Translations under genes and position numbers: made by a program
The notes under the pieces: model-generated
What the model saw: the letters and a program-made list of their open reading frames with translations, nothing else
What the model was told of the DNA's origin: nothing
The model's database searches: none
Origin: an uncultured Rickettsiales bacterium
Lineage (GTDB): Bacteria > Pseudomonadota > Alphaproteobacteria > Rickettsiales > SXRF01
DNA length: 64,000 nt
Reading direction: 5' to 3'
Assembly (NCBI GenBank): GCA_964405685.1
Contig: CAYOOP010000001.1
Span: forward strand, 270,922 to 334,921
Shown here: piece after piece, positions 1 to 64,000 of the stretch
Numbering within the stretch: the first letter of the stretch is position 1
Layout: each line of letters starts with the position of its first letter

Positions 1-1
1 C

Positions 2-400
2 TTACCCGTGTTTCGTCTGGCCAGGGAGAAAATGCAGTTCTTGAGTGAGCGCCAGGTGGTGCTTGCTCAAAACGTCGCCAATGTCGACACACCCGGCTAT
101 GCCGCTAAAGATTTGAAAACGCCAAATTTTAAAGCGATGGTCAGCGGCGGGATGAGCGACCTTGGGATTATGCGCACCAACCCGATGCATTTTGATGTGC
201 AGCCAGCAACCAAAGGTGGGCATTACAAAGCCGCCAATGATGCTGGCGATGAACGCAACCCGGATGACAGCCGCGTTTCGCTTGATGATGAACTCAAAAA
301 AGTCGCGCAGACGCAGATGGAATATAACATCGCCACCAGCGTCTACCGCAAGCAAATCGGCATGTTCAAGCTGGCGCTTGGCAATACGAACGCAGGATAA
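2..400 (+). CDS. flgB: Flagellar basal-body rod protein FlgB, 5' end probably cut by the window edge
   Basis: The translation ...LPVFRLAREKMQFLSERQVVLAQNVANVDTPGYAAKDL matches the FlgB N-terminal rod motif (NxAN.DTPGY). The frame stays open to base 2. The ORF track starts it at GTG 8. Confidence 0.9.
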   Translation, partial: LPVFRLAREKMQFLSERQVVLAQNVANVDTPGYAAKDLKTPNFKAMVSGGMSDLGIMRTNPMHFDVQPATKGGHYKAANDAGDERNPDDSRVSLDDELKKVAQTQMEYNIATSVYRKQIGMFKLALGNTNAG

Positions 401-414
401 GAGTAGGATAGACT

Positions 415-822
415 ATGCAAATTACTAATGCCATGGATGTCGCCGCTAGCGGGATGAAAGCCCAGTCGGATCGTTTGCGTGTGATCGCAGAAAACATTGC
501 CAATGCGGAATCGACTGGTGCTACGCCAGGGTCGGAACCTTATCGGCGCCAGATTGTGGTGTTTAAAAATGAGCTGGACCGCAAGCTTGGCGTGCAAGTA
601 GTCAATGTCAAAGAACAGATTAAAGATAAATCCGACTTTAATCTCAAATACATGCCCGGCCATCCGGCGGCGAATGCTGATGGGTACGTCTTGATGCCTA
701 ATGTGAACACGATTATTGAAATGGTGGACATGCGCGAGGCCAGGCGTGGATATGAAGCAAATCTCGGCGTAGTCGAAGTCAGCAAAGCAATGGTGAACCG
801 TACTCTCGAGCTATTGCGCTGA
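415..822 (+). CDS. flgC: Flagellar basal-body rod protein FlgC
   Basis: 135 aa. MQITNAMDVAASGMKAQSDRLRVIAENIANAEST... with C-terminal MVDMREARRGYEANL is the typical FlgC signature. It follows flgB directly. Confidence 0.92.
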   Translation: MQITNAMDVAASGMKAQSDRLRVIAENIANAESTGATPGSEPYRRQIVVFKNELDRKLGVQVVNVKEQIKDKSDFNLKYMPGHPAANADGYVLMPNVNTIIEMVDMREARRGYEANLGVVEVSKAMVNRTLELLR

Positions 823-829
823 TAATTGC

Positions 830-915
830 GTCATCCTGCTTAACCCGGAGGGTTAGAGCAAGATCTCATAAACCCAGGAGATTCTGCCCCATGACTTCGT
901 TGTGAGAAGAATGAC
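830..915. repeat. Intergenic element with GTCATCC...GAATGAC terminal inverted repeats (family copy 1)
   Basis: Starts GTCATCCTGC and ends AGAATGAC. Contains the internal hairpin TAACCC-GGA-GGGTTA and the motif GATTCTGCCC, which the element at 3059-3109 also carries in reverse orientation. Lies between flgC and fliE. Confidence 0.45.
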
Positions 916-951
916 GGTGGAATTAACTGTTATTTAAGGCCAATCTTGTAA

Positions 952-1278
952 GTGAACACTATGGTGGACGTAAATTTATCCCGCGCAGCGAATGCGTACC
1001 AACAGCAAATGAAAATGCTGAGTAGCATGGATGCGGGCGCGGACAGTGAAGCAACCAGCGGCCCGAGCTTCGGTGATTTTTTAGGTCAAGCGATTGAACA
1101 TGTGGTCGACACCGGTAAAAAAGCCGAGAAAGCACAGCTTGCGGCACTCACCGGCGAAGGGGATTTGAGCACGCTGGTTTCGGCAGTTGCAGAAGCGGAG
1201 TTGACACTCAACACCGTGGTTGCCGTACGTGACCGGGTGATTTCTGCGTATCAGGAAATTCTGAGAATGCCGATCTAG
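952..1278 (+). CDS. fliE: Flagellar hook-basal body complex protein FliE
   Basis: About 105 aa. The C-terminus LTLNTVVAVRDRVISAYQEILRMPI is the conserved FliE tail. The true start may be ATG 961. Confidence 0.85.
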   Translation: MNTMVDVNLSRAANAYQQQMKMLSSMDAGADSEATSGPSFGDFLGQAIEHVVDTGKKAEKAQLAALTGEGDLSTLVSAVAEAELTLNTVVAVRDRVISAYQEILRMPI

Positions 1279-1526
1279 TAGCGGCTGAAGACTTCTTTGA
1301 CGAGCAAGATAAACCATTGAATAATATGATCACCGACGCCTTTGAGAACGTCGGTGGCATACATCGCGTAGTCCACGCATTGAGGGATTTTGCTGGTGTC
1401 AAATAAACAGACCGAAAAGCCAGCGAATAATGCAATCAGTCCCACACCACTCAGTGCATGAAACACTTTGAAGATGGCGGGAGGAGTGGGGACGGGATGT
1501 TGCATAGACGATGTAATAAATGCCAT
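1275..1526 (-). CDS. Hypothetical small membrane protein
   Basis: 83-aa ORF with one hydrophobic stretch (GVGLIALFAGFSVCLF) and AGAGG about 8 nt upstream of the ATG. It fills the fliE-trmL gap convergently. No recognisable family. Confidence 0.3.
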   Translation of the reverse strand: MAFITSSMQHPVPTPPAIFKVFHALSGVGLIALFAGFSVCLFDTSKIPQCVDYAMYATDVLKGVGDHIIQWFILLVKEVFSRY

Positions 1527-1622
1527 GTTTAACCTCTCGCTTGATTATCTCAAATGAGGCTCGCTTCGTACAGGGATTTCGGCTAATTCTCGTCAAACTT
1601 CATCAAGTTGTCACAATTGCTT

Positions 1623-2069
1623 ATGCCCTCCATTGCCCTCTATCAGCCTGATATTGCTCAAAATGTTGGTGCCGTTATTCGCACCTGCGCCTGTTTTGGC
1701 GCTCCGCTACACATCATTGAACCGTGCGGGTTTATCTTCGATATGGCGCGGATTAAAAAGGCAGCGCTTGATTATGTGGAACATGCGGACGTTATCCGCC
1801 ACAGCAGTTTTGAGGTGTTTAGGAAAGATCGGCCGGCAGGGAAATTGGTGCTCTTTTCCACCAAGGCAACGCTTGATTATGATCAACACGCATTTGCACC
1901 CAATGATCTACTTCTCTTCGGGCGCGAGAGCGCGGGAGTGCCGGAAGATGTTGCGGCGGCAGCAGATGTATGTGTACGTATTCCGATGCGTGAAGGCATG
2001 CGTTCGCTTAATGTGGCGCAAACTGCGGCGATTGGAATTTCAGAAGCAATGAGGCAACACCGAGCATGA
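1623..2069 (+). CDS. trmL: tRNA (cytidine/uridine-2'-O)-methyltransferase TrmL (SpoU family)
   Basis: [34 protein letters not shown]... and C-terminal [15 protein letters not shown] are SpoU/TrmL motifs. I chose ATG 1623 inside the 1608 ORF. Confidence 0.85.
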
Positions 2070-3055
2070 TTAAAGACCAACAGGAAAAAGCAGCCGCGTG
2101 GTTTCGCGATTTACGCAACCGCATTTGCGCAGAATTTGAGAAGATCGAACAAGAATATAATATGTGGTCAGCAGACCACACCAGCCATGAGCCTACGAAG
2201 CAGCGCCCCATGGAATGTTCTCCTGAACATTCCATGGGGCTTTTCAAAAGAACACCCTGGAACCGCGAAGGCGGTGGGGGCGGTGAAATGTCGGTGATGA
2301 AAGGACGTGTGTTTGAAAAAGTAGGTGTGAATATTTCAACCGTACACGGTGAGTTTACACCTGAATTCCGCAAAGAAATGCCCAACGCACAAGAATATCC
2401 CTTCTTCTGGGCGAGCGGAATTTCCTTGGTTGCACATATGTGTTCCCCGAAGGTTCCGGCGGTGCATATGAATACAAGGATGATAGTGGTGTCGAAAGTA
2501 CCATTTAGTGATTCGAGGCCAGAAGGCCGAGTCAGCCCTGAGCTGCGCCTCATGGCGGATTCAGCAGAATCCGCCGGAGGCAATCAATATAAACTCTGGT
2601 TTGGTGGAGGTGCGGACCTCACGCCGATGAAGCCCGATGCCAAAGATACGGAGGATTTTCATGCGGCGTTTAAGGCCGCGTGCGATGCGCATGATGCAGG
2701 CTATTACCCCAAATTCAAACAATGGTGTGATGAGTATTTTTTCCTGAAACACCGTAATGAACCGCGCGGCGTGGGCGGGATTTTTTATGACTATGTGAAC
2801 ACCGGGAATTGGGATGCCGATTTTGCATTTACGCAATCCGTTGGCGAAGCGTTTTTGAATATCTACCCGCAATTAGTGCGGCGATATTACAAAGAAACAT
2901 GGACGAAGGAAGACCGAGAACACCAGCTGATGCGGCGCGGGAGGTATGTGGAGTTTAATTTGCTGTATGATCGCGGCACGCGGTTTGGGCTTATGACCGG
3001 TGGCAATACGGAGGCGATTTTGATGAGTCTTCCTCCAGAGGTGATGTGGCCATAA
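2066..3055 (+). CDS. hemF: Oxygen-dependent coproporphyrinogen III oxidase HemF, carrying two extra in-frame segments
   Basis: Motifs [66 protein letters not shown] and EAILMSLPP are present. ATGA overlap with trmL. At 329 aa it is longer than the roughly 280-300 aa I recall for HemF. Confidence 0.92.
2206..2239. repeat. Perfect palindrome (15-bp arms, 4-nt loop) inside the hemF coding sequence
   Basis: CCCCATGGAATGTTC-TCCT-GAACATTCCATGGGG read directly from the sequence. It encodes [12 protein letters not shown] in the hemF frame. Confidence 0.85.
2507..2587 (+). repeat. 81-bp hairpin-rich repeat element, in-frame copy 1 (inside hemF)
   Basis: An ungapped hand alignment to the reverse complement of 29421-29501 gives 57/81 identities. 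Hairpins are GGCC-AGAA-GGCC and GGCGGATTC-AGCA-GAATCCGCC. It encodes [27 protein letters not shown]. Confidence 0.7.
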
Positions 3056-3058
3056 ATT

Positions 3059-3109
3059 ATCATCCCGCCGAAGGGCAGAATCCGGATCCCGCGACAAGCG
3101 CAGGATGAC
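3059..3109. repeat. Intergenic element with ATCATCC...GGATGAC terminal inverted repeats (family copy 2)
   Basis: ATCATCCCGCC...GCAGGATGAC with a central ATCCGGAT palindrome and GGCAGAATC motif. Lies just after the hemF stop. Confidence 0.45.
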
Positions 3110-3139
3110 AGATGAAGTGCGGGCTGCTATAAGCACACT

Positions 3140-4237
3140 ATGTCTGCTTACATCATCCGCCGTTTGTTATTTATGATTCCGACGTTGTTGGGGATCATGG
3201 CGCTGAATTTCGCGATTGTGCAAGCAACTCCCGGCGGGCCAGTCGAACAGATGGTGGCAAAACTCACCCATATTGATCAAAGCAGCACCTCGCGCATTTC
3301 CAGCGGTGGGAGCGATTTTGCGGGTGCGTCGCAAGTCGCCATGAATGCAGAGACCGCTTATCGCGGCGCGCGGGGACTCGACCCCGAATTGATTGAACGA
3401 TTGGAAAAAATGTATGGGTTCGATAAGCCGCCGCTGACGCGATTTTTCTTGATGCTAAAAAACTATGCGACGCTTGATTTTGGTGAGAGTTTTTTTCGCA
3501 ATGAGCGCGTAACCACGCTGATTTGGAACACCCTGCCTGTCACCATTTCGCTGGGCTTATGGACGACGCTGCTCATCTACGGCATTTCGATTCCACTGGG
3601 CATTAAAAAAGCCGTGCGCGATGGTAGCACGTTTGATGTAGCAACCAGCACCTTGATTATCGTCGGCTATGCCATTCCCAGCTTCTTATTTGCGATTTTG
3701 CTCATCATTGTATTTGCCGGTGGCAATTATTTTCAGTGGTTCCCGCTGAAGGGTTTGAGTTCGGACAATGCTGCCGAGCTTGGATTTTTCGCACGGATTG
3801 GCGATTATTTTTGGCACATCACCCTGCCCGTTGTTGCCATGGTGCTAAGCGGATTCGCAAGCCTTACCATGCTCACCAAAAATTGTTTCTTAGATGAAAT
3901 CAGCAAGCAATATGTGTTAACCGCGCGTGCCAAAGGCCTGGCCGAACGCAAGGTGCTCTATGGCCATGTGTTTAGGAATGCGATGTTGATTATAATTGCA
4001 GGATTTCCGAGTGCACTGCTTGGGATTATGTTTACCTCGGCGCTGCTGATTGAAATTATTTTTTCGCTCAACGGGCTGGGGCTCTTGGGCTACGAAGCGG
4101 TGATCTCGCGGGATTACCCGATTATTTTCGGCACATTGTTTATCTTCACCTTACTCGGCCTCATCTCCAATTTAATTGGCGATTTGGTCTATATGTGGGT
4201 CGACCCGCGGATTGATTTTGATCGGAGGGGGGAATGA
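3140..4237 (+). CDS. yejB: ABC transporter permease, YejB-like (peptide/microcin C type)
   Basis: 365 aa. The N-terminus YIIRRLLFMIPTLLGIMALNFAIVQATPGGP is typical of OppB/YejB-type permeases. Multiple TM helices. First gene of a 3-gene overlapping operon. Confidence 0.85.
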   Translation: MSAYIIRRLLFMIPTLLGIMALNFAIVQATPGGPVEQMVAKLTHIDQSSTSRISSGGSDFAGASQVAMNAETAYRGARGLDPELIERLEKMYGFDKPPLTRFFLMLKNYATLDFGESFFRNERVTTLIWNTLPVTISLGLWTTLLIYGISIPLGIKKAVRDGSTFDVATSTLIIVGYAIPSFLFAILLIIVFAGGNYFQWFPLKGLSSDNAAELGFFARIGDYFWHITLPVVAMVLSGFASLTMLTKNCFLDEISKQYVLTARAKGLAERKVLYGHVFRNAMLIIIAGFPSALLGIMFTSALLIEIIFSLNGLGLLGYEAVISRDYPIIFGTLFIFTLLGLISNLIGDLVYMWVDPRIDFDRRGE

Positions 4238-5262
4238 CTTTTTCTCCGATTACGCAAAAACGCATCACCAAATTCCGCTCTAACAAGCGCGGCATTGTTT
4301 CGCTCTGGATTTTTCTTGCGCTGTTTATAGTCACGCTGTTTGCGGAGGTGATTGCCAACGATAAACCGCTGCTGCTTTCCTATCAGGGCAAGCTCTATGT
4401 GCCGATGGTAAAAACCTATAGTGAGCAAGCGTTTGGTGGGGATTTTGAGACAGAGGCGGTCTATCGCGATCCGGAATTTATCAAGCGGGTTAATGCGGAT
4501 GGGTGGATGGTGTGGCCGCTGTTGCACTACAGCTATTCTACCATCAATTACGATCTCGGACGTTCGACGCCAACGGCACCGGATGTGGCGAATCTGCTCG
4601 GGACGGATGATCAGGGGCGCGATGTATTGGCACGGGTGATTTATGGGTTCCGGATTTCGATTTTGTTTGCGCTGACGTTAACCTCGGTGAGTGCCGTGGT
4701 GGGGATTGTTACCGGCGCGTTACAAGGCTATTTTGGGGGGTGGACGGATTTGTTGTTTCAGCGGTTTATCGAGATTTGGTCGGGCCTGCCGGTGTTGTTT
4801 ATGCTGATTATTTTATCGAGTTTTGTGGAGCCGAATATTTTTTGGTTGCTGCTCATCATGCTACTTTTTTCGTGGATGAATTTAACCGGCGTGGTGCGCG
4901 CAGAATTTTTGCGTGCACGGAATTTTGATTATGTGAAAGCAGCGCGGGTGCTTGGAGTCTCCGAATGGCGGATTATGCTTAGGCATGTGCTGCCCAATGC
5001 GCTCACGGCGGCGCTTACCATTTTGCCGTTCATGCTTTCGCATGGGGTGACAGCGCTTACCACCCTGGATTTTCTGGGGTTTGGGTTGCCGCCGGGGTCG
5101 CCATCGCTTGGGGAATTACTGCTGCAGGGGAAAAATAATCCGCAAGCGCCGTGGCTGGGGATTACGGGCTTTCTGGTGATTGCATCGCTCTTAGTGCTGA
5201 TTATCTTTATCTCAGAAGCGGTGCGCGATGCGTTTGATGATCGGAAAGGAATGCGGCGATGA
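4234..5262 (+). CDS. yejE: ABC transporter permease, YejE-like
   Basis: 342 aa. LLGTDDQGRDVLARVIYGFRISILF is the OppC/YejE signature. 4-nt overlaps with both neighbours. Confidence 0.85.
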   Translation: MTFSPITQKRITKFRSNKRGIVSLWIFLALFIVTLFAEVIANDKPLLLSYQGKLYVPMVKTYSEQAFGGDFETEAVYRDPEFIKRVNADGWMVWPLLHYSYSTINYDLGRSTPTAPDVANLLGTDDQGRDVLARVIYGFRISILFALTLTSVSAVVGIVTGALQGYFGGWTDLLFQRFIEIWSGLPVLFMLIILSSFVEPNIFWLLLIMLLFSWMNLTGVVRAEFLRARNFDYVKAARVLGVSEWRIMLRHVLPNALTAALTILPFMLSHGVTALTTLDFLGFGLPPGSPSLGELLLQGKNNPQAPWLGITGFLVIASLLVLIIFISEAVRDAFDDRKGMRR

Positions 5263-6827
5263 GCTTGCTTTCGGTCGAACATTTAACGGTGGCGCTGGAG
5301 GATGAGCGCAAGCTCGTAAACGATGTTTCGTTTGCCATTGAGCGTGGGGAGATGCTGGCACTCGTGGGTGAATCCGGTTCGGGAAAATCGCTGACGGCGC
5401 TTTCGGTGATGCGGTTGTTGGCGCGACAGTTTCACGTTTCGGGGTCGATTGCGTTTGATGGGAAAACACTTTCTGAGCTTTCTGAACGTGAGATGCGCGG
5501 GATTCGTGGCGCGGATATTGGGATGATTTTCCAGGAGCCGATGACGGCGCTGAATCCGCTGCATACGATTGGGAAACAAATTGGCGAGGCGATTACGATT
5601 CATCATTCGCGTGAGCCGGAGTTGCGTGCACGGATTATGCAGTTGCTCGAGGATGTGGGGTTGCCGTATTTGAAGGAGCGACTGGGTGCTTATCCGCATG
5701 AGCTTTCGGGCGGAGAGCGACAGCGGGTGATGATTGCGATGGCGATTGCGAATAACCCGAAGCTCTTGATTGCTGATGAACCGACGACGGCGGTGGATGT
5801 GACCATTCAGGCGACGCTTTTGACACTGCTTAAAAAACTCCAGCGCGAGCGCAGCATGGCGATGTTGTTTATTACGCATGATCTCTCACTGGTTAAGCAC
5901 ATGGCGGAGCGGGTGGCGATTATGAAACAGGGCGAGTTGGTGGAGGTGGGCGAGGTGAAGACGGTGTGGGCGGCACCGCAACATCCCTATACGCAGGCGT
6001 TGCTTAAAAGTGAGCCTAAGGGTGAGGCGGTGACGCTGCCGGCCGATGCGGAAGTGTTGCTGGAGGCGAAGAGTGTGAATGTTGGGTTTCCGGTCAAAGC
6101 CGGGGTGTTGCGGCGGGTGACGGGGGTGAATGTTGCGGTGAAGGGTGTGTCGCTAACGCTTAAAAAAGGGGAGACGCTGGGGATCGTCGGCGAATCGGGC
6201 TCGGGGAAAACGACGTTGGCATTTGCACTGATTCGGATGCTGAAGGCGAGCGGCACGGTGGTGTTTGCGGGACGGGAGATTAGTGCGCTCACTCGCAAGC
6301 AATTGCATCCGCTCAGGAGGGAAATGCAACTCGTGTTTCAGGACCCGTTTGGGAGCTTGAATCCGCGGATGACGGTGGGGCAGATTATTGGCGAGGGACT
6401 GCGCGTGCATGAGCCGGATGCGCGCGACCACGAGGCGCGGATTGCGCAGATGCTCATCGATGTCGGGCTTTCGCCCGAAATGGCTGGCCGCTATCCGCAT
6501 GAATTTTCCGGCGGGCAGCGGCAGCGGATTTCGATCGCCCGCGCGCTGGTGCTAAGGCCCAAGCTGGTGGTGCTTGATGAGCCGACAAGCGCGCTTGATG
6601 TGACCGTGCAAAGTCAGATTTTGGAGTTGCTAAAGAGCTTTCAGCTGCGAGACGGCATCAGCTTCCTGCTGATTTCTCACGATTTACGCGTCATCCGCGC
6701 GATTGCACACCGGATTTTGGTGCTGAGGCGCGGGGAAATGGTGGAGATGGAGACAACGAAAACCCTATTTACAAAGCCAGGAAACACCTATACCAAATCC
6801 ATGATTCAAGCGGCCTGGCTCAGCTAG
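5259..6827 (+). CDS. yejF: ABC transporter ATP-binding protein with duplicated ATPase domains, YejF-like
   Basis: Two Walker A sites ([16 protein letters not shown]), two LSGG(E/Q)RQR signatures and two Walker B sites ([16 protein letters not shown]). Confidence 0.88.
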
Positions 6828-6922
6828 GGTGTTTGGGTAACCGATCCGCCTACGCTCCCTTGAAAGTGCGAGCTACGTCGGGGTCAAGATTTTTTAAGGC
6901 GCGCCGCGCCAGAAAATCTAAC

Positions 6923-7010
<88 letters not shown>

Positions 7011-7082
7011 TTCCCTGTTTTGACCCCCGAAAATGCCCCGTGGTCCACTGGTGGTCCAGTTGGAAAAAAATAGTGGCAACAC

Positions 7083-7349
7083 ATGGCGAAAGATGGACTT
7101 GAAATTCAGATGCCCAAACCCAAAGGACATATCATCTACGAAGGCCCATCATTGATCAACAGCAAATCCATTGTTGTCGTTGCAACACAACAGTCGAACA
7201 ATCTCAAAACCGGCAACATGATTCAGACCTATATCCTGCGCGGACATGGACCCGATTTCGGCCAATAAATCCGGCGAGGATTTTCTATTTGTGGCGGTTG
7301 CGATATGCGCAGCGAACCGACGGATGATCCGAATCTGGTTCGCCGGTGA
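7083..7349 (+). pseudogene. Frameshifted remnant of a phage-type conserved hypothetical gene
   Basis: Frame 1 gives KGHIIYEGPSLINSKSIVVVATQQSNNLKTGNMIQTYILR and then a stop at 7266. A shifted frame continues RGFSICGGCDMRSEPTDDPNLVRR. From memory, the KTG.M.QT.IL and ICG.C motifs occur in a family of phage or prophage proteins of unknown function. Lies 73 bp after tRNA-Ser. Confidence 0.4.
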
Positions 7350-7434
7350 GACGCTGGCAGGCCGCGCCGAGCAATACAAAGCTCTGGTTCAGTAAAATAA
7401 GAATTCATGAGCCTGAAACAGATAGCCCTGAAGA

Positions 7435-8037
7435 CTAACCGGCAATCACTTTTCTAAACGTCTGTGAAATACGACGGCTGCGATGAAGTGTGGTGCCATT
7501 ATATCGGTCGGTTTTGCGCCCAATAATGGCATGTTGCCAGACATAACGCGCATCGCCAGTGAGGACGAGCAGGCTACGCGGTTCCAGTAGCAGTGATGAT
7601 TTCTCGCCTGTTTTGCTGTGCGTGAAATCCATCACGCACGGCGAGCCTAAACTCAGACTGGCGATGGTTTCGGCAAAACAAGGTACACAGTCGATATGCG
7701 CGGAAATACCTTGCCCAGGCTGATATTCATTGATGATAACCTGATCGGGCGTGCGAGAGAAAATGTCCTCGGCGCTCAGGTGCTCGCATAGTCCGACCAG
7801 CCAATCCGGGATGGTGCCGATGCGTAAATCCTGTGTGATACCGCCTGCCTTATAATCGTACCGCCAGCCGTAATGTTGCACGCGGCGCTTCAGCTCTGTT
7901 ATCCACGGCTGGGCATCGATAGTTTGGATGAGTGCTTCTTCAGTGGCTGCATCGATAAAATCGGCAATGTACACCAGCCCAGAAACTGCTGGTTGCGGCG
8001 TTTCAAACAACGATGATTGCAAAAACATTTGGCGCAT
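7435..8037 (-). CDS. AlkB-family Fe(II)/2-oxoglutarate-dependent dioxygenase
   Basis: Motifs NEYQPGQGISAHIDC (HxD), YVWQHAI (distal His) and RISQTFR (RxSxTFR) are present. I prefer ATG 8037. The ORF track extends to a TTG at 8112. Confidence 0.8.
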   Translation of the reverse strand: MRQMFLQSSLFETPQPAVSGLVYIADFIDAATEEALIQTIDAQPWITELKRRVQHYGWRYDYKAGGITQDLRIGTIPDWLVGLCEHLSAEDIFSRTPDQVIINEYQPGQGISAHIDCVPCFAETIASLSLGSPCVMDFTHSKTGEKSSLLLEPRSLLVLTGDARYVWQHAIIGRKTDRYNGTTLHRSRRISQTFRKVIAG

Positions 8038-8232
8038 AGCAAAAACTATTCTATCTTGCAGTCGTTTATATTCAAACGAAAGAATCCAAGCGATGAAAAA
8101 ATCGCCCACCAAACAATCGATACAAAAGGGTGAAAAAGCTCAAGAAACAAGCGGCGTTTGCTTGATCAAAGGGTGGGTTGACTTCTGATGCATTATGGGC
8201 TAATCTAAAATGCAACCTTATATTAGCACCAT

Positions 8233-9471
8233 ATGTCTCCCTCTATTAAACGCACCCTTTCCAAGTCTATTGTCCGCGTCAGCGGTGGGTTTAAGGTGCT
8301 ACTTCTCACTGGGCCAAGGCAGGTAGGCAAGACCACCCTGCTGCAAAACGTCGATAAGAAAAAGCGCACGTATGTAACACTCGACGATTTAACGCAGCGT
8401 GCGGCGGCGTTATCCGATCCTGCCGGGTTTATTCAAAACTTGGAACTCCCCGTTCTGATTGACGAAGTGCAGTATGCGCCTGACTTGTTTCCTTATATCA
8501 AGATAGCCGTGGATAGGAGCCAAAGGCCCGGTGAATTCTGGCTTACCGGTTCACAGCAATTTGAGATGATGAAGAATGTGACCGAATCACTCGCCGGTCG
8601 CGTAGGCATCTTGCAGCTTCAGGGCATTACGCTGGCCGAAGAACAAGGAAGAACAAGCGCTCCCCCCTTTTTGCCGGAAGCAAAGTTGCTTAAAAAACGC
8701 GGGGAATTGGCGCAACCGCTGAGTGCGCACCAAGCCTTTCAGAAAATATGGCGCGGATCATATCCGGCAATGGTCATACAAAAAGGGAAGCATTCAGCTG
8801 AAAACTGGGAACAGTTCTATGATTCCTATGTTTCTACTTATATCCAGCGTGATGTGCAGGACTATCTTGGTGTGAAAAGCAAAGCGACGTTTTTGAAGTT
8901 CATGCAGATCGCCGCTGCGCGCACGGCACAACTCGTCAATTACGCAGATATTGCAAGCGATGTTGGCGTCAGTCAGGTAACGATTAAGTCCTGGCTTAAT
9001 GTTCTGCAAGCCTCCGGCATCGTCAGATTGCTACAACCTTATTACCGAAACCAAACCAAGCGTTTAGTAAAAACACCCAAGCTCTATTTCATGGATACCG
9101 GGCTGTGTGCGTTCCTGACTGGCTGGCTGAACGCACAGGTGCTGGAGCGCGGCGCGATGGCCGGTGCGATGCTGGAAACCTATGTGGTATCGGAAATCAT
9201 CAAGTCATACCTCCACAATGGTCGTAATCCTCGTGTGTATTTTTACCGTGACAATAAAAAGAACGAGGTGGATTTTCTGATTGAGGAAAACGGCACGCTC
9301 TACCCGCTAGAAATTAAAAAAACCGCGTCGCCATCCCGCGCCGATTGCAAAGTCTTTGATTATCTTAAGGGTGTTAAAACCCCTGTCGGGCATGGTGGCG
9401 TCATTTGTTTTGTGTCAACACTTGTGCCGCTCGTCGAAGACATTGACGCCATCCCGGTTGGGTATCTGTAG
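8233..9471 (+). CDS. AAA+ ATPase of the AAA_14/DUF4143 type
   Basis: 412 aa. Walker A LLLTGPRQVGKTTLL and Walker B VLIDEVQYAP. The C-terminal part (YFYRD....EVDFLIE...YPLEIK) is the restriction-endonuclease-like DUF4143 module as I recall it. Confidence 0.8.
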   Translation: MSPSIKRTLSKSIVRVSGGFKVLLLTGPRQVGKTTLLQNVDKKKRTYVTLDDLTQRAAALSDPAGFIQNLELPVLIDEVQYAPDLFPYIKIAVDRSQRPGEFWLTGSQQFEMMKNVTESLAGRVGILQLQGITLAEEQGRTSAPPFLPEAKLLKKRGELAQPLSAHQAFQKIWRGSYPAMVIQKGKHSAENWEQFYDSYVSTYIQRDVQDYLGVKSKATFLKFMQIAAARTAQLVNYADIASDVGVSQVTIKSWLNVLQASGIVRLLQPYYRNQTKRLVKTPKLYFMDTGLCAFLTGWLNAQVLERGAMAGAMLETYVVSEIIKSYLHNGRNPRVYFYRDNKKNEVDFLIEENGTLYPLEIKKTASPSRADCKVFDYLKGVKTPVGHGGVICFVSTLVPLVEDIDAIPVGYL

Positions 9472-9763
9472 GATTTTTACGCCTCATCCAGCACCGCGAT
9501 GCGGAAATCTACGGTAGGATCGAGGTGGTTGCGTGTTTCGGTGGTTGCCATAAGGGTCTCCTTGGTTGAAATGAGTCGGCGTAGCCATAAAAGGGTGGAA
9601 CCGGAGAATACCTATGCAAATCGTTCAACGATGTTGACGCACTTCTCCAGCTCCGGCCTGCCTGCCTAAGAGGGGTGCCTTGAGCAGGGAAACCATAGGA
9701 TGTTGGAAGCAGAATAAGAAAGAAAAACGGGAAATAAAGAGAAGATATCAAGAGCCTATAAAA

Positions 9764-11092
9764 TCACTTTTTGGCGTAGGGATTTTCGCCCTTTTTGATT
9801 TGCATGCGGATGGGGATGCCGGGGAGGTTAAACGCCTCGCGCAGATCGGTAATCAGGTAGCGTAAATAATGGCCGGGGACGTCGTCTAGATTCACAAATA
9901 GACGAAAGCTCGGCGGGCGGATGCCGGTTTGGGTGATGTAGCGAATTTTGAGACGACGGCCGTTAATGAGCGGCGGTGCGTGACGCTCGAGGGCACCTTC
10001 TAACCAGCGGTTTAGGCTACCGGTGGTGAGCTTGGTGTTCCAGAGAGCGTGTTGGGTAAAGGCGGTGGTCATCAAGGCTTTGAGGCCTTGTTTTTTGAGG
10101 CCCGACACGGGGATGACGGGCACGCCGCGCACTTGCGGCAGCACGTCGGTGATGCGTTCGGAAATATCTTCGATGAGCAATGGCACTTGCTCGGCCTGAT
10201 CGCATTTATTCACCGCGATGATAAGCGCGCGGCCTTCTTCGGCAGCGTCTGATGCGATCGTCAGATCTTGTTTTTCCATAGGCGCGCCAGCGTCGACCAT
10301 CAGCACCACGACTTCGGCGAAATTGACCGAGCGGCGCGTATCCATGGCGGCCAGTTTTTCAAGCACGTCGGAGACACGGCCGGATTTGCGCAAGCCCGCG
10401 GTGTCGATTAGCTCGACGGGTTTATTGTCCCACGTAAATGGAATCGCAATGGCATCGCGGGTGATGCCGGCTTCGGGGCCGGTGAGGACGCGTTCGTCTC
10501 TGAGCAATGCGTTGATGAGGGTGGATTTTCCAGCGTTCGGGCGGCCAACGATGGCGAGTTTGAGGGGGCGCTCTTTGGTTTTCTTTTCGGTTTCTTCGTC
10601 ATCGGGCATGAGGACGAGTACGGCTTGCAATAAATCGGAAATGCCTTCGCCGTGTTCGGCAGCAACAGGGATGGCCTCGCCGAAACCGAGGGAATACATG
10701 TCTCCCAAATTGCCGCGTGCGGCTTTGGTTTCGGATTTATTGGCGAGCAAAATGACTTTTTTGGCTTTGGTGCGTAAGAGTTTGGCGAAACGCTGATCTT
10801 CGGCATTGATGCCCGCGTTGGCATCCACCACAAACAGCGTAACACCAGCTTCGGCGACGGCTTTCAAAGATTGTTCGGTCATGCGTTCTTCAAGTGAATG
10901 CTTGCCTGCGAACTCAAGCCCGGCGGTATCGACTAGCTTGAACTCGATGCCGCCGATTGCGACGATACCTTCTTTGCGGTCGCGCGTGAGGCCGGGTTGA
11001 TCATGCACCAGCGCTGCGCGCGTTTTGGTAAGACGGTTAAACAGAGTGGATTTGCCGACGTTGGGGCGGCCTGCGATGGCGACGGTGAACAT
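9764..11092 (-). CDS. der: Ribosome-associated GTPase Der (EngA)
   Basis: Two G domains (GRPNVGKSTLFN and GRPNAGKSTLIN) followed by a KH-like C-terminus. Confidence 0.95.
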   Translation of the reverse strand: MFTVAIAGRPNVGKSTLFNRLTKTRAALVHDQPGLTRDRKEGIVAIGGIEFKLVDTAGLEFAGKHSLEERMTEQSLKAVAEAGVTLFVVDANAGINAEDQRFAKLLRTKAKKVILLANKSETKAARGNLGDMYSLGFGEAIPVAAEHGEGISDLLQAVLVLMPDDEETEKKTKERPLKLAIVGRPNAGKSTLINALLRDERVLTGPEAGITRDAIAIPFTWDNKPVELIDTAGLRKSGRVSDVLEKLAAMDTRRSVNFAEVVVLMVDAGAPMEKQDLTIASDAAEEGRALIIAVNKCDQAEQVPLLIEDISERITDVLPQVRGVPVIPVSGLKKQGLKALMTTAFTQHALWNTKLTTGSLNRWLEGALERHAPPLINGRRLKIRYITQTGIRPPSFRLFVNLDDVPGHYLRYLITDLREAFNLPGIPIRMQIKKGENPYAKK

Positions 11093-11093
11093 A

Positions 11094-12380
11094 TCAATAC
11101 AATGCCACGAGTTCGGCGTTTTTGCGCACGACGATCATCCGCATACCACTGACAAGCGGTGTGGCGTAGATATCATCGGGGATTTCGATGGTGCCTATTT
11201 CGCTGCCGTTTGTGGGGTTAAACGCTTTCATTTCGCCGTGAGCACCGGCGACATAGAGCTTGCCGCCAGCCATGACGGGGCCGCTCCAATGGTAGGGATC
11301 TTTTTTATCTTTCGCATCTTCGTAGCGCGGCAAGGTCGCCACCCAAAACACGCGGCCATCGAGACGGTTAAAAGCGATGAGTGTAGCATCTGAGGACAAG
11401 AGGAATAAGGCGTTGCCAACCACCAGCGGGGTTTGCATAGACACGACCGGCTGCTCCCATACGCGCAGACCGTTATCCAGGCGGTAAGCGGCCAAGATGC
11501 CGGAGGCGCTTGCGACATAAAGTGCATTGCCAGCGATCACCGGGTCGCCACCGAAGCCGTTGAAATCGGACGTAGCGATCATGCGTTTGGAGGCGCTCAC
11601 CATATCCGACCAAATTTCGCTGCCGTCGGATTGCTGCACGACTTTGAGTTCGCCGGAGGATAGCGGTGCGATGAGGCCGCCGTTGACGGTAAGGGGTGAG
11701 GCGAGTGCGAGGAAACTTGAGCCTTCGTCGATCCCGCGCGTGGTCCACACACTAGCACCAGTAGCAGCATCGAGCGCAAAAATTTGGCTATCGACGGTGA
11801 CGATGAACACGCGACCGCCATCCACCGCGGGAGTGGAGCGCACGGGGATTTTAATATCCTGCCGCCAGAGTTCGCGGCCGGTAGCAGCATCCAGGGCGGC
11901 GATCAATCCATTGCCAGAAACGGCGTAAAGCACGCCGCCGCTCATGGTAAGGCCGCCGGTTAACATGGTATTTTCATCTTCATCGGCAACGCCGGCAGCG
12001 CGCCAGAGGACGCGAGAAATGTTTTGCGCATCGTGAGCGGAAATATTTCCTGCGGCATCCATGACATAGATGACGTTGCTGGCGATGACAGGTTGCGGTG
12101 TGACGCCGTAGGTGAAATCGCGGCCGTTGCCGATCGTTTCAGAGACACGCACGCTTAGGGTTTCGGGAAAGCTCTCGGCCGGTGGAAGCTCCGGCGGCGT
12201 GGCCGCAAGCGAGCTATCGGGCACCAGCTGTGTATCAGACTTCAAAGCTTCAAGGCGTGTGCCTTCAGCTTTTTTGGTTTCGGCCGGCGTGTCGATCGAG
12301 CGCCACCAGCTGCATGCACAGAGGCTTAGAATCAGCGCTGTTGTAACGAGGAGTTTAGTGCTTGGCAAGGGCATCGGCAT
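11094..12380 (-). CDS. bamB: PQQ-repeat beta-propeller lipoprotein, BamB-like
   Basis: Signal peptide and lipobox (LILSLCAC), then repeated ...G.LYV....G.L.A.D..TG...W blades. The conserved yfgM-bamB-der order holds. I chose the internal start at 12380 (ORF extends to 12443). Confidence 0.75.
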   Translation of the reverse strand: MPMPLPSTKLLVTTALILSLCACSWWRSIDTPAETKKAEGTRLEALKSDTQLVPDSSLAATPPELPPAESFPETLSVRVSETIGNGRDFTYGVTPQPVIASNVIYVMDAAGNISAHDAQNISRVLWRAAGVADEDENTMLTGGLTMSGGVLYAVSGNGLIAALDAATGRELWRQDIKIPVRSTPAVDGGRVFIVTVDSQIFALDAATGASVWTTRGIDEGSSFLALASPLTVNGGLIAPLSSGELKVVQQSDGSEIWSDMVSASKRMIATSDFNGFGGDPVIAGNALYVASASGILAAYRLDNGLRVWEQPVVSMQTPLVVGNALFLLSSDATLIAFNRLDGRVFWVATLPRYEDAKDKKDPYHWSGPVMAGGKLYVAGAHGEMKAFNPTNGSEIGTIEIPDDIYATPLVSGMRMIVVRKNAELVALY

Positions 12381-12909
12381 GTTGCTCGGTAAAGCGGGAA
12401 AGGGCTTCGGCGCGTTCACGCATGGTAGGTGGCACGTTCTCATTGGCTTTCAAGGCTGCGAGTGATTTTTTAGCATCCTCCACCTTGTTTTTTTCCATCG
12501 CTTGCACGGCCTGATTTTCTAACATCACCGGCGCAAAAGCTTCGTTGTTACTTTTGGGGGCTTCTTGCGCATAGGCGCGGGCGAAGGATTGCAGCGCCGG
12601 GTCGGTGGCGGCTTTGGCGGCTTCCGCATAAGCGCCGGTGTTGAGCAAGGCAATGGCTTGGGCGTTGCCGGTGGTGTTTTTAGCAGCGTCTTTCCAGGCT
12701 TCAGGTGTATTTTTCTCAGCAGCCACGAGCAGCACATCGGTTGCTTTCATGTGGGCATTAAGCCGCATGGTTTTCCAGGCTTGCACGCCAACAGTTGCAA
12801 CCACAATAGCAATCGCCGCCGCGATACCAAAACTGCCATAGCGCTGCCAGAGCACGCGGTATTTTTCGCGCACCATGTCTTCTTGTACTTCGCGGAGGAA
12901 TTCTTCCAT
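12355..12909 (-). CDS. Membrane-anchored TPR-like protein (YfgM-like)
   Basis: 184 aa with one N-terminal TM helix (GIAAAIAIVVATVGVQAW) and an Ala-rich helical C-terminus. Sits immediately upstream of bamB-der, as in other Proteobacteria. Confidence 0.55.
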   Translation of the reverse strand: MEEFLREVQEDMVREKYRVLWQRYGSFGIAAAIAIVVATVGVQAWKTMRLNAHMKATDVLLVAAEKNTPEAWKDAAKNTTGNAQAIALLNTGAYAEAAKAATDPALQSFARAYAQEAPKSNNEAFAPVMLENQAVQAMEKNKVEDAKKSLAALKANENVPPTMRERAEALSRFTEQHADALAKH

Positions 12910-12961
12910 GCCTAACTCCTAAGTTGAGAGCCATGCATCATAGTGCAAAATGCGAGAGTGT

Positions 12962-13462
12962 CTAGGCTCTACTGTGGGCTGAAACCACCATGGTTTTGGT
13001 TATTTTATCGTAGAGCGCCTGCCTGTTTTTGTTTAGAAAAACAGAGCCATAGTTCAAGAGGCTATAAAGAGTAAAAACGATAAGTCCTACACTTTTTGCT
13101 GCATCTCCCCACGACACGGCAAAGAGTACAAGCGCCCCAAAACTCATAAATAATAGAATGGGCAGCATTTTAAGTGCGCTTCTTTGATATGCTTTACTAA
13201 AGGATAGGCTTTTTCCGTTCTCATCCACCACTTGTAATTTCATCACTCTTTTACCAAGAGTGGAACGCGTCAAGGGGCCTTCCAGCAGCGCAAAGTAAGA
13301 TACGATGAATACCACCACCAACATCAAATCAACTATCCAGGCGCTATTCGATGTATGAGGAAGAAACGCTTTATTGATTAAGAAGACTATTGTCCGATAG
13401 ATCAGAAAATCAATTGCAAATGCTATCGCTCGATGTGTAAGGGGTGCGGGCGTTAATGTCAT
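12962..13462 (-). CDS. RDD-family membrane protein
   Basis: The N-terminal HRAIAFAIDFLIYRTIVFLI (R..A..iD) pattern and 3-4 TM helices. 4-nt overlap with trxB. Confidence 0.65.
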   Translation of the reverse strand: MTLTPAPLTHRAIAFAIDFLIYRTIVFLINKAFLPHTSNSAWIVDLMLVVVFIVSYFALLEGPLTRSTLGKRVMKLQVVDENGKSLSFSKAYQRSALKMLPILLFMSFGALVLFAVSWGDAAKSVGLIVFTLYSLLNYGSVFLNKNRQALYDKITKTMVVSAHSRA

Positions 13463-14406
13463 AGCTTGCCGGTGTTAGACAGCCAGCGCTCGGCTTCGAG
13501 TGCCGCCATACAGCCGGTGCCAGCGGCGGTGACGGCCTGGCGGAAGGTTTTATCCTGCACGTCGCCTGCGGCGAAGACGCCGGGGATGTTGGTGCGGGTG
13601 CTACCGGGGACAGTTTCGATATAGCCTTCGGCATCCACATGGATTTGGCCTTTGAACAAATCCGTATTGGGCACATGACCAATGGCGATAAAGGCACCGG
13701 TGACGGAGAGCTCAGAGAGCTTGCCGGTAATCACATTGCGTAGGCGTAGTGTGGTAAGCGAAGGTGGGTTTTGCGTGCCGACAAATTCATCGATCACCGA
13801 ATCCCAGATCACAGAGATTTTCGGGTGTTTAAGCAAGCGTTCTTGCCCAATTTTTTCGGCGCGCAGTTTATCACGGCGATGAATTAGCGTCACCTTGCTT
13901 GCGATATTGGAAAGATAAAGCGCTTCTTCCACCGCGCTGTTGCCGCCGCCGATGACGGCCACTTCCTGGTCTTTGAAGAAAAATCCATCGCAGGTCGCGC
14001 AAGCCGAAATGCCGAAACCGGCAAAATCTTTTTCACTTGGAATTCCGAGCCAGCGGGCGGTGGCCCCGGTTGCAATGACTACGGTATCGGCGGTGTAGGT
14101 GTTTCCGGAATCACCTTTAGCGGTGAAGGGGGTCGCATTAAGGTCGATTTCAATGATCGTATCGTCAAAGATTTCAGTGCCGACGTGAGCGGCTTGTTTT
14201 TCCATTTGCTCCATGAGCCACGGACCTTGAACAGCGTGTTCAAAACCAGGATAGTTTTCAACATCGTTAGTGATGGTAAGCTGGCCACCTGGTTGTAAGC
14301 CCCTGACCATGATCGGTTTTAACATGGCGCGGGCGGCATAAATAGCGGCGGTGCAACCGGCAGAGCCAGAGCCGATGACGAGGAGTTTCGTGTGATGTGC
14401 GGTCAT
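13459..14406 (-). CDS. trxB: Thioredoxin-disulfide reductase
   Basis: GSGSAGCTAAIYAAR FAD site, redox-active CATCDG, GGGNSAVEEALYL NADPH site and C-terminal GDV.D..FRQAVTAAGTGCMAALEAE. Confidence 0.96.
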   Translation of the reverse strand: MTAHHTKLLVIGSGSAGCTAAIYAARAMLKPIMVRGLQPGGQLTITNDVENYPGFEHAVQGPWLMEQMEKQAAHVGTEIFDDTIIEIDLNATPFTAKGDSGNTYTADTVVIATGATARWLGIPSEKDFAGFGISACATCDGFFFKDQEVAVIGGGNSAVEEALYLSNIASKVTLIHRRDKLRAEKIGQERLLKHPKISVIWDSVIDEFVGTQNPPSLTTLRLRNVITGKLSELSVTGAFIAIGHVPNTDLFKGQIHVDAEGYIETVPGSTRTNIPGVFAAGDVQDKTFRQAVTAAGTGCMAALEAERWLSNTGKL

Positions 14407-14428
14407 GGCCTTTGAGACTAAGAGGTGG

Positions 14429-15238
14429 TTAGATAAATTGCAAGCAGTCTAAATTCGCAACATTCATGCGCGCATTGGTTTCGGCCTGCACTTTGGGTTT
14501 CGCACGGAAGGCAACGCCGAGACCGGCGGTTTTCAGCATCGGCAAATCATTCGCGCCGTCGCCGATTGCGAGCACTTCGGTGGTAGAAATTCCGATTTTT
14601 CTTACAGTTGAGTGCAATGTTTCCAGCTTGGCTTCCTTGCCGAGGATTGGGGGGATGACGTTGCCGGTTAGTTTGCCACCCGCCACTTCTAAGCGGTTGG
14701 CGTGGTCTTCGTCAAAGCCGAGGGCTTTAGCAACACGAGAGGTAAAAAACGTAAATCCGCCGGAGACGAGGACGCTATAGCCACCGCGTGTTTTAAACGT
14801 GTGCACGAGTGTTTCAGCGCCGGGCATCATCTTCACGCGCGTGGCGTAGCATTCTTCCAACGTAGATTCGGGCAAGCCTTTGAGGAGGGCGACACGTTCG
14901 GTGAGTGCCGCTTCAAAATCAAGTTCGCCGCGCATGGCTTTTTCGGTGATGGCGGCGACATGTGCTTTTTTGCCAACAAAATCGGCCAGTTCGTCGATGC
15001 ACTCGACGGTGATCATCGTCGAATCCATATCCGAAATGATCAAGCGTTTCTGTGGAAACGGGTGGGTTTGTGTGATGACATCCATGGTTGCAGTAGCATC
15101 CGGCGCGGAAGCCGCAACGTAGCTATAGGCAATGCCTGGGGTGTGAATGGTAAAAGAGTCGCCATTTGTTGCAAGCGCTTTGGCAGCATCAAGCGCGAGC
15201 GGTGCGTTGGGATGGGCAAATAGGGAAATATGCAGCAT
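14429..15238 (-). CDS. serB: Phosphoserine phosphatase SerB (HAD family)
   Basis: DMDSTMI (DxDxT), VSGGF, GDGANDLPML and a C-terminus typical of SerB. Confidence 0.85.
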   Translation of the reverse strand: MLHISLFAHPNAPLALDAAKALATNGDSFTIHTPGIAYSYVAASAPDATATMDVITQTHPFPQKRLIISDMDSTMITVECIDELADFVGKKAHVAAITEKAMRGELDFEAALTERVALLKGLPESTLEECYATRVKMMPGAETLVHTFKTRGGYSVLVSGGFTFFTSRVAKALGFDEDHANRLEVAGGKLTGNVIPPILGKEAKLETLHSTVRKIGISTTEVLAIGDGANDLPMLKTAGLGVAFRAKPKVQAETNARMNVANLDCLQFI

Positions 15239-15345
15239 TAGTGGAAGCGGACGAGGGTAATGCCGAAAAAGGTGAGCGCAAGCAGAACCAACACTGCAAC
15301 CATCGCCAAATTCTTTGAGCGCTTACGCTGATGGAGCTCAGTCAT
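15238..15345 (-). CDS. Hypothetical 35-aa single-TM protein
   Basis: MTELHQRKRSKNLAMVAVLVLLALTFFGITLVRFH. Its start overlaps the upstream ORF's stop (ATGACTGA), suggesting translational coupling. Confidence 0.35.
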   Translation of the reverse strand: MTELHQRKRSKNLAMVAVLVLLALTFFGITLVRFH

Positions 15346-15532
15346 TGGCATCGGGCGTGCTTTCATCATAGGCGGCAACGTCTTCGGAATTTTTAAAGCC
15401 ACCGCTTCGGGCGATGCGGATAAAGTCGAGTACAATCAGGATCAAAATGGTGCTGAGGCTGCCCAGCACGAAGCTCATACCCATCAGGTAGACGGTCATG
15501 TTTGTCAGTGAATGTACGGTCGATGGATTCAT
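15338..15532 (-). CDS. Hypothetical 64-aa membrane protein
   Basis: Starts 4 nt before the ctaB stop. One TM segment (VYLMGMSFVLGSLSTILILIVLDF) and an acidic tail. Confidence 0.4.
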   Translation of the reverse strand: MNPSTVHSLTNMTVYLMGMSFVLGSLSTILILIVLDFIRIARSGGFKNSEDVAAYDESTPDAND

Positions 15533-16413
15533 AAGCCTCCCAAAAAATCTACCAGCATCATAGCAAGCAGTGCGAATAAATAAAGGATAGAATAGCCGAA
15601 GAGTTTTTTGGCAGGAAGATCGCTCTCACTGCGCACAACCTGGTAAGTACGGGTGACGAATAGACCGCCGAGGATGGCGGCACTCACACCATAAACCATA
15701 CCCAGATCACCCATCAAACTGGGCACAAGCGTAATGGCAACAAGAAGAATGCTATAACGCAACATCAGTTTTTTGGTGGCCGGAAGACCGGCAACGACCG
15801 GCATCATTGGAATACCGGCGCGTTTGTAATCCGAGTTGCGGTAGAGCGCGAGTGCCCAGAAATGCGGTGGCGTCCACAGGAAAATGATCAGGAATAAAAT
15901 CCATGGCAACACGGCCATTTGCCCACAAGCGGCAAGCCAGCCGATGACAGGAGGGAAGGCACCTGCTGCGCCGCCAATCACGATGTTTTGCGGCGTAGCA
16001 CGTTTGAGCCACATGGTGTAAATCACTGCATAAAAGAAAATGGCGAAAGCGAGCATGCCTGCAGCAGTCCAGTTGGTCGCCAAACCTAACGTCATCACTG
16101 CGAAAATACCGAGAATGATACCAAATCCGAGCGCGTTGTGAGAATTAATGCGGCCGGCAGGCACCGGGCGGCCCATAGTGCGCAGCATTTGCGCGTCGAT
16201 ATCGCGGTCGAACCACATGTTGATCGCCCCGCCGGCGCCGGAACCGGCGGCGATCGTTAGGATAATAATGAATTGGATAAAGGGGTGGACCGTACCGGGA
16301 GCCAGCCACATACCAACCGCGCCGGAAAAGACCACAAGCGACATCACACCGGGTTTGAGTAGTGTGATATAGTCGCCGACGCTGGATTCGAGGGGGAGAG
16401 TGGTTGATTGCAT
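15529..16413 (-). CDS. ctaB: Protoheme IX farnesyltransferase (heme O synthase)
   Basis: 294 aa, UbiA-type polytopic protein. DYITLLKPGVMSLVVF, NMWFDRDIDAQM..T..RP and TPPHFWALAL are heme O synthase motifs. Confidence 0.92.
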   Translation of the reverse strand: MQSTTLPLESSVGDYITLLKPGVMSLVVFSGAVGMWLAPGTVHPFIQFIIILTIAAGSGAGGAINMWFDRDIDAQMLRTMGRPVPAGRINSHNALGFGIILGIFAVMTLGLATNWTAAGMLAFAIFFYAVIYTMWLKRATPQNIVIGGAAGAFPPVIGWLAACGQMAVLPWILFLIIFLWTPPHFWALALYRNSDYKRAGIPMMPVVAGLPATKKLMLRYSILLVAITLVPSLMGDLGMVYGVSAAILGGLFVTRTYQVVRSESDLPAKKLFGYSILYLFALLAMMLVDFLGGL

Positions 16414-16508
16414 GGAGGGGTTAAACCACAGCTTGTGTAAGGGTCCAAGGAGTTTTTGAGTCTTGAATGTTTGCAGAGCCTGTGCGATAGGCTAGAGCCT
16501 CTGATAAT

Positions 16509-16582
16509 GCGGGTGTAGTTCAATGGTAGAACGGCAGCCTTCCAAGCTGCATACGAGGGTTCGATTCCCTTCACCCGCTCCA
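16509..16582 (+). tRNA. tRNA-Gly (anticodon UCC)
   Basis: Acceptor GCGGGTG/CACCCGC, anticodon loop CTTCCAA, T-arm GAGGG-TTCGATT-CCCTT, and T-CCA encoded. Confidence 0.93.
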
Positions 16583-16695
16583 CCCTTCGCCTACGGCTTC
16601 GGGTGGCTTACGCCACTTGCGTAAGACGCACGAAGGCCGTGCTTAGGCGAAGGAGTGTCCGTCGTAGCTCGCGAAGTGAGCGAAGTCGGACTATA
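16583..16695. repeat. Nested-hairpin structured element immediately 3' of tRNA-Gly
   Basis: CCTTCGCCTACGGC pairs with GCCGTGCTTAGGCGAAGG. Inner hairpin CTTACGC-CACTT-GCGTAAG, plus GTCCG...CGGAC. Confidence 0.4.
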
Positions 16696-16839
16696 TTGAC
16701 TGGGTCCATCTTTCCACCCGCTTCATCAAACACATCATCATAAATAATGGTATGTTTTACATCAATAATATAGATGTTTATTAAAATATTAACCATAAAG
16801 ATGGTATTATCGATAGGCAGTTAAACAAGGGATTCCATC

Positions 16840-17334
16840 ATGTCTGATAATTTGCCGTCATCGCGTCGAGAAATTAGACCTGCGCAAAACGCTCTACAGA
16901 AATCCGAATCTGATTGCGTTAAAAATGCCTCTATTAAATACGACAACACACTCGCTTCTGAGGGTAATAAATATCCTTCAGCGTGCCACAGTTTTGTGTT
17001 TGATATAGAGCTTGATCCAGGGCAGTGGCGCACAATGAATGCTGAACAACGCCAAGCCGTAAGGGATCATTTTGCAAAAATTATATATGAAGATATCCCG
17101 GCTACAGCAATGGAAAATCTAGATATACGTGATTATAACGATTCAAGCAAACCTGCGAAAAGTTTACAACGTAGCTTTTGTAGAGATGCAATTGATTTAG
17201 GTGGCAGACTAGTTTTAAGTGGTAGCGTTATGTTTTTTGATCACCAAGTGACAAATAAAGCAGCATTGCCAGGAGTAATTGGCAGCATCGAAGGAATGGG
17301 TTCTCAAGCACCCTCCCTCCGGTTAGGGTCATAA
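16840..17334 (+). CDS. Hypothetical protein (orphan, in an AT-rich segment)
   Basis: 164-aa ORF preceded by a very AT-rich 140-bp region. I see no recognisable domain. Confidence 0.5.
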   Translation: MSDNLPSSRREIRPAQNALQKSESDCVKNASIKYDNTLASEGNKYPSACHSFVFDIELDPGQWRTMNAEQRQAVRDHFAKIIYEDIPATAMENLDIRDYNDSSKPAKSLQRSFCRDAIDLGGRLVLSGSVMFFDHQVTNKAALPGVIGSIEGMGSQAPSLRLGS

Positions 17335-17395
17335 AAGCAATAACTCAAAATTCTTCACTTTTCCAGAATCTAGTTTAAATTTTCGTGACGCCTCA

Positions 17396-18100
17396 TTAGC
17401 TATTCGCCAACAGATAGAGCCCTATCGCACACGCGTTGGAAACATTCAAGCTTTCCATGCGCGAGGAGATGGGGAATTTGACGAGTTGGTCGCAGCGTTC
17501 AGCGACCAAGCGGCGCAAGCCCTCGCCTTCCGCGCCCATCACAAGCGCGGTGTTACGCTTCAGTTTGGCCTCCTGGAAGGTGGTTTTCGTGTGGCCGTCC
17601 AATCCCACCACCCAATAGCCTTTGTCTTTGAGTTCGAGCAGAGCGTTGGAAATATTGGTGACGTAGACCATGGGCACGATGTCGAGCGCGCCGCTGGCGG
17701 CTTTGGCGAGTACGCCGGATTCTTGCGGGGAGTGGCGTTCTTGGACGATGACACAGGCCACATCAAACGCGGCGGCGGTGCGCAGCATCGCGCCGACATT
17801 GTGGGGATCGGTAACCTGATCGAGCACCAAGATAGGTTTTTCGGACTTGGTGACGACATCATCAAGCGTGAGGGGCTCTAGGTTTTCGACTAGTGCTGCA
17901 ACTCCTTGATGTACAGCATCTTTTCCAACGTATTTTTCAATATCGGTTGGCTTGGCGATTTCGCATTTGAGTTTGCGGGTTTGCGCGAGAGCTTGTAGTT
18001 TGGGAGCCTGCTGATCACTCACCAATACGCGCTTAATGCGCCGCTCGGGGTGATTCAGCGCCGCTTCCACGCTATGAAAACCGTAGAGCCAATAGGTCAT
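17396..18100 (-). CDS. rlmB: 23S rRNA (guanosine-2'-O)-methyltransferase RlmB (TrmH/SpoU family)
   Basis: YGFHSVEAAL N-terminal substrate-binding domain, then LDQVTDPHNVGAMLRTAAAF, LVMGAEGEGLR and ESLNVSNACAI SpoU motifs. Confidence 0.85.
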   Translation of the reverse strand: MTYWLYGFHSVEAALNHPERRIKRVLVSDQQAPKLQALAQTRKLKCEIAKPTDIEKYVGKDAVHQGVAALVENLEPLTLDDVVTKSEKPILVLDQVTDPHNVGAMLRTAAAFDVACVIVQERHSPQESGVLAKAASGALDIVPMVYVTNISNALLELKDKGYWVVGLDGHTKTTFQEAKLKRNTALVMGAEGEGLRRLVAERCDQLVKFPISSRMESLNVSNACAIGLYLLANS

Positions 18101-18269
18101 ACACATTCAAGGGAGATAGGTGAATTGACTTTTAGATGCCCGTTGGTGTACAAGCTTGCTTCCCTAAAGGCAAGGCTTGCCTTAACAAGGGCGACAGCCC
18201 ATCCTACGCCCTTTGGGCTTCGGAGGGCACAATGTTTTCTAGCGCGCGTTGCGCGCAAGAAAACCTAGT

Positions 18270-18355
18270 GGTGGAGTGGCCGAGTGGTCAATGGCAGCAG
18301 ACTGTAAATCTGCCCGCGTAAGCGTTCGCTGGTTCAAATCCAGCCTCCACCACCA
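18270..18355 (+). tRNA. tRNA-Tyr (anticodon GUA)
   Basis: Acceptor GGTGGAG/CTCCACC, anticodon loop CTGTAAA, long variable arm, T-arm GCTGG-TTCAAAT-CCAGC, and A-CCA encoded. Confidence 0.93.
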
Positions 18356-18490
18356 TAACTTCGTTAAGCGTATCTATTTGTATTTAAATAATAGATATTG
18401 CTCCTTCAGTTGTAATAAAAGCTTAATTTTTATTATAAATAAGGCTGTGGTAGAATTGAGAGTGAACATCACTCTAACCGTAAAACTTCT

Positions 18491-20491
18491 ATGAGTACCA
18501 TACCCTACGAAGCATTATTGTGTCGCCAAACTCCTGACATTAAAACACGCGCCGTAGCGTTGCGGCAAAAAGTAATTGATGCGGTACAAACAGGCAAAAT
18601 TCCCGTAGTAAGCAATGATAGAAGGATGGAGTTTGAACCCGAACACGACACCATCATCTATCTAGCGCTTCATGAGCCATCATCCTTAAAAGATCATTTA
18701 GCCACCACACGCTCCACTGCGGGTCAGCGTGAAGCATTGGATGCCTTAGAAACAGAATACATCGCCTTACACCAACGTCTCAATAATGCGTGGCCTGAAA
18801 AGAAAGCATTGCTGAAGTTAGAGAAAGAAAGCATCGATTCTACCATTGCGAAATGGTTATCAGCAGAAGAAATTGGAAATAGTGAAGTAGTCAACAAAGC
18901 AGCATTGCACCTTAAACAATACCGTTCTTATAATCCCCCTCATCTTACACACAAGAAGTCTTTTGTAGAAATGATTGCAGAGGGAGAGAGTGTTAAGGCC
19001 CCCTATGAACAAATTATAAAAGATATTCTTGAAGAGTGGTCATGTCCTGGAAAGAGATTTACCCTTAAAAACCTTGCAACACATCTACTCTCAGGCAGCA
19101 CTGAATTATCTCAAAGAGAAATAGAGTTATGGCTTCAAAGCCCGGGTAAGGATGGCAAAATTCGTGACAAAGTAACCGAACAAGTCTGCAACGCGACAGG
19201 TATGAGCAATGAAGATGAGGCTATGTTTTGGCGTGTGGCGCGCGGGAATCCTTCTATCCAGATTGATAGCAATCTATCGGCAACGGAGGTTTATGAACAG
19301 CTCACGAAGAAAATTGGTGCTCCCATCTTTCGTCTCCATCGGATGATAGGATCCTATGAAGATGTTATGCATAATGGAAGCCGTAGCGAAGACAGAATTT
19401 TCCATATGCCTGAAGCGCAAACATTATTGTCTTTTGCGCAACCATCAAAGCCCTGGTTATCACAAACCGCAGATCCTAAACAATGGCGTCAGAATTGGCT
19501 GATTGCGAGAAAACTATCCGGTGACTCACATCCCAAATTATTTGAGGATATGATTATGGATGCCGTTGCTTCGGACAATCCACGCAAGACATTGCTCAAA
19601 AGTATTCTAAATAGATCCGGTATCCATCCCGAGACCACGGAATCATTGCAAGGAAAATGGCAACATGTGAACCCGGACGGGCAATATGGGATAGACCATG
19701 TAAAAGCTCTGCGCGTGGGTCAATCCAGACCACTTACACGTCTAGAAGCGCAAGTGATTGTAGATGGTGCCCGCGAAGCATGCCCAACCTTAAATGCGGC
19801 CGCACAAGAGACGTGTATTGAAATGCTGATGGACTGCCCGCCGCGCGATATTCTTATTGATCGCTACATTCATCAGATAGATGCCAGCGGGCATCCTGCA
19901 AAAGTGCCTCTTAAATCGACGCTTAAAACGATTGCCGACAGTGAGCAAAAAACATTGACGTCAAGAGATCGCAATCAAAGATTTGTGCCAGAAGTGACAG
20001 AAGAATTTCATGATATTCTCACAAAAAATGATAGATTAACGCACGTAGGAGCTCCTTTATTTGCCAATAAATTGGGGCTTGAGGGGCCTCGTCGCAGGAA
20101 ATTTCTAGTGAGAGCAAAAGGCATTGCTGAGCAGGATCCGGAAACGGTTATCGACGATGTGCTTGGTAATAAAATCTCAGCGGCAGCCGGCTTAACCACA
20201 TTGATGGAGCAAACCGGGCATACCCAAACTAGCTTTGCTAAGGTTGCAGGTGAAGATCCACGCACTATTATGAATTGGTGCAAAAAGGGGTTTTCTATGA
20301 AAACGGGACTGGCACAGCATTTAGCAAATGAACTTCACCGCCCTGATCTTGCCGAAAGGATTCAGAAAACGTTTTGTCGTCGCACCAAAATAAATGATTC
20401 TAGCTTTGAACAAGCCCAAACAGAACGGGTGCATCATTTCCAAAATCTTGTTGCAAGTCAGATTGATGCACTGGGTCAAAACAAGCGCTAA
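18491..20491 (+). CDS. Hypothetical 666-aa protein (islet cargo)
   Basis: Long uninterrupted ORF in AT-rich DNA. Contains helix-turn-helix-like stretches (e.g. TQTSFAKVAGEDPRTIMNWCKKG). I cannot assign a family. Confidence 0.7.
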   Translation: MSTIPYEALLCRQTPDIKTRAVALRQKVIDAVQTGKIPVVSNDRRMEFEPEHDTIIYLALHEPSSLKDHLATTRSTAGQREALDALETEYIALHQRLNNAWPEKKALLKLEKESIDSTIAKWLSAEEIGNSEVVNKAALHLKQYRSYNPPHLTHKKSFVEMIAEGESVKAPYEQIIKDILEEWSCPGKRFTLKNLATHLLSGSTELSQREIELWLQSPGKDGKIRDKVTEQVCNATGMSNEDEAMFWRVARGNPSIQIDSNLSATEVYEQLTKKIGAPIFRLHRMIGSYEDVMHNGSRSEDRIFHMPEAQTLLSFAQPSKPWLSQTADPKQWRQNWLIARKLSGDSHPKLFEDMIMDAVASDNPRKTLLKSILNRSGIHPETTESLQGKWQHVNPDGQYGIDHVKALRVGQSRPLTRLEAQVIVDGAREACPTLNAAAQETCIEMLMDCPPRDILIDRYIHQIDASGHPAKVPLKSTLKTIADSEQKTLTSRDRNQRFVPEVTEEFHDILTKNDRLTHVGAPLFANKLGLEGPRRRKFLVRAKGIAEQDPETVIDDVLGNKISAAAGLTTLMEQTGHTQTSFAKVAGEDPRTIMNWCKKGFSMKTGLAQHLANELHRPDLAERIQKTFCRRTKINDSSFEQAQTERVHHFQNLVASQIDALGQNKR

Positions 20492-20510
20492 CCCAAAGAC
20501 TTCCTATAAT

Positions 20511-20542
20511 GTTCGCTGGTTCAAATCCAGCCTCCACCACCA
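20511..20542 (+). repeat. Duplicated tRNA-Tyr 3' fragment (att-like right repeat)
   Basis: Identical to 18324-18355 over 32 bp. The flanking bases differ on both sides. Confidence 0.9.
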
Positions 20543-20619
20543 CGCTTCGCCCCGATGGGGCTACGTGTGGCGCTGCCACTTTTGCTAGACAAGTGGGTTG
20601 GTGGCGTTAGAGTCCTCCC

Positions 20620-21366
20620 ATGCACAATCTACTTCTCATCATTGAAGATGATATCCTGTTCTATCCGCAGTTTGTGGCACGGCTTATCCAACAGTCGCCG
20701 ATGCCGGTTGTAGGCATTATTATCGCGCGGGCGGCGGCCAAGCATAATCGCTATCGCCATGCGCTTAAAACCATTCGTTATTTTAAAATCGCCGAGCTGT
20801 TGAAGTTGCTGGTGTGGCACGCACGCGCAATGGCATCCGGCAATTCGGTCGCGCATGTAGCGCAAAAGCGGACTATCCCGGCCATCATTGCCAAGGGAAG
20901 CGTGAATACGCCGGAGATCATCGCATGGGTGAAGGAACGTAACCCAGATGTTATTTTTTCGGCGAGTCCGCTGATTGTCGGCACCCAGCTGCTCGCAATG
21001 GCGCCGCTTGCAGTCAATATGCATTTCTCGCTGCTGCCGGCGTATAAGGGCATCATGCCGCTGTTTCATGCGATGGCGCATGAAGAGACCATGGCGGGCA
21101 TTTCGCTGCATGAAATGACGGAGAAAATTGATGAGGGGGCGCTGGTATATCAGCGACCGGTGGCGCTAGACTATAACCGTTCGCTGATGGACAATTACAG
21201 AAATTTTTTCGGCTTGGCAGTGGAGTGTGTTATAGCGTTTTTAAACGATGTTAAAAACGGTAACCGCACGATGCCAACACCTTCCGGACAAGCGCCTTCT
21301 TATTTTCGCCATCCCGATGCCGACGCGTGGAAGCAATTTCGAACCAGGCGTGTGCCGTTTATATGA
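20620..21366 (+). CDS. Stand-alone formyltransferase (Fmt/ArnA N-domain-like)
   Basis: VNMHFSLLPAYKG (N/H of the catalytic triad, SLLP motif) and EKIDEGALVYQ (catalytic Asp region). Has no C-terminal Fmt or dehydrogenase domain. Confidence 0.75.
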   Translation: MHNLLLIIEDDILFYPQFVARLIQQSPMPVVGIIIARAAAKHNRYRHALKTIRYFKIAELLKLLVWHARAMASGNSVAHVAQKRTIPAIIAKGSVNTPEIIAWVKERNPDVIFSASPLIVGTQLLAMAPLAVNMHFSLLPAYKGIMPLFHAMAHEETMAGISLHEMTEKIDEGALVYQRPVALDYNRSLMDNYRNFFGLAVECVIAFLNDVKNGNRTMPTPSGQAPSYFRHPDADAWKQFRTRRVPFI

Positions 21367-22589
21367 TGCTGACCCCTAGGCTTCGGCTGTACACCAAGAA
21401 TATTTCCTACTGGCGCGCAGCGCAAGAATTGTTGGGTGCGGGCAACCCGGCGGCTATTGCGCGCACTGAGAAAATAATTGCCGACCATACCCATGCGCGT
21501 CACGCGGTGCTGACCTCGATGGGGCGAATGGCGATTTACGAAGGCTTGCGGGCGCTTGGTGAAACAGGTGAAATTATTGTTTCGCCGATTACCGTGCCAG
21601 AGGTGATTAGCCTCGTGGTGCTCGCTGGGTTCACACCCGTGTTTTGCGACGTGGCGCCGGGTGCGTGGAATATGGATGTAGAAAAAGTAGAAGCGTTGAT
21701 TACCGATAAAACTGTCGCGATTATGACCACGTATTTTTACGGCAATATGGGTAGTGCAAACGCAGTGCGGGTACTTTGCGATAAGCACGACCTATGGATG
21801 ATTGAAGATGCCGCGCAGGCAATCGGTGCGTGGCAAGATGGCAAGCACGCGGGGACGATTGGCGATTTCGGCATACTCAGTTTTAGCTATCCCAAAAATG
21901 TGACCTCGTTTTATGGTGGTTGCTTGGTAACCAATAGCGATGCAATTGCCGCACGGGTACGTAGTCAAATTGCGAACTATCCGCCGGTGGATAAAACCTG
22001 GCTCGCCAAAAAAGTGATGGGGTGTATTATTAAAGATGTGAGTACATTTTTCCCTGTGTTTCAATTGGTCGGGAGATTGATTCGTTACGGCTATGCCCAC
22101 GACATTCCCGCGATTAAAAAATTGGTGACGCAGGATTTAAATGAAGGCTTTACGCATATACCTCGGACCTATCTCACCCGAATTTCGCCGCAACAGGCAC
22201 AGGCGGTCGCCGATAAATGGCCGGAGGTGGATGAGGATGCTGCGCACCGGATTGCGTGCGCGGACATCTATGCGCGCGTGTTAAAAGATGTGCCGCAAGT
22301 CTTGTGCCCTGCGCTTCCTGGTGATCGTTCGCATACGTTTTTATATTTCCCGGTGCAGGTGCCGGATAAATATGCATTGCAGCATTATTTAATTGCGCAT
22401 TACTGCGACGTGGCTGTGCAACATGCGCAAAACTGCGCAGATCTGGACATCTATACACAATGGAAGCGCGAGTGCCCGAATGCGCGCGCAGCCTATGCGG
22501 GCACGCTGATGCTCCCGACCTATCGCGGGTTTCCGCTGAAGGAAGCGGAGCACTACGCGCAAACCATTCGAAAGTATTTTAACGCATGA
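21363..22589 (+). CDS. DegT/DnrJ/EryC1/StrS-family PLP-dependent sugar aminotransferase
   Basis: IEDAAQAIGA...GDFGILSFSYPKNVTSFYGG carries the family's conserved Lys context. ATGA overlap with the formyltransferase gene (ORF track start 21327). Confidence 0.85.
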   Translation: MMLTPRLRLYTKNISYWRAAQELLGAGNPAAIARTEKIIADHTHARHAVLTSMGRMAIYEGLRALGETGEIIVSPITVPEVISLVVLAGFTPVFCDVAPGAWNMDVEKVEALITDKTVAIMTTYFYGNMGSANAVRVLCDKHDLWMIEDAAQAIGAWQDGKHAGTIGDFGILSFSYPKNVTSFYGGCLVTNSDAIAARVRSQIANYPPVDKTWLAKKVMGCIIKDVSTFFPVFQLVGRLIRYGYAHDIPAIKKLVTQDLNEGFTHIPRTYLTRISPQQAQAVADKWPEVDEDAAHRIACADIYARVLKDVPQVLCPALPGDRSHTFLYFPVQVPDKYALQHYLIAHYCDVAVQHAQNCADLDIYTQWKRECPNARAAYAGTLMLPTYRGFPLKEAEHYAQTIRKYFNA

Positions 22590-24079
22590 CAATTATCATC
22601 GCCGGTTCTGGGCCTGCAGGCGCATTTGCCGCACTCGGTGCGCTCGAGGCGGGTGCGGATGTATTGATGATTGATGCGGGATTGGTGCCGGATGCTGCAG
22701 CGGCAACATTTAAAACGCGGCTCGCGGCAACGCCTTCGCAAGACTGGAGCACTGAGGACCGCGCGGCGCTTATGGGAGGTGCGATTTCAGGCACCAAGGG
22801 ACTCGCGCAAAAACGTCTGTTCGGATCGGATTTTGCAACGCGACCGTTGCAGGATTTTACCGAGCACCATTGCCGGATTATGCCGTCCTATGCGCTCGGT
22901 GGGCTTTCGAATGTGTGGGGTAGAGGTGTTGAGCCACCGTATGATAGAGAAGCCGAGCATTGGCCAGAACATGCAGCGTTTTTAAAATCGCTGCGCACGG
23001 TGCTTATGCACCTGCCCTTTTGCGCCGAGGTGGATAATCTTGCGGAAGTGTTGCCGGTGTTTACCAAGCCAAGCGCACCTCATGCGATTACTGCGGCGGC
23101 ACAAGCCTTGCTGAGCCATTGGAACGCACGGGCCGAGCAGCTGAATACTGATGGCATTCATTTCGGTAAAACGCGGTTGGCGCTCAATACCTCCACGTGC
23201 CAAAAATGCGGGATGTGTTTTTATGGCTGTGCGTATGATGCGATGTGGAGCAGTAGTGAGCTGATTGCGGCGTTGAAAAAACGCTATTCCAATTTCTCCT
23301 ATCGATCGGGCGTGTTGCTGAAGCGCTTTGCAGCAAGTGAGGCAGGTGTCGATGTAACGGTGGAATCTATCACCGAAAAAACGGAAACAACGTGGCAGGC
23401 GGCACGGCTTATTCTTGCTGCTGGCGCGCCGCAAACGACCGCGATTGCCATGCGAAGCTTAAGGATAGAAAAAGCGGTGCTTAAAAATAGCGATCTGATT
23501 CGCATTCCGTTTATCAGCCTGCGGCGTGCGCCGCTTGAGAGCAATTGTCATGCGCTTAGCCCGTTGACGCTCGCGATCAATCGGCGGGCGCTTTCTAAAA
23601 AAGCGATGGTGATGCATCTGTTCGGACAAAACCCAGCGATTGAGAATGCGGTGCTCTCCGCACTTCCGAAATGGGCCCATAGCATGGCGCGGAAATGTGT
23701 GACGCGGTTGTGGGTGGGGATGTGCTTTTTGCATTCCAGTGACTCAGGCAGGATTCTTGTGGAAGAACGTGATGGCACCATGCACTACACCGGACAGCGC
23801 AGAAAACAGGCACGAAACACTTACCTTAAACTGATGCTGTTTCTTGCATTGCGCATGTTTAAAACGGGACTAATACCACTGCCCGTTCCTGGCAGTCTCA
23901 CCCTGCCTGGCAGCTCGGTACACTACGGCGCATCGCTAGCTGTGGATGGGTATGGACGATTACAAGAACATGTTTACGTCGCGGATGCAAGCGGGTTGCC
24001 AGAGATTCCGGCGGGATCGTTTACGCTGTCTATTATGGCGCACGCGCACCGTGTGGGTGCTATGGTTGGCGCGGCTTGA
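22586..24079 (+). CDS. FAD-dependent oxidoreductase, GMC-like
   Basis: N-terminal IIIAGSGPAGAFAA dinucleotide fold, CQKCGMCFYGCAYDAMW motif and C-terminal VYVADASGLPEIPAGSFTLSIMAHAHRVG. This resembles the GMC oxidoreductase layout. Confidence 0.65.
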   Translation: MTIIIAGSGPAGAFAALGALEAGADVLMIDAGLVPDAAAATFKTRLAATPSQDWSTEDRAALMGGAISGTKGLAQKRLFGSDFATRPLQDFTEHHCRIMPSYALGGLSNVWGRGVEPPYDREAEHWPEHAAFLKSLRTVLMHLPFCAEVDNLAEVLPVFTKPSAPHAITAAAQALLSHWNARAEQLNTDGIHFGKTRLALNTSTCQKCGMCFYGCAYDAMWSSSELIAALKKRYSNFSYRSGVLLKRFAASEAGVDVTVESITEKTETTWQAARLILAAGAPQTTAIAMRSLRIEKAVLKNSDLIRIPFISLRRAPLESNCHALSPLTLAINRRALSKKAMVMHLFGQNPAIENAVLSALPKWAHSMARKCVTRLWVGMCFLHSSDSGRILVEERDGTMHYTGQRRKQARNTYLKLMLFLALRMFKTGLIPLPVPGSLTLPGSSVHYGASLAVDGYGRLQEHVYVADASGLPEIPAGSFTLSIMAHAHRVGAMVGAA

Positions 24080-24998
24080 GGTTGGGATTGTTTTGCATAT
24101 CGACCGTCAGGAAGAAAATCAAAAACTGAATTGCAAGAATAAGGCTGAGTGCGGAGAGCATGACCGTTCCGGAGGCACGCGCATGGCCGGTTGCAAGGGT
24201 AGCCATCCAGTTGATCGAACCATAAATGGTACCCAGCGTTCCCAGTACAAAGGCGAGCACTAGTGCTAGGGAACCTGCATTGAAATCGCGTACGAAATAG
24301 GTGTAGATAATCCGTTTGAAGGTATTGCAACTATGCTTACGCAGGAAACGCCAAATTTCGCGCAGCGGTTTTAAATTGCTTTTTTCATCGGCGTATTTAG
24401 CACGCATCGGAAATTCACGCACCACCGCACCCAGCAGATAAAGTTTGCACAGCATATCGGATTCGAAGAAATAGCGGTTGTCGATTTCGGCAAGATCCAG
24501 ATCTTCGAGCATGGGGCGCGAGATCGCCACGAATCCATTGGTCGGATCCATCAGATCCCAATAGCCGGAAGAGAGTTTGGTGAAAAATGAGAGCACGCCG
24601 TTACCCACCAAACGCGCCCAAGGCATGCCTTTTAAATAGCGCAAATAATAGAAGCGGTTGCCTTTGACGTAATCCGCACGGCCTTCGGCAATGGGTTTGA
24701 TTAATTCAAAAACTTGGTGCGTGGGCATCTGCCCGTCACCATCGATTTTAACAAAAATATCAGCATCGCTATGGGTGAGTGCATAGGCAAAACCAGCCTT
24801 CACAGCACCGCCGACGCCGAGGTTTTGCGGGTTGGTGAGCACGGTGACGTTGGGGAGATTTAGCTGTTCAATGAATGACCCGCTGGCTTCGGGGCAAGCG
24901 TCATCCACGCAAATAATAGCGACGTCAGGAAGGCTTTCCAATACATCCTTGATTTTGGATTTTACCTTATAGCACGGAATGATAGCGGCGATTTTCAT
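24060..24998 (-). CDS. Family 2 glycosyltransferase with C-terminal TM helices (ArnC/GtrB/DPM1-like polyprenyl-phosphate glycosyltransferase)
   Basis: KIAAIIPCYKV start, VDDACPE, KIDGDGQM (DxD) and two C-terminal TM helices. Size and architecture match ArnC-type enzymes. Confidence 0.82.
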   Translation of the reverse strand: MKIAAIIPCYKVKSKIKDVLESLPDVAIICVDDACPEASGSFIEQLNLPNVTVLTNPQNLGVGGAVKAGFAYALTHSDADIFVKIDGDGQMPTHQVFELIKPIAEGRADYVKGNRFYYLRYLKGMPWARLVGNGVLSFFTKLSSGYWDLMDPTNGFVAISRPMLEDLDLAEIDNRYFFESDMLCKLYLLGAVVREFPMRAKYADEKSNLKPLREIWRFLRKHSCNTFKRIIYTYFVRDFNAGSLALVLAFVLGTLGTIYGSINWMATLATGHARASGTVMLSALSLILAIQFLIFFLTVDMQNNPNLKPRQP

Positions 24999-25004
24999 AG
25001 GCGT

Positions 25005-27107
25005 TTAAAACCCCATATAGCTACGGCACGAGGGGAAATTGCGATCGATAAACCAACGCACAGCTTGACCGGATTGTACGAGACACAAGCCTGTAGTAGT
25101 GTTTTTGTCTTGGATAAAGTAAAGTGTCTCACTCCCGCGCGCAGCGGTTTGAACGTCGTAGTTATTCCCCAACGTTTTAACCCAAGGCACAATCGCCTCA
25201 CCCGGATAGTAGCGCCGCAACTCTGCGCCTCCTTTTACCGGATGGTGGGGCATGCCCATGTAAAAGGCTGAGGGCACCACATTGCCAAATGTGCCATAGG
25301 TTCTGCCCATGGGGGTAAATTCGCCTTGGGGCGAGGGCACGGGCAACAACCAGAAATCATTGTGCCAATTGATGGATTTAGAATAGGTTTTCGGAAGCGC
25401 GATGACGTTGGTGGCATTTTCCATGAGTTCATTTTTGGCCCATACATCCACAGCCGGAATAGCACGCAGCAGGGTATAAAAGGACATCAGATCATTGAAG
25501 TAGATGTTGACCCTGCCCTCTTTCAATTGATGCAGCTTGGGCACGACATCTTTTGCCATATGCGTTAGGCGATCGCCGCGGAAGATGTATTGCGGAATAT
25601 GATCGGCCAGGGTGATGAAGATAAAACAAGGCGGTAGCAGCAGTAACCAGGCAATCGCGCGTTGGATGCGGATATGATAGCGTTCGATTGCCTCCAGGGT
25701 GATGAGGAATGCTGGTAACAGCATTACTACGCCGATCATGAAATAGCGGCCAGTGCCCGACCAGAACATGAGCTTGACGCTGTAGACTGCCGTTGAAATT
25801 AAAAACAATGCCCAACATGCGGCTGCCAGGGGTTTGGATTTCGGGCGCGCTAAGAAAAGAGCGGCGAAGGCTACAATCGGAATCAATCCAAATTGCGAAT
25901 TTTCGCGCGTGAGGGAGAAAGGCATGAAGTATTCGATCAGCGCTGTGGAATCAAACACGCAACGCGAGGGCATTAAATCAATGCCGTTTCCAGGAATGTA
26001 CGAGGTGACGTGCAGGCGCAAAAAGGTGATGTAGTTGCGGATGCCGTCAATACCGAGCTCAAACAAGCGCAGATAAAAATGCGCCGCCGCGCAGCCCATA
26101 TCGCCATGCGATTTGTGATAGGCAGCAAGGCGTTTCATTTGCCCGTCAAAGGTAATGCCGTGGTTGGCGTTGGTGAGTTGGTCAGGTAGCAATGCTAGCA
26201 AGATGATCGGCACTAAGGCCACGAGCGCCAAGCCGATGACACGCGGGTGGAACCATTGCACCAAGCGTTCTTTGCCGCCAAAATAAAGAAGTAACATGAG
26301 TAGGGCACCGGGTAAAAAGATGCCGGTGGTTAGTTTGACCGAAACGGCAATGGCGCTGCATAGCAGTAAGAAAAATATCGCCCGGAAATCTAGCGGTTTG
26401 ACGATTAGCCACACGGCGGCGCGGGTGACGAGAAATAGTGTCAGTGCCTCTTCGTGGCCGCCGAGGCCGGAAAATAAAAATTGTGGTGCGGCGATGAATA
26501 GCGTGACCCAGAATAGGTGTTTGAGGGTGCGTTCGCGGCCAAACAAAAGCCAAAGATTGAGTAAGGAGGCAACCACCAGCACGGCGTTGATAATAGCATA
26601 AAAGATGGGGATTAGGTGCAGGGCGTGGATGGCGGTAAACACAACATAGTACACCGATGGGAAAAAATACATGACCGACAGGCTATCGACGTGCGAGGTT
26701 TCCCAGGCGGAGCCGGTTTTGGTGGCAAACACCATGCGGGCAAGTTTGACGCGTTGTTCATCCGCCGAATCGGGCGACATGAAACAAGCAAGCAGCACGA
26801 GACCGAGGACAATACCACCGATGGCGTAGTAATAAAACCGCGGGCCTTCGGCAGGGGCTTGGGTGGTGGGAGCGATGCGTGGGACACCGATTAAATGAAT
26901 GAACACGATGGTTGAGGCAGCAAAGCACCCGGCATAAAGCATGGGTGAGCCTAGTAGGCCGTAAAACGACAGCAGCATGGTAGTAAGAAACGCACCAAAA
27001 ATAGCGCTTTCGGCACCGCCGGTGATTGGCTCCGCGGCTCGGCACAGCCAATTTACGAAACGTTTGAGAATAGAAAACATGGCGGGACTTTGGCGTAAAT
27101 ACCCCAA
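25005..27107 (-). CDS. Large polytopic membrane protein with a roughly 200-aa C-terminal soluble domain (possible GT-C-fold glycosyltransferase)
   Basis: 700-aa ORF. More than 12 predicted hydrophobic helices over the first roughly 480 aa, then a soluble tail. Lies directly upstream of the GT2 gene and co-oriented with it. The function call is inferred from architecture only. Confidence 0.55.
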   Translation of the reverse strand: MGYLRQSPAMFSILKRFVNWLCRAAEPITGGAESAIFGAFLTTMLLSFYGLLGSPMLYAGCFAASTIVFIHLIGVPRIAPTTQAPAEGPRFYYYAIGGIVLGLVLLACFMSPDSADEQRVKLARMVFATKTGSAWETSHVDSLSVMYFFPSVYYVVFTAIHALHLIPIFYAIINAVLVVASLLNLWLLFGRERTLKHLFWVTLFIAAPQFLFSGLGGHEEALTLFLVTRAAVWLIVKPLDFRAIFFLLLCSAIAVSVKLTTGIFLPGALLMLLLYFGGKERLVQWFHPRVIGLALVALVPIILLALLPDQLTNANHGITFDGQMKRLAAYHKSHGDMGCAAAHFYLRLFELGIDGIRNYITFLRLHVTSYIPGNGIDLMPSRCVFDSTALIEYFMPFSLTRENSQFGLIPIVAFAALFLARPKSKPLAAACWALFLISTAVYSVKLMFWSGTGRYFMIGVVMLLPAFLITLEAIERYHIRIQRAIAWLLLLPPCFIFITLADHIPQYIFRGDRLTHMAKDVVPKLHQLKEGRVNIYFNDLMSFYTLLRAIPAVDVWAKNELMENATNVIALPKTYSKSINWHNDFWLLPVPSPQGEFTPMGRTYGTFGNVVPSAFYMGMPHHPVKGGAELRRYYPGEAIVPWVKTLGNNYDVQTAARGSETLYFIQDKNTTTGLCLVQSGQAVRWFIDRNFPSCRSYMGF

Positions 27108-27122
27108 AATAGCAACCAGGAT

Positions 27123-28781
27123 ATGCGAGACTTCGCACTTGGAAATGCGCTTTTTATCAGTATGCTGGCCCCCATGTTACTGGATGCTGTTTTCTTTCCT
27201 GTTTTCTTGGGTTGTGCCTATGTGCTGGGCATCGGGGCACTGCGCCTTTTTCCTGGAGATAGGGTGACGGAGCCGCTTTATCTCCCGTTTGTGGTTGCGT
27301 TTTTGACGTTGGGAAGCGTTGCCTTGGGTGTTAATTTTTTCACCGGTGTCGATTCGCTGGTGTATTATGAAATCATGGGCGCAATTGGTTTGGGGGGGAT
27401 TTTACAATTCCGAAAAACAGATTGGCAGCGCTTGTGGCCCCTGTTGCCATTTAGTCTTTTGTTGGTGCCACTCGCAGCCCAAATGCCAGCGGGTGCGGAT
27501 GCGGGATTGTACCATATTCCGCACCAGGTGTTAATTCGGGATGAGAAAATTATTTTTGGTCTCGCCAATCTTCATAGCCGTTATGGGTTTTCCTCCATGA
27601 TGGAATATGTGCTAGCGCCGCTATGGATTGGGGAGCAATTCAAGCTACTGTCCTATGCCCACGCTGCTTTTGTGGCGGCGTGGTTGTTGTTTTTGTGGGA
27701 GTGGATTTCGTCCTCCCAAAAAACAATCGCCGCGCTCGGATGGCTGACGCTGATTTCCATGCTGTGCTACTGTATGTATTTCGATTTTGGCTATACTTCG
27801 ACCGATACGCCGTCTGGCATTATGTTCGCCATCGCATTTTTAAATGGTGTCGCCCTGCTGCTGGGCGAAGGGCCCGTTAGCAGGCGGCAGCTTTTAGTGT
27901 TTTTTCTTTGCGCCGTGTTCGCATACACCTGCAAACTCAGCAACATCACCGTGGTGCTTTGGGCGGGATTTGTAGTGGCGAAACTGCTGCATCAGCGACG
28001 CATCGCTTGGAAGCCCTTGATGCAAGCTGCTGCTTTGCCTACGCTACTTATGAGTATGTGGTTGATGAAGAACTTTATTGTCAGCGGTTGCCTGCTTTAT
28101 CCAAGTGCGGGTACGTGTTTGGATGTGTCGTGGGCGGCGAAAGCGAATGCAATTGAAAATGCCAACGGCATCACCGCCTGGGCGCGCCACCCGCAGGATG
28201 ATTTGCGGCCACTGCACAGTTGGAATTGGTTGTGGGAGTGGTGGTGGCCGAACCAACGCGTCTTTTTAGTGTTTATGGCCGCCACCTTTACCGCCGTTGC
28301 GAGTGGCTACTGGGTGTTTTGCAAAACCGAGAAACATCACCGCCGCGATGTGATGTTGCCTGCCTTGGTCATCACCCTTCTGGGATTAGCGCTCTGGTTT
28401 TTCAAGGCACCAACCCCGCGGTTTGGGATTGGTGTGTTTATCATAGTGGTGCCGGTGGTGGTGGTAACGTTGTTTGGATTCCGTTGGACAGCGCACACGT
28501 GGCTGCTCAAGCTGCGGCTTGTTGTTCTGCTATTACTTGCGGCACGGCTTGGAATGATGGCAAATACGCATGTCATTCGCCATCTCAATTTAAATACAGA
28601 CATCGATATGATGCCGGCACCGATGGTGGAAGTAAAACTCGACAAAAACTTCGGATTCCGCCCGGCAGGCAACACACCGGGGGCGGATTGCATTTGTTGG
28701 ACCGTGCATTATTGCGCACCTGATGCACGCCCCCCCATCAGCGAAGCGCACGGTTATAAATTCTTCAAGCAGCCATTATAG
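27123..28781 (+). CDS. Large polytopic membrane protein (possible glycan polymerase, ligase or GT-C)
   Basis: 552-aa ORF, hydrophobic throughout, with a periplasmic-looking loop LYHIPHQVLIRDEKIIFGLANLHSRYGFSS. No confident family assignment. Confidence 0.5.
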   Translation: MRDFALGNALFISMLAPMLLDAVFFPVFLGCAYVLGIGALRLFPGDRVTEPLYLPFVVAFLTLGSVALGVNFFTGVDSLVYYEIMGAIGLGGILQFRKTDWQRLWPLLPFSLLLVPLAAQMPAGADAGLYHIPHQVLIRDEKIIFGLANLHSRYGFSSMMEYVLAPLWIGEQFKLLSYAHAAFVAAWLLFLWEWISSSQKTIAALGWLTLISMLCYCMYFDFGYTSTDTPSGIMFAIAFLNGVALLLGEGPVSRRQLLVFFLCAVFAYTCKLSNITVVLWAGFVVAKLLHQRRIAWKPLMQAAALPTLLMSMWLMKNFIVSGCLLYPSAGTCLDVSWAAKANAIENANGITAWARHPQDDLRPLHSWNWLWEWWWPNQRVFLVFMAATFTAVASGYWVFCKTEKHHRRDVMLPALVITLLGLALWFFKAPTPRFGIGVFIIVVPVVVVTLFGFRWTAHTWLLKLRLVVLLLLAARLGMMANTHVIRHLNLNTDIDMMPAPMVEVKLDKNFGFRPAGNTPGADCICWTVHYCAPDARPPISEAHGYKFFKQPL

Positions 28782-28811
28782 CGAATTTACAAAATTGGTT
28801 TTATTGATTAT

Positions 28812-30062
28812 TTAGAGTTCGACTTTTTGACCTTTTTTACGTTCGGAATCAGACTTAAGCTGCCCGCAGGCTGCAAAAATATCCCGCCCGCGGGGGGTGC
28901 GGATCGGGGAAATATAGCCTGCTTTGTAGATGATTTCGGCGAAGGCGTTGATGCGCGCATCGTCCGAGCATTCGTAGTCCGAGCCGGGCCATGGGTTGAA
29001 AGGAATGAGGTTTACTTTCGCATGGACGCCTTTGAGTAGACGGACCAATTCCTTAGCGTCCGCATCGGTGTCGTTTACGCCTTTAAGCATCACATATTCA
29101 AAGGTAATGCGGCGGGCGTTGGTGGCACCGGGGTATTTTTTGCAGGCTTCGAGCAATTCTTCTATCGGGTATTTTTTATTGAGCGGCACCAGCACGTTCC
29201 GCAAATCATCGCGCACGGCGTGGAGCGAAATGGCGAGGTTGACGCCGAGCTCGGTGCCGACGCGCTCAATCATCGGCACGACGCCGGAGGTCGAAAGGGT
29301 GATGCGGCGTTTGGACATGGCGATGCCGTCGGTATCCATGATAATGCGCAGTGCTTTGGCCACATTGTCGTAGTTAAACAGTGGCTCGCCCATGCCCATC
29401 AGGACGATGTTTGTGAACCTTGCGTTGCTCCCAGCGACTTCTTCTGAAGTCGCTATGGAGCGCGGCTCAGGGCTGGCGCGGTCTGCTGACCGCGCATAAC
29501 GCGGCCATTCTTTGAGGCCATCGCGCGCGACGAGGACTTGCGAAACAATCTCGCCGGGTTTGAGGTTGCGCACCAGCGGCATGGTGCCGGTGTGGCAGAA
29601 AGAACATGAGAGGGTGCAGCCGACTTGTGATGATATGCACAGCGCGCCTCGTTCCGTTTCCGGAATGAATACGGATTCGACTTTGTTGCCGTCGGGAAAT
29701 CCGAGCAACCATTTGCGCGTGCCATCGACCGAGGTGAGATCCCGCACGGACTCGGGCCGAGAAATCGTGAAATGTTCTTCCAGCAAGGGGCGCTTGGTTT
29801 TGGCGATGTTGGTCATCTCATCGAAGCTCGTCGCCCCGCGCGCATAGATCCAGTTCCACACCTGCTTGGCGCGGTATGGTTCCAAGCCAACGCTGGTCAG
29901 CGCCACCGTCAATTCTTCCAGCGTCAAACCAACCAATGAGGGCTTGGAACTGGGCGCGGCCAAGGGTACCTGCGGCGTTTTGGTAATCACACCATCATAG
30001 GTAGTAAGTGCCGCCGGATAATGGTGCACCTCGGCTTCGTTATGAATGGTTTCCGGTTCCAT
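28812..30062 (-). CDS. rlmN: Dual-specificity 23S rRNA/tRNA adenine-C2 methyltransferase RlmN (radical SAM), carrying an in-frame repeat insertion
   Basis: [11 protein letters not shown], radical-SAM CxxxCxxC (GCTLSCSFC), [13 protein letters not shown] and C-terminal ACGQL. I chose internal ATG 30062 because the longer ORF overlaps the upstream gene. Confidence 0.9.
29421..29501 (-). repeat. 81-bp hairpin-rich repeat element, in-frame copy 2 (inside rlmN)
   Basis: Its reverse complement aligns ungapped with 2507-2587 (57/81). Hairpins are GCGCGGTC-AGCA-GACCGCGC and GCGACTTC-AGAA-GAAGTCGC. It encodes [27 protein letters not shown]. Confidence 0.7.
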
Positions 30063-30492
30063 GGAATTGATACCCAAAAGCCGTGGTTCTAATGTATTCT
30101 GGCTCCCCCGGCAAGGTTTTAAGCTTGGCACGAAGGCGGTGAATGTGGGTTTCGAGCGTGTGGGTGTCGATATCGTCAGCATAACCCCACACGGTTTTAA
30201 GCAGGGTTTCGCGTGGCACTTCCGTGTCGGCATCCAGCAGGGTTTTCAGCAATAAGGCTTCTTTTTCAGTCAGTTCGATCGAAATTTCTCCGCACGTCAC
30301 GCTTTTTTTTGCGCTGTCAAAAAAAATGCCGGGGGCGAGGGGCACGCTCTCGCTCTTCAGCTTTTTAAGTAGATCCCGCAGAGGGATAGGCCCGTTTTCA
30401 AACAGGCTTTCTGGAACAGCGGCGTCTATCCCAAAGGGCTCTAATACTTCTACAATGGCGGTATTAAAACGTGGGTCGGTTGCGCTTGACAT
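30040..30492 (-). CDS. Winged-helix (OmpR/PhoB C-terminal type) DNA-binding protein lacking a receiver domain
   Basis: [13 protein letters not shown]....[33 protein letters not shown]...[11 protein letters not shown] is a Trans_reg_C-like domain. The N-terminal 60 aa is too short for a receiver. Confidence 0.7.
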
Positions 30493-30572
30493 GCCAATGA
30501 GTCTACGCCTTTGCTTGCAGCTTGGGCAAGAATTATGTAGTAGAAGACCTCCAAACGTTACGAGGACAATTC

Positions 30573-31499
30573 ATGGCCATCATCCCCCTCCACTTCATGC
30601 AGAAAAAAACCAGCTTTGACTTTATGGGCAAGCGCTGGATTGGGTTTATCGCCTCGATCGTGCTCACCCTTGCCGCATTCGGATTGATGGCGACCAAAGG
30701 CCTAAACCTCGGGATTGATTTCACCGGCGGGATTTTAATGGAAGCGCGGACGACCGAAGTGGCCGATCTCGGTAAAATGCGTGAGGCGTTAAACGACCAG
30801 AGATTTGGCGAGATTAGCCTGCAAAGTTTTGGCAGCGAGAAAGACGTGCTGATTCGGATTCAAACAAGCAAGGATGTGGAACAAGCACAGGTCGTGCATC
30901 ATGCGAAAGAATTGCTGACGGCAGCCATTCCAAACATTGAATATCGCAAACTCGACTATGTAGGGCCAACAGTGGGCGCCGAGTTGGTGCAAAGCGGGAT
31001 TATGGCAACGCTCCTCGCTTTCGGTGCCATCATGGCCTATGTGTGGTTTCGGTTTGAGTGGCAATACGGCATCGGTGCGATTTTGGCACTCTTGCATGAC
31101 TCCATTATGGTGATGGGTTTTTTCGCGGTAACGCGGTTTGAATTCGGCCTGCCCGCACTCGCCGCCGTGCTTACCATCATCGGCTATTCAATCAACGACT
31201 CGGTGGTCATTTACGATCGCATCCGTGAAAACATGCGTAAATACAAAAAAATGTCGGTCTCTGATTTGCTTAACTTAAGCATCAACGAAACGATCTCGCG
31301 CACAATTTTAACCGCCTCTACCACCTTGCTCGCCTCGCTTTCGCTCGCGCTTTTTGGTGGCGAAGTGCTTGCCGGTTTTAGCTGGGCGATGGTATTTGGC
31401 ATTTTAATCGGCACCTATTCGTCGATTTATATCTCCGCGCCCGCACTCATTTATCTAAACCTGCGTGCTAACACGCAAACTCAGGCCGCTGCCGCGTAA
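30573..31499 (+). CDS. secF: Protein translocase subunit SecF
   Basis: FDFMGKRWIGFIASIVL..LNLGIDFTGG start and the C-terminal YDRIRENMRKY... region. I chose ATG 30573 within the 30522 ORF. Confidence 0.9.
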   Translation: MAIIPLHFMQKKTSFDFMGKRWIGFIASIVLTLAAFGLMATKGLNLGIDFTGGILMEARTTEVADLGKMREALNDQRFGEISLQSFGSEKDVLIRIQTSKDVEQAQVVHHAKELLTAAIPNIEYRKLDYVGPTVGAELVQSGIMATLLAFGAIMAYVWFRFEWQYGIGAILALLHDSIMVMGFFAVTRFEFGLPALAAVLTIIGYSINDSVVIYDRIRENMRKYKKMSVSDLLNLSINETISRTILTASTTLLASLSLALFGGEVLAGFSWAMVFGILIGTYSSIYISAPALIYLNLRANTQTQAAAA

Positions 31500-31500
31500 G

Positions 31501-32382
31501 ATGAAACGCGTCATCGCCATCGGCAATTTTGACGGCGTACATGCAGGCCACAAGGCCATTTTTGCGGAAACCTGCCGCGTCGCGCGTGCGAAAAAAGCGG
31601 TGCCGGCCGTGCTAACGTTTGCGCCCAATCCGCGCGAATATTTTAATCCTGTGTTTGCACCGCTTAACATTATGAGTGTGGATGAGAAAGTTGAGGCGAT
31701 GAAGGCCTGCGGCATTCGCGAAGTTATCATTGCCGAGTTTAATGCGAAGCTGGCGGCAGTAACAGCAGAGGATTTTGCAAAAGACGTGCTTAAAAAACGC
31801 CTACACGCCACGCATGTGGTGACGGGGGAGACGTTTGTGTTTGGGCACAAGCGCAGCGGCAATGCAGTGCTGCTTAAAAAATGGCTGGGAGAAGTAGGCG
31901 TAGGTTACACCGCCGTTGCTGCCGTCAAAGATGGTGGCAGCATTCTTTCCAGTTCACGCATTCGCACGGCGCTGACACAGGGGGATATCGCAGAAGCAGG
32001 TCGCGTATTGGGTGCACCTTATATCATTAGCGGCGAAGTGGTGCACGGCCACAAACGCGGGAAGACGATGGGATTTCCAACGCTTAATCTTCCGCTGTCG
32101 GGGCGCTTGGCACCTCAATTCGGGATTTATACCGCGACGATTGCGGTGGGCAACAAAATCTACGCGGGGGTAGCGAGTGTAGGCGTTAATCCTACCTTCG
32201 GTGATACAGCGCCATTGTTAGAAGCGCACGCTTTTACGCCCCTGCCCCAACTTTATGGTCAATATATTCGTGTTGCACTTCACCATTTTCTTCGCCCTGA
32301 ACAGCGGTTTGAAAATATCGATCAGTTGATAGACCAGATCCGTCGCGATGTGGTAGAAGCGAAGAAACGTTTGAAGGGTTAG
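31501..32382 (+). CDS. ribF: Bifunctional riboflavin kinase / FMN adenylyltransferase
   Basis: IAIGNFDGVHAGH start, then the kinase part GEVVHGHKRGKTMGFPTLNL and GVASVGVNPTF. Confidence 0.92.
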   Translation: MKRVIAIGNFDGVHAGHKAIFAETCRVARAKKAVPAVLTFAPNPREYFNPVFAPLNIMSVDEKVEAMKACGIREVIIAEFNAKLAAVTAEDFAKDVLKKRLHATHVVTGETFVFGHKRSGNAVLLKKWLGEVGVGYTAVAAVKDGGSILSSSRIRTALTQGDIAEAGRVLGAPYIISGEVVHGHKRGKTMGFPTLNLPLSGRLAPQFGIYTATIAVGNKIYAGVASVGVNPTFGDTAPLLEAHAFTPLPQLYGQYIRVALHHFLRPEQRFENIDQLIDQIRRDVVEAKKRLKG

Positions 32383-32853
32383 ATGATGCGCAGGCTAGGA
32401 CTGCTGACGGCACTGTTTATTTTAGTCCTCGACCAGGTGAGCAAGCACTGGATTCTGGCGCTGCTGCTTGGCCAAGAACCGCCGGTGCGGCTTACCGCCT
32501 TTGCCAATTTGGTGGTGGTGTGGAACCGCGGTATTAGTTTTGGCATTCTTTCACACCATCCGGAAAATCTGACTATTGTGTGGATTGTTTTAGCGCTTGG
32601 CATTAGCGTGTTGCTGCTGCGCTGGTTGTGGAAAGCACATACCCAGCAAGTGGCGTTGGCGCTCGGGTTGATATTGGGCGGGGCGATTGGCAATGTGGTT
32701 GACCGCCTGCGGTTTAATGCGGTATTTGATTTCCTGGATTTGCACGCAGGCGATCTCCATTGGCCGGCGTTTAATGTTGCCGATAGCGCAATTGTCGTCG
32801 GTGTGTTACTTCTGATGTTGGATAGTCTATGCAACAAGTCAAAACCCTCTTAG
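32383..32853 (+). CDS. lspA: Lipoprotein signal peptidase II
   Basis: LVLDQVSKHW, VWNRGISFG, GGAIGNVVDR and FNVADSAIVVG motifs. Confidence 0.9.
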   Translation: MMRRLGLLTALFILVLDQVSKHWILALLLGQEPPVRLTAFANLVVVWNRGISFGILSHHPENLTIVWIVLALGISVLLLRWLWKAHTQQVALALGLILGGAIGNVVDRLRFNAVFDFLDLHAGDLHWPAFNVADSAIVVGVLLLMLDSLCNKSKPS

Positions 32854-33389
32854 CGCTTAGTTTATTGTTTGCCCTCGCCGCGTGCGGGGATGGCTCTTTG
32901 CGTGAAAAAGTAGGGTTAGAGCGCAAACCCATGGATGAATTCAAGGTGCTTTCGCGCCCACCACTCACTGTGCCGCCTGAGTTTTCGCTGCGCCCGCCGG
33001 CGGATGACAGCACGGCGGCCAGCACGTCTAATATCAGCAATGAAGCGCGCACACTTTTGATTGGTGATGCGCCCAAACCGGCCGAACCCAAAGCTTCCTC
33101 AGCACCTGCTACGGCTGATGGTGTGTTCTTGCAACGTGCGGGGGCTGCCAATGTGGATGATTCAGTGCGCAAAACCATTCGCGAGGAAAGCGGCGAGACG
33201 GAAGATGAAAACGAAAAATCTTCGCTGGAGAAATTGCGCGAACCTCTCAAAAGATCCGATCCTGTGGTTAATCCGGCTGGGGAGAAACAACGCATTCTTG
33301 ATAACAAAGCCCAGGGCAAAGACATCACGGAAGGCGAAACACCAACCACCAAGCCCAAAGGCGAAAACGTTTTGGATCGCATTTTTTAG
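32829..33389 (+). CDS. DUF3035-type lipoprotein
   Basis: Lipobox LFALAAC, then PMDEFKVLSRPPLTVPPEFSLRPP, which I recall as the DUF3035 core. The position after lspA is conserved in Alphaproteobacteria. Confidence 0.65.
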   Translation: MQQVKTLLALSLLFALAACGDGSLREKVGLERKPMDEFKVLSRPPLTVPPEFSLRPPADDSTAASTSNISNEARTLLIGDAPKPAEPKASSAPATADGVFLQRAGAANVDDSVRKTIREESGETEDENEKSSLEKLREPLKRSDPVVNPAGEKQRILDNKAQGKDITEGETPTTKPKGENVLDRIF

Positions 33390-33398
33390 AAGGAAGTT

Positions 33399-34727
33399 AT
33401 GCGCCTATTTTGGCTGTTGTGGTTTGCGCCTTTTTCCCTGCCTGCCTATGCAGCCGCACCGGTCATTGACAGCTTTACACTACACAATGGGCTGGAAGTG
33501 GTGGTGATTGAAAACCACCGCGTACCGGCGATCAGCCACATGATCTGGTATCGTATTGGCGGGGCGGATGATCCACTCGGGAAATCTGGTCTCGCGCATT
33601 TTCATGAGCACACAATGTTTAAAGGCACCAAGCAATATCCCGCGGGTGCGTATGAGGATATTATTTCACGGCTGGGCGGTGTGCAAAATGCATTTACGGG
33701 GTTTGATATGACCTCGTACTACGTCAACATCAACAAGGAAAATCTGCCTAAGGCGATGGAGTTGGAAGCGGACCGTATGCGCAGCCTCGCGCCGGTACCG
33801 GCCGATATGCTCAAAGAACGCGAAGTGATACTTGAAGAGCGGCGGATGCGGATTGATAATGTGCCGCAGGCGATTCTTTCCGAACAGATGAGTGCAGTAC
33901 TGTTTGTGCACCACCCGTATGGCACGCCGCTGATTGGCTGGAAACATGAGATGGTGGGACTGACAATGGCCGACGTGTTGGCGTTTCATGCCAAATACTA
34001 TCACCCTAATAACGCGGTGCTTGTGCTTTCGGGCGATATCACTGCGAAAGAAGCCAAGCCGCTGGTTGAAAAATACTATGGCAATTTGAAACGCGCGGAG
34101 ATTCCCAAACGCATGTGGGTGGTTGAACCGGAAGATATCGCCGCCAAGCGCGTGGCGATGACGCATCCGTTGGTGAAAAGACCGGTGTTCTCGCGCGAAT
34201 ATATCGCTCCAAGCCTGCACTATGGCGATGCAGCGCAGGTGATGCCCCTCATGCTGTTTGCAAAATACTTTGGCGGGGGTGACACCAGCGTACTTTACCG
34301 CGAATTGGTGATGAATCAAAAACTCGCAACCTCCATTTCTGCGGACTACGATGGGTTTGCGCTTGGGCCGGAAACGTTTAGCATTGCTGCGGTTCCAGCC
34401 GATGGCGTGAGCCTGGAGACCTTAGAAAAAGCGATTGATGAAACTATTCAAAAAACACTTAATGCTCCCATCGTGGCGGATGATTTTGCGCGGGCGAAAG
34501 TGTTGTTTAAAGCGGATTCTATTTATTCGCGTGAGGGTTTGCAGGGCATGGCCAATATTGTCGGCACGTTGCGCATGTTGGATTTGCCTGCAACCTGGTT
34601 TGAAACGTGGGATGCACAAGTGGATGCGGCAACGGACGAACAAGCGCTCGCTGCCGCCAAAGCAGTGTTGGTGTTAAATCACTCGGTTACCGGCACGCTT
34701 ATGCCGCAAAATAAGGAGGGGAAATGA
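33399..34727 (+). CDS. M16-family zinc peptidase (active subunit)
   Basis: Signal peptide and inverted zinc motif HFHEHTMFKG (HxxEH). Confidence 0.87.
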   Translation: MRLFWLLWFAPFSLPAYAAAPVIDSFTLHNGLEVVVIENHRVPAISHMIWYRIGGADDPLGKSGLAHFHEHTMFKGTKQYPAGAYEDIISRLGGVQNAFTGFDMTSYYVNINKENLPKAMELEADRMRSLAPVPADMLKEREVILEERRMRIDNVPQAILSEQMSAVLFVHHPYGTPLIGWKHEMVGLTMADVLAFHAKYYHPNNAVLVLSGDITAKEAKPLVEKYYGNLKRAEIPKRMWVVEPEDIAAKRVAMTHPLVKRPVFSREYIAPSLHYGDAAQVMPLMLFAKYFGGGDTSVLYRELVMNQKLATSISADYDGFALGPETFSIAAVPADGVSLETLEKAIDETIQKTLNAPIVADDFARAKVLFKADSIYSREGLQGMANIVGTLRMLDLPATWFETWDAQVDAATDEQALAAAKAVLVLNHSVTGTLMPQNKEGK

Positions 34728-36025
34728 TGCGTATTCTCCTGCGTGTTTTGGTGTTGCTGTGTGTTTGGGTTGCGCCCGCGCACGCGAAAGTGGAAACGTT
34801 GACGTCGCCAAGCGGTGTCAGTTTCTGGTTCGCGCAGGATACTACTCAACCTGTTTTTACACTGCGGCTCGTATTTACAGATACGGGATTTGCCTATGAT
34901 CCTGAGGATAGCGCAGGCCTTGCGACACTTGTAACCTCGATGCTAACCGAAGGTGCAGGCGAAATGGATGCGCTAGCGTTTAAACAAGCGCTCGACAGCA
35001 AAGCGATTAAGCTCTCTCTTGCTGCAGATGCGGATCATGTATTTATAACTGTGACATCGCTTTCGGAACATCAGAGTCAAGCGCTGAACTTGCTCACTGC
35101 CATGCTTACTCATCCGCGGTTTGATGCGGCAGCGCTGACGCGTGTGAAAAGCGCAACACTGGCAACACTGGCACGTGCGGAAGAAGAGCCGGGTTATGTA
35201 GCAAACCGTGCGTGGAGCGAACATTATTTCGGTGCACACCCTTATGCCAAACCGCGCATCGGCACAAAAGCGGGTATTGAGTCCATCGGAGTTGAAGACT
35301 TGAATGCCTATGTGAAACGCTCTTTTACCTCCAGAAATTTAGTGGTCTCGGTTGCAGGAGATATTGATATAGAGACGCTGGGCGTGGCGCTGGATGGGTT
35401 GACGAGCGCTCTGCCTTCGGAATTTACACCCGCAGTGCAAATAGAAGATGCGGCAGTAGCAGCTAATCACCCGCCGGAAGTGATTCAAAGAGATATTCCG
35501 CAGACTGTCATTCAATTCGGTGGACCGGGGCTGAAACGTTCCGACCCCAAATACATCACGGGGTATGTGCTGAATGAAATTGTCGGCGGTAGCACGTTAA
35601 AGTCTCGACTGGGTGATGCGCTTCGCGAGAAATCCGGCCTCACCTATACGGTAGGCACAGACTTGACGCCCATGCAACACACAGGACTTTTTTGGGGCGC
35701 GTTCGCCACGCGCAATGACAAGGTGGCCGATGCGATGGCAATAGTAGAGGCCACGATCAAAAATGTTGCTGAAAAGGGTGTGACGGAGAAAGAGCTCGCC
35801 GACGCGAAGGCTTATATCACTGGTTCGTTTCCACTGTCGCTCGATACCAACGCCGAACTCGCTGGATTTATGACGGGGATGCAGATTTATCATTTGGGAT
35901 CGGATTATTTAGAAAAGCGCAACGCGCTGATTAATGCGGTCACCAAACACGATGTCGATCAACTCGCCAAAGAAATGTTGAAGTGGGATGCATGGCAGGT
36001 GGTGCAGGTCGGGGCCAAACCATGA
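34724..36025 (+). CDS. M16-family peptidase-like protein (non-catalytic partner; no HxxEH seen)
   Basis: Signal peptide and M16 fold-like sequence. 4-nt overlap with the upstream M16 gene. Confidence 0.82.
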   Translation: MMRILLRVLVLLCVWVAPAHAKVETLTSPSGVSFWFAQDTTQPVFTLRLVFTDTGFAYDPEDSAGLATLVTSMLTEGAGEMDALAFKQALDSKAIKLSLAADADHVFITVTSLSEHQSQALNLLTAMLTHPRFDAAALTRVKSATLATLARAEEEPGYVANRAWSEHYFGAHPYAKPRIGTKAGIESIGVEDLNAYVKRSFTSRNLVVSVAGDIDIETLGVALDGLTSALPSEFTPAVQIEDAAVAANHPPEVIQRDIPQTVIQFGGPGLKRSDPKYITGYVLNEIVGGSTLKSRLGDALREKSGLTYTVGTDLTPMQHTGLFWGAFATRNDKVADAMAIVEATIKNVAEKGVTEKELADAKAYITGSFPLSLDTNAELAGFMTGMQIYHLGSDYLEKRNALINAVTKHDVDQLAKEMLKWDAWQVVQVGAKP

Positions 36026-37176
36026 ATATGCATTTTGCAAGCTGGCCTATTGCGCAAACAGCGCTGGGGCTTAACGCAAAGCGGCCGGACGCACACGCTT
36101 TTCTCTCGCTCGCAGGAAAAACGGATGATCTAGGAAGCATTCAAACGCTAGCAAATACATTGCGCGCACGATTCTCTGACATGGTCGTAGTAGGCGCGGG
36201 TGGCTCGGGCATGAGCGGGAAATTGCTCGCCTCGCTCTCACATGAAAGCTCGCATCATGTGCATGTGTTGGATAATCTGGATATTTTGCCGTTTGATCGG
36301 CTGACAAAGAACCTCGACCCTAAACGCACCTGTGTTGCCTTCATCAGTAAATCCGGCACCACACCGGAAGTGATTGTGACGGTAGACTTACTGAGCGATT
36401 GGCTAAAACGAAGCGGTATCAATCCGACCGATCATTTTTGTGTTATCACCACACCCGATGGCAACGCACTTCACCGCTTTGCTGAGACCAATCAATTACG
36501 CACGCTCGCTTGCGATCCTGATTTGGGTGGACGGTTTTCAGTGCTTTCAAGTGTGGGTTTGCTGCCCGCAGCGTTTGCAGGTGTGGATATTAAAAAGCTT
36601 CGCGAAGGCGCGTCTAATATCGATGTGCAGGCACTTGGGGCTTCTGTTGCAGCACAAAAACAATTGATTGCTGAAGGCAAAACCAATCAGGTGATGATGG
36701 TGTATGATGAGGCGCTGGTGCCGCTGGCGCTGTGGTGGCAACAGGTGTTTTCAGAAAGTTTGGGTAAAGATGGGAAGGGAGCTGGGGGCGTTGTGGCATT
36801 GGGCCCGCGTGATCAGCACAGCCAATTGCAACTCTACATGCAAGGCCCACCAAATTATTATTTCACGTTTCTTTCCTGCGCGCGCAATCCAGCGACGCAT
36901 GTTATTTCTAATGATGCCTTGCTGCCGGAATTTCGCGGCAAGCCGCTCGCAGCGGTGATTGATGCGATGCACCGCGGGACAATGGATAGCATGATCGCAG
37001 CGGGCAAGCCGGTGCGCCACATTCATTTCGATAGCTTGAATGAAACCTCCGTCGCCGCGTTTTTGCAAAGCATGATGGTAGAAATTGTAGCGCTCGGCGA
37101 AGCGCTCGACATCAACCCCTTCGGCCAGCCAGCGGTGGAGGCGAGTAAGCAGTTAACGAAACAGTATCTCACATGA
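36022..37176 (+). CDS. pgi: Glucose-6-phosphate isomerase (short form)
   Basis: VVVGAGGSGMSGK, FISKSGTTPEV, GGRFSVLSSVGLLPAA and QHSQLQLYMQGP motifs. ATGA overlap with the upstream gene. Confidence 0.85.
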   Translation: MNMHFASWPIAQTALGLNAKRPDAHAFLSLAGKTDDLGSIQTLANTLRARFSDMVVVGAGGSGMSGKLLASLSHESSHHVHVLDNLDILPFDRLTKNLDPKRTCVAFISKSGTTPEVIVTVDLLSDWLKRSGINPTDHFCVITTPDGNALHRFAETNQLRTLACDPDLGGRFSVLSSVGLLPAAFAGVDIKKLREGASNIDVQALGASVAAQKQLIAEGKTNQVMMVYDEALVPLALWWQQVFSESLGKDGKGAGGVVALGPRDQHSQLQLYMQGPPNYYFTFLSCARNPATHVISNDALLPEFRGKPLAAVIDAMHRGTMDSMIAAGKPVRHIHFDSLNETSVAAFLQSMMVEIVALGEALDINPFGQPAVEASKQLTKQYLT

Positions 37177-38933
37177 CGATCCGTATTCTTCCTAGCAATC
37201 TTGTCAATCAAATCGCTGCGGGTGAGGTGATCGAGCGGCCTGCGTCGGTTGTGAAAGAGCTGGTAGAAAATGCAATTGACGCCGGAGCAACGCGCGTGGA
37301 CGTTGCGCTTGAGCAAGGCGGCAAGGCGCTGATTCAGGTGAGCGATAACGGCAAGGGCATGAAGCCCGATGAGTTGGCGCTCGCCGTCACGCGCCACGCG
37401 ACATCAAAATTACCACAGGATGATTTGGCGGCGATTTGCGCACTGGGGTTTCGCGGCGAGGCCTTACCGTCCATTGGTTCGGTAAGCCGTTTAAGCATTG
37501 CCAGCCGCACGCAAGATGCCGCGCAAGGGGCGATGATTACGGTGGAAAACGGTGCAATTTCAGCACCTGAGCCCGTAGCTTTACCGCAAGGCACACGCGT
37601 GATCGTGCGCGATTTGTTTTTTGCAACACCGGCACGACTTAAGTTTTTGAAAAGCGATCGTTCGGAGTTGCAGGCAGTAGAAGATATGATCGAGCGCTTG
37701 GCACTGACACGTCCGGATATTTCTTTTTCGTTGATGGACGGCGAACGTGTGCGCCTGAAAGCTGATGGGCGTCAGGGCGAGCTGCTCGATGCGCTGGCGA
37801 TACGCACCCAGGCGGTGCTCGGCGATGAATTCATCCGCAACAGCCTGCCCATTCACGCGGTGCGCGAGCAGATTTCGATTTATGGTTTTATTAGCTTGCC
37901 GACCTACCACCGCGCTACCAGCACCATGCAACATATTGTTGTGAATGGCCGCGCGATTCGCGACCGGCAACTGCTTTCAGCCATTCGTGCCGGGTATATG
38001 GATGTACATCCGCATGGACGGCACGCGGCAGTAAATCTATTTATTGACGTGCCGGTCACCGAAGTGGATGTGAATGTGCACCCCGGCAAGGCTGAGGTAC
38101 GCTTTCGTGATAGTAGCTATGTGCGCTCGTGTTTGATTAGTACGATTCGAAATGCCCTTGCAACCGCAGAAGCCAAAACCATTGCAACTACGGTGCACGC
38201 ATCAGCAACGCAGCGGTTTACACCTGAAATTGAGTACCGCGAACCGGTGACCCTTAGCTTTAGCTTGCGGGATTCTGGTGCACCCGCGCCGCTACCGCGT
38301 TATGCGAGTGTGGGCGCAACAGCCTTGGCTACAGCACCTGTAGCGGAGCCGGATTATCCGCTCGGACATGCGCGAGCGCAATTGTTTGATACCTACATCA
38401 TCGCAGAAACCGAAGAAGGCCTCGTGATCGTCGATCAGCATGCGGCCCATGAGCGCTTGGTTTATGAACAGTTGAAGGCCACTAAAGAAAGTGAGTCTCC
38501 AGCAACACAAGCCTTGCTGGTGCCGCTGATCGTTGAGCTTTCGGCGAGGCAGTGCGATGCATTGATACGTAGCGCCCCGGCACTGGCTAGGTTTGGGCTC
38601 ATGATTGAGCATTTTGGTGCAAGCGCGATTGCCGTGCGCGAAGTGCCACAATTGCTTGCGAGTGCTGATATGGCACGGCTCGTAAATGACATTGCTGATG
38701 AATTGCTGGAGCATGGTGCGGCCACAGCATTGGAAGAGCGTTTAAATGAGGTGCTCTCCAGCATGGCCTGCCACGGCAGTGTGCGCGCAGGCCGAAGCCT
38801 AAGCATCTCAGAAATGAACGCGCTGCTACGCCACATGGAAACTACACCCAAAAGCAGCCAATGCAACCACGGACGGCCTACCTATGTAAAACTAAGCCGC
38901 GCGGATATGGAACGGCTGTTCGGGCGGACGTAG
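37173..38933 (+). CDS. mutL: DNA mismatch repair protein MutL
   Basis: IAAGEVIERPASVVKELVENAIDAGA, FRGEALPSI and C-terminal QCNHGRPTY. Confidence 0.96.
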   Translation: MTIRILPSNLVNQIAAGEVIERPASVVKELVENAIDAGATRVDVALEQGGKALIQVSDNGKGMKPDELALAVTRHATSKLPQDDLAAICALGFRGEALPSIGSVSRLSIASRTQDAAQGAMITVENGAISAPEPVALPQGTRVIVRDLFFATPARLKFLKSDRSELQAVEDMIERLALTRPDISFSLMDGERVRLKADGRQGELLDALAIRTQAVLGDEFIRNSLPIHAVREQISIYGFISLPTYHRATSTMQHIVVNGRAIRDRQLLSAIRAGYMDVHPHGRHAAVNLFIDVPVTEVDVNVHPGKAEVRFRDSSYVRSCLISTIRNALATAEAKTIATTVHASATQRFTPEIEYREPVTLSFSLRDSGAPAPLPRYASVGATALATAPVAEPDYPLGHARAQLFDTYIIAETEEGLVIVDQHAAHERLVYEQLKATKESESPATQALLVPLIVELSARQCDALIRSAPALARFGLMIEHFGASAIAVREVPQLLASADMARLVNDIADELLEHGAATALEERLNEVLSSMACHGSVRAGRSLSISEMNALLRHMETTPKSSQCNHGRPTYVKLSRADMERLFGRT

Positions 38934-38970
38934 AGCTTGCACGGAAGTTCCTCTCACTTTATAAGATCGT

Positions 38971-39918
38971 ATGCTTTATCAGTCCTTCATTGCGCTTGCC
39001 GCCTTTCTGATTACCTTGCTTGGAACGCGGGTAATTGTCCTTAGACTGCGTGAGAAATCACCCACCCAATTCTTGCCCTCAGCTCCACGCAGCAGCGGTA
39101 TTGCGATTATGGTAGCGCTCGCAGCCTATATGATTGCAACCGACGCGAGCTATGCTCTTATTCTCAGTATGGCCGTGCTCGGCGGCCTTGCTTTTTTGGG
39201 AGAGTGGGTGGCGGTACCGCCTGTCGTTCGGCTGCTGACACAATTATTGGTGATCGCCTGTATTGTATATGCCGAACAGTTCTCGCTGGGCGTTTCCTGG
39301 TTGCCGGCGTGGGTAGACACGGTCTTGATTCTACTGGGATGGACCTGGTTTGTTAATCTATATGAAACCATGGACGGCATTGACGGCATGGCAACCACCG
39401 AGGCTATTTGCGTGACGATTGGCATTTGCTTAGTGCTCGCCATGACTGAAAATGCCAGCGAGCCTCTCTTCATCCACAGTCTGATTATTGCGGCAGCCGC
39501 CAGTGGTTTTTTGTGGTGGAATTGGTACCCAGCGAAAATCCGTTTGGGGGCGGTAGGTAGTACGTCATTTAGCTTGGTGGTGGGTTATGCGCTTCTGTCG
39601 CTGGTCAATCAAGGATACGGTATTTCTGCGTTTATTCTAGCGAGTTATTTTCTGATGGAATCGCTATTTACGAACCTTAAACCCTTACTCAAAGATTTGG
39701 AATACGAACATTACTACCGGCTTGCCGCGCGTGCGGGGACATCGCATGGCGTGATTGTTCGGCATGTGTTTGGGGCCAATATCATGTTGATTGCCCTGGC
39801 GATATTTGCAGCACTTTACCCTGCCCTTGCTGTTTATACCTTGCTAGCTGCCATTTTAATGGTCGGCATCGTCCTGCTCTTTTTTGAACGTCTCTACCAT
39901 CGGCGAAGCGGCGCATGA
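38971..39918 (+). CDS. Family 4 glycosyltransferase (WecA/WbpL/MraY-like polyprenyl-phosphate sugar-1-phosphate transferase)
   Basis: Polytopic protein with the NLYETMDGIDGMA motif (the N..N.mDG.DGla signature). Confidence 0.8.
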   Translation: MLYQSFIALAAFLITLLGTRVIVLRLREKSPTQFLPSAPRSSGIAIMVALAAYMIATDASYALILSMAVLGGLAFLGEWVAVPPVVRLLTQLLVIACIVYAEQFSLGVSWLPAWVDTVLILLGWTWFVNLYETMDGIDGMATTEAICVTIGICLVLAMTENASEPLFIHSLIIAAAASGFLWWNWYPAKIRLGAVGSTSFSLVVGYALLSLVNQGYGISAFILASYFLMESLFTNLKPLLKDLEYEHYYRLAARAGTSHGVIVRHVFGANIMLIALAIFAALYPALAVYTLLAAILMVGIVLLFFERLYHRRSGA

Positions 39919-41771
39919 GCACGAAAACCAAATGGTTCCAGCATGGCGCGCTTGCGTTTGTGCATGATTGTATTATGGCATTCCTCAGTTTCGGGCTATC
40001 GCTTAGCCTGCGCGTAGGAACGGTAGATGCGCTGCACCTGCCCCATGTGATGTATGGCGCGGGGTTGTTTGCGCTCGTATGCGCAGCGGTGTTTGCGCAT
40101 ATGCGTTTGTACCGCGGCATTTGGCACTTTGCGTCTGTGGAAGACTTGTTCGCGATTGTTAAAGCCGTGTCGCTCGCTATTCTTATTTTCGCGGCCGGTA
40201 TGTTTTTGGCGCATCGTTTAGAAGGTCTACCGCGCTCGGTGCTGATTATTAATTGGATTGTGCTGATTGTCTTGCTTGGTGCACCGCGATTTGCATACCG
40301 CATGGCAAAAGATCGCACCTTGGTGGCTCCCAAGCGTGATCGCCATATTGTGCCGCTACTCATGGTGGGTATGGATAGCAACACCGATCTCTTCCTGCGC
40401 GATATTATGCGCGACAAATACAGCATGTATGAAGTGATAGCGATCATCGACTTAGAGAGTAATATTCACCGCCGTAGCCTGCATGGCATACCGGTGTACG
40501 GGCGTGTGTCGTCGATTGGTGCCGTCGTCAATAAACTCAAACGCAAAGGCAAACCTCCTCAGCGCCTCGTGCTCACCAGCATTGCCGATGCGGCGCTACT
40601 CGAGCAGTGCATCAAAGTGGCGGATGAACACGGTCTGAGCTTAGGCCAACTGCCGCGCCTCCAGGAGTTGGGAGCGGCGGCTGATACGACATCCCACGTG
40701 TTAAAACCTATTGCGGTTGAAGATTTATTGGGGCGCAGCCAAACCGTGCTTGATACCAGCGCCATGAGCGCCTTTGTTAAAAACAAAACGGTGCTGATTA
40801 CCGGCGCGGGCGGTTCAATTGGCGGCGAGCTGTGCCGACAGCTGGCGGGGTTTGCACCCGCCAAGCTGGTGCTGCTCGATAATAGCGAATACGCGCTTTA
40901 TGCAATTGATCAAGTGTTAGCAGACACCGCACCGCATATTCCGCGCGTACCCGTTTTAGGTGATGTAAAAAACCCAAGCCAGGTGGAGCGAATCTTCCAG
41001 GAGTTTGCGCCCGTATTGATCTTTCATGCCGCAGCGGTGAAGCATGTGCCGCTGTCCGAACAAAATCCCCTGCAGGCGATTGAAACCAATGTGTTTGGTA
41101 CGGGCTGTGTGCTCGATGCGGCCATAAAGCACAACGCGCAAGCGGTGGTGTTGATCTCCACCGATAAGGCGGTAAACCCTACCAATATTATGGGTGCAAC
41201 CAAGCGTTTGGCGGAAAAGCTTTTGATTGCGCGTCAGGCCAAAGCGGGAATGACACGACTGGTGGCGGTGCGGTTTGGCAATGTGCTTGGTTCGACCGGT
41301 TCAGTGGTGCCCAAATTCCACAAACAGCTGGCCAGCGGCAGCCCATTAACGGTGACACACCAAGATATGACGCGTTATTTCATGACGCTGAAAGAAGCCT
41401 CGCAACTAGTGATTCGCGCAGCCTCCCTCAAACATCCTAGCCCGCTGTATGTGCTCGATATGGGAACGCCGATGAAGATCATCGATCTGGCCCGCAATAT
41501 GATTCGCCTGTCCGGTCAAATTCCGGATAAGGATGTGGCGATTAGTTTTACCGGCCTGCGTCCTGGTGAAAAGCTCTATGAGGAATTGTTTTATCCATCT
41601 GAAAAGCCTGAAAAAACTGAAGCATCTGGGGTGCTTTCCGGTACGGCGTGCACTCTGGATGCTGATTTTGAGGCGGCCCTTGCAAGTTTGGATGCATGGT
41701 GTAAGCAAGGCGCGGTGGATAAGGCTTCCGCCCAACTGAAACAACTGGTTCCTGAATATACACCCCTATGA
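39915..41771 (+). CDS. Membrane-anchored nucleotide-sugar 4,6-dehydratase (CapD/WbpM/PglF-like)
   Basis: N-terminal TM helices, then VLITGAGGSIGGELCRQ, the HAAAVKHVP/STDKAVNP/GATKR catalytic region and RFGNVLGSTGSV. Confidence 0.88.
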   Translation: MSTKTKWFQHGALAFVHDCIMAFLSFGLSLSLRVGTVDALHLPHVMYGAGLFALVCAAVFAHMRLYRGIWHFASVEDLFAIVKAVSLAILIFAAGMFLAHRLEGLPRSVLIINWIVLIVLLGAPRFAYRMAKDRTLVAPKRDRHIVPLLMVGMDSNTDLFLRDIMRDKYSMYEVIAIIDLESNIHRRSLHGIPVYGRVSSIGAVVNKLKRKGKPPQRLVLTSIADAALLEQCIKVADEHGLSLGQLPRLQELGAAADTTSHVLKPIAVEDLLGRSQTVLDTSAMSAFVKNKTVLITGAGGSIGGELCRQLAGFAPAKLVLLDNSEYALYAIDQVLADTAPHIPRVPVLGDVKNPSQVERIFQEFAPVLIFHAAAVKHVPLSEQNPLQAIETNVFGTGCVLDAAIKHNAQAVVLISTDKAVNPTNIMGATKRLAEKLLIARQAKAGMTRLVAVRFGNVLGSTGSVVPKFHKQLASGSPLTVTHQDMTRYFMTLKEASQLVIRAASLKHPSPLYVLDMGTPMKIIDLARNMIRLSGQIPDKDVAISFTGLRPGEKLYEELFYPSEKPEKTEASGVLSGTACTLDADFEAALASLDAWCKQGAVDKASAQLKQLVPEYTPL

Positions 41772-43312
41772 TCAAGCGCGCACTGCTTTCCGTCTCTGAC
41801 AAAACCCATCTACTTTCGCTCGCGCAATTTTTGCAATCAGCAGGTGTAGAAATTGTGTCAACGGGAGGCACCGCAAAAATGCTCCGCGATGCTGGCGTTG
41901 CTGTTAAAGACGTCAGTGAATTAACGGGCACGCCGGAGATGCTTGATGGGAGGGTAAAAACTTTGCACCCGAAAGTGCACGGCGGCTTGCTTGGTATTCG
42001 TAGCAACGCGGAACACCAAGCGACGATGAAAGAGCATGCGATTCCAGCCATTGATCTTGTCGTCATTAATCTTTATCCCTTCGAAGCAACGCTCGCCAAA
42101 GGCGGTTCTTACGACGAATGTATCGAAAATATCGACATTGGCGGCCCGGCGATGATTCGCTCAAGCGCCAAGAACCATACGGATGTCACGGTGATTGTCG
42201 ATCCTGCGGATTACGTTACCTTGAAACACGAAATGCAAACCGGCAGTGGTGCTACGACGCTCGCCTTCCGCCAGAAAATGGCGTCCAAAGCGTTTGCACG
42301 TACCGCAGCCTATGATGCAACGATCAGCGGCTATTTCCGCCATTTACTGGACGACCCCCTGCCCGAATCCGTCACCGTGGGTGGCACACGCAAAGCGGTG
42401 CTTCATTACGGCGAAAACCCACACCAAAAAGCGGGGCTTTATGCGATCGCGGCCGAAGGCCCATCCCTCCTTTCCGCCACGCAGGTGCAGGGCGAGACTT
42501 TAAGCTACAACAATGTGAACGATGCAGCGGCAGCGCTCGAGCTTGCCGCAGAATTTTCGGACCCATGTGTTGCGATTATTAAACATGCAAATCCTTGCGG
42601 CGTTGCGATTGGTAAAGGCTTGGATGATGCGTATGAGCGGGCGTTTGCATGCGATAAAGTGAGCGCGTATGGCGGGATTATTGCCGTCAACCGCCCCATT
42701 GATGTGGCCTTTGCGGAGGCAATTAAATCGCTGTTTTTAGAAGTCTTGATTGCACCGAGTGTTGCCCCTGAAGCGCTGGCGCTGCTTGCCGCCAAAAAGA
42801 AGTTAAAATTGCTGACGCTGGGGGATATGCCTAAGGCAACTGCGCCACGCATGGCGATGAAACTGTTGCGCGGTGGCTTCTTGCTGCAGGAAGAAGATCT
42901 GCTCATTTACGATGAGGCGCAAGCCGAAGTGGTCACCCAAACCAAGCCGGGTGAAGCGCAATTGAAAGATTTGCGTTTTGCCTTCACAATTGCCAAGCAT
43001 GTGAAATCAAACGCGATCGTACTCGCTAAAGACGCGGCAACGATTGGTGTGGGTGCCGGGCAAATGAGCCGGATTGATTCCACGAATATCGCCGTGCAAA
43101 AGGCCGCCAGCATGGAGCTTTCGACCAAGGGTGCGGTGCTCGCATCGGACGCCTTCTTCCCCTTCCCTGACAATGTGGAACTTGCCGCTAAATCTGGGAT
43201 TAACGCCATCATCCAACCGGGTGGTTCGATTCGTGACAAAGAAGTCATTGCGGCGGCAGATGCGCATGGCATTGCCATGGTTTTCACCGGCAAACGCCAC
43301 TTCAGGCATTAG
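41768..43312 (+). CDS. purH: Bifunctional AICAR transformylase / IMP cyclohydrolase
   Basis: RALLSVSDKT, GRVKTLHPKVHGG, VVINLYPF, IENIDIGGPAMIRSSAKN and C-terminal GKRHFRH. Confidence 0.97.
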   Translation: MIKRALLSVSDKTHLLSLAQFLQSAGVEIVSTGGTAKMLRDAGVAVKDVSELTGTPEMLDGRVKTLHPKVHGGLLGIRSNAEHQATMKEHAIPAIDLVVINLYPFEATLAKGGSYDECIENIDIGGPAMIRSSAKNHTDVTVIVDPADYVTLKHEMQTGSGATTLAFRQKMASKAFARTAAYDATISGYFRHLLDDPLPESVTVGGTRKAVLHYGENPHQKAGLYAIAAEGPSLLSATQVQGETLSYNNVNDAAAALELAAEFSDPCVAIIKHANPCGVAIGKGLDDAYERAFACDKVSAYGGIIAVNRPIDVAFAEAIKSLFLEVLIAPSVAPEALALLAAKKKLKLLTLGDMPKATAPRMAMKLLRGGFLLQEEDLLIYDEAQAEVVTQTKPGEAQLKDLRFAFTIAKHVKSNAIVLAKDAATIGVGAGQMSRIDSTNIAVQKAASMELSTKGAVLASDAFFPFPDNVELAAKSGINAIIQPGGSIRDKEVIAAADAHGIAMVFTGKRHFRH

Positions 43313-44522
43313 GTTTTAACTTCCGCAAAATCCAAAAGGCGGGAATAGCGAAACACGCCGAGACCACAAAGAATGGTGCCCACCCGAAACTTTGCGCAAC
43401 AAAACCTGAGGGTGTAGAAAGCCAAGTGCGGCCGAAGCTGGCGAAAGAATTAAGCAGTGCATATTGCGTGGCGGTGAACTCGCGGTTGCATAGGCCGCTA
43501 AGATACGCAACGAAGGCTGTCGTGCCAATACCGCCCGCAAAGTTTTCGGCCGTGATAACGGCGGCGAGCAGGCCTTTATCGGCACCGTGCGGAATAAGAG
43601 CAATGTAAAACACATTGGTAAGCGCTTGCAAAATGAGGCCTATGTAGAGCATTTTCATAATGCCGAAGCGTTTCACTGCGTAGCCACCGGCAAACCCGCC
43701 AACGATGGTGGCGATTAATCCATAAAGCTTCACGATGCTTGCAATACCCACCTTGGTAAAGCCGAGCTGCAATAAAAACGGCGTTGTCATCATGCCGAGG
43801 AACGCATCGGTGAGTTTGTAGCAGATGATAAAGGCGAGTATCCATACCGCGCCGCTACGCTTCAGGAAATCCGCAAAGGGCAGCACCACATATTCACGGA
43901 CCCACAAACGCCAGGCTTGGGTGGCAACGGGAACCGCTTGCGGTTCACGCGCGAGCAGGACGGCGATGATGCCGATGCCAAGCGCGAGCGACATGAGCTG
44001 ATAGGTCGCTTCCCAACCAAGTACAGAAGAGAGAAACAATGCTCCGGCGCTCGAGGCGATCATGCCGACGCGGTAACCGAATACGAAGGTGGCAGCGCCT
44101 AAGCCTTGATCCTCTTGCGGCAGCATTTCGATGCGTAAAGCGTCCAGTACGATGTCTTGAGTGGCGGAAAAGAAAGCGACGGCAAAGGCGCATAAAGCAA
44201 GTGTGGAAAGATGGGTTGTTGGGTCTTGCAACGCCATTGCGTAGAGGCTGGCACCTAAGCACAGTTGGCTTGCGATCAACCAGCCGCGGCGCTTGCCGAG
44301 GAGACGGCAGAAGAGTGGGAGACGCACACCATCAACGAGCGGTGACCATAGAAATTTAAGCGTATAGGGCGTTGCAAGCACCGCAAAAACGCCGATCATT
44401 TTCATGCTGACACCGGACTCGGCTAACCACGCACTTAAAGACGATGCGGTCAGCGCAAGCGGCAAGCCGCTCGCGAAACCGAGGAATAGCAATAGGGCAA
44501 ATTCACGCCGCCAGAGCATCAT
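43302..44522 (-). CDS. ampG: AmpG-family muropeptide MFS permease
   Basis: LLLFLGFASGLPLALTASSLSAWL and TPYTLKFLWSPLVD are AmpG hallmarks. I chose internal ATG 44522 (ORF extends to 44735 over the kinase gene). Confidence 0.85.
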   Translation of the reverse strand: MMLWRREFALLLFLGFASGLPLALTASSLSAWLAESGVSMKMIGVFAVLATPYTLKFLWSPLVDGVRLPLFCRLLGKRRGWLIASQLCLGASLYAMALQDPTTHLSTLALCAFAVAFFSATQDIVLDALRIEMLPQEDQGLGAATFVFGYRVGMIASSAGALFLSSVLGWEATYQLMSLALGIGIIAVLLAREPQAVPVATQAWRLWVREYVVLPFADFLKRSGAVWILAFIICYKLTDAFLGMMTTPFLLQLGFTKVGIASIVKLYGLIATIVGGFAGGYAVKRFGIMKMLYIGLILQALTNVFYIALIPHGADKGLLAAVITAENFAGGIGTTAFVAYLSGLCNREFTATQYALLNSFASFGRTWLSTPSGFVAQSFGWAPFFVVSACFAIPAFWILRKLKPNA

Positions 44523-45495
44523 GCAATGGCTTAAGCGGGGTTTGGCTGCGGGGCCCGAGTTGCTGGATGATGTGCCCGGCAAGCGCATGGCCAAGCTTGG
44601 CGGATTGCACCGTGCCATGCCCGCGCAAATGACCGAACAAGAACCCCGCAGCAAATAAATCACCCGCGCCAGTCGTATCCACGACATTTGGAACATACGC
44701 GGTGGGAACGCGCGTGATAGCTCCGCCCTGCACAACTACTGCACCTTCCGCCGAGCATGTGATGACCGCAAGCGAAGCGTCTATTTTCAGACGGGCGAGC
44801 GCCTCATCCAGCGTACTGACCTCATACAACGCGCAAACCTCCGCCTCGTTCGCAAAAAGAATATCCACGCGCGAAACCAGCTGTTTAAATGCTTCACGAT
44901 GACGAGTAACACAGAAGGTATCCGACAAGGTAAATGCGGTTTTGACCTTGGATGTTGCCGCCACGCTAAGCGCTTCTTCAATGGCGGAGATGGCGTCAAG
45001 CCGGTCCCACAAATAGCCCTCAATATAAAGAAGCTTAGCACGCCGGATGAGGCCGGCGTCGATATCCCCCTTCGCCAACGTGCCGCACGCGCCGAGATAG
45101 GTGGCCATGGTGCGCTCGCCGTCCGGTGTTACATAGACGAGGCAGCGGCCGGTGCCGGGACCTTCGGTTGCAGGGGGGGTTGGGAATTCAACGCCGAGGG
45201 CCTTTAAATCGTGACGAAAAAATGCACCGAGAGCGTCCTCTTTTACTTTGCCGATGAAACCACAAGCGGTACCTAAGCTTGCCATGCCGGCAATCGTATT
45301 CGCCGCTGAACCGCCGGAGCATTGGATGGATTGGCCTAAGCTTTCGTAGAGCGTGTTGCCCTGCGCTTCGTCGATTAACCCCATCGTGCCTTTTTTAAGG
45401 CCGAGGTTGCTCACCACGTGGTCTTCCACATGGCTTAAAACATCGACGATGGCATTGCCGATAGCGACGATGTCCAGGTTTCGTGATTCGGTCAT
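44503..45495 (-). CDS. PfkB-family carbohydrate/nucleoside kinase (adenosine kinase-like)
   Basis: GGSAANT and DTTGAGDLFAAGFL motifs. The overall layout matches alphaproteobacterial adenosine kinases. Confidence 0.85.
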   Translation of the reverse strand: MTESRNLDIVAIGNAIVDVLSHVEDHVVSNLGLKKGTMGLIDEAQGNTLYESLGQSIQCSGGSAANTIAGMASLGTACGFIGKVKEDALGAFFRHDLKALGVEFPTPPATEGPGTGRCLVYVTPDGERTMATYLGACGTLAKGDIDAGLIRRAKLLYIEGYLWDRLDAISAIEEALSVAATSKVKTAFTLSDTFCVTRHREAFKQLVSRVDILFANEAEVCALYEVSTLDEALARLKIDASLAVITCSAEGAVVVQGGAITRVPTAYVPNVVDTTGAGDLFAAGFLFGHLRGHGTVQSAKLGHALAGHIIQQLGPRSQTPLKPLHDALAA

Positions 45496-46214
45496 GCGAA
45501 TGCCTTTCTTGCTCTTTCGAGCCCTTCTTGCGTATCTACTCCCAGCGGTACAGCATCCACCACCGCTACGTCAATACGCATGCCATTTTCCAGCGCGCGC
45601 AGTTGCTCCAGCTTTTCAGCTTTCTCGCGCGGGCTGGGCGGTAAGGATACAAATCGTTTTAGCGCGGCGCGCCGATACGCATAAAGCCCGATGTGGTGAT
45701 AATAGGCTTCCGCATTTGCAGCTGCATTGCGCGAGAAATCAATCGCACGACCGCTCTTGCCTGGAACCGCCCATTCAATGGTGGGTTTAACAACCGAGGG
45801 GTCTGTAATTTCTGCGGGATCTGTAATTCTTGCTGCAAGGGTTGCGATGTCGACGTCCGGGTTCTCAAGTAATGTGAGTGCGGTTTTGATGATGGAAGCA
45901 TCAATGGTTGGCATATCTCCTTGGACGTTTACAACCACGTCATATGTTTCATCGGGATCAATGTAGCACAATGCTTCGTAGATACGGTCGGAACCACTGG
46001 GACAATTAACACTCGTCATCACCACACGAATGCCTTCGGCTTCGACCGCTTGCTGGATAGAAATGTCATCCGTTGCAACCACAGGAGTCAGGCCTGCGTC
46101 CACCACGCGGGCACACACTTGGACAATCATGGGCTTGCCGCCAACGTCGGCCAGCGCCTTACGCGGCAAGCGCGTGGAACCAATGCGAGCGGGAATGAGA
46201 ATGATGGGATTCAT
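45492..46214 (-). CDS. kdsB: 3-deoxy-manno-octulosonate cytidylyltransferase
   Basis: IILIPARIGSTRLPRKALADVGGKPMI, NVQGDMP and HIGLYAYRR motifs. Confidence 0.93.
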   Translation of the reverse strand: MNPIILIPARIGSTRLPRKALADVGGKPMIVQVCARVVDAGLTPVVATDDISIQQAVEAEGIRVVMTSVNCPSGSDRIYEALCYIDPDETYDVVVNVQGDMPTIDASIIKTALTLLENPDVDIATLAARITDPAEITDPSVVKPTIEWAVPGKSGRAIDFSRNAAANAEAYYHHIGLYAYRRAALKRFVSLPPSPREKAEKLEQLRALENGMRIDVAVVDAVPLGVDTQEGLERARKAFA

Positions 46215-46313
46215 GGGTTGGTAGCATACCCCACACCGCAGTATTTGCGAAGTTGATATTTGTATGGTAGGAGGCTATAAGCCTCTTAAGTAACCCCTTC
46301 ATTTATTTGTTCT

Positions 46314-46964
46314 ATGTCTTTTAAAATCATTTTTTCTGCCGTTAAAAAAATAGCGTTGGCACCCGCTCAACTTCTCATCAAAACCCTGGAAAATTGGGAT
46401 TTAGAGGTCAATAAAATCTCTGCTTCTATCCTTCTTGCTGGCATCCTTGCGATGGCGGCCGGTTTAGTCGCCGAAGGGCTTTACGGCGGCAGTGAGCATG
46501 GAGCACACAAAGCAGAAACCAAGCGTGGCTACACCATTCCCGGCGCGGAAGCGTTTGCTTCCGGCGGCGGTGCAGCGGCACCCGCAGCTGAAGAGGGGCC
46601 GGTTGATATTGCACCGTTTTTGGCTACCGCAGATGCGGCGGCCGGTGCGGGCTTAATCAAACGTTGCACAGCATGCCACACCTTTGATAAAGGCGGTAAA
46701 CACGGCGTTGGTCCGAACAACTATAGCATTATTGGCAACCACCATGCGCACGCGTCTGACTTTGCCTATTCCGAGGCTCTCGCTGGCAACAAAGATAAAA
46801 AATGGGGCTTCCAAGAAATGTCTGACTTTTTAGCCAATCCGAAGAAATACTTGCCGGGCACCAAAATGGCCTTCGCTGGGATTAAAAACCCGCAAGAGCG
46901 CGCCAATTTGATTGCCTATATCAATAGCCAGAGCGACAGCCCACTTTCACTACCGAAAAAATAG
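46314..46964 (+). CDS. Membrane-anchored class I c-type cytochrome (CycM-like)
   Basis: N-terminal TM anchor, Ala/Gly-rich linker, heme site CTACH, and GTKMAFAG with the sixth-ligand Met. Confidence 0.82.
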   Translation: MSFKIIFSAVKKIALAPAQLLIKTLENWDLEVNKISASILLAGILAMAAGLVAEGLYGGSEHGAHKAETKRGYTIPGAEAFASGGGAAAPAAEEGPVDIAPFLATADAAAGAGLIKRCTACHTFDKGGKHGVGPNNYSIIGNHHAHASDFAYSEALAGNKDKKWGFQEMSDFLANPKKYLPGTKMAFAGIKNPQERANLIAYINSQSDSPLSLPKK

Positions 46965-46973
46965 GAGCGGCGC

Positions 46974-47438
46974 ATGAACATGCTGAGTCCCCCCTTCATT
47001 TGGTTGATTGTCGGGGTCGTTTGTGTCGCGCTTGAGGCGCTGGGTGTTTCCGGTGTTGGGTTTTTCTTTGCGGGGCTTGCTGCACTTTGCGTCGGCGTAT
47101 TAGTAGAGCTGGGCTTGATTGGGGTTGACGGCACGGTTATGCAACTGGCCGCGTTTTTCGGCCTTACAGCGATATGGACATTTTTACTCTGGGCACCCTT
47201 ACGCAAATTCCGCATGAACCTCGGCAAAAAAGAGCATGGTTATTCTAACATGATCGGCGACACCGCAATCGTCAGCGGCGCGGGTCTAAAACCGGGCATC
47301 ACGGGCGATGTCATCTGGTCCGGCACGGTGATGAAGGCAGAGCTTGCGCCAAGTGCGGGAGAGATTGAGGTTGCCGCAGGCAGCCAGGTGGTGATTGTAT
47401 CGGTACGCGGTGCTACGCTGATTGTTGAACCTAAGTAA
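46974..47438 (+). CDS. NfeD-family membrane protein
   Basis: Three N-terminal TM helices plus a C-terminal OB-like domain (G.TAIV...G.V...G....A......I..G..V.VV...G..L.V). Precedes an SPFH gene as in typical nfeD-SPFH operons. Confidence 0.75.
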   Translation: MNMLSPPFIWLIVGVVCVALEALGVSGVGFFFAGLAALCVGVLVELGLIGVDGTVMQLAAFFGLTAIWTFLLWAPLRKFRMNLGKKEHGYSNMIGDTAIVSGAGLKPGITGDVIWSGTVMKAELAPSAGEIEVAAGSQVVIVSVRGATLIVEPK

Positions 47439-47447
47439 GAGGATTAT

Positions 47448-48404
47448 ATGGATTTTTTCTCATTTCTGCTATTTGCCATTGCTATTCTCATCTTCATGGT
47501 GGTCTGGCGCGGGCTTAAGATTGTGCCGCAACAGGAAGCGTGGATTGTCCAATATTTAGGTAAATTCGAGCGCAAGCTGGAGCCGGGGCTTAACATCATC
47601 AATCCGTTTTTCGCCGAAGTGGCCTATAAGCATTCGTTGAAAGAAATGGCCGTGGAAGTGCCAGAACAAGCAGGTATTACGCGTGATAACGTGACGCTGG
47701 CGATGGATGGGATTATTTATGTGCGCATTGTTGATCCGGTTGCCGCATCCTATGGTGTGTCTGACCCAATCTTGGCCGTATCGCTACTCGCGCAAACCAC
47801 CATGCGTTCGGAAATCGGCAAGCTGACGCTCGATAAAACCTTCGAAGAACGCGAGACGTTAAACGCCAATATCGTGTCCGCCATCAACCAGGCTGCACAA
47901 ACATGGGGCATTCAGTGCATGCGCTATGAAATTAAAAACATCAACCCACCACAATCGGTGTTAAAAGCCATGGAATTGCAAATGGCGGCGGAGCGGCAAA
48001 AACGCGCGACGATTTTGGAATCCGAAGGCAAACAACAAGCGCAAATCAATGCCGCGCAAGGTGCCAAACAACAAATTGTACTGCAATCCGAAGCCGCGCA
48101 AACGGATCAAGAAAACCGCGCCAAGGGTGAAGCATCTGCCATTCTTGCTGTTGCCGAAGCGACCGCTAAAGGGATCGAATTGGTCGCCAGCTCCATCCAA
48201 AAAACGGGCGGTAGTGATGCGGTAGCGCTTAAAATTGCCGAACAATATGTCAGCGCCTTTAAGGAATTGGCGCGCACCTCGACCACCGTGCTGATGCCAG
48301 CCAATGTCGGGGATGCTGGCGGCATGGTGGCCCAAGCGCTCACCGTGTTTGATGCAATTAAAAACAAACAAGTCGCCCCCGGTCCGTGGCAAAAACCCGC
48401 TTAG
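47448..48404 (+). CDS. SPFH/Band 7 (stomatin/paraslipin-like) protein
   Basis: N-terminal anchor, IVPQQEAWIVQYLGKF, the TRDNV.L..DG..Y.RI.DP core and a coiled-coil A/Q-rich region. Confidence 0.88.
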   Translation: MDFFSFLLFAIAILIFMVVWRGLKIVPQQEAWIVQYLGKFERKLEPGLNIINPFFAEVAYKHSLKEMAVEVPEQAGITRDNVTLAMDGIIYVRIVDPVAASYGVSDPILAVSLLAQTTMRSEIGKLTLDKTFEERETLNANIVSAINQAAQTWGIQCMRYEIKNINPPQSVLKAMELQMAAERQKRATILESEGKQQAQINAAQGAKQQIVLQSEAAQTDQENRAKGEASAILAVAEATAKGIELVASSIQKTGGSDAVALKIAEQYVSAFKELARTSTTVLMPANVGDAGGMVAQALTVFDAIKNKQVAPGPWQKPA

Positions 48405-50164
48405 TCTTTGCGCTATTTCTTCTTTGGCCATCGCTTGGCTTTGCCGAATATCGCCACGCGCTCACACTGTACGAAGCACCGAAATACCCGCCGGGGTTTT
48501 CGCACTTCGAATACGTCAATCCCAATGCACCGAAACAGGGAAATGTAAAACTCGCCGAAAGCGGCACGTTTGATTCGCTGAACACTTTTATTTTGAAAGG
48601 TGTGAAAGCGCCGGGCCTGCTTATGACGGTGGAAACGCTGATGGCACCCGCGCAGGATGAGCCGCAATCCTACTACGGGTGGGTGGCTGAAGCGGTGAAT
48701 ATCGGCGAGGGCGGCAAGACCATTGCCTTTCGCATGCGCCCCGAAGCGCGCTGGCAGGATGGCAAACCGATTATGCCTGAGGATATTATTTTCTCACTTA
48801 ATACGCTTAAGACCAAAGGCGATCCGACCTATGCGCTGCTATACAAAGACGTGGCAGATGTCAAACAGACCGGCGCGCATGAGGTGACGTTTTATTTAAG
48901 CAGTGCGAACCATGATCTCTATTTCTTCGTAGCCCAAATGCCGATTTTGCCGAAGCATTATTACGAAACGCATGATTTTGAAAAAACCACGCTGGAGCCG
49001 CCACTCGCGAGTGGCCCGTACCGTATTAAAAGTGTCGACCCGGGCCGCTCGATTGTTTACGAGCGCGTGAAGGATTACTGGGCGAAAGATTTGCCGGCAC
49101 TCATCGGCCAGTATAATTTCGATGAAATTCGCTACGATATGTACCGCGACGAAAACGTTGCGCTCGAAGCGTTTAAGGCCGGGGAATATGATTTCCGGCA
49201 GGAATTCGTGGCTCGCAATTGGGCACGTGCCTATGAATCGCCGGCGTTGAAAGAGGGAAAGTTTATCAAGCGCAAGGTGGATCACTCGATCCCGCAAGGC
49301 ATGCAGGCCTTTGTGTTTAATGTGCGCAAGCCTCAGTTTAAAGATCGCCGCGTGCGTGAGGCGGTGGCATTGGCGATGGATTTTGAGTGGCTCAACAAAA
49401 ACCTCTTTTTTGATGCCTACGCGCGCAACACCAGTTTTTTTAAAGCGACACCATTTGAATCCAAAGGACTTCCAGGCAAAGATGAGCTTGCGATTTTGGA
49501 GCCGTATAAACAAGATCTGCCCGAGCAGCTATTCACCGAACCGTTTACGCTTCCAGTCAATGATGGCTCCGGCAATACGCGCGCGAATTTGCTCAAAGCC
49601 CAGGCGTTGCTGAATGAAGCAGGATGGAAGGTGAAAGACGGCAAGCGTGTGGACCCGGAAACCGGCAAGCCGATGGCAATTGAGTTTATGCTCCGACAAC
49701 CGACCATGGAGCGTGTGCTGGGCGCTATGCGCAAAAATCTGGAGCGTTTGGGCATCACCTCCAGCGTTCGCCGAATTGACGACGCGCAGTACCAAAAACG
49801 CACCGACAATTTCGATTTCGACATCGTCTCCATCTGGGTGAACCAAGGTGTGTTTTACCCCGGCAACGAGCAAATGTTGCTGTGGCACTCCTCCCAAGCG
49901 GATATTAAGGGTAGCAATAACTTGAGCGGACTTAAAAACCCGGCCGTGGATGCGGCGCTACAAGCGCTGATAGATGCTAAAAATATCAATAACTTAACTG
50001 CAGCTGGGCGGACGCTTGACCGGGCGCTTTTATGGGAATGGGTGGTGATTCCCAACTGGCATTCCCAGAATTTCCGCATCGCCTATTGGGATAAATTCGG
50101 CCAACCGGTCGTTTCGCCAAAATATGCGATCGGATTTCAAACTTGGTGGCTGAAGCAGCCCTGA
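48386..50164 (+). CDS. Family 5 extracellular solute-binding protein, YejA-like
   Basis: 592 aa with a signal peptide. The LYEAPKYPPGFSHFEYVNPNAPKQG start is typical of YejA-type binding proteins. GTG start overlaps the SPFH gene end. Confidence 0.83.
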   Translation: MAKTRLVFALFLLWPSLGFAEYRHALTLYEAPKYPPGFSHFEYVNPNAPKQGNVKLAESGTFDSLNTFILKGVKAPGLLMTVETLMAPAQDEPQSYYGWVAEAVNIGEGGKTIAFRMRPEARWQDGKPIMPEDIIFSLNTLKTKGDPTYALLYKDVADVKQTGAHEVTFYLSSANHDLYFFVAQMPILPKHYYETHDFEKTTLEPPLASGPYRIKSVDPGRSIVYERVKDYWAKDLPALIGQYNFDEIRYDMYRDENVALEAFKAGEYDFRQEFVARNWARAYESPALKEGKFIKRKVDHSIPQGMQAFVFNVRKPQFKDRRVREAVALAMDFEWLNKNLFFDAYARNTSFFKATPFESKGLPGKDELAILEPYKQDLPEQLFTEPFTLPVNDGSGNTRANLLKAQALLNEAGWKVKDGKRVDPETGKPMAIEFMLRQPTMERVLGAMRKNLERLGITSSVRRIDDAQYQKRTDNFDFDIVSIWVNQGVFYPGNEQMLLWHSSQADIKGSNNLSGLKNPAVDAALQALIDAKNINNLTAAGRTLDRALLWEWVVIPNWHSQNFRIAYWDKFGQPVVSPKYAIGFQTWWLKQP

Positions 50165-50228
50165 ACTTGAATTACCCCCGTGATTTCCTGCTGGATTTGA
50201 ATAACATAGGGTAGTAGATTCCCGCGCT

Positions 50229-50879
50229 ATGACCTTGATTTTTGCACTCCCTAAAGGCCGCATTGGTGAAGAACTCGTACCGCTTTTTAAGCGCTTCGGC
50301 GTTGAACCGGAACCCGCCTTTTTTGCGAGTGACGACCGGGCGCTTGAATTCGCAACGAACAATCCGAACATTCGCCTCGTGCGTGTGCGCTCGTTCGATG
50401 TGCCCAGCTTTGTTGCTCATGGCGCAGCGCAAGTGGGCGTGGCAGGGAGCGACGTGCTTTCCGAATTCAGCTATGGCGAGCTTTATGCGCCGCTCGATCT
50501 TGGTATTGGCAAATGCCGCTTGTCGCTCGCCGCGAAAAAGGGCGAGGTGCTGGAGCCGTTGGAGCGCATGAGTCACGTAAAAATCGCCACCAAATACCCT
50601 AACATCACCAGCCGCTTGTTTGCCGCACGCGGCATTCAGGCCGAATGCATCAAGCTTTCCGGCGCCATGGAGCTTGCGCCCAAGCTTGGTCTTGCACCGT
50701 ATATCGTTGATCTGGTTTCCACCGGTTCGACACTCAAAGCCAACGGATTAGAAGAGCGCGAAGTGCTGATGGAAGTATCCTCCAAACTCATTATTAATCG
50801 CACCGCATTTAAAACGCGCGGGAGCGAATTGCAACCGCTGCTTGCCGCATTTACGGAGGCCGTCGGTGCAAAGGCTTAA
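50229..50879 (+). CDS. hisG: ATP phosphoribosyltransferase, short form
   Basis: LIFALPKGRI..E, GVAGSDVL and DLVSTGSTLKANGL motifs. 216 aa (HisZ-dependent type). Confidence 0.92.
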   Translation: MTLIFALPKGRIGEELVPLFKRFGVEPEPAFFASDDRALEFATNNPNIRLVRVRSFDVPSFVAHGAAQVGVAGSDVLSEFSYGELYAPLDLGIGKCRLSLAAKKGEVLEPLERMSHVKIATKYPNITSRLFAARGIQAECIKLSGAMELAPKLGLAPYIVDLVSTGSTLKANGLEEREVLMEVSSKLIINRTAFKTRGSELQPLLAAFTEAVGAKA

Positions 50880-52155
50880 GTCATCTGCCACCGATTTTAG
50901 TGCCAAGCTAAAGGCGCTGCTTGCGACTCGCAGTGCGGATACGAGCAGCGTCACAGATACGGTGCGCGAGGTGATTGCCGATGTGCGCGCACGTGGGGAT
51001 ACGGCGTTACTGCACTATACCAAACAATGGGATAAGCTTGATACAAACGCGGCAAGTTTGCGTGTGAGCGCAAGTGCATTAAACGATGCCGTTAAGCAAA
51101 CCTCTCCGGCCTTGCGCAAGGCGCTCGAAACGGCAGCCGCGCGGATTGAGGTCTATAGCAAAACGCAGCTCCCTGCAGATCATCAAACCCAAGACGAACT
51201 GGGAAACATGCTCGGTTGGCGCTGGAGTGCGATTGCAAGCGCGGGGCTCTATGTGCCCGGTGGCAAGGCTTCGTATCCTTCTTCCGTGCTGATGAACGCA
51301 GTGCCTGCGAAAGTGGCGGGAGTGAAGCGCTTGGTCGCCGTCGTGCCTGCGCCGGAGGGGGTGCTGAATCCTGTCGTTCTCACGGCGTGCGTGGTTGCTG
51401 GTATTGATGAGATTTATACCATCGGTGGTGCGCAAGCGATCGCCGCACTTGCTTATGGTACTGAAACGATTGCGCCCGTGGATAAAATCGTAGGCCCTGG
51501 CAATGCGTATGTGGCGGAAGCCAAGCGGCAGGTGTTTGGCACGGTCGGGATTGATATGATCGCCGGGCCTTCCGAGGTTCTGGTGGCGGCGGATGCTTCG
51601 CAAAATCCCAAGCACATCGCCGCGGATTTACTTTCGCAAGCCGAACACGATGAGTTGGCGCAGGCGATTTTGATTACCGATAGTGCGGCACTCGCAGATG
51701 CGGTGGAAAAAGAAGTGGCAGTGCTGCTTGAAACCCTCCCGCGCAAAACGATCGCCGGAGCCTCGTGGAGAGATTTTGGTGCTGTGATTGTCGTGCCTGC
51801 GCTGGCAGAGGCTGCAGCCATTATCAACACCATCGCCCCGGAACATTTGGAATTGATGGTAGAAAAACCGGCAACACTGCTACCGCACATTAGGCACGCG
51901 GGTGCGATTTTCATTGGCGGCTATACGCCCGAAGCGGTTGGCGATTACATCGCCGGGCCTTCGCATGTGCTGCCTACGTCGCAAACGGCACGCTTTGCCT
52001 CGGGCCTTAGCGTGTTTGATTTTTTAAAACGCACTTCGCTGATTGGCTGCAGCAAGGCCGGGTTTGAAGCTTTGGCAGGCGATGCCATCCAGCTTGCCGA
52101 TAGCGAAGGGTTGACTGCCCATGCGCTCTCGATGCGTCTAAGGCAAGCACCATGA
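50866..52155 (+). CDS. hisD: Histidinol dehydrogenase
   Basis: GLYVPGGKASYPSSVLM, GPGNAYVAEAKR, QAEHDE and the GDY.AGPSHVLPT motif. I chose GTG 50866 (ORF extends to 50842). Confidence 0.95.
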   Translation: MQRLKSSATDFSAKLKALLATRSADTSSVTDTVREVIADVRARGDTALLHYTKQWDKLDTNAASLRVSASALNDAVKQTSPALRKALETAAARIEVYSKTQLPADHQTQDELGNMLGWRWSAIASAGLYVPGGKASYPSSVLMNAVPAKVAGVKRLVAVVPAPEGVLNPVVLTACVVAGIDEIYTIGGAQAIAALAYGTETIAPVDKIVGPGNAYVAEAKRQVFGTVGIDMIAGPSEVLVAADASQNPKHIAADLLSQAEHDELAQAILITDSAALADAVEKEVAVLLETLPRKTIAGASWRDFGAVIVVPALAEAAAIINTIAPEHLELMVEKPATLLPHIRHAGAIFIGGYTPEAVGDYIAGPSHVLPTSQTARFASGLSVFDFLKRTSLIGCSKAGFEALAGDAIQLADSEGLTAHALSMRLRQAP

Positions 52156-52613
52156 CGGGGAGTATTCGCACCATCACCTTGGATGAAGCGAGCGCGCCGA
52201 CGCGTAACAACGACTATGCACATGAGGTCAAAGTCGCCATCAACGACCTGTTGCATGAGCATGAATTTAAGCCTGTGGGGCTGGATAAGCCGCCGTATGA
52301 TATTGTGCTAAAAACCGAGGAGCAGCGCTTGGTGTTTTTGATTACCTCTGCGGGCAGTAATCACACCAGTAGGGTTGTCCTTTCCATTCAGCCGCTCAAG
52401 CGACTGATTCGCGATTATTTTATTGTCTGCGAAAGTTATTTCGAGGCGCTGAAAAATAGCGACACGCGAAAATTGGAAGCGATCGACATGGGCCGGCGCG
52501 GGCTTCACAACGAGGGTTCAGAGCAATTGCAAGAGATGCTAAAAGGAAAAATCGATGTCGATTTTTGTACGGCTCGGCGACTTTTTACGCTGATAGCCGT
52601 GTTGCATCTTTAG
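52152..52613 (+). CDS. UPF0262-family protein
   Basis: EVKVAINDLLHEHEFKPVG...PYDIVLKTEEQRLVFLI resembles the UPF0262 pattern. The position after hisD is conserved in Alphaproteobacteria as I recall. Confidence 0.72.
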   Translation: MTGSIRTITLDEASAPTRNNDYAHEVKVAINDLLHEHEFKPVGLDKPPYDIVLKTEEQRLVFLITSAGSNHTSRVVLSIQPLKRLIRDYFIVCESYFEALKNSDTRKLEAIDMGRRGLHNEGSEQLQEMLKGKIDVDFCTARRLFTLIAVLHL

Positions 52614-53908
52614 AGCGGTAATTGAATAACCACGCGCAAGCCACCCTTGGCGCTTTCACCCAATGTTATGTCACCGCCGTGGGAGCGAACGATGTCGCGG
52701 GCGATGGTAAGGCCTAAGCCTACGCCGCCGGCGTTCAAGTTGCGGGCTTGATCCATGCGCGTGAAGGGGCGGAAGACGTCTTCTCGCATGGTTTCGGGAA
52801 TGCCGGGGCCTTCATCGTCAATCCACATTTCAAGGCGCGATGGGGTGGTAAGCCGTGCGGAAACGGTGCAATCCTTGCCGTAGCGCAGGGCATTGCTGAT
52901 CACATTCGTTAGCGCGCGCTTGATCGCCTGTTCGCGCACGGTGAGGTTGACCTCGGGCATAGATTCTAACGTCACATGCTCTTTCGCGCGCGCAAAGGCG
53001 GCAACGACCGATTGCATCAAGTCACTGAAGGGAAGAATGCTGGTCTCTTCGCCGTGCCCTTCCTTGGTATAGTCAAGATAAGCATTCACCATGGCTTCCA
53101 TTTGCTCAATGTCCTCGTGCAAGCCTTGCTGTTCTTTGCCCTCGGGCAACAGCGCCAATTGCAATTTCATGCGCGTCAGCGGCGTGCGCAGATCATGGCT
53201 GATGCCATCGAGCATTTGCATGCGCGTGCGAATCTGGCGCTCGATGCGTTCGCGCATGCCCAAAAAAGCGCGTCCGGCGCGGCGGACTTCGGAAGCGCCG
53301 GAAGGTTTAAACAACGAGCTATCCTGCCCGCGCCCGAATTTTTCGGAGGCTTCGGCGAGTTCGCGAATCGGACGCACTTGGTTGCGCAAAAATTGCAGCG
53401 CGACTAATAAAAAGAACAGGGAAGAGCCCAGCGACCACCACAGGAAAATATCTACCGTTTGGGATTCCAAACGTTTGGGTGTGGTTGAAAATTTTAGCAC
53501 GCCGTCTTTGAATTGCACGAGGATGATCAGCGTATCGGCATCCTGAAAATAAAGCTGCGAAGGCTGGGCAATGCGGCGGGAAAGATCACGCTGAAAGACT
53601 TTGAAACGCTTGGACTTAGGGTAATCTTTCAGGGTTTTGCCGTAGACAAATTGGGTGGCGATTTGGGTGTTGGTTGCAAACTGGCTGGCCACCTCTTCCT
53701 TCGGCAAACGGCTATTTTCGCCGATCAATTCGCTCAAGAAAGCAATTTCGCCTACCAGCGAGGTGCGCATGTATTTGCTGACGCTGTCGACATGCCGATC
53801 AAAAAACACATAGACGGTGGTGAGCTGCACGAGCACAAGCGGCAGCGCTACGATCAGCAGTCCGCGCCAAAACAGGCTTTTGGGCATGATGCGCTTCAAC
53901 CATTTCAT
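52610..53908 (-). CDS. Two-component sensor histidine kinase (EnvZ-like)
   Basis: Two TM segments, a HAMP-like region, H-box SHDLRTPLTRM, N-box ISNALRY and G-boxes DDEGPGI / GGVGLGL. Confidence 0.88.
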   Translation of the reverse strand: MKWLKRIMPKSLFWRGLLIVALPLVLVQLTTVYVFFDRHVDSVSKYMRTSLVGEIAFLSELIGENSRLPKEEVASQFATNTQIATQFVYGKTLKDYPKSKRFKVFQRDLSRRIAQPSQLYFQDADTLIILVQFKDGVLKFSTTPKRLESQTVDIFLWWSLGSSLFFLLVALQFLRNQVRPIRELAEASEKFGRGQDSSLFKPSGASEVRRAGRAFLGMRERIERQIRTRMQMLDGISHDLRTPLTRMKLQLALLPEGKEQQGLHEDIEQMEAMVNAYLDYTKEGHGEETSILPFSDLMQSVVAAFARAKEHVTLESMPEVNLTVREQAIKRALTNVISNALRYGKDCTVSARLTTPSRLEMWIDDEGPGIPETMREDVFRPFTRMDQARNLNAGGVGLGLTIARDIVRSHGGDITLGESAKGGLRVVIQLPL

Positions 53909-54585
53909 GGATAAAGCCCATAGCCCGCGCCGCGCACGGTTTGAATGAAAACGGGTTGCGATTGCTGTTCAATTTTTTTGCGTAGCCGCGTAATTTGTAC
54001 ATCCACGCTGCGTTCGCTCCCAAGCGATGCAAGCTCAGCCAGTTCCGCGCGACTTACCGCCTGACCCGCATGTTCGGCCAGAATTTTAAGCAACGTTGCC
54101 TCGGTGGAGGTGAGGTAAATGGGGGCACCTTCTAATTGCAGTTGGTGGTTTTTCAAATCGAATTGATACGAGCCAAAGGTCAGATGTTGTTTGGATGTGT
54201 TTAATGCCTGCGCGCGTTTTAATATGGCACGGATGCGAAGGATAAGTTCTTTGGGTTCGAACGGCTTGGTAAGGTAGTCATCGACCCCCGCCTCCAGGCC
54301 ATTGATACGATCCTCAGGCTCTGAGCGTGCGGACAGCATGAGAATGGGCAGCATGGGTTTGGTGAGGCTACCCGCAAATTCCAGGCCGGATTCACCGGGA
54401 ATCATCACATCAAGCACTATCAAGTCGAACGCAAACAGGGACATCAAATAGCGCGCGTCGTTCGTGCTTGCCGCGGTGCTCACGGCATAGTCATGATCGT
54501 GCAAAAAGCGTTTCAGCAAATCGCGCAGGCGATCATCGTCATCGACCACCAAAATGTGGGCTTCCATGGTTTCAGGCGTAAGCAT
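53905..54585 (-). CDS. OmpR-family response regulator
   Basis: Receiver (VVDDD...DLIVLDVMIPG...KPF) plus a winged-helix output domain (LTSTEATLLKILA...VDVQITRLRKKIE...IQTVRGAGY). Confidence 0.93.
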   Translation of the reverse strand: MLTPETMEAHILVVDDDDRLRDLLKRFLHDHDYAVSTAASTNDARYLMSLFAFDLIVLDVMIPGESGLEFAGSLTKPMLPILMLSARSEPEDRINGLEAGVDDYLTKPFEPKELILRIRAILKRAQALNTSKQHLTFGSYQFDLKNHQLQLEGAPIYLTSTEATLLKILAEHAGQAVSRAELAELASLGSERSVDVQITRLRKKIEQQSQPVFIQTVRGAGYGLYP

Positions 54586-54589
54586 CCCG

Positions 54590-55087
54590 CTATCCTAGCG
54601 ATTTCTTCTTCAGCAGCAAGGTAAAGGCGCCGGTGCCGCCTTGGGCTTGCTGGGCATAGGCAAACGCCAGAATATGCGGGCGAATTTCAGGCAGATTAAG
54701 CCAGCCTGGCAAGGCCTTTTTAAGCACGCCGCCCGCGCCATCGCGCCCCTTGCCGGTCACAATCAGCGCCACACGTAACCCCCGGGTTTGGGCGCACGCT
54801 AAGGTTTTGGTAAGCGCAGCGAAGGCTTCTTCCTGCGTCATGCCATGGAGATCAAGCGTTGCTTCAATCGGTAGCTCGCCGCGTTTTAGTTTCTTTGCTT
54901 TGCCCGCATCGACTCCTGAAAATTCCCCGCATTGAAGCAACGGTAGATGGGTGGAGGGTTGATAGGAAAGCCTCGGTTCGCCAATCGGAGCGGTGCGTTT
55001 GTTCAGGGGTCTTGGTTTAGTGACATGGCGGGGCTTGGCGCGGAGTTTGCGCACATTTTTTGTTTCTTTTTCCCAATCGTCACTCAT
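54590..55087 (-). CDS. Smr-domain protein
   Basis: LDLHGMTQEEA......G.R.ALIVTGKG....GVLK..LP.WL is the Smr/MutS2 C-terminal domain. I chose the internal start at 55087. Confidence 0.8.
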   Translation of the reverse strand: MSDDWEKETKNVRKLRAKPRHVTKPRPLNKRTAPIGEPRLSYQPSTHLPLLQCGEFSGVDAGKAKKLKRGELPIEATLDLHGMTQEEAFAALTKTLACAQTRGLRVALIVTGKGRDGAGGVLKKALPGWLNLPEIRPHILAFAYAQQAQGGTGAFTLLLKKKSLG

Positions 55088-56174
55088 CGTTTGGCAGGCT
55101 GTCTTTGATTTCTTCGTAGACGGGTTTGGGAATAAGTAAAGTATAACGTCCACGCTGTTTCATATTTCCCGCTTTGCGCTCAGCGCTCGAGCCTTTGCCG
55201 AAATAAACATCGCCCCGCACAGGCCCACGAATGGCACCGCCCGTATCTTGTGCGATCATCAGCTGGTGGAAATTGCGTGGTGCGTCCATCACCGTTTCGG
55301 GCAATTCCGTATCGAGGTAAAGCGGCATGCCGTAGGGAATGAAGCGCGTGTCGATGGCAAGTGAACGTTCGTCGGCGAGTCCCACGCCCTGCCCCCCGCG
55401 AATGACATCGTCCGCTAAGTGTTTGAAGAATACGAACGACGGGTTAGCTTCCATCACACCACGTGCTTCGTCCGGGTGATCGTAAAGCCATTGTTTGATG
55501 GTCCCAAGCGTTACGCTGTCTATCAGGTTTTGCTCCGCCATCACCCGGCCGATTGGAATAAATGCCCGGTTGTTTTTGCCGGCGTATCCGATCGTAAAGA
55601 TCGAGCCGTCTTGCAGCCGCAACATGCCGGAGCCTTGAATTTCGATGAAGAAGAGGGCAATTGGGTCATCCACCCAGGCAATTACTTTGGCTTTATCTTT
55701 AAGCGCACCACCATTGATTTCGGCGCGCGTGTAATAGGGCTCGGTGGTTAAATCCTCCGGTACGCCGTAGACTGGAGTGGTGAATGCACCCGTGCGGGTG
55801 AGCGAACCGCGGGTTTCAGGAATATAGTAGCCGGTAAACAAACCTTCGGCCGTGCCATTGTTGGTGGCAAGGTAAGGCACGAACTCGGTTTTGAAAAACG
55901 CTTTTGCGGGTGCAGGTATGAGCGGTACGTCGAGCGCTTTTGTGCAGCTTTCTTTCCAGGCTTTTGCCGAAGTGGCAATGGGTGGTTTGCCAATCACCCC
56001 ATCATCGGCACGTTTGAGTATCGCCTCGCAGGAATTGAGGTAGACGCTTAAAGCCGCCACGTGGTCTTCCACATCGAAATCGCTTAGGGAGTCAAACTTG
56101 GCGGGTTTTAGTACCAACGCATCGCCGCAGGCGGTAAGCGCAAGCAGCAGTAAGAGGGGTGCCCACTGTCTCAT
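55080..56174 (-). CDS. mltA: Membrane-bound lytic murein transglycosylase A
   Basis: Lipoprotein signal LLLLALTACG, then FFIEIQGSG.L.L.DGS, IAIDTRFIPYG.PL and GGAIRGP.R.D.YFG (3D domain). Confidence 0.88.
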   Translation of the reverse strand: MRQWAPLLLLLALTACGDALVLKPAKFDSLSDFDVEDHVAALSVYLNSCEAILKRADDGVIGKPPIATSAKAWKESCTKALDVPLIPAPAKAFFKTEFVPYLATNNGTAEGLFTGYYIPETRGSLTRTGAFTTPVYGVPEDLTTEPYYTRAEINGGALKDKAKVIAWVDDPIALFFIEIQGSGMLRLQDGSIFTIGYAGKNNRAFIPIGRVMAEQNLIDSVTLGTIKQWLYDHPDEARGVMEANPSFVFFKHLADDVIRGGQGVGLADERSLAIDTRFIPYGMPLYLDTELPETVMDAPRNFHQLMIAQDTGGAIRGPVRGDVYFGKGSSAERKAGNMKQRGRYTLLIPKPVYEEIKDSLPNDE

Positions 56175-56854
56175 GTATCGATCACGGGCCAGTTCGGATT
56201 TTTGGAATTCATGTCGCGCTCGAACGTCCATTCGTCCTCCACGCGTTCAATGTGCGAGGCGTTGCCTTCAATGATCTTGCCGTCCTTATCGCGCACGACG
56301 GTTACTTGCTCGCTGATGAAGGTTACGGTGATCTGTGCTTTAGGCGCACTGTAATTCGCGGATTTAATAGTAGCGGATTCCACAGCTACCAGCGTGGTTT
56401 CAGTAATGCGATCCGTTTTGGTGCGCGCTTCGGCTTCGCTCAAGAAATGTTTGGCAACATCAGGAGCAAGGAGCATTTCTAGGTTCGAGCGATCGTTTTT
56501 CAAGAACGCATCAAACACCATTTCAAATGCACCCTTAGCACCTCGCAGAAATTCATTCACGCTGAAGTTGAGATCAGCCACGCGCATGGCTTCAATGGCG
56601 CGTTTGCTATCATCGGTCAATTCTTCAGGTAGTGGGAGATCCGCTTTTTGGGCGACTTGTTCTTGTTTGATGGCGCGCAGTTTTTCGGAAAGCTGGATGA
56701 CGATGTCTTCTTTGCGCTTGGCGTCTGGGTTCATGGGTTTGGGCGTGCCGTCAAACCCGGTTTGCTGACCCAAGATGCTGCGCAGGCGCAGTAAAATAAA
56801 CCCAGCAACGAGGGCTAAGATAATAATATCGGCGAAGGGAACGGAAGGAGACAT
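56171..56854 (-). CDS. Tim44-like domain protein
   Basis: N-terminal TM anchor, then a C-terminal Tim44-like fold region (FLRGAKGAFEMVFDAF...W.F.RD). The neighbourhood with mltA is typical of Alphaproteobacteria. Confidence 0.72.
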   Translation of the reverse strand: MSPSVPFADIIILALVAGFILLRLRSILGQQTGFDGTPKPMNPDAKRKEDIVIQLSEKLRAIKQEQVAQKADLPLPEELTDDSKRAIEAMRVADLNFSVNEFLRGAKGAFEMVFDAFLKNDRSNLEMLLAPDVAKHFLSEAEARTKTDRITETTLVAVESATIKSANYSAPKAQITVTFISEQVTVVRDKDGKIIEGNASHIERVEDEWTFERDMNSKNPNWPVIDT

Positions 56855-56940
56855 ACGGGCAGTATATAGGCCAAGAACAGCGAACCGCAAGAGCAATTCT
56901 GGCGTTGCGTGAGAGCCTGTCTCCCGCTAGGCTTCTACGC

Positions 56941-57870
56941 ATGTCCGCCATTTCTGTTTCCCATTTACAAAAAACCTATCTCACCAAAAAAGGCCCGCCC
57001 AAAGAAGCGCTGAAAGGCGTCTCGCTCGAGGTGCCGGAAGGTTCGTTTTTTGCCCTGCTTGGGCCCAATGGCGCTGGGAAATCGACCCTGATTAATATCC
57101 TGGCTGGCCTGGTTATTAAAACGGCGGGTGAGGCAAAGGTGATGGGGTTTGATATTGAAAAAGACATGTTTCAGGCACGCACTAACCTCGGTGTGGTGCC
57201 GCAGGAATTGGTGCTGGATACGTTTTTTACGGTGCGCCAAGCGCTTGATATCCATGCCGGTTATTACGGTGTGCCCAAGGAAAAACGCCGCACACAGGAA
57301 ATTATTGACGCGATGGGGCTTGGTGATAAAGCCGATATTCATGCGCGCCGCCTTTCGGGCGGTATGCGCAGGAGGCTTTTGGTAGCCAAGGCTTTGGTGC
57401 ATTCGCCAAAGGTCTTGATTTTGGATGAGCCGACAGCCGGGGTAGACGTAGAACTGCGCGAACAGTTGTGGGCGTATGTGCGTAATCTCAATACAAACGG
57501 CACCACCGTGCTGCTAACTACGCACTATCTCGAAGAAGCCGAAGAATTGTGCGACCAGATTGCGATCATCAATCACGGCGAGGTGGTGGCCAATGATAAA
57601 AAGACGACGTTGCTGCAGGGGTTTGATAGCAAGGAATGCGTTATTACTCTTAGCAATCCTATTGCAGATCTACCTGAAAAACTCAAACAAGCGGGTGCAG
57701 AACTGACGCCTGATGGCATGTTGCTGGTTCACTATAAACCCAGTAAAACCGTGATCGGTGATATGATCGCGCTGATACAAGCCGAAGGGTTTCACATCCG
57801 CGATATTACTACCGAGCAGGCGAGGCTCGAAGAAGTGTTCAAGCACCTCACGAGTAAAAAAGCAGCTTAA
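56941..57870 (+). CDS. ABC transporter ATP-binding protein (ABC-2/DrrA-like)
   Basis: Walker A GPNGAGKST, signature LSGGMRRR and Walker B ILDEPTAG. No permease gene is adjacent. Confidence 0.88.
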   Translation: MSAISVSHLQKTYLTKKGPPKEALKGVSLEVPEGSFFALLGPNGAGKSTLINILAGLVIKTAGEAKVMGFDIEKDMFQARTNLGVVPQELVLDTFFTVRQALDIHAGYYGVPKEKRRTQEIIDAMGLGDKADIHARRLSGGMRRRLLVAKALVHSPKVLILDEPTAGVDVELREQLWAYVRNLNTNGTTVLLTTHYLEEAEELCDQIAIINHGEVVANDKKTTLLQGFDSKECVITLSNPIADLPEKLKQAGAELTPDGMLLVHYKPSKTVIGDMIALIQAEGFHIRDITTEQARLEEVFKHLTSKKAA

Positions 57871-57877
57871 ACACATC

Positions 57878-57963
57878 GTCATTCCCGCGTAGGCGGGGAC
57901 CCATTCGCGATACAATATGATTTGTCTTTTGCGAGTAGATTCCTGACCTCACCCGGGGATGAT
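57878..57963. repeat. Intergenic element with GTCATTCCC...GGGGATGAT terminal inverted repeats (family copy 3)
   Basis: Starts GTCATTCCCGC-GTAG-GCGGGGA (hairpin) and ends CCGGGGATGAT. Lies between the convergent ABC ATPase gene and cysK. Confidence 0.45.
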
Positions 57964-57965
57964 GG

Positions 57966-58910
57966 CTAAGATATAAACAAATCCGTGCTCAAATAGCGCT
58001 CGGCGCTGGAAGCAGCGATTGCGACAATGCGCTTGCCTTTCATTTCCGGGCGGGCAGCGATTTTGAGTGCTGCCGCGATCGCAGCACCAGAAGAAATGCC
58101 GACGGGCAAGCCCTCCAGTTTCGCAACTTTGCGGGCGACATCAAAGGCTTCCTCATTGGTAATTTGGATGACTTCGTCGATCAATTCGCGTTTTAAAATC
58201 GCAGGCACGAATCCTGCACCGATGCCTTGAATTTTATGCTGGCCGGGCGCACCGCCGGAAAGAATGGGGCTGCCGGCAGGTTCCACGGCAACGATTTGAA
58301 TCGCCACATTGCGGTTTTTGAGTGCGTTGCCGACGCCGGTAAGCGTGCCGCCGGTACCTACCCCAGTGACGAATACGTCCACCTTCCCACCCGTATCATG
58401 CCAAATTTCCTCCGCCGTGGTGCGTTCGTGAATTGCGGGATTGGCGGGGTTTTCAAATTGTTGGAGCATGAGTGCATGGGGATTGCTCGCAACCATCTCC
58501 TGTGCGCGGGCAATGGCTGCTTTCATACCGCCGGTAGCGGGCGTAAGTTCCAGGTTAGCGCCCAAGTGGGTTAGTATTTTGCGGCGCTCAAGTGACATGG
58601 TCTCCGGCATACAAATAGTGAGCTTGTAGCCCTTGGCCGCGCAGATGAAAGCGAGCGCAATACCGGTGTTACCGGAAGTGGGCTCTACGAGTAGTGTATC
58701 CTTCGTAAGTCTGCCGCTACGTTCTGCCGCTTCAATCATCGAATAAGCAATGCGGTCTTTGATGGAAGAAAGCGGATTGAAAAACTCGCATTTGACCAAT
58801 ACTTCACCCGGCAAATTTTTAGCCAGTGCGTTCAAACGCACGAGCGGCGTGTTGCCGATCGTGTCCACTATCGAATCATACACCTTGCCCCGAAGAGGCT
58901 TATCAAGCAT
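57966..58910 (-). CDS. cysK: Cysteine synthase A (O-acetylserine sulfhydrylase)
   Basis: [20 protein letters not shown] (PLP Lys), EPTSGNTG and GTGGT motifs. Confidence 0.95.
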
Positions 58911-59373
58911 TTGCTGCTTCTTTTTGCTTCACGCCGGTAGACCCAAACCCGCCGGTGCCGCGTGCGGTTTCATCCAGGCTTGCAACGGGCGTAAAGGCGC
59001 TTTGCACCACCGGCGCAATCACCATTTGGGCAATGCGCATGCCGCGCTCAATCGTAAAAGGCTCTGCACTTAAATTCACCAAGATTACCTTTACTTCGCC
59101 GCGGTAATCCGCATCAATCGTGCCGGGGGAATTGAGTACCGTAATGCCGTTTTTGGCAGCCAGACCCGAACGTGGACGCACCTGTGCCTCAAACCCTTCG
59201 GGCAACGCCATCGCAAACCCACACGGCACCAGCGCGCGCTCCATAGGCCTCAGCGTCATCGGCGCATCAATCGCTGCGGGCAAATCCAGCCCGGCGCTGT
59301 GAGAAGTGGCATACGCCGGAAGCGGCAGGCCTTCGCCGTGGGGAAACACTGTAATACGAGTAGTTATGTCCAT
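58903..59373 (-). CDS. dut: dUTP diphosphatase
   Basis: [31 protein letters not shown] and GFGSTG. I chose internal ATG 59373. Confidence 0.93.
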
Positions 59374-60095
59374 TGTTCGATAATCTTTCGTGTAAGTTGT
59401 TCGGCGATTTTTTTCTTGCTGCCGTGCCAGGTTTCTGACGTGTCGGCGGTTATCCATAGCACCGTTGTTGCCTCAGCATCAAATATTTTTCCGTCCGAAA
59501 CGTCATTGGCAATCATCCAATCGCAGCCTTTGGCTTTGCGTTTTTGCTTAGCACGTGCCTCCAACTGTTCTGTCTCGGCTGCAAAACCAATCACCAGCTT
59601 GGGGCGCGGATTGCTTCTGGCGATGGCTTTTAAAATATCCGGGTTTTGCACCAGTTCTATGGCAGGCGCTGCATCTGTTTTCTTGATTTTCTGACGCGCT
59701 ACTTTCTTAGGCCGCCAGTCCGAAACCGCCGCTGCGCTGATGAAAATATCAACGGGCAATACGCTTTTGCACGCCGCCAGCATCTCTTTGGCGGTCGTCA
59801 CCTTAATCACACTCAATTGTTTCGGATCCGGAATGGAAACTGGGCCGGAGACCAAAATAACCTCCGCGCCTGCATCGCGCAGCGCCTCCGCAATCGCATG
59901 GCCTTGCTTGCCGGAGGAACGATTGCCAAGAAAACGCACAGGATCCAGCGGTTCGTGCGTGGGGCCGCTGGTGACGAGTACTTTTAAGCCTTTCAAGGAG
60001 TTCATACCCTTAAGAATATCATCGTAGCCTTCGGACTTTGCAAGCGCATTATGATTGTATTTTATATTTGACATTATGTATTTTATATCATACAA
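59364..60095 (-). CDS. coaB: Phosphopantothenate-cysteine ligase (CoaB domain as a separate ORF)
   Basis: [37 protein letters not shown] and GFAAET motifs of the Dfp C-terminal domain. The start codon is uncertain (candidates 60095, 60074, 60005). Confidence 0.85.
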
Positions 60096-60096
60096 T
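60068..60096 (+). promoter_or_regulatory. Sigma-70-like promoter for the toxin-antitoxin pair, embedded in operator-like repeats
   Basis: TTGACA (60068-60073), a 17-nt spacer, then TACAAT (60091-60096), 6 nt before ATG 60103. Flanked by the inverted repeat GATTGTAT/ATACAATC and two TGTATTTTATAT direct repeats 21 bp apart. Confidence 0.5.
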
Positions 60097-60102
60097 CAAA
60101 CG

Positions 60103-60399
60103 ATGTTCCAAATCCTTCAAACGACAGTGTTTGAAAAATGGTTGCGCGGTATGAGGGACAGGCGGGCGAAAGATCGTATCCTCGCGCGCCTGGTGCGTAT
60201 GGGTGCAGGAAACCTTGGGGACGTGAAGTCCGTGGGCGAGGGTGTAACCGAGGCGCGTATTGACTATGGGCCGGGCTATCGCCTCTATTTTATTCGCCAC
60301 AAGAAGACCGTGCTGGTGATGCTGGGTGGAGGAGATAAATCCTCACAAGCCAGAGATATTAAACGCGCCAAGGAATTGGCGAAGGGATGGGAGATATAA
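60103..60399 (+). CDS. Type II toxin, RelE/HigB superfamily ('addiction module killer protein' type)
   Basis: FEKWLRGMRDRRAKDRILARLVRMGAGNLGDVKSVGEGVTEARIDYGPGYRLYF....VLVMLGGGDKSSQARDIKRAKELA matches the killer-protein family pattern I recall (GN.GD.K.VGEGV.E.RID.GPGYR.YF, GGDKS.Q..DI..A). Confidence 0.85.
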   Translation: MFQILQTTVFEKWLRGMRDRRAKDRILARLVRMGAGNLGDVKSVGEGVTEARIDYGPGYRLYFIRHKKTVLVMLGGGDKSSQARDIKRAKELAKGWEI

Positions 60400-60690
60400 G
60401 TGATGAAAAAAACAAAAACCACCGTATTCGATGCAGCCGATTACCTCAAAACCGAACGCGATATGCTGGGGTTTTTAAGCGCCTGTTTTGAAGAAGCGGG
60501 GGATGATGCCGCCTATATTGCCGCTGCACTCGGCGTGGTTGCGCGCGCTAAGGGAATGACAAAACTGGCCAAAGAAACCGGCGTCACCCGTGCAGCGCTT
60601 TACCACGCACTGTCTAAAAAGGGGAATCCTGAATTCAGCACCGTGCTCAAGGTGATTCACGCGCTGGGCCTGAAACTGCAGGTGGCGTAA
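60400..60690 (+). CDS. Type II antitoxin, HTH 'addiction module antidote protein' (HigA-like)
   Basis: FDAADYLKTERDMLGFLSACFEEAGDDAAYIAAALGVVARAKGMTKLAKETGVTRAALYHALSKKGNPEFSTVLKVIHALGLKL is the family pattern. Abuts the toxin stop (GTG 60400 / ATG 60403). Confidence 0.85.
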   Translation: MMKKTKTTVFDAADYLKTERDMLGFLSACFEEAGDDAAYIAAALGVVARAKGMTKLAKETGVTRAALYHALSKKGNPEFSTVLKVIHALGLKLQVA

Positions 60691-60695
60691 AGCTT

Positions 60696-61109
60696 TTAGC
60701 GGGTCAATTGATTGGGAGAATCTTGTGCCACACGGTCACGGTGTGTGGTGGTTTCGACATGCGGCGTTTCATTCATGGGGGTGGGGTAACGGATTTCTTC
60801 GGCACCAAGTGCAGTGCGCTGCTTTTCGATTTCGGCGGCCTTATTTCTGCTGCTAAACCAAGATATCAAACCAGTAACTCCCCCAGCCAACCCTACCCAC
60901 GTAGCAACCGTATAAAATCCCATTCTGAAAGAAGACGGGGTTTTGTTCTTGAGTGTTTCTAGCTCCTTAACCGCACTCCCTGCAGCAGTGACTAAGGCAC
61001 CAGTCATTATTTGGCTATTTGAAGTATTCATATCATTACGCGTCTGCTCGGCTTGTTTTGCAAGTTTGTCGCGTTCAACGTCTAGCGGTGTTTCGTATAT
61101 TTTTGCCAT
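60696..61109 (-). CDS. Hypothetical protein with a central hydrophobic segment
   Basis: 137-aa ORF between coaC and the TA pair, on the coaC strand. Contains GFYTVATWVGLAGGVTGLISWF, a TM-like stretch. No family recognised. Confidence 0.45.
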   Translation of the reverse strand: MAKIYETPLDVERDKLAKQAEQTRNDMNTSNSQIMTGALVTAAGSAVKELETLKNKTPSSFRMGFYTVATWVGLAGGVTGLISWFSSRNKAAEIEKQRTALGAEEIRYPTPMNETPHVETTTHRDRVAQDSPNQLTR

Positions 61110-61153
61110 TCGATCAGTTTAACTAGGTCTGCAGGGCTTTAATAGTGAAAGTT

Positions 61154-61678
61154 TTATGACAGAATCGCTTTCACAATCGCTTCCGGTTCACTCATGCGGC
61201 CGAAGCCCTCTTCCCCGCACGCAAGATCACCCTTGGCGGGGGCAATGATTTTTACACCATCTGCTTCAATTTGCTTGATATTGCGCTGGGTGGCCTTGTG
61301 TTCCCACATAGCCGCATTCATCGCCGGGGCCACAAAAATGGGGCAGCGGGCAGCAAGCAGCGCACAACTCGCCAGATCATCGGCCACGCCATGCGCCATT
61401 TTGGCGACGATATCGGCAGAAGCTGGAGCTACAAGTACACAGTCGGCCTCTCGAGAAAGGCGGATATGACCCATTTCCACTTCGTCTTTAAGGCTAAATA
61501 TGTCTTGATATACAGGGTGTTCAGAAAGTGCCGCGACACTTAATGGGGTTACAAATTCAGCCCCTCCGCGCGTTAAAATACAACGCACTTGCACTCCCCG
61601 CTTTTTCAGCAAGCGGATGATTTCAAGCGATTTATAGGCAGCAATGCTGCCGGTGATGATGAGCAAAATAGATTTCAT
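61154..61678 (-). CDS. coaC: Phosphopantothenoylcysteine decarboxylase (CoaC flavoprotein domain as a separate ORF)
   Basis: ILLIITGSIAAYKSLEIIRLL, VAPASADIVAKMAHGVADDL, APAMN..MW, and LACGEEGFGRMSEP at the end. This matches the Dfp N-terminal domain and stops where the linker normally starts. Confidence 0.88.
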   Translation of the reverse strand: MKSILLIITGSIAAYKSLEIIRLLKKRGVQVRCILTRGGAEFVTPLSVAALSEHPVYQDIFSLKDEVEMGHIRLSREADCVLVAPASADIVAKMAHGVADDLASCALLAARCPIFVAPAMNAAMWEHKATQRNIKQIEADGVKIIAPAKGDLACGEEGFGRMSEPEAIVKAILS

Positions 61679-61698
61679 GACAATTCCAATGACACCCC

Positions 61699-61727
61699 TT
61701 GCAAAACTGCGGTAATGCTAGTATATT
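61699..61727 (+). promoter_or_regulatory. Candidate promoter of the tmRNA gene
   Basis: TTGCAA (61699-61704), a 17-nt spacer, then TATATT (61722-61727), upstream of the tRNA-like acceptor piece. Confidence 0.4.
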
Positions 61728-61732
61728 AGTAG

Positions 61733-62058
61733 CTGTCACGCAAGTGGCTATGGCAATAAACGCTGCTTAGAATAGACGATTTGGACCCGGGGGCAGAGCC
61801 CGGCATCTCCACCTGATCCGGCAAAGCCGGATCAGGTGGGGATGAATCAGTTTCGACAGACGTAATAAAAATTCAGTTTTTGCCAAGCATGACACCGCTT
61901 TAAAGGGTCATTTTATAAATGCTAACGACAACGTTGCATTTGTTGCTGCTAACGACAACAACGTCGCTGCAGTTGCTGTAGCTGCCTAAGTGGCACTTCA
62001 GTAGCTCTTAGCTCAACGCGGTTTGGGGTGTACCGGGCAACAGAAACACCCCACTTTT
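61733..62058 (+). ncRNA. ssrA: Two-piece (circularly permuted) tmRNA gene: acceptor piece, excised hairpin, coding piece
   Basis: The upstream piece ends GGAC-CCGGG-GGCAGAG-CCCGG-CATCTCC-A-CC (T-arm plus 3' acceptor strand, to 61813). A hairpin spacer ACCTGATCCGGC-AAA-GCCGGATCAGGT follows. The downstream piece starts GGGGATG (61838) and pairs with CATCTCC, giving a G3:U70 wobble. Then come the UUCGAC motif and a tag ORF GCT AAC GAC AAC ... GCT GCC TAA. The 5' boundary is approximate. Confidence 0.8.
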
Positions 62059-62059
62059 T
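62025..62059 (+). terminator. Putative intrinsic terminator at the end of the tmRNA coding piece
   Basis: GGGGTGT-(14-nt loop)-ACACCCC followed by ACTTTTTA. Confidence 0.5.
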
Positions 62060-62259
62060 ACCCCATAAACTCTACTGCGCCTAACAAGCGCTTTGTTTTC
62101 TGCGCTTCCGCTGCGCATGTACGCTTACGTACATTTGCGCTGCGGTTCTCGAAAGCCTCGCTTCTTGTTAGACGGCGCAGCGAGTTTCTGAAGTAAAAAG
62201 CGTTCCTATCCTCACCGATTGACTCTTGTATCTTACTCAAATTCCGGTACAATAAACCC

Positions 62260-62736
62260 ATGAGCGAAGACCAAATCCACTATTCTGAACTGATTGACAC
62301 CGCGATGCGTGGTGTCGTGCGCGAGGTGTTGCGCAAGATTCATAAAACTGGTCTGCCGGGTCAGCACCATTTTTATATTACGTTTTATACCAACCATCCG
62401 GATGTAGAAGTCTCTGAGTCGCTCAAAGTGCGCTATCCACGCGAGATGACGATTGTCCTGCAGCACCAGTTCTGGGATTTTGCGGTGGAAGACACATATT
62501 TTACCGTGACGCTAAGCTTCGGCGGCATTCCGGAAAAATTGGTAATTCCGTATGCAGCACTCGCAGCCTTTGCCGATCCAAGCATCAAATTCGGCCTGCA
62601 GTTCCAAACGAAGTGGGACGCGGCGGCTCTGCCTACCAGCCCACTGACATACGAGAACGAATCCAAGACTGAGCCCGCGGAAGAAGACGTTGGCTCTGCA
62701 GAAATCATCTCGCTCGACGCATTCCGCAAGAAATAA
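62260..62736 (+). CDS. sspB: ClpXP adaptor SspB (alphaproteobacterial type)
   Basis: MRGVVREVLRKIHKTGLPGQHHFYITF.T..P.V..S..L...YP.EMTIVLQHQFWD..V....F.V.LSF.G.PE.L.IPY.A...F.DPS..FGLQF matches the SspB family pattern. It has an acidic tail ending in a short basic motif. Confidence 0.8.
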   Translation: MSEDQIHYSELIDTAMRGVVREVLRKIHKTGLPGQHHFYITFYTNHPDVEVSESLKVRYPREMTIVLQHQFWDFAVEDTYFTVTLSFGGIPEKLVIPYAALAAFADPSIKFGLQFQTKWDAAALPTSPLTYENESKTEPAEEDVGSAEIISLDAFRKK

Positions 62737-62739
62737 GCC

Positions 62740-64000
62740 ATGCGCTACATTTCTACCCGCGGGCAAGCGCCCACTCTTGCCTTTGCTGACGTATTGCTTG
62801 CGGGCCTCGCAAATGATGGCGGGCTTTATGTCCCCGAAACCATCCCCACATTGTCACTCGCTGAAATTGAGACGCTACGCGGGTTGCCGTACCCTGAACT
62901 AGCCGCAAAAATCATGTTGCCGTTTTTGGAGGGGTTTTTGGATTACGAAGGCTTGCTTGCGTGCACGACTAAGGCCTATGCCGCGTTTGATCATCCCGCA
63001 ATCGCGCCACTGAAACCGCTCGAAACTAACCACTATGTGCTGGAATTATTTCATGGACCAACGCTTGCGTTCAAAGATTTCGCGCTGCAATTGCTTGGGC
63101 ATTTTTTAGATGTCGCTTTTACCAAGCGTGCACAAAAAGCCGTGGTGCTGGGCGCCACTTCAGGCGATACCGGCTCCGCTGCGCTTGCCGGCGTCAAAGG
63201 CCGCGCGAATATCGAAAGCTTTATTTTATTCCCGCACGGCCGCGTTTCTGAAGTGCAACGCCGACAGATGACGACGATTGCAGATAAAAACGTGCATTGC
63301 CTGGCGGTACAAGGTACGTTTGATGATTGCCAAAACATCGTGAAAACATTGTTTGCGGACGCTGAGTTTAGGGCGCAAGTGCCGCTGATTGCGGTGAATT
63401 CCATCAACTGGGCGCGGGTGCTGGCGCAAGTGGTCTATTATTTTTACGCTGTCTTGCAACTACCTTCTCCCATCAAGCCGGTGCGGTTTTGTGTGCCCAC
63501 GGGCAATTTTGGGGATATTTATGCAGGCTACATCGCCAAACGTATGGGCCTACCCATTGAAAAACTCATCATCGCCAGCAACGCGAATGATATTCTCACC
63601 CGCTGTTTAAACACCGGCACTTACGCAATGAATGGCGTAACGCCGACACTTTCACCCAGCATGGATATTGAAATCTCCAGCAATTTTGAACGGCTGCTGT
63701 TTGATCTGTATGCACGCGATGGCGAAGCTGTGTCCAGGCTGATGCAGGACTTTAAAACCACGCGCTCGCTTACGCTAACGCCTGAAGCTCATGCACAGTT
63801 TAGAGCACTGTTTGCCGCCCATGCGTGCGACGATGCAGCAACGCTTACTACCATGAAAGATGTCTACGCAACCGCAGGTATGTTGCTTGATCCGCACACC
63901 ACTGTTGGCGTAAAGGCCGCGCGCAAGGAGATAGCAAGCAGCGCCCCACCTATCATCACACTCGCCACCGCCCACCCAGCCAAATTCCCGGATGCGGTGG
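62740..64000 (+). CDS. thrC: Threonine synthase, 3' end beyond the window
   Basis: Absent from the ORF track because no stop is reached. Translation from ATG 62740 gives MRYISTRGQAPTLAFADVLLAGLANDGGLYVPE... and HYVLELFHGPTLAFKDFALQLLG (PLP-Lys motif). The frame is open to base 64000. Confidence 0.93.
   Translation, partial: MRYISTRGQAPTLAFADVLLAGLANDGGLYVPETIPTLSLAEIETLRGLPYPELAAKIMLPFLEGFLDYEGLLACTTKAYAAFDHPAIAPLKPLETNHYVLELFHGPTLAFKDFALQLLGHFLDVAFTKRAQKAVVLGATSGDTGSAALAGVKGRANIESFILFPHGRVSEVQRRQMTTIADKNVHCLAVQGTFDDCQNIVKTLFADAEFRAQVPLIAVNSINWARVLAQVVYYFYAVLQLPSPIKPVRFCVPTGNFGDIYAGYIAKRMGLPIEKLIIASNANDILTRCLNTGTYAMNGVTPTLSPSMDIEISSNFERLLFDLYARDGEAVSRLMQDFKTTRSLTLTPEAHAQFRALFAAHACDDAATLTTMKDVYATAGMLLDPHTTVGVKAARKEIASSAPPIITLATAHPAKFPDAV

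Follow-up and report, generated by a model that had tools for sequence, protein, structure and literature searches.

The window, by which we mean the whole 64-kb stretch of DNA analysed, has 52% G+C and carries flagellar genes as well as the two genes of concern here: hemF, encoding the oxygen-dependent coproporphyrinogen III oxidase (2066..3055, + strand; Pfam PF01218, E 2e-92), and rlmN, encoding the radical SAM 23S rRNA/tRNA A-C2 methyltransferase (28812..30062, - strand; Pfam RlmN_N + Radical_SAM; PDB 3rf9, E 1e-87), the start of which was taken from the called 416-aa product P0121 (100% identical). Each holds, in frame, a short palindromic element: copy A at “site 2” of hemF (2507..2587, + strand; 27 codons, core 2513-2581) and copy B in rlmN (29421..29501, - strand). 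The two align without gaps at 57 of 81 positions, just as a sequence-only reading of this DNA had counted, the best of the remaining 81-mer matches in the window, both strands included, reaching 39; the translations given in that reading, with 12/27 residues identical, and its 25-nt core, with 21/25 positions identical, are confirmed as well. The 81-mer matches its own reverse complement at 44 positions, as expected because it is a palindrome. Identity between A and B ends at both 81-mer edges, beyond which the flanks are unalignable. What the same reading missed, in counting two copies, is a third, degraded copy C at “site 1” of hemF (2156..2246, + strand), likewise in frame. Exactly three covariance-model matches occur in the 64-kb window: copy A at 91.1 bits (E 1.4e-23), copy B at 92.9 bits, and copy C at 48 bits (E 1.4e-11; nhmmer E 3e-8).

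Hairpins, loops and spacer

The element unit is 75-81 bp long, a multiple of three, with ~60% G+C, and its borders, set from two filled/empty pairs, are accurate to ~6 nt. It is built in the order hairpin 1 (8 bp), conserved single-stranded spacer CAGCCNTGAGC, hairpin 3 (14 bp, bulged), the hairpins occupying columns 7-26 and 41-75 in the 81-column alignment. The apical motif YC-AGMA-GR is common to hairpins 1 and 3, and the apical loops and the spacer CAGCCNTGAGC are nearly invariant family-wide: spacer columns 27-31 and 33-35 do not vary among 21 copies, and the third codon positions of the spacer are invariant across nine orthologous hemF copies. The feet of the stems are GCGMGG and GCYCC. 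No terminal inverted repeats are present, the ends (..AAWGAAGCG and GGSGGCAAT.AWAAA..) being non-complementary. A small “middle” hairpin (columns 27-30 with 36-39) was considered and rejected, being 63% paired and showing no covariation.

In copy A, hairpin 1 (2513..2532, + strand) is TCGAGGCC-AGAA-GGCCGAGT, with four perfect pairs and a tandem G.A mismatch (alignment columns 9-24 and 10-23). It is followed by the single-stranded spacer CAGCCCTGAGCTGC (2533..2546, + strand), which contains the near-invariant CAGCCNTGAGC, and by hairpin 3 (2547..2581, + strand), GCCTC-AT-GGCGGATTC-AGCA-GAATCCGCC-G-GAGGC, with 14 bp plus a bulge and an MFE of -37.5 kcal/mol. Copy B (hairpin 1 at 29476-29495, spacer at 29462-29475, hairpin 3 at 29427-29461) has zero mismatches in both hairpins, and its loops are AGCA/AGAA, those of copy A being AGAA/AGCA. 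The earlier claim of two AGMA-loop hairpins per copy holds for both copies, with the qualification that the upstream hairpin of hemF is the imperfect one just described. The downstream hairpin was said to differ by compensatory changes, and its 9-bp stem is perfect in both, GGCGGATTC/GAATCCGCC in copy A vs AGCGACTTC/GAAGTCGCT in copy B, each with 5 bp more beyond a 2-nt bulge. Copy C has hairpin 1 (2163-2180) as TGTGGTC-AGCA-GACCACA, a small in-frame insertion in the spacer, and, as hairpin 3 (2205-2240), a perfect 16-bp palindrome with the loop changed to TCCT. RNA folding z-scores are -4.3, -6.0 and -6.4 for copies A, B and C, respectively.

Covariation is strong in both stems, with helix 1 80% paired and six of its eight pairs altered on both sides, and helix 3 97% paired and 11 of its 14 pairs altered on both sides. 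Overall, 86% of cells are paired vs 73% in shuffled alignments, both partners are altered in 17 of 26 pairs, and none of 500 shuffles equals the observed values; sliding the partner by 1-3 columns lowers the pairing to 29-48%. The mispairs show an excess of G.T over A.C (14 vs 5). Rfam 15 gave nothing at the gathering threshold in the window, and the permissive matches in 2100-2650 are noise (E ≥0.55). Likenesses to the hammerhead core, the IRE loop and EcoP15I sites (CAGCAG), seen by eye, were judged superficial.

Insertion sites and distribution

Alignments of orthologues and PDB homologues identify all three segments in the window as insertions. Many HemF orthologues lack copy A, as do the HemF structures in the PDB; the segment between HMNTR and WFGGG has 39 residues (not 41, as previously given), compared with 13 between the equivalent positions of a solved HemF (8t7w). 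The insert of copy B is absent from E. coli RlmN (3rf9) and from the closest orthologue, P0122 (~90% identical; locus L038), and RlmN P0123 and P0139 also lack the element. The insertions are thus lineage-specific, as the sequence-only reading had proposed. Filled and empty alleles can be compared directly in two cases, window vs L038 (net +63 nt) and L039 vs L040 (net +75 nt), and no clean target-site duplication is seen in either, the flanks having diverged. In addition, the gene for an ABC ATPase has the element in L002 and is empty in the window. AlphaFold2 models place the inserts between regular secondary-structure elements, with pLDDT below 50 at residues 150-171 (copy A) and 42-52 (copy C) of HemF and at residues 189-213 (copy B) of the 416-aa RlmN; these low-confidence loops lie exactly over the inserts, and the models hence favour the surface loops that had been expected.

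Copies are not confined to the window. In addition to the third copy in hemF, there are ~30 further distinct copies in ~15 related “Rickettsiales/Alphaproteobacteria bacterium” MAGs, where the element is found in frame in HisF, RluD, UvrB, Mfd, RecJ, UbiD, NadE, YggS, a UvrD-like helicase and the ABC ATPase. This makes 12 host genes in total, confirmed by Pfam or by reading, with intact ORFs, four of the 12 being DNA-repair genes. Two copies are intergenic, and ~30 of 32 distinct copies (~90%) are within ORFs. Decay is seen in copy C, in a tandem array of three partial copies in Mfd, and among odd loops in RlmN. A 19-base pattern, strict enough to overlook a diverged relative of the element, was scanned against 185,579 species genomes and gave 16 hits in Rickettsiales/Alphaproteobacteria MAGs, none of them Rickettsia, and six chance hits elsewhere (~9 estimated by chance), at loci which the covariance model rejects. 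The strict-pattern hits number 1-3 per MAG (one on a 1.43-Mb contig), a count from incomplete MAGs, only the window having been fully scanned. The DNA pattern found 11 loci in JGI metagenomes, all the element copies recovered being in hemF, while the consensus had no blastn match among 72,556 plasmids. At the protein level, a HMMER profile scan of 1.8 billion representatives with the peptide returned three hits at E ≤0.001, including one useful UvrD-like fragment and one unrelated repeat protein; the peptide is too short for a profile approach. A word-indexed peptide search with a padded alignment gave 25 candidates, none of which scored.

Conservation, reading frame and peptide

The element is conserved in a manner quite different from its hosts. 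At hemF site 2, identity at the three codon positions is 0.80/0.80/0.80 within the element vs 0.85/0.89/0.50 in the rest of hemF, and the conserved block has sharp boundaries; in rlmN the values for the element are 0.69/0.64/0.65, with host third positions at ~0.5. At the amino-acid level the element falls behind, with identities of 0.60 and 0.44 against 0.82 and 0.76 for the host. Between L012 and L037, 6% of element sites differ vs 48% of host third positions. This flat conservation across codon positions places the constraint on nucleic acid and not on peptide, and the earlier proposal of selection on structure rather than on peptide is backed by both the covariation and the codon-position test. 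Changes that look compensatory can also be produced in DNA palindromes by mutation alone, through template switching, with no selection needed. Element and host distances correlate (rho 0.36-0.49), and the orthologous copies therefore look vertically inherited and constrained. Copy identity is 0.73 within a genome vs 0.74 between genomes, which rules out concerted evolution, gene conversion or genome-specific subfamilies as a general explanation of the conservation.

Every genic copy leaves the host frame open, and changes in length are in frame. In its usual strand and frame the element has no stop and yields a peptide more hydrophilic than those of the other five frames (GRAVY -1.49, nine charged residues), with a motif, R-x-SPE-x-R..M-E-F-S-A-E-N-S-G, that recurs in many proteins. 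Copies reversed or in other frames, as at hemF site 1 of relatives, where copies occur in either orientation and in another frame, are open as well, and their peptides are unrelated. In L020 the intergenic copy is not spanned by any open frame, and a TAA interrupts the frame in which the element is usually read. The GC skew stays positive from one end of the window to the other, the copies in hemF being on the strand opposite to that of the rlmN copy; an orientation dependent on the replication strand finds no support in the skew, a comparison of two strong copies (n=2) in which frame selection could mask a bias.

Origin of the element and comparison with known systems

We believe that these copies probably represent a new low-copy family of short, GC-rich, non-autonomous, RPE-like palindromic insertion elements. 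The sequence-only reading, which first suggested RPE-like behaviour, is supported as to behaviour rather than as to membership in an RPE family. Copies have landed in many unrelated housekeeping genes, in both orientations and in different frames, as well as in intergenic spacers. The conserved tips of the hairpins suggest movement by a trans-acting enzyme, as for REP/BIME, and a candidate mechanism is one in which such an enzyme recognises the two identical tips and the spacer, probably on folded single-stranded DNA. Perfect pairing of the stems may be kept at least partly by self-correction of the palindrome through template switching, which we propose because even the decayed copy C keeps a perfect 16-bp stem. 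Within genes, we infer that the copies are both transcribed and translated with the host protein as hydrophilic, disordered, tolerated surface loops, following the logic of Rickettsia RPEs. Decaying copies (copy C, the Mfd array and the odd RlmN loops) are a prediction of a selfish element. On the other hand, the low copy number (3 per 64 kb; 1-3 strict hits per MAG) is unlike a proliferating element, conservation of the orthologous copies far exceeds that of neutral DNA, which counts against a purely selfish reading, and the 63 ORFs of the window include no transposase or other mobility gene, no RAYT and no tnpA.

The same conservation leads to a reading that we hold to be considerably less probable, in which the element, whatever its origin, is a host-level cis-acting nucleic-acid signal under purifying selection, either an mRNA structure or a DNA site, and could mark out a few housekeeping and DNA-repair genes to be regulated, processed or engaged in DNA transactions together. 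It is equally doubtful, on our estimate, that this signal inside coding sequence has as its candidate parts the YC-AGMA-GR tips and the CAGCCNTGAGC spacer, which a dedicated protein would recognise on the sense strand; such a putative reader may be a transposition machinery of the element itself, acting on single strands and still active, or a factor supplied by the host. Loops and a spacer that stay invariant while the stems covary are classically the mark of a structured RNA or single-stranded DNA with a function, and conservation that is flat across codon positions and ends sharply, few copies per genome, and four DNA-repair genes among 12 hosts all agree with a host signal, as does an orientation that tracks the gene and not the replication strand (the skew being uniform and the copies on opposite strands); the tandem G.A and the G.T excess point to the sense strand folding. 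However, close orthologues get by with no copy of it (P0122, P0123 and P0139 for RlmN; many proteins for HemF), decayed copies without the loop motif persist (copy C and the Mfd array), and the position of the element within host genes is inconsistent. Furthermore, there is no Rfam family match, and the bias in orientation and frame is explicable by peptide hydrophilicity.

Conservation at the nucleotide rather than the peptide level, together with the sense-orientation bias and very stable hairpins (-37 to -41 kcal/mol), would also suit a segment that is excised from the mRNA (unconventional RNA excision) or skipped by the ribosome (translational bypassing), with the hairpins needed for that step and the protein lacking the peptide. 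This is very improbable, since frames that are open in all genic copies, with in-frame changes in length, are expected only if ribosomes read through; copies reversed or in other frames are open too, and the intergenic copy in L020 is not. Nor does the recurrence of one motif in many proteins make a good case for a protein-level module, that is, an interaction or modification motif selected for its amino acids and spread by recombination. That idea is close to refuted: amino-acid identity is lower than in the host while third positions are far better kept, the same DNA read reversed or in other frames gives unrelated peptides, changes in the stems are complementary at the DNA level, and the region is predicted to be disordered. 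Finally, chance similarity of two lineage-specific loops, or an artefact of assembly, has nothing in its favour except the short length of the match and is already refuted by 57/81 vs 39, by a covariance-model E of ~1e-23 and by the presence of the element in independent NCBI, JGI, ENA and Logan assemblies.

An insertion element of the RPE-like kind that we favour would extend such behaviour to a different, free-living-looking, uncultured alphaproteobacterial clade and to a much more compact element, whose anatomy is unusually clean, with a pair of hairpins that covary and have the same tips, and a spacer that does not vary. How such elements move becomes testable, with the conserved single-stranded motifs as candidates for recognition, and so does the question of whether they are purely parasitic: orthologous copies are conserved at all three codon positions about as well as the first and second positions of an essential gene, a pattern not predicted by neutral decay. 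If a dedicated protein did read the element as a signal, the housekeeping and DNA-repair genes of the clade would share an embedded, translated cis-element. In practical terms, the element makes surface loops of conserved enzymes longer and more diverse, and alignments and gene trees of the clade will be confused by it.

Several known systems resemble the element in part. REPs, mobilised in connection with RAYT (an IS200/IS605-like Y1 enzyme), are single hairpins of 20-40 bp with a GTAG or CGTC head, extragenic and present in high copy number (PMC3733652). Like REP/BIME, the element consists of short GC-rich hairpins, with no terminal inverted repeats or target duplication seen; unlike them, it has two hairpins and a spacer, lacks a GTAG or CGTC head, is almost exclusively intragenic, and is accompanied by no RAYT among the 63 ORFs of the window. 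PATEs, miniature elements derived from IS200/IS605, have a subterminal hairpin close to either end and lack inverted termini, and insertion in the IS200/IS605 family is tied to the lagging-strand template. The subterminal hairpins at both ends of our element, with no terminal inverted repeats or target duplication seen, are similar, and precise excision would fit its scar-free empty alleles, whereas its two strong copies lie on opposite strands under a uniform GC skew (n=2) and no tnpA was found in the window.

Among intragenic MITEs, known from ERIC/RU elements (PMC2759123) and from Anabaena and others (PMC10969869), a small non-autonomous repeat is likewise tolerated occasionally in ORFs as extra peptide. 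MITEs, however, have terminal inverted repeats and target-site duplications, neither of which was found for the element, and are mostly intergenic, the element being ~90% genic. Coding palindromes of mitochondrial genes, in Nematomorpha (PMC6649704) and as sponge RHEs (PMC2800124), are also perfect inverted repeats inside coding sequence with both arms translated, but they are organellar, differ in size and sequence, and are not dispersed as a unit of two hairpins whose loops are conserved. RPEs (Ogata et al. 2000, summarised in PMC10969869) are ~100-150 bp long, fall into about ten families, and number dozens of copies per 1.3-Mb Rickettsia genome; they are in-frame palindromic repeats in unrelated housekeeping ORFs, read as a conserved peptide judged compatible with the host fold (PMC10969869). 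Like them, the element is in frame in 12 housekeeping-type host genes with intact ORFs, with some copies intergenic and some decaying. It would form a rarer and probably unrelated family, set apart from RPEs, by description and not by consensus, in being 75-81 bp long with ~60% G+C and few copies per genome, and its hosts are 52%-GC, flagellated, uncultured MAGs, none of them of the genus Rickettsia. Unlike those of RPEs, its orthologous copies are strongly conserved at the nucleotide level.

Copies of the element and their hairpins

Copies A (2507-2587, + strand, in hemF) and B (29421-29501, - strand, in rlmN) are equal, ungapped, at 57 of 81 positions, and their similarity ends at both borders of the 81-mer. 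The sequence-only reading had reported this match, and it is reproduced here against a background maximum of 39, the best match of the copy A 81-mer elsewhere in the window on both strands; the translations, with 12/27 amino acids identical, and the 21/25 identity of the core were all correct on recount. Being palindromic, copy A also agrees with its reverse complement at 44 positions. An nhmmer profile made from five copies found a degraded copy C (2156-2246, + strand) in the N-terminal part of hemF (E 3e-8). Scanning the full window without filters, a covariance model of 21 copies gives exactly three element matches: copy B at 92.9 bits, copy A at 91.1 bits and copy C at 48 bits (E 1.4e-11). 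Of the remaining distinct loci the best has an E-value of 0.23, and a match at 2205-2242 (- strand) that scores better than this locus is the palindromic hairpin of copy C on the opposite strand. In copy C, a short in-frame insertion interrupts the spacer; the loop of the downstream hairpin is altered and has lost the motif, yet the hairpin forms a perfect 16-bp palindrome, longer than in any intact copy.

Each copy folds into two hairpins, an upstream one and a longer one downstream, both found in copies A and B as had been proposed. The folding energies are -37.5 kcal/mol for copy A (z-score -4.3 against dinucleotide shuffles) and -41.2 kcal/mol for copy B (z-score -6.0). The window has six distinct perfect hairpins of at least 9 bp, compared with ~1.25 expected, and three of the six come from the element. 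Perfect hairpins outside the element lie at 30303-30326, where a T8...A8 stem between the upstream regulator gene of rlmN and secF is possibly a bidirectional terminator, and at 21236-21259, an AT-rich stem of 9 bp close to where the formyltransferase ORF ends.

Conservation of the hairpins is directly observed in an alignment of 21 ungapped copies over 81 columns: pairing is 80% in hairpin 1 (columns 7-14 with 19-26), where 6/8 pairs vary on both sides, and 97% in hairpin 3 (columns 41-56 with 61-75, including a 2-nt bulge), where 11/14 pairs do so. None of 500 shuffles attains these values, and shifting the partners by 1-3 columns reduces pairing to 29-48%. A proposed middle helix has no support in the covariation analysis of the 21 copies. 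The invariant columns are mainly unpaired or loop-closing; both hairpins share the tip YC-AGMA-GR, and the spacer reads CAGCCNTGAGC. Hairpin 1 carries a tandem G.A/A.G mismatch in 14/21 copies, an arrangement stable on this strand that would be C.T/T.C on the complement, and G.T wobbles outnumber A.C by 14 to 5. The tandem G.A and the excess of G.T, in copies that are related to one another, weakly suggest that the folding strand is the normal sense strand. No terminal inverted repeats of the element were found. This anatomy is unusually well defined.

Insertion into host genes and distribution

Both host genes are intact across their copies: hemF (2066-3055, + strand; Pfam Coprogen_oxidas) and rlmN (28812-30062, - strand; RlmN_N and Radical_SAM). 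The insertion proposed by the sequence-only reading is directly observed, as many orthologues and the solved structures lack the segment. HemF query residues 144 to 176 face 124 to 130 of 8t7w, and RlmN residues 233 to 264 face 153 to 163 of E. coli 3rf9. Many of the closest HemF homologues, ~280 aa long, have no insert; other close homologues carry recognisably the same peptide at one of three sites: site 2 (the position of copy A), the N-terminal site or a third that follows IFYDY. No insert is present in the closest RlmN orthologue (P0122, ~90% identical) or in P0123, P0124, P0126 and P0139; P0125, P0127, P0132, P0135, P0151, P0195 and P0204 have the insert in that same loop. At the DNA level, filled alleles exceed empty ones by a net +63 nt for rlmN of the window against its closest relative locus, L038, and +75 nt for L039 against L040; no clean target duplication was seen in either pair. 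Placement in loops, also expected beforehand, is seen in the AlphaFold2 models: both HemF inserts (residues 42-52 and 150-171) and the RlmN insert (residues 189-213) have pLDDT <50 and are predicted as unmodelled loops between regular elements. RlmN relatives P0128, P0137, P0156 and P0214 have a different insert in this loop (..EERSDDLAGG.ARSASGGSVPP.., alignment columns ~197-235), either a decayed copy in which ARSA is kept or a separate insertion; the loop appears to be an insertion hot spot.

A 19-base degenerate pattern from the conserved columns, scanned over one genome per species (185,579 species), gave 22 loci, 16 of them in MAGs whose titles read “Rickettsiales bacterium” or “Alphaproteobacteria bacterium”. 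The six in unrelated taxa, close to the ~9 chance matches of our own estimate, were all rejected as copies by the covariance model. The strict pattern has no more than three matches in any genome, and one on a 1.43-Mb contig. A scan of JGI metagenomes added 11 loci, where the recovered element copies are all in hemF. Across all retrieved loci (323 kb), profile and covariance-model searches gave 37 matches, ~30 distinct copies, so that copies beyond A and B do exist, both in the window and across the relatives. Their dispersal is a direct observation. The hosts are HemF (three or four sites), RlmN (one loop), HisF, an RluD-type pseudouridine synthase, UvrB, RecJ, UbiD, NadE and YggS (HisF to YggS assigned by Pfam), Mfd (recognised by reading; three copies, tandem or partial), a UvrD-like helicase fragment, and an oligopeptide-type ABC ATPase, filled in locus L002 and empty in the window orthologue. 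Intergenic copies lie between convergent genes (L020) and downstream of thyX (L007).

Several of these loci have further features. In mfd (L019, 3185-3433), a full copy stands in tandem with two that are partial or degraded, all in frame (KEAQSVALSQPHGMSKANTGGQ ... KEAQSADCASPELRPMGEPEGETGGK). The copy after thyX (L007, 1793-2044) has a direct repeat ATTATGAGGGGATTCTGTTGCCCGGCTCC on both sides, translating as MRGFCCPAP twice, which may be another repeat or a duplication from insertion. DNA-repair and helicase genes (uvrB, mfd, recJ and uvrD-like; loci L008-L026 and P0241) make up 4/12 hosts, too few to claim enrichment. A second kind of in-frame GC-rich insert occurs in the clade (L010, ~3083-3130; HemF P0028, P0036, P0042, P0062 and P0120, alignment columns ~305-350), translating as PSPLKGEG, GGGQGWG..PPNGGG or NPHPNPLPERERE..SPFQGEGRDEG; in RluD it directly adjoins the present element. 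This insert probably represents a further family of palindromic repeats that colonises ORFs.

The window itself has 52% G+C, flagellar genes and a two-piece alpha-type tmRNA, which is permuted (61695-62055 and 62260-62733, 206 bits), contains a 14-bp perfect hairpin (61809-61839) and is followed by sspB. Next to rlmN, 18491-28778 has a lower G+C (0.497) and holds glycan genes, for a formyltransferase, a DegT aminotransferase and a GT2 glycosyltransferase, along with four large ORFs without Pfam match (18491-20488, 22586-24076, 25008-27107 and 27123-28778). Since L038 has a phosphoglucosamine-mutase-type gene after rlmN instead, this stretch looks like a variable surface-polysaccharide island.

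Nucleotide-level conservation and its possible causes

The codon-position test is the strongest result. At hemF site 2, mean pairwise identity of the element among nine genomes is 0.80/0.80/0.80 at codon positions 1/2/3, with an amino-acid identity of 0.60, against 0.85/0.89/0.50 and 0.82 in the remainder of hemF; third-position identity jumps up, and then down, sharply at the element borders. Between L012 and L037, 6% of element sites differ, compared with 48% of host third positions. The rlmN site shows the same pattern more weakly among six genomes (0.69/0.64/0.65 against 0.80/0.86/0.48). The flat profile means that conservation acts on nucleotides, not on the peptide. Element and host distances are correlated (rho 0.36-0.49), from which the copies at hemF site 2 would appear to be vertically inherited, and gene conversion is not the cause of the conservation, as the identity of copies is no higher within a genome (0.73) than between genomes (0.74).

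Compensatory changes had been taken by the sequence-only reading as a sign of selection on structure. The pairs clearly do covary, but perfect stems can also be kept up by mutation, and template switching, an established mechanism of quasi-palindrome correction, may explain them. The long palindrome of copy C, without its loop motif, would be the outcome expected of template switching, and it weakens the argument from compensatory change to selection as far as the stems are concerned. The invariant loops and spacer are not accounted for in this way, and no explanation yet covers how strongly the nucleotides are conserved. We consider a function of the motif for the host or for the element's own machinery unlikely, and keep it as a serious rival because neither the low copy number nor the strong conservation of orthologous copies is expected of a decaying parasite.

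The preferred reading, a family of small palindromic insertion elements behaving like Rickettsia palindromic elements (RPEs), fits the pattern of dispersal: unrelated housekeeping ORFs, presence and absence among close orthologues, both orientations, some copies intergenic and some decaying. The consensus core is open in 4/6 frames, and the one used by nearly all genic copies is by far the most hydrophilic of the six (GRAVY -1.49, 9 charged residues); reversed copies occur at hemF site 1 (the copy C position) in L002 and in NadE, and +1-frame copies at the same site in L003 and in the ABC ATPase. The GC skew is positive across the whole window and the copies in hemF and rlmN are on opposite strands; judging by these two, orientation would track the gene, not the replication fork. 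No genic copy has a stop in the host frame, and no frame stays open across the intergenic copy of L020, where the usual element frame contains a TAA; this difference points to ribosomes reading through the genic copies, and the segment is presumably translated. Copies would be tolerated in ORFs because their length is divisible by three and their peptide is a hydrophilic, disordered loop. The element presumably moves, and the two identical hairpin tips with their spacer suggest that a trans-acting enzyme may recognise them on single-stranded DNA. The 63 window ORFs include no transposase, and no window gene supports or names a mobility enzyme. The only mobile-element- or defence-like genes in the window are an addiction-module antidote (60055-60687; PF21716 and HTH_3), with a small upstream ORF that is maybe its toxin, and a DUF4143/AAA_14 ATPase (8233-9468).

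Comparison with known systems

REP/BIME sequences were ruled out, as the element has no GTAG or CGTC head, is not extragenic and combines two hairpins with a spacer; nor is it a classical MITE, as it has no inverted termini; a target duplication was likewise not visible in the two filled and empty pairs, whose flanks have diverged. No Rfam family matches the element, and our full-text searches found no published description of it, though one may still exist. RPEs insert in frame into unrelated metabolic genes with a conserved peptide and in a manner compatible with the host fold (PMC10969869), and the element shares the in-frame insertion, the conserved peptide and the compatibility with the fold. 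By description, it differs from RPEs in size, base composition, host lineage and copy number, and membership of the RPE family is not established. The original interpretation as an in-frame, palindromic, RPE-like insertion is supported and the finding is real: the element is of a kind already known, the in-frame palindromic insertion, and is probably a new family of that kind with a defined anatomy.

Follow-up and report, generated by a model that had tools for sequence, protein, structure and literature searches.

Previously, an intact or regenerated tRNA gene (tDNA) accompanied by a displaced, directly oriented fragment of itself has been described as the defining configuration of a tDNA island, the product of a tyrosine integrase (Islander, PMC4383910). 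Direct repeats and tRNA sites also belong to the general features of genomic islands (PMC2704930). CIMEs have lost the genes for integration and transfer and have kept attL and attR, and cis mobilisation of such integrase-less elements has been documented (PMC6323972; PMC5704250). The present study describes a 2.2-kb islet at the 3′ end of a tRNA-Tyr gene in a 64-kb window, that is, the whole stretch of DNA analysed here. The host encodes a two-piece alpha tmRNA and is therefore an alphaproteobacterium. We consider the islet to be, probably, a non-autonomous, CIME-like genomic islet left by site-specific integration.

The locus resembles both kinds of described system in part. As in the tRNA/tmRNA islands of tyrosine integrases (Islander; P4-like and ICE integrases acting at the T-loop/3′ end), an intact tDNA stands at one end and a displaced, direct 3′ fragment at the other, the duplicated block runs from the T-arm to CCA, and the DNA in between is of deviant, foreign composition. 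In contrast to such islands, the islet contains no internal tyrosine integrase in the form of a domain, a fold or a motif. It thus falls outside the Islander set, whose filter would reject it, and its size is far under the usual 10 to 200 kb. As in the CIMEs related to ICESt1/ICESt3 of Streptococcus (ICEberg 2.0), cores of the attL/attR type enclose cargo only and adjoin the target gene at its 3′ end, the cargo here being a single ORF devoid of any domain for integration or transfer; with less than 10 kb, the element also fits the term "islet". However, it is unusually small for a CIME (one gene, 2.2 kb), and, unlike the streptococcal examples, it has neither a known parent ICE/IME family nor a cognate integrase, its host being an uncultured alphaproteobacterium. 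A larger element (ICE, IME or prophage) is presumed as its ancestor.

The putative integration target is an intact tRNA-Tyr gene (anticodon GTA; 18270..18355, + strand), recognised by ARAGORN and by Rfam (RF00005, 61.7 bits). Its left neighbour encodes an rlmB-like SpoU methyltransferase; across rlmB from tRNA-Tyr lies tRNA-Gly, with 30 nt of the rlmB 3′ end repeated upstream of it. The last 32 nt of tRNA-Tyr, GTTCGCTGGTTCAAATCCAGCCTCCACCACCA, form the left direct repeat, an attL-like core (18324..18355, +), and recur exactly on the same strand at 20511..20542 (+), where an attR-like, displaced tRNA-Tyr 3′ fragment is present with no tRNA 5′ half upstream (exact match search, repeat family D1). 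The 32-mer occurs twice in the window, also when three mismatches are permitted, and none of 100 dinucleotide-preserving shuffles yielded a match by chance. The bases bordering the two copies differ on either side. Specifically, the left junction (attL) reads ...GCCCGCGTAAGC + 32-mer + TAACTTCGTTAAGCG and the right junction (attR) ...GACTTCCTATAAT + 32-mer + CGCTTCGCCCCGATGG. The islet bases after the left copy are TAACTTCGTT, those before the right copy are CCTATAAT, and the chromosomal sequence directly 3′ of the right copy is CGCTTCGCC. The match search, the shuffles and the bordering bases thus confirm the exact repeat with differing flanks that had been noticed in a sequence-only reading of this DNA.

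The make-up of the repeat also fits the attL/attR-type signature at a tRNA 3′ end that the same reading had proposed. Four nt of the variable arm open the 32-mer, followed by the T-arm (GCTGG-TTCAAAT-CCAGC), the 3′ strand of the acceptor stem (CTCCACC), the discriminator A and the encoded CCA. Hence, the identity begins 4 nt ahead of the T-stem and extends precisely to the tRNA CCA. Williams (2002) reportedly described a T-loop class of tRNA attachment sites, and the identity block of the islet, which spans the T-arm and reaches the 3′ end, agrees with that class.

Whether the second 32-mer could belong to a complete tRNA gene, a circumstance that the sequence-only reading had named as speaking against integration, was checked and found not to be so. 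At the right copy, ARAGORN reported no tRNA and Rfam none down to E ≤ 1. Local alignment of the whole tRNA-Tyr to 21 kb of downstream sequence returned the 32 nt only, with no 5′-half similarity. Displaced fragments of tRNA-Gly and tRNA-Ser were likewise searched for, and none was found. The divergent arrangement of rlmB next to tRNA-Tyr seen here recurs in 73 related loci of alphaproteobacteria, and tRNA-Gly directly follows tRNA-Tyr in 28 of them; no close relative of the host is among the matches listed (GTDB representatives), the best rlmB being 52% identical. None of these 73 loci contains either another tRNA-Tyr or a displaced 3′ fragment of 24 nt, and the sequence available downstream reaches 2.5 kb or more in 43 of them. 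Hence, the duplication is confined to the present lineage.

These comparisons bear on one rival explanation, in which the second 32-mer is the remnant of a tandem tRNA-Tyr whose 5′ part gave way to an unrelated insertion or deletion, with no site-specific integration at all. The locus has been rearranged (tRNA-Gly moved across rlmB, and a piece of the rlmB 3′ end was copied), which would suit such a history. However, tandem tRNA-Tyr genes occur in none of the related loci, no trace of a tRNA 5′ half precedes the second copy, and the foreign composition fills precisely the interval between the repeats. Moreover, an overwritten gene has to account for an identity block that begins just ahead of the T-stem and stops exactly at CCA. 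We regard this explanation as very unlikely.

The DNA between the repeats is clearly foreign by composition. The interval between the two copies measures 2,155 bp and has a GC content of 0.434, versus 0.524 in the 10 kb to its left and 0.525 in the 10 kb to its right, in agreement with the earlier remark that the islet is AT-richer than its flanks. At 100-nt resolution, GC drops from 0.56 to 0.27 directly past the tRNA and is back at 0.53–0.56 directly past the second copy. The compositional boundaries thus coincide with the repeats. The dinucleotide signature distance of the islet lies at the 97th percentile of equal-sized windows. The ORF list contains one long ORF in the islet, the predicted cargo gene of 666 aa (18491..20491, +, start at 18491), so the single ORF reported between the repeats stands. 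Thirty-nine other genes in the window have a GC3 of 0.584 ± 0.041, whereas that of the ORF is 0.388 (z ≈ −4.7). GC3 this deviant suggests that amelioration is not far advanced.

Mobility genes were sought with a Pfam scan of the gene-like ORFs of at least 180 aa across the 64-kb window and of selected smaller ORFs at the window ends. None of the ORFs scanned carries a domain of the integrase, resolvase, transposase, Rep or relaxase type. Inside the islet, Pfam detected no integrase, excisionase or replication gene, the single ORF contains no transfer-gene domain, and nothing in the interior can be recognised as the remains of an integrase or other mobility gene. The absence of integrase, excisionase and replication genes claimed from sequence is thereby borne out for the islet, and the window-wide ORFs agree. 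To the right of the islet lies an Arn-like cluster (formyltransferase, DegT aminotransferase and GT2 glycosyltransferase), and the genes farther away in the window are housekeeping genes (secF, ribF, mutL, purH, hisGD and others).

Other classes of element were considered and rejected. A transposon or MITE would have terminal inverted repeats, whereas no inverted repeat joins the islet ends, and the duplication is 32 nt (versus 2 to 15 bp) and coincides with a tRNA 3′ end. A phage satellite (P4-like, PICI or PLE) would span 5–20 kb and bring its own integrase together with replication/primase genes and genes for helper interference or packaging; this does not agree with one gene in 2.2 kb, with PHROG matches that are only weak and to transcriptional regulators, or with an empty tblastn search against phages. 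The ends are direct copies of a tRNA end and not attC or dif, which, by our reading of the sequence, sets the islet apart from an integron cassette or a XerCD-dependent IMEX.

How the CIME-like islet may have arisen can be envisaged as follows. Either a small foreign circle of DNA or a longer element that was trimmed afterwards would have entered the 3′ part of tRNA-Tyr by site-specific recombination of the tyrosine-integrase type, with the crossover within the segment from the T-arm to CCA. The element's own 32-nt copy would have rebuilt a functional tRNA-Tyr on the left (attL), and the original tRNA 3′ fragment would have been pushed 2,187 bp rightward (attR). What remains would be both att cores and one cargo gene, without integrase, excisionase, replication or transfer genes. 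The integrase may have been lost through an internal deletion or through excision of a tandem partner after accretion; alternatively, the islet may have been captured as a passenger. The islet alone would be fixed at present, and its movement would require an integrase of the right specificity from another source.

The cargo protein belongs to a very small family. A word-indexed homologue search returned the query protein alone. HMMER, run over 1.84 billion representatives, gave seven clusters, namely the query and six relatives. Two of these are full length with 40% (P0002) and 33% (P0003) identity to the cargo protein, one is a C-terminal fragment with 49% identity (P0004), and three are distant full-length members with about 20% identity (P0005–P0007). 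Pfam, PHROGs and PADLOC assigned the cargo protein to no significant family, with no match among the PADLOC defence-system models. No homologue was found in plasmid or phage collections (tblastn versus phages).

The recognisable part of the protein appears to be confined to a C-terminal XRE/HigA-like HTH domain at about aa 546–630. Four of the seven family members show a sub-threshold Pfam HTH_3 match (best E 2.8e-4, under the gathering threshold), and a profile comparison with the 434 repressor gave E 0.056. An AF2 model built from the seven-sequence alignment has good confidence (mean pLDDT 82.6) and is entirely helical. In Foldseek searches of PDB and BFVD, this model gave short local matches only, to HTH domains of the XRE, HigA and CI type (probability 0.97–0.99 over 60–100 columns, with global E-values above 0.1). 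A separate model of the central 445 aa (aa 100–545) had no meaningful fold match in PDB. An architecture of multiple HTH domains in array was also considered for this part and rejected, as the internal profile–profile similarities are weak, the segment-wise Pfam matches are not significant, and the central model has no PDB counterpart.

In its predicted C-terminal domain of ~85 aa, the cargo protein would thus resemble the XRE/Cro-CI proteins (HigA antitoxins and phage repressors), as it superposes locally on HigA, NGO0477 and phage HTH domains. Unlike them, it has 666 aa, and the about 545 residues ahead of this domain are predicted helical modules that match neither a fold nor a family. It further differs in having no toxin partner or peptidase domain, and its Pfam scores stay under the gathering thresholds. 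The cargo most probably acts in DNA binding or regulation and not as a recombinase. The six full-length members share 31 invariant residues, which include no Tyr or His, no R-H-R-Y set and no conserved catalytic Ser set, and no integrase appears among the best 50 Foldseek matches. It is therefore very unlikely that the cargo ORF is the integrase. As an identity for the protein, tyrosine recombinase was rejected, both the catalytic R-K-H-R-H/W-Y set and the C-terminal catalytic fold being missing.

The relatives of the cargo gene are placed in varied surroundings. Two of them (P0002 and P0003) come from two organisms related to each other and share one genomic slot there (aspS ... rnd – X – pseudopilin-like gene – uvrB); the flanking proteins are 78–84% identical and the X proteins only 40%. 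The cargo family is evolving rapidly in place. Another (P0007) has the nuo operon on one side and rpsL-rpsG-fusA-tuf on the other, amid other ORFans. A further one (P0006, locus L085) lies 880 bp from a frameshifted tyrosine recombinase gene and is the only relative near such a gene. The fragment P0004 (L089) is on a contig of 39% GC and is followed by another ORF; an AT-richer donor of the islet would fit the GC content of this closest partial relative. No tRNA genes or flanking direct repeats were found at these loci. Since the homologues stand in ordinary, non-mobile-looking chromosomal contexts without tRNA repeats, the cargo gene does not mark a recurrent family of mobile cassettes, and in the present window it is cargo only.

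The same evidence can be set against the idea that the 666-aa protein is itself a new site-specific recombinase or transposase and the islet autonomous. It is the sole gene between the repeats, it carries a predicted DNA-binding HTH (Foldseek), and one distant homologue is near the tyrosine recombinase gene mentioned above. However, the all-alpha model matches no recombinase, DDE or HUH fold, and a conserved catalytic Tyr/His or Ser set is missing. Furthermore, the homologues have neither flanking repeats nor tRNAs, two of them sit in the conserved rnd–X–pseudopilin slot, and the phage and plasmid collections hold no match. Like the tandem-tRNA remnant and misassembly, this explanation is unlikely; it would come as a great surprise if it proved correct.

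If the islet was integrated as proposed, its empty site (attB) is expected as ...GCCCGCGTAAGC + 32-mer + CGCTTCGCCCC, that is, a single tRNA-Tyr followed by CGCTTCGCCCCGATGGGGC, and its excised circle (attP) as ...CCTATAAT + 32-mer + TAACTTCGTT. The 32-mer had no match in IMG/VR and none in the JGI metagenomes, and the junction CTCCACCACCACGCTTCGCCCCGATGGGGC had no match in the JGI metagenomes. These 32-mer and junction searches of IMG/VR and the JGI metagenomes hence returned no empty site, no second islet copy, no attP-bearing element and no helper integrase. Three Logan runs from one project contain the same organism, and their k=31 assemblies all break at the 32-mer. The islet appears there as a separate 2,215-bp contig with the 32-mer at both ends, and the flanking contigs end at this point. 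Since an assembly with k=31 must break at a 32-nt repeat, the Logan assemblies cannot tell the integrated, excised and empty states apart.

This behaviour is relevant to the suspicion of an assembly artefact, namely that a 2.19-kb circular episome sharing the 32-mer was threaded into the chromosomal contig. The separate contig in the k=31 assemblies agrees with such an episome, the graph being blind to integrated versus episomal DNA. On the other hand, any ordinary read spans 32 nt, and the deposited contig of 493,818 bp has the integrated form. The ORF, moreover, has no Rep-like domain for plasmid upkeep. An episome with the tRNA 3′ end would, besides, itself be the attP element of the proposed integration. 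An artefact of this kind is highly unlikely in our view.

A different matter is whether the islet still moves. It might be an active minimal integrative element, a single-gene cassette moved by an integrase of the host genome, of a helper phage or of an ICE, either in trans or by cis accretion. In favour of this, the two att cores are identical, the GC content of the islet has not drifted to the host level, and cis mobilisation is known for integrase-less CIMEs (PMC6323972; PMC5704250). However, identity of the repeats tells little here, as the left copy is kept by tRNA function, and IMG/VR and the JGI metagenomes yielded neither a helper nor a second copy, an attP form or an empty site. Besides, relatives of the cargo gene occupy fixed, syntenic chromosomal slots, and the islet offers scarcely any non-coding DNA for arm sites. 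Continued activity is thus a possibility of modest weight, unlikely on balance. It is more doubtful still that the islet is a one-gene, 2.2-kb circle-forming module, among the smallest functional integrative elements and wholly dependent on a trans integrase at the tRNA-Tyr T-arm. If this were true, a minimal module would ferry a fast-evolving HTH protein that benefits the element, for example by rewiring the regulation of the host or of competitor elements.

The age of the preferred CIME-like islet is not given by its repeats. The perfect conservation of the two copies had been taken as an argument against old decay. This argument is weak, because selection for tRNA function preserves the left copy, and only the 32 neutral bases of the right copy record time. 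Therefore, repeat identity says little about age, and an identical right copy is compatible with long residence too.

The mechanism proposed for the CIME-like islet is a textbook one, and the islet is a small, fairly ordinary leftover island that opens no long-standing question. Nevertheless, it illustrates that a tRNA gene and its displaced fragment can mark horizontally acquired DNA precisely even without mobility genes, and integrase-dependent island finders discard such integrase-less elements. Of most interest is its cargo protein, rare and fast-evolving, for which the islet provides a dated-by-context entry into a very rare, rapidly diverging family with a predicted C-terminal HTH of the XRE type.

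The non-coding DNA of the islet is restricted to its two ends, with only 135 nt to the left of the ORF and 19 nt to the right; next to the identical att cores, these 135 + 19 nt are the room for any arm-type sites. The left end (18356..18490, +; 27–33% GC by sequence and GC profile) contains two perfect small palindromes, TATCTATT/AATAGATA at 18371–18397 and AGAGTGA/TCACTCT at 18459–18475, which are candidate promoter/operator elements or leftover arm sites. The right end is the 19-nt spacer from the stop codon to the right repeat copy (20492..20510, +). Beyond that copy, native chromosomal DNA of 53–56% GC resumes (20543..20619, +), and within it a terminator-like hairpin, GTGGCGCTGCCAC, followed by TTTTG, is found at 20567–20579. 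This hairpin may be the original tRNA-Tyr terminator, displaced by 2.2 kb through the insertion.

At the tRNA locus itself, the 3′ coding end of the rlmB-like SpoU methyltransferase gene, the left neighbor of tRNA-Tyr, has an oppositely oriented copy, which precedes tRNA-Gly(TCC) (window 16509-16582) by 17 nt. The copy extends over 30 nt with 26/30 matching positions, and its alignment score is 40 versus 16.5 ± 2.3 in shuffles; the two members of the pair lie at 16462-16491 and 17421-17450. The ancestral order, rlmB pointing away from tRNA-Tyr followed by tRNA-Gly, is disrupted in the window, since tRNA-Gly is now found on the other side of rlmB. Thus, the rlmB 3′-end copy and the disrupted gene order together suggest that the tRNA locus underwent a past duplication or inversion.

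A second compositional outlier, an AT-rich stretch, follows this tRNA-Gly (region 16509-17395). It contains an ORFan of 164 aa on the plus strand (16840-17334), whose GC3 of 0.303 is the minimum of the window. Pfam places this ORFan in no family, and its sole PHROG match is weak. A displaced tRNA-Gly fragment, i.e., a second copy of the tRNA 3′ end such as the one that marks the far end of the islet at tRNA-Tyr, was looked for and not found. Therefore, the stretch is possibly an older islet whose repeat no longer survives. Besides, tRNA-Ser(TGA) is followed by genes for an AlkB-like 2OG-Fe(II) oxygenase and an AAA_14/DUF4143 ATPase (window 6923-9471). The GC content of this stretch is slightly lowered (0.47), and a search for a displaced tRNA-Ser fragment likewise returned none.

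Two homologues of the cargo protein, the product of the sole ORF of the islet, share one slot at their own loci (L082, 2304-4277; L083, 3902-5941), where each lies between rnd and a prepilin-type gene. The identity between these two homologues is only 40%, as against 78-84% for the flanking proteins. In other words, the cargo family at a fixed chromosomal position either diverges very quickly or gets replaced. At the locus of the distant family member P0006 (L085, 1876-3858), a tyrosine recombinase with a SAM-like N-terminal domain and a Phage_integrase domain, broken by a frameshift (L085, 7-996), is located 880 bp upstream of P0006. The recombinase gene lies in a segment with a GC content below that of the remainder of the contig, and the contig start falls inside the recombinase gene.

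The right neighbor of the islet is a cluster resembling Arn-type lipid A/LPS modification (window 20620-28781), which encodes a formyltransferase, a DegT aminotransferase, and a GT2 glycosyltransferase and has a host-like composition. Its 497-aa protein has no Pfam match, and two further large products, one 700 aa and the other 552 aa long, were Pfam-empty at E ≤ 1e-5; the precomputed annotation of the 552-aa one is DUF8201.

Farther along, coaBC occurs in two halves with ~1 kb between them (window 59364-61678), the DFP/CoaB part at 59364-60095 and the flavoprotein/CoaC part at 61154-61678, both on the minus strand. Between them lie a toxin-antitoxin pair on the strand opposite to coaBC, composed of a Gp49/HigB-like toxin (60055-60399) and an HI1420-type HTH antidote (60400-60690), and a 137-aa ORFan (60696-61109). 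A two-piece (permuted) tmRNA gene of the alphaproteobacterial type, missed by ARAGORN, was identified by Rfam at 61695-62055 (206 bits), with sspB just downstream (62260-62736).

Follow-up and report, generated by a model that had tools for sequence, protein, structure and literature searches.

A six-gene cluster of an uncultured Rickettsiales bacterium predicted to direct polyprenyl-phosphate-dependent glycosylation with an N-formyl amino sugar

Organization of the gene cluster

Within the window, the whole 64-kb stretch of DNA analysed, six open reading frames form a compact cluster. Three genes on the plus strand encode an N-formyltransferase (20620..21366, 248 aa; PF00551 Formyl_trans_N, E 1.7e-14), a DegT/DnrJ/EryC1 PLP aminotransferase (21363..22589, 408 aa; PF01041 DegT_DnrJ_EryC1, E 1.7e-53) and an FAD flavoprotein of the GMC superfamily (22586..24079, 497 aa), which gave weak FAD/GMC matches by itself and a clear one through its family profile. 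Converging on them from the minus strand are a GT2 glycosyltransferase (24060..24998, 312 aa; PF00535 Glycos_transf_2, E 1.1e-18) and a polytopic membrane protein (25005..27080, 691 aa), for which the direct family search found no match. A second polytopic membrane protein (27123..28781, 552 aa) is encoded divergently on the plus strand; it matched NCBIfam NF047510 (LIC_10190 family, E 1.9e-37), exceeding the family cut-off, and has a precomputed match to PF26626 (DUF8201). The gaps between genes are 6-77 nt, leaving no space for additional genes.

The preliminary description of these genes was confirmed. All six frames are present where it placed them, and the stop/start overlaps it reported are genuine ATGA sequences, at 21363-21366 (formyltransferase/DegT) and 22586-22589 (DegT/flavoprotein). 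Its three transcription units agree with strand and spacing, but promoter and terminator scans detected nothing above chance level. The length of 700 aa given for the larger membrane protein is that of the frame, which extends to TTG 27107; the protein is most likely 691 aa long, the start at ATG 27080 being indicated both by the call in the identical contig L001 and by alignment with homologues. The DegT start is most likely ATG 21363 (408 aa), as also called in L001, and an alternative GTG at 21327 was disfavoured on the same ground. For the 552-aa protein, the true start may be at 27174.

Upstream of the cluster, a tRNA-Tyr (GTA) gene (18270..18355, plus strand; ARAGORN) provides, at its 3' end, the attachment site of a small foreign islet (18356..20542, plus strand) with one 666-aa orphan ORF (18491-20491), for which no Pfam, NCBIfam or PADLOC family was matched. 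The islet is bounded by an exact 32-nt direct repeat, the tRNA 3' end at 18324-18355 and its copy at 20511-20542; two matches were found in 0 of 100 shuffled controls, and no third copy was detected with up to 3 mismatches. The att-like repeat noted earlier is thus real, ending 77 nt before the cluster. The islet (GC 0.434, GC3 0.388) differs in composition from the cluster (GC 0.52, GC3 0.55-0.61), and is context of the cluster, outside its membership. The proposal that the cluster itself is accessory is supported only in part: it adjoins different tRNA genes in four genomes, but the repeats that bound the islet do not enclose it, and in composition it matches the host genome.

The formyltransferase, aminotransferase and flavoprotein

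The closest solved relative of the formyltransferase is the ArnA N-domain (PDB search, E 2e-15; 34% identity over 143 aa). Its N133, H135 and D171 align with ArnA N102, H104 and D140, the Asn-His-Asp triad being kept, and the C-terminal subdomain is absent. It is a sugar-type enzyme, predicted to N-formylate a newly made amino group. In the DegT protein the Schiff-base lysine is also kept, within SFSYPK, aligned with ArnB K188. An insertion of some 55 aa that is absent from ArnB is common to all DegT proteins coupled to the flavoprotein; by inspection it is hydrophobic and amphipathic.

The flavoprotein had been described as GMC-like. Taken singly, it stays under the threshold of every Pfam flavoprotein family (19.7 bits against the Pfam GMC threshold of 23), but as a family profile the assignment becomes clear, the best match being the FAD-dependent glucose dehydrogenase of B. 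cepacia (FAD-GDH, 6A2U; E 5.9e-13), with others to pyranose oxidase, cellobiose dehydrogenase and 6'''-hydroxyparomomycin C oxidase (7DVE). It carries an iron-sulfur motif, CxxCxxCxxxC (C205/C208/C211/C215), and the loop with C205, C211 and C215 aligns with the 3Fe-4S ligands Cys212, Cys218 and Cys222 of 6A2U. The cysteines, H446 and GxGxxG are all invariant among 34 homologues. No transmembrane helix was predicted and no signal peptide was seen by inspection, the N-terminus leading directly into the FAD-binding GxGxxG fold. By sequence the protein is a divergent GMC enzyme of the sugar-dehydrogenase type that carries an Fe-S motif, and we predict that it oxidizes a sugar hydroxyl, yielding the keto or aldehyde form on which the aminotransferase acts. 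Literature searches found no experimental work on this family.

The glycosyltransferase and the two membrane proteins

The GT2 protein ends in two transmembrane helices (239-263 and 275-302). Its best NCBIfam matches were PpgS (4e-17) and AglJ (1.7e-14), and its sole PDB sequence match was the Dol-P-Man synthase (DPMS) of P. furiosus, 5MLZ. Its predicted role is that of a polyprenyl-phosphate sugar synthase, comparable to ArnC, GtrB and DPMS.

The 691-aa protein consists of a block of transmembrane helices and, at the C-terminus, a domain of some 190 aa with a predicted periplasmic location. Its family is very rare (11 matches among 1.84 billion representatives), with D107 in SPDSADEQR and K249 invariant. 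Direct comparisons with ArnT using Pfam, PDB profiles and hhalign were negative or below significance; the AF2 model was poor (pLDDT 54), and its top Foldseek match, ArnT 5EZM, was below significance. The HMM of the core family, however, matched two proteins, P0127 (6e-48) and P0128 (8e-42), both above the Pfam PMT_2 cut-off; P0127 resembles, with equal length and equal Pfam match, the 787-aa PMT_2 gene product encoded beside a DegT-flavoprotein pair in locus L085. Through these two distant homologues a GT-C relationship, as proposed in the preliminary description, is reasonably supported, and the 691-aa protein is predicted to be a divergent PMT_2/ArnT-type relative acting as a periplasmic transferase for a lipid-linked sugar.

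For the 552-aa protein a GT-C-like fold is just suggestive. Its AF2 model was good (pLDDT 92.8) and gave no significant Foldseek match, but those with probability above 0.25 were solely GT-C enzymes (EmbB, Pmt4, Pmt1/2 and STT3). Alignment with the 691-aa family by hhalign (E 1e-4, 58% probability) placed D126 and K271 opposite D107 and K249. Near-invariant cysteines of its family are C323/C332 and C525/C531. The protein is predicted to be a second periplasmic transferase.

Conservation of gene pairs and of the gene set

Relatives of the flavoprotein were found in at least 385 species genomes. Among 83 loci examined, an SDR gene follows the flavoprotein directly in 53, and DegT directly precedes it in 9, the window counted. 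The gene overlap between DegT and flavoprotein is kept in these nine loci, which come from several phyla, and the DegT-coupled flavoproteins group on one side of the tree. The retention of the ATGA overlap across phyla argues that the flavoprotein supplies the substrate of DegT. Together with the GMC type and the Fe-S motif, it makes the earlier suggestion of a different chemistry for the keto intermediate the best supported part of the interpretation.

An N-acyl or N-formyl transferase is present in the DegT-coupled loci, and every one of them apart from L007 also has a GT2, a large polytopic membrane protein (of the PMT_2, DUF2142, DUF8201 or 691-aa family), or both. In L007, a DegT-flavoprotein-GNAT set is embedded in a polysaccharide cluster of Wzx type where no GT-C is evident; this locus is equally compatible with the tailored sugar being a nucleotide sugar, Und-PP-linked or an Und-P-monosaccharide. 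In the SDR-coupled clade the commonest neighbour family is GT2 (18 of 128 neighbour proteins, 32 loci), those sampled best matching AglJ, Dol-P-hexose transferase and PpgS; in Solirubrobacterales, flavoprotein and SDR stand beside a PpgS-like GT2 plus DUF2304 pair.

The whole six-gene set recurs with different flanks in L090, from another metagenome. In the MAG GCA_021733565.1, the first three genes and the last three are found on separate contigs (two loci), indicating both modularity and co-occurrence at the genome level. The genes are thus co-conserved elsewhere.

Proposed pathway and its alternatives

Probably, in our judgement, the cluster encodes a periplasmic glycosylation system that has two modules, depends on polyprenyl phosphate, is of the Gtr/Arn three-component type and places an N-formyl amino sugar on an envelope acceptor; the earlier interpretation is supported to this extent. 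In the transfer module, GT2 would move a sugar from a nucleotide donor to polyprenyl phosphate at the cytoplasmic face, and after flipping, the 691-aa PMT_2-related protein and the 552-aa DUF8201 protein would pass it to one or two periplasmic acceptors. The cluster lacks a flippase gene, and the window as a whole lacks an ArnE/F homologue. In the translationally coupled tailoring module, the FAD/Fe-S dehydrogenase would oxidize a single hydroxyl of the sugar, leaving a ketone or aldehyde there, and its Fe-S cluster would hand the electrons on to an acceptor in the membrane or in solution; DegT would transaminate the carbonyl, and the formyltransferase would cap the amine, drawing transamination forward, with the formyl group presumably retained. 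Tailoring most likely takes place at the membrane on the lipid-linked sugar, by analogy to the role of DprE1 on decaprenyl-phospho-ribose, since the known GMC sugar enzymes take free sugars or glycosides and not nucleotide sugars, and since the sister clade is paired with a separate reductase, as DprE1 is with DprE2.

Alternatively, DegT and formyltransferase might work on a soluble NDP-sugar as in the canonical Arn pathway, GT2 then transferring the completed formamido sugar to undecaprenyl phosphate, like ArnC; the carbonyl would come from the flavoprotein acting on a UDP- or other NDP-sugar, or from an NAD-dependent enzyme elsewhere. We regard this order as possible but rather unlikely. The solved relatives of DegT use soluble substrates, mostly NDP-sugars, as do the nearest solved relatives of the formyltransferase (ArnA and other sugar N-formyltransferases), and the Wzx-type cluster around the L007 set is of a kind normally fed by NDP-sugars. 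The window also encodes, 11 kb downstream, a WbpM/PglF-like Polysacc_synt_2 4,6-dehydratase (39915-41771), forming with a GT4 initiating transferase the segment 38971-41771, and this enzyme could give a 4-keto sugar without the flavoprotein. Against these points, the solved GMC matches act on free sugars or glycosides, and to our knowledge nucleotide sugars are not a substrate of any enzyme in the GMC family. Moreover, epimerization or reduction at the nucleotide level needs no separate flavin oxidase, yet a separate SDR accompanies most of the relatives (53/83); the conserved ATGA overlap and the hydrophobic DegT insertion, which ArnB lacks, likewise count against this order.

It is improbable that the six genes are a portion of a Wzx/Wzy O-antigen or capsule pathway, with the 552-aa and/or 691-aa protein as a Wzy/WaaL-like polymerase or ligase and GT2 as a repeat-unit glycosyltransferase. 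Like ligases and polymerases, both membrane proteins have many transmembrane helices and conserved residues in periplasmic loops, among them His and Arg in DUF8201; no significant GT-C structural match was obtained for either, and the tailoring pair of L007 does lie in a Wzx-type cluster. The tightly spaced cluster, however, lacks Wzx, a chain-length regulator and an initiating phosphoglycosyl transferase, and Pfam and NCBIfam searches gave no Wzy_C or O-antigen-ligase match; the C-terminal helix pair and best profiles of GT2 are those of polyprenyl-phosphate synthases, the 691-aa family has homologues that score as PMT_2, and the Foldseek matches of appreciable probability are GT-C enzymes only. 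Very improbable is a flavoprotein outside the sugar pathway, a redox enzyme on a lipid, polyol or quinone with meaningless DegT adjacency: its subthreshold Pfam scores and the lack of experimental literature would allow this, but the overlapping pairs of nine loci on one side of the tree, the sugar oxidoreductases throughout its best profile matches, and the coupling of the sister clade to sugar-type extended SDR and GT2s speak against it.

Comparison with known systems

When the E. coli Arn proteins were compared by phmmer with all ORFs of the window, counterparts of the ArnA N-domain, ArnB and ArnC only were found, while the ArnA decarboxylase domain, ArnD, ArnT and ArnE/F had no match anywhere in its 64 kb. 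Both the Arn parallels and the missing Arn parts pointed out previously were therefore upheld, the parallels by the formyltransferase triad, the DegT lysine, and the GT2 helix pair with its polyprenyl-phosphate glycosyltransferase matches. Though Arn-like, the cluster falls outside the Arn pathway proper. The usual oxidation step is performed by an NAD-dependent enzyme, whereas an iron-sulfur flavoprotein apparently takes its place here. In ArnA, formylation likewise pulls transamination forward. In the DprE1/DprE2 system, a flavin oxidase and a separate reductase act on a polyprenyl-phospho-sugar with a quinone as acceptor (PMC11841060), and the sister clade of the flavoprotein is likewise paired with a separate reductase.

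Organization of the six-gene cluster

Six open reading frames were mapped between 20620 and 28781, in agreement with the preliminary description. On the plus strand, the genes for a formyltransferase (20620-21366; 248 aa; Formyl_trans_N, E 1.7e-14), a DegT aminotransferase (21327-22589; 420 aa from a GTG; DegT_DnrJ_EryC1, E 1.7e-53) and a flavoprotein (22586-24079; 497 aa; weak FAD/GMC matches only) are followed by two genes on the minus strand, encoding a GT2 glycosyltransferase (24060-24998; 312 aa; Glycos_transf_2, PF00535, E 1.1e-18) and a large membrane protein (25005-27107; 700 aa from a TTG; no family in Pfam and NCBIfam profile scans). The sixth gene, again on the plus strand, encodes a second membrane protein (27123-28781; 552 aa), which matched the NCBIfam model 'LIC_10190 family membrane protein' above its cut-off (E 1.9e-37) and is named PF26626 (DUF8201) by a precomputed match.

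In L001, a contig identical to the window, the DegT gene starts at an ATG equivalent to 21363, giving 408 aa, and the large membrane protein at an ATG equivalent to 27080, giving 691 aa. Both starts agree with the homologue alignments. The 700-aa membrane protein described earlier is a real ORF that most likely starts at the ATG at 27080, and it is called the 691-aa protein below. Given the L001 starts, one ATGA overlap is found at the formyltransferase/DegT junction and another at the DegT/flavoprotein junction, as expected from the stop/start overlaps first noticed in this unit. The flavoprotein and GT2 genes are convergent and overlap by 20 nt, a 6-nt gap separates the GT2 gene from that of the 691-aa protein, and the intergenic gaps at the cluster (6-77 nt) leave no space for an additional gene.

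The genes for the 691-aa and 552-aa proteins are divergent, with 42 nt between them (27081-27122), or 15 nt with the longest ORFs. With either start choice, the promoters of this pair must overlap coding sequence. The start of the 552-aa protein is possibly at about 27174, as judged from the homologue alignment and the low pLDDT of the N-terminus. Promoter and terminator scans gave no signals above chance. At the neighbouring rlmN (28812-30233), the longest ORF is 473 aa and the gene is called at 416 aa in L001; the profile matches begin near residue 97, and the N-terminal extension is probably untranslated.

The flavoprotein and its Fe-S motif

The N-terminus of the flavoprotein is the GxGxxG FAD fold itself, with neither signal peptide nor TM helix in the protein. 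The best solved match of a profile made from 34 homologues was the alpha subunit of the Burkholderia cepacia FAD-glucose dehydrogenase (6A2U/8HDD; E 5.9e-13 for 6A2U). Other solved matches included pyranose oxidases, cellobiose dehydrogenase, HMF oxidase, 6'''-hydroxyparomomycin C oxidase (7DVE, E 6e-6) and fructose dehydrogenase (E 2.5e-5), and the matches to solved GMC enzymes span N-terminal, middle and C-terminal segments. In the alignment of the 34 homologues, C205, C211, C215 and H446 are invariant, and at least 90% of the sequences share C208, giving the motif CxxCxxCxxxC. H446 is aligned to the His of 'NHITGS' in 6A2U, and at position 486 the window protein has His where the consensus has Asn (MA[N/H]AHR). 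We take H446 and position 486, the His/Asn about 40 residues downstream, to be the GMC catalytic pair. The Cys loop is aligned to that of glucose dehydrogenase, in which the aligned residues Cys212/Cys218/Cys222 (C205/C211/C215 in the window protein) ligate a 3Fe-4S cluster (PMC6719666). An Fe-S cluster is predicted next to the FAD in the window protein as well.

When the window flavoprotein was scanned alone, the scores stayed under the Pfam cut-offs, both for GMC_oxred_N (19.7 vs 23 bits) and for GMC_oxred_C (17.1 vs 24.6 bits). At E <= 0.01, GMC_oxred_N was matched by 24 of the 34 family members (best 7.4e-9) and GMC_oxred_C by 29 (best 3.3e-7). FAD_binding_4, which we take to be the family of DprE1, matched neither the window flavoprotein nor any of the 34 homologues, all matches being of the GMC or two-dinucleotide-binding type. 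The flavoprotein as a DprE1 homologue was rejected, the two belonging to different fold families. Based on the profile matches, the Cys-loop alignment and the FAD-fold N-terminus, the flavoprotein is best described as a divergent, cytoplasmic and putatively Fe-S-bearing member of the GMC sugar-dehydrogenase superfamily, which falls below the Pfam thresholds when scanned alone. Genes for a hitch-hiker small subunit or a multihaem cytochrome c were found neither in nor beside the cluster. A literature search for GMC/FAD enzymes connected with polyprenyl or undecaprenyl carriers and aminotransferases gave nothing relevant, and no paper describing the flavoprotein family, the DUF8201/LIC_10190 family or the 691-aa family was found by the same approach.

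Two gene partners of the flavoprotein family

At least 385 relatives of the flavoprotein were detected when one genome of each GTDB species was scanned; Verrucomicrobiota, Solirubrobacterales, Melainabacteria, Acidobacteriota and Alphaproteobacteria are among the groups that carry them. Cultivable carriers of related loci include Granulicella aggregans M8UP14, with a locus of the SDR type, and Roseibium album, in which a DUF8201 protein is encoded. The nearest relatives, with 53% and 50% identity, are from two MAGs named 'Alphaproteobacteria bacterium'. A total of 80 loci were fetched, and the neighbours were annotated by phmmer with the proteins of the window and of reference loci. An extended-SDR gene lies directly after the flavoprotein gene, often overlapping it, in 53 of 83 loci. 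In nine loci, a DegT gene lies directly before the flavoprotein gene and overlaps it. The DegT-coupled loci listed are the window, L002, L003, L006, L007, L014, L085 and L086, while L090 and L091 came from look-ups. Examples of the SDR-coupled loci, which range from L008 to L084, are L018:9992-13622 and L004:10001-13654. In a neighbour-joining tree, the DegT-coupled flavoproteins are all on one side of the midpoint root. The family thus has two habits, the partner being a reductase in one clade and an aminotransferase in the other, as expected if the flavoprotein makes a carbonyl that is then reduced, with net epimerisation, or transaminated.

All the DegT-coupled loci carry an N-acyl or N-formyl transferase and, except for L007, a GT2 and/or a large polytopic membrane protein. 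The neighbours in L002 are a GT2, a methyltransferase, a 691-aa homologue, a second GT2 with DUF8201, a hexapeptide transferase and Acyl_transf_3; those in L003 are a hexapeptide transferase, DUF2142, a methyltransferase and a GT2. PMT_2, an EamA protein and a hexapeptide transferase were found in L085, and PMT_2, a GT2 and GNAT in L014. L086 contains a GT2-DegT-flavoprotein operon with a convergent PMT_2 gene, together with a methyltransferase, an acetyltransferase and Polysacc_deac_1. In the exceptional L007, a DegT-flavoprotein-GNAT set is located inside a Wzx-type cluster.

At the SDR-coupled loci, GT2 was by far the commonest neighbour family (18 of the 128 neighbour proteins from 32 loci). 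The best matches of the sampled GT2s were AglJ, Dol-P-hexose transferase and PpgS, and several of these genes are followed by those for polytopic proteins of about 630 aa without a Pfam family. In Solirubrobacterales, the flavoprotein and SDR genes adjoin a pair of PpgS-like GT2 and DUF2304 genes and two large polytopic proteins (no significant Pfam match), an arrangement of the GT2 and DUF2304 pair that presumably echoes mycobacterial PpgS/Rv3632. The flavoprotein plus SDR looks like an uncharacterised two-enzyme sugar epimerase of an 'oxidise then reduce' type. Taken together, the Fe-S flavoprotein family seems to provide carbonyl sugars for either of two partners, a reductase or an aminotransferase, in the setting of polyprenyl-phosphate glycosylation.

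The neighbourhood of the six genes is conserved. The same arrangement was found intact in L090, a contig of a different metagenome with about 60% identity and other flanks (tRNA-Gly and zapA). In one MAG (GCA_021733565.1), the set is split over two contigs, L089 with DUF8201, the 691-aa homologue and the GT2 beside tRNA-Lys, and L091 with Acyl_transf_3/SGNH, the formyltransferase, DegT and the flavoprotein. Because of this split, the cluster is considered to consist of two modules, one for transfer and one for tailoring, which are fused here and co-occur even when unlinked.

Formyltransferase and DegT aminotransferase

Among solved proteins, the formyltransferase is closest to the corresponding domain of ArnA (E 2e-15) and then to other sugar N-formyltransferases. 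Identity to E. coli ArnA is 34% over 143 residues, and N133/H135/D171 are aligned to the ArnA triad N102/H104/D140. The N-terminal 200 residues of the DegT protein, and only these, are covered by matches to many sugar aminotransferases, among them perosamine synthetase, scyllo-inosose aminotransferases and ArnB; the lysine in SFSYPK is aligned to ArnB K188. An insertion of about 55 residues in the C-terminal half of DegT (residues ~205-260), hydrophobic and amphipathic by inspection (KTWLAKKVMGCIIKDVSTFFPVFQLVGRLIRYGY...), is missing in ArnB and is kept in all flavoprotein-coupled DegTs collected, across phyla (L002, L003, L007, L014, L085, L086, L090 and L091). This insertion may be a membrane-binding or partner-binding element. 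A conserved N-terminal motif, 'TPRLRLYTKN', is also present in the flavoprotein-coupled DegTs.

The parallels to the ArnA N-domain, ArnB and ArnC drawn in the preliminary description hold at the family level, with retention of the formyltransferase triad and the DegT lysine. By BLASTP, the identities to ArnA-N, ArnB and ArnC are 34-39%, 31% and 26%, respectively, over partial lengths, and the NCBIfam scores are 70.4 for ArnA (cut-off 777) and 88 for ArnB (cut-off 631). When all ORFs of 50 aa or more in the 64-kb window were searched by phmmer, E. coli ArnD, ArnT, ArnE and ArnF had no match at E <= 0.01. With E. coli ArnA as query, only the 248-aa formyltransferase was matched (ArnA residues 43-185), the UDP-glucuronate oxidative decarboxylase domain being without a counterpart. 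The first reading that the decarboxylase domain, ArnD and ArnE/F are missing was thus confirmed on all ORFs of the window. An SDR gene is also lacking in the cluster. A bona fide arn operon was rejected, because the ArnA decarboxylase domain, ArnD, ArnT and ArnE/F are absent in the 64 kb and the shared families match at the family level only.

GT2 and the two polytopic proteins

Two TM helices lie at the C-terminus of the GT2. In NCBIfam, it best matches the polyprenyl-phospho-GalNAc synthase PpgS, AglJ and Dol-P-hexose transferase, all scoring under the equivalog cut-offs, and its sole PDB sequence match is the Dol-P-mannose synthase 5MLZ. The identity to ArnC is 26% over 117 residues, and no ArnC model is among the NCBIfam matches. 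The GT2 has the profile of an ArnC/GtrB/DPMS-type polyprenyl-phosphate sugar synthase, as far as its family matches and helices suggest.

The 691-aa family is small, with five matches among 5.8 billion proteins in a word-indexed search and 11 among 1.84 billion representatives in an exhaustive phmmer search; a scan of metagenome contigs for further relatives gave no new contig. The protein itself has no Pfam match and no PDB-profile match, and neither the 691-aa nor the 552-aa family gave a meaningful match when all PDB sequences were searched directly by sequence and by profile. Two distant relatives, P0127 and P0128, were detected by the core-family HMM (6e-48 and 8e-42, respectively), and both exceed the gathering score of Pfam PMT_2. 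The latter we take to be the ArnT/PMT-type GT-C family. P0127 agrees in length and Pfam match with the 787-aa PMT_2 gene directly upstream of the DegT-flavoprotein pair in L085. The layout predicted for the 691-aa protein, a block of TM helices and a C-terminal domain of about 190 aa with beta strands, fits ArnT-like enzymes, and the family has an invariant Asp in 'SPDSADEQR' (D107) and an invariant Lys (K249).

Alignment of the 691-aa and 552-aa families with a small ArnT/PMT_2 alignment by hhalign was not significant (0.6% and 3.6% probability, respectively), with the conserved Lys and the motifs (DAGLYH vs DETRY) aligned in the expected register. For the 691-aa protein, the AF2 model made from five sequences was too poor (pLDDT 54), and its top Foldseek match, ArnT at E 0.6, was not counted as evidence. 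A good model was obtained for the 552-aa protein (pLDDT 92.8). It has no significant Foldseek match, and the only targets with a probability above 0.25 were the GT-C enzymes EmbB, Pmt4, Pmt1/2 and STT3 (TM 0.24-0.35). Between the two families themselves, hhalign gave a weak match (E 1e-4, 58% probability), which places D126 of the 552-aa protein (invariant, in 'GADAGLYH') on D107, and K271 on K249. The nearly invariant Cys residues of the 552-aa protein, C323/C332 and C525/C531, are consistent with disulfide-bonded periplasmic loops.

Membership in GT-C is thus probable for the 691-aa protein and only plausible for the 552-aa protein. The earlier parallel of the large membrane protein to ArnT stands as far as its relatives pass PMT_2, but the direct Pfam, PDB-profile and hhalign tests were negative, and the suggested comparison of predicted structures with ArnT and PMT folds was only suggestive for the 552-aa protein, with a good model but no significant match, and uninformative for the 691-aa protein, with its poor model.

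The tRNA-Tyr islet and the probable accessory nature of the cluster

The last 32 nt of the tRNA-Tyr gene (18270-18355) are exactly repeated at 20511-20542, so that the att-like repeat first noticed upstream of the cluster is a copy of the tRNA 3' end. Two matches of this repeat were obtained in 0 of 100 shuffles, and there is no third copy. The 2.2-kb islet between them (18356-20542), inserted at tRNA-Tyr, contains a single orphan ORF of 666 aa (18491-20491). Its GC content is 0.434 and its GC3 0.388, as against 0.520 and 0.55-0.61 for the cluster and a GC of 0.522 for the window, the cluster GC3 being in the housekeeping range. The islet is clearly foreign. The 666-aa ORF has no Pfam, NCBIfam or PADLOC family; its only match is a weak C-terminal one to a PHROG 'transcriptional regulator' (E 0.005). 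A recognisable phage or defence gene was rejected. Farther upstream, a 30-nt inverted repeat (16462-16491 and 17421-17450; 87% complementary, arms 929 nt apart) brackets tRNA-Gly (16509-16582) and an ORF at 16840-17334, with the right arm within the 3' end of rlmB.

The cluster is not part of the islet, because it is located beyond the repeats and its composition is different. That it may itself be accessory, as suggested earlier, is partly supported. In four genomes, the cluster or its modules adjoin tRNA-Tyr, tRNA-Gly, tRNA-Lys or tRNA-Phe (the last with an integrase), with variable flanks, and the distribution of the cluster family is very patchy. In the window, however, the ORFs scanned in 17.4-31.5 kb include no integrase, and the GC content is host-like. 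The cluster is probably an old, well-ameliorated accessory module.

Proposed pathway

From the families, catalytic residues, Fe-S motif, gene overlaps and co-conservation established here, we infer all the steps of the following pathway. GT2 would make a polyprenyl-phosphate sugar, of which one hydroxyl would be oxidised by the flavoprotein; DegT would aminate the resulting carbonyl, and the formyltransferase would cap the amine. The product would then be flipped and used in the periplasm by the two polytopic proteins. For a small flippase of the GtrA, ArnE/F or EamA type there is no space inside the cluster, and no ArnE/F homologue was found in the window. Since no deformylase was found in the window, the transferred sugar may retain the formyl group, or a deformylase may be encoded elsewhere. 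In view of the missing decarboxylase, the sugar is probably a hexose and not a pentose. No feature of the cluster points specifically to lipid A as the acceptor. The preliminary interpretation, an Arn-parallel sugar modification with different chemistry for the keto intermediate, agrees with the families, the DegT-flavoprotein overlap and the Fe-S GMC match.

Alternatively, the tailoring could take place on a nucleotide sugar, as in the Arn pathway, which we regard as unlikely. In its favour, the DegT-flavoprotein-GNAT set of L007 belongs to a Wzx-type cluster, and the window carries, between mutL and purH, a separate envelope-glycan locus (38971-41771). This locus consists of a Glycos_transf_4 gene for a WecA/WbpL-like initiating transferase (38971-39918) and, overlapping it, a Polysacc_synt_2 gene for a 618-aa WbpM/PglF/CapD-like UDP-GlcNAc 4,6-dehydratase (39915-41771; no exact match of the protein on record), and could supply a 4-keto sugar to a DegT enzyme. 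Several observations argue for oxidation at the level of the lipid-linked sugar. The known GMC sugar enzymes, including every solved match, use free sugars or glycosides and not nucleotide sugars. A separate oxidase and reductase are unneeded for nucleotide sugars; DprE1/DprE2 use such a pair to epimerise decaprenyl-phospho-ribose, with quinone accepting the electrons (PMC11841060). In addition, a surface Fe-S relay would suit a membrane electron acceptor, as in glucose dehydrogenase, and the coupled DegTs have a conserved hydrophobic insertion. For these reasons oxidation on the lipid-linked sugar is favoured, as a reading that is quite possible but short of likely.

Extended to the whole family, the lipid-level reading would make the flavoproteins membrane-associated GMC/Fe-S dehydrogenases of polyprenyl-phosphate-linked sugars, supporting epimerisation with an SDR partner and amination on the lipid carrier with a DegT partner, without a nucleotide-sugar keto intermediate. 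The family would then be a non-homologous functional analogue of DprE1, a proposal that we put forward tentatively and with some doubt.

By adding amino sugars to lipid A, glycans or proteins in the periplasm, bacteria control their surface charge, their recognition by phages and the immune system, and their resistance to polymyxin and cationic peptides. In all characterised routes to such sugars, to our knowledge, an NAD(P)-dependent enzyme acts on a nucleotide sugar to give the keto intermediate. The aminotransferase of the cluster has as its conserved partner an Fe-S flavoprotein of sugar-dehydrogenase type, whose relatives in hundreds of species are accompanied by a reductase and by polyprenyl-phosphate glycosyltransferases. 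If the flavoprotein acts on lipid-linked sugars, DprE1/DprE2-style chemistry would reach well beyond mycobacteria, and a large orphan flavoprotein family would gain a function. Envelope amino sugars would gain a new route, in which they are assembled directly on the lipid carrier, and new lipid-linked donors would be predicted for a GT-C-like set of orphan families (DUF8201, DUF2142 and the 691-aa family). Read conservatively, the cluster still represents a clear variant of the Arn and Gtr systems, one that is unannotated and lends itself to testing.

Relation to described systems

The Arn system (PmrHFIJKLM) of E. coli and Salmonella resembles the cluster in the DegT aminotransferase, the ArnA-N-like formyltransferase with an Asn-His-Asp triad, the polyprenyl-phosphate GT2 and a predicted polytopic transferase, even though the 691-aa protein is only distantly and indirectly related to the PMT_2/ArnT superfamily. 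The logic would also be the same, with formylation after transamination and use of a lipid-linked donor in the periplasm. The cluster differs in its predicted FAD/Fe-S GMC-type source of the keto intermediate and in having two different polytopic proteins.

The best solved relatives of the flavoprotein, the B. cepacia FAD-glucose dehydrogenase and fructose dehydrogenase, have the Cys loop in the same place. In respiration, these enzymes oxidise free sugars together with a multihaem cytochrome c subunit. The cluster flavoprotein is without a partner subunit gene or signal peptide, a fourth Cys gives it a ferredoxin-like 4Fe-4S motif, and its gene is coupled to a biosynthetic aminotransferase. 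In contrast, the FAD-glucose dehydrogenase type is periplasmic and is exported with the hitch-hiker subunit (PMC6719666).

In aminoglycoside biosynthesis, a GMC 6'-oxidase of the NeoQ/LivQ type oxidises a glycoside hydroxyl, and a PLP aminotransferase turns the carbonyl into an amine. This pair, which we take to be the nearest chemical precedent for flavoprotein-DegT, likewise combines GMC and PLP enzymes on a non-nucleotide glycoside, and its relative 7DVE is among the profile matches. However, it works on soluble pseudo-oligosaccharide antibiotics, without the Fe-S motif and without a link to a polyprenyl-phosphate GT2 or GT-C. A search of the available literature on the NeoQ/NeoB precedent found nothing.

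DprE1 is a flavin oxidase that converts a hydroxyl of a polyprenyl-phospho-sugar to a ketone, passing the electrons to a quinone or O2; a separate enzyme then acts, and the product feeds GT-C transferases (PMC11841060). The principle of DprE1/DprE2, the mycobacterial decaprenyl-phospho-ribose 2'-epimerase, matches that proposed for the flavoprotein, and the 53 flavoprotein-SDR pairs mirror DprE1 plus DprE2. In the window, however, the partner is an aminotransferase instead of a reductase, the flavoprotein is GMC plus Fe-S, and the lipid-linked substrate is a proposal.

The three-component systems GtrA/GtrB/GtrC and PpgS-Rv3632-Rv3779 share with the cluster a GT2 with C-terminal TM helices and dedicated polytopic proteins, which in the cluster are putative transferases. 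The related loci use DUF2142 or PMT_2 proteins, one of them with an EamA protein; in the available part of the literature, the papers that mention DUF2142 deal with streptococcal and lactococcal cell-wall polysaccharide (rgp/CWPS) loci. Unlike these systems, the cluster is without a GtrA/EamA/ArnE/F flippase gene, carries its own formamido-sugar module, and has two non-orthologous polytopic proteins, one from a family of about 10 representatives among 1.84 billion clusters. Considering its gene content, the cluster may work as a 'three-component' system of the Gtr/Arn kind, in which a DprE1-like oxidation would replace the nucleotide-sugar dehydrogenase/decarboxylase step.
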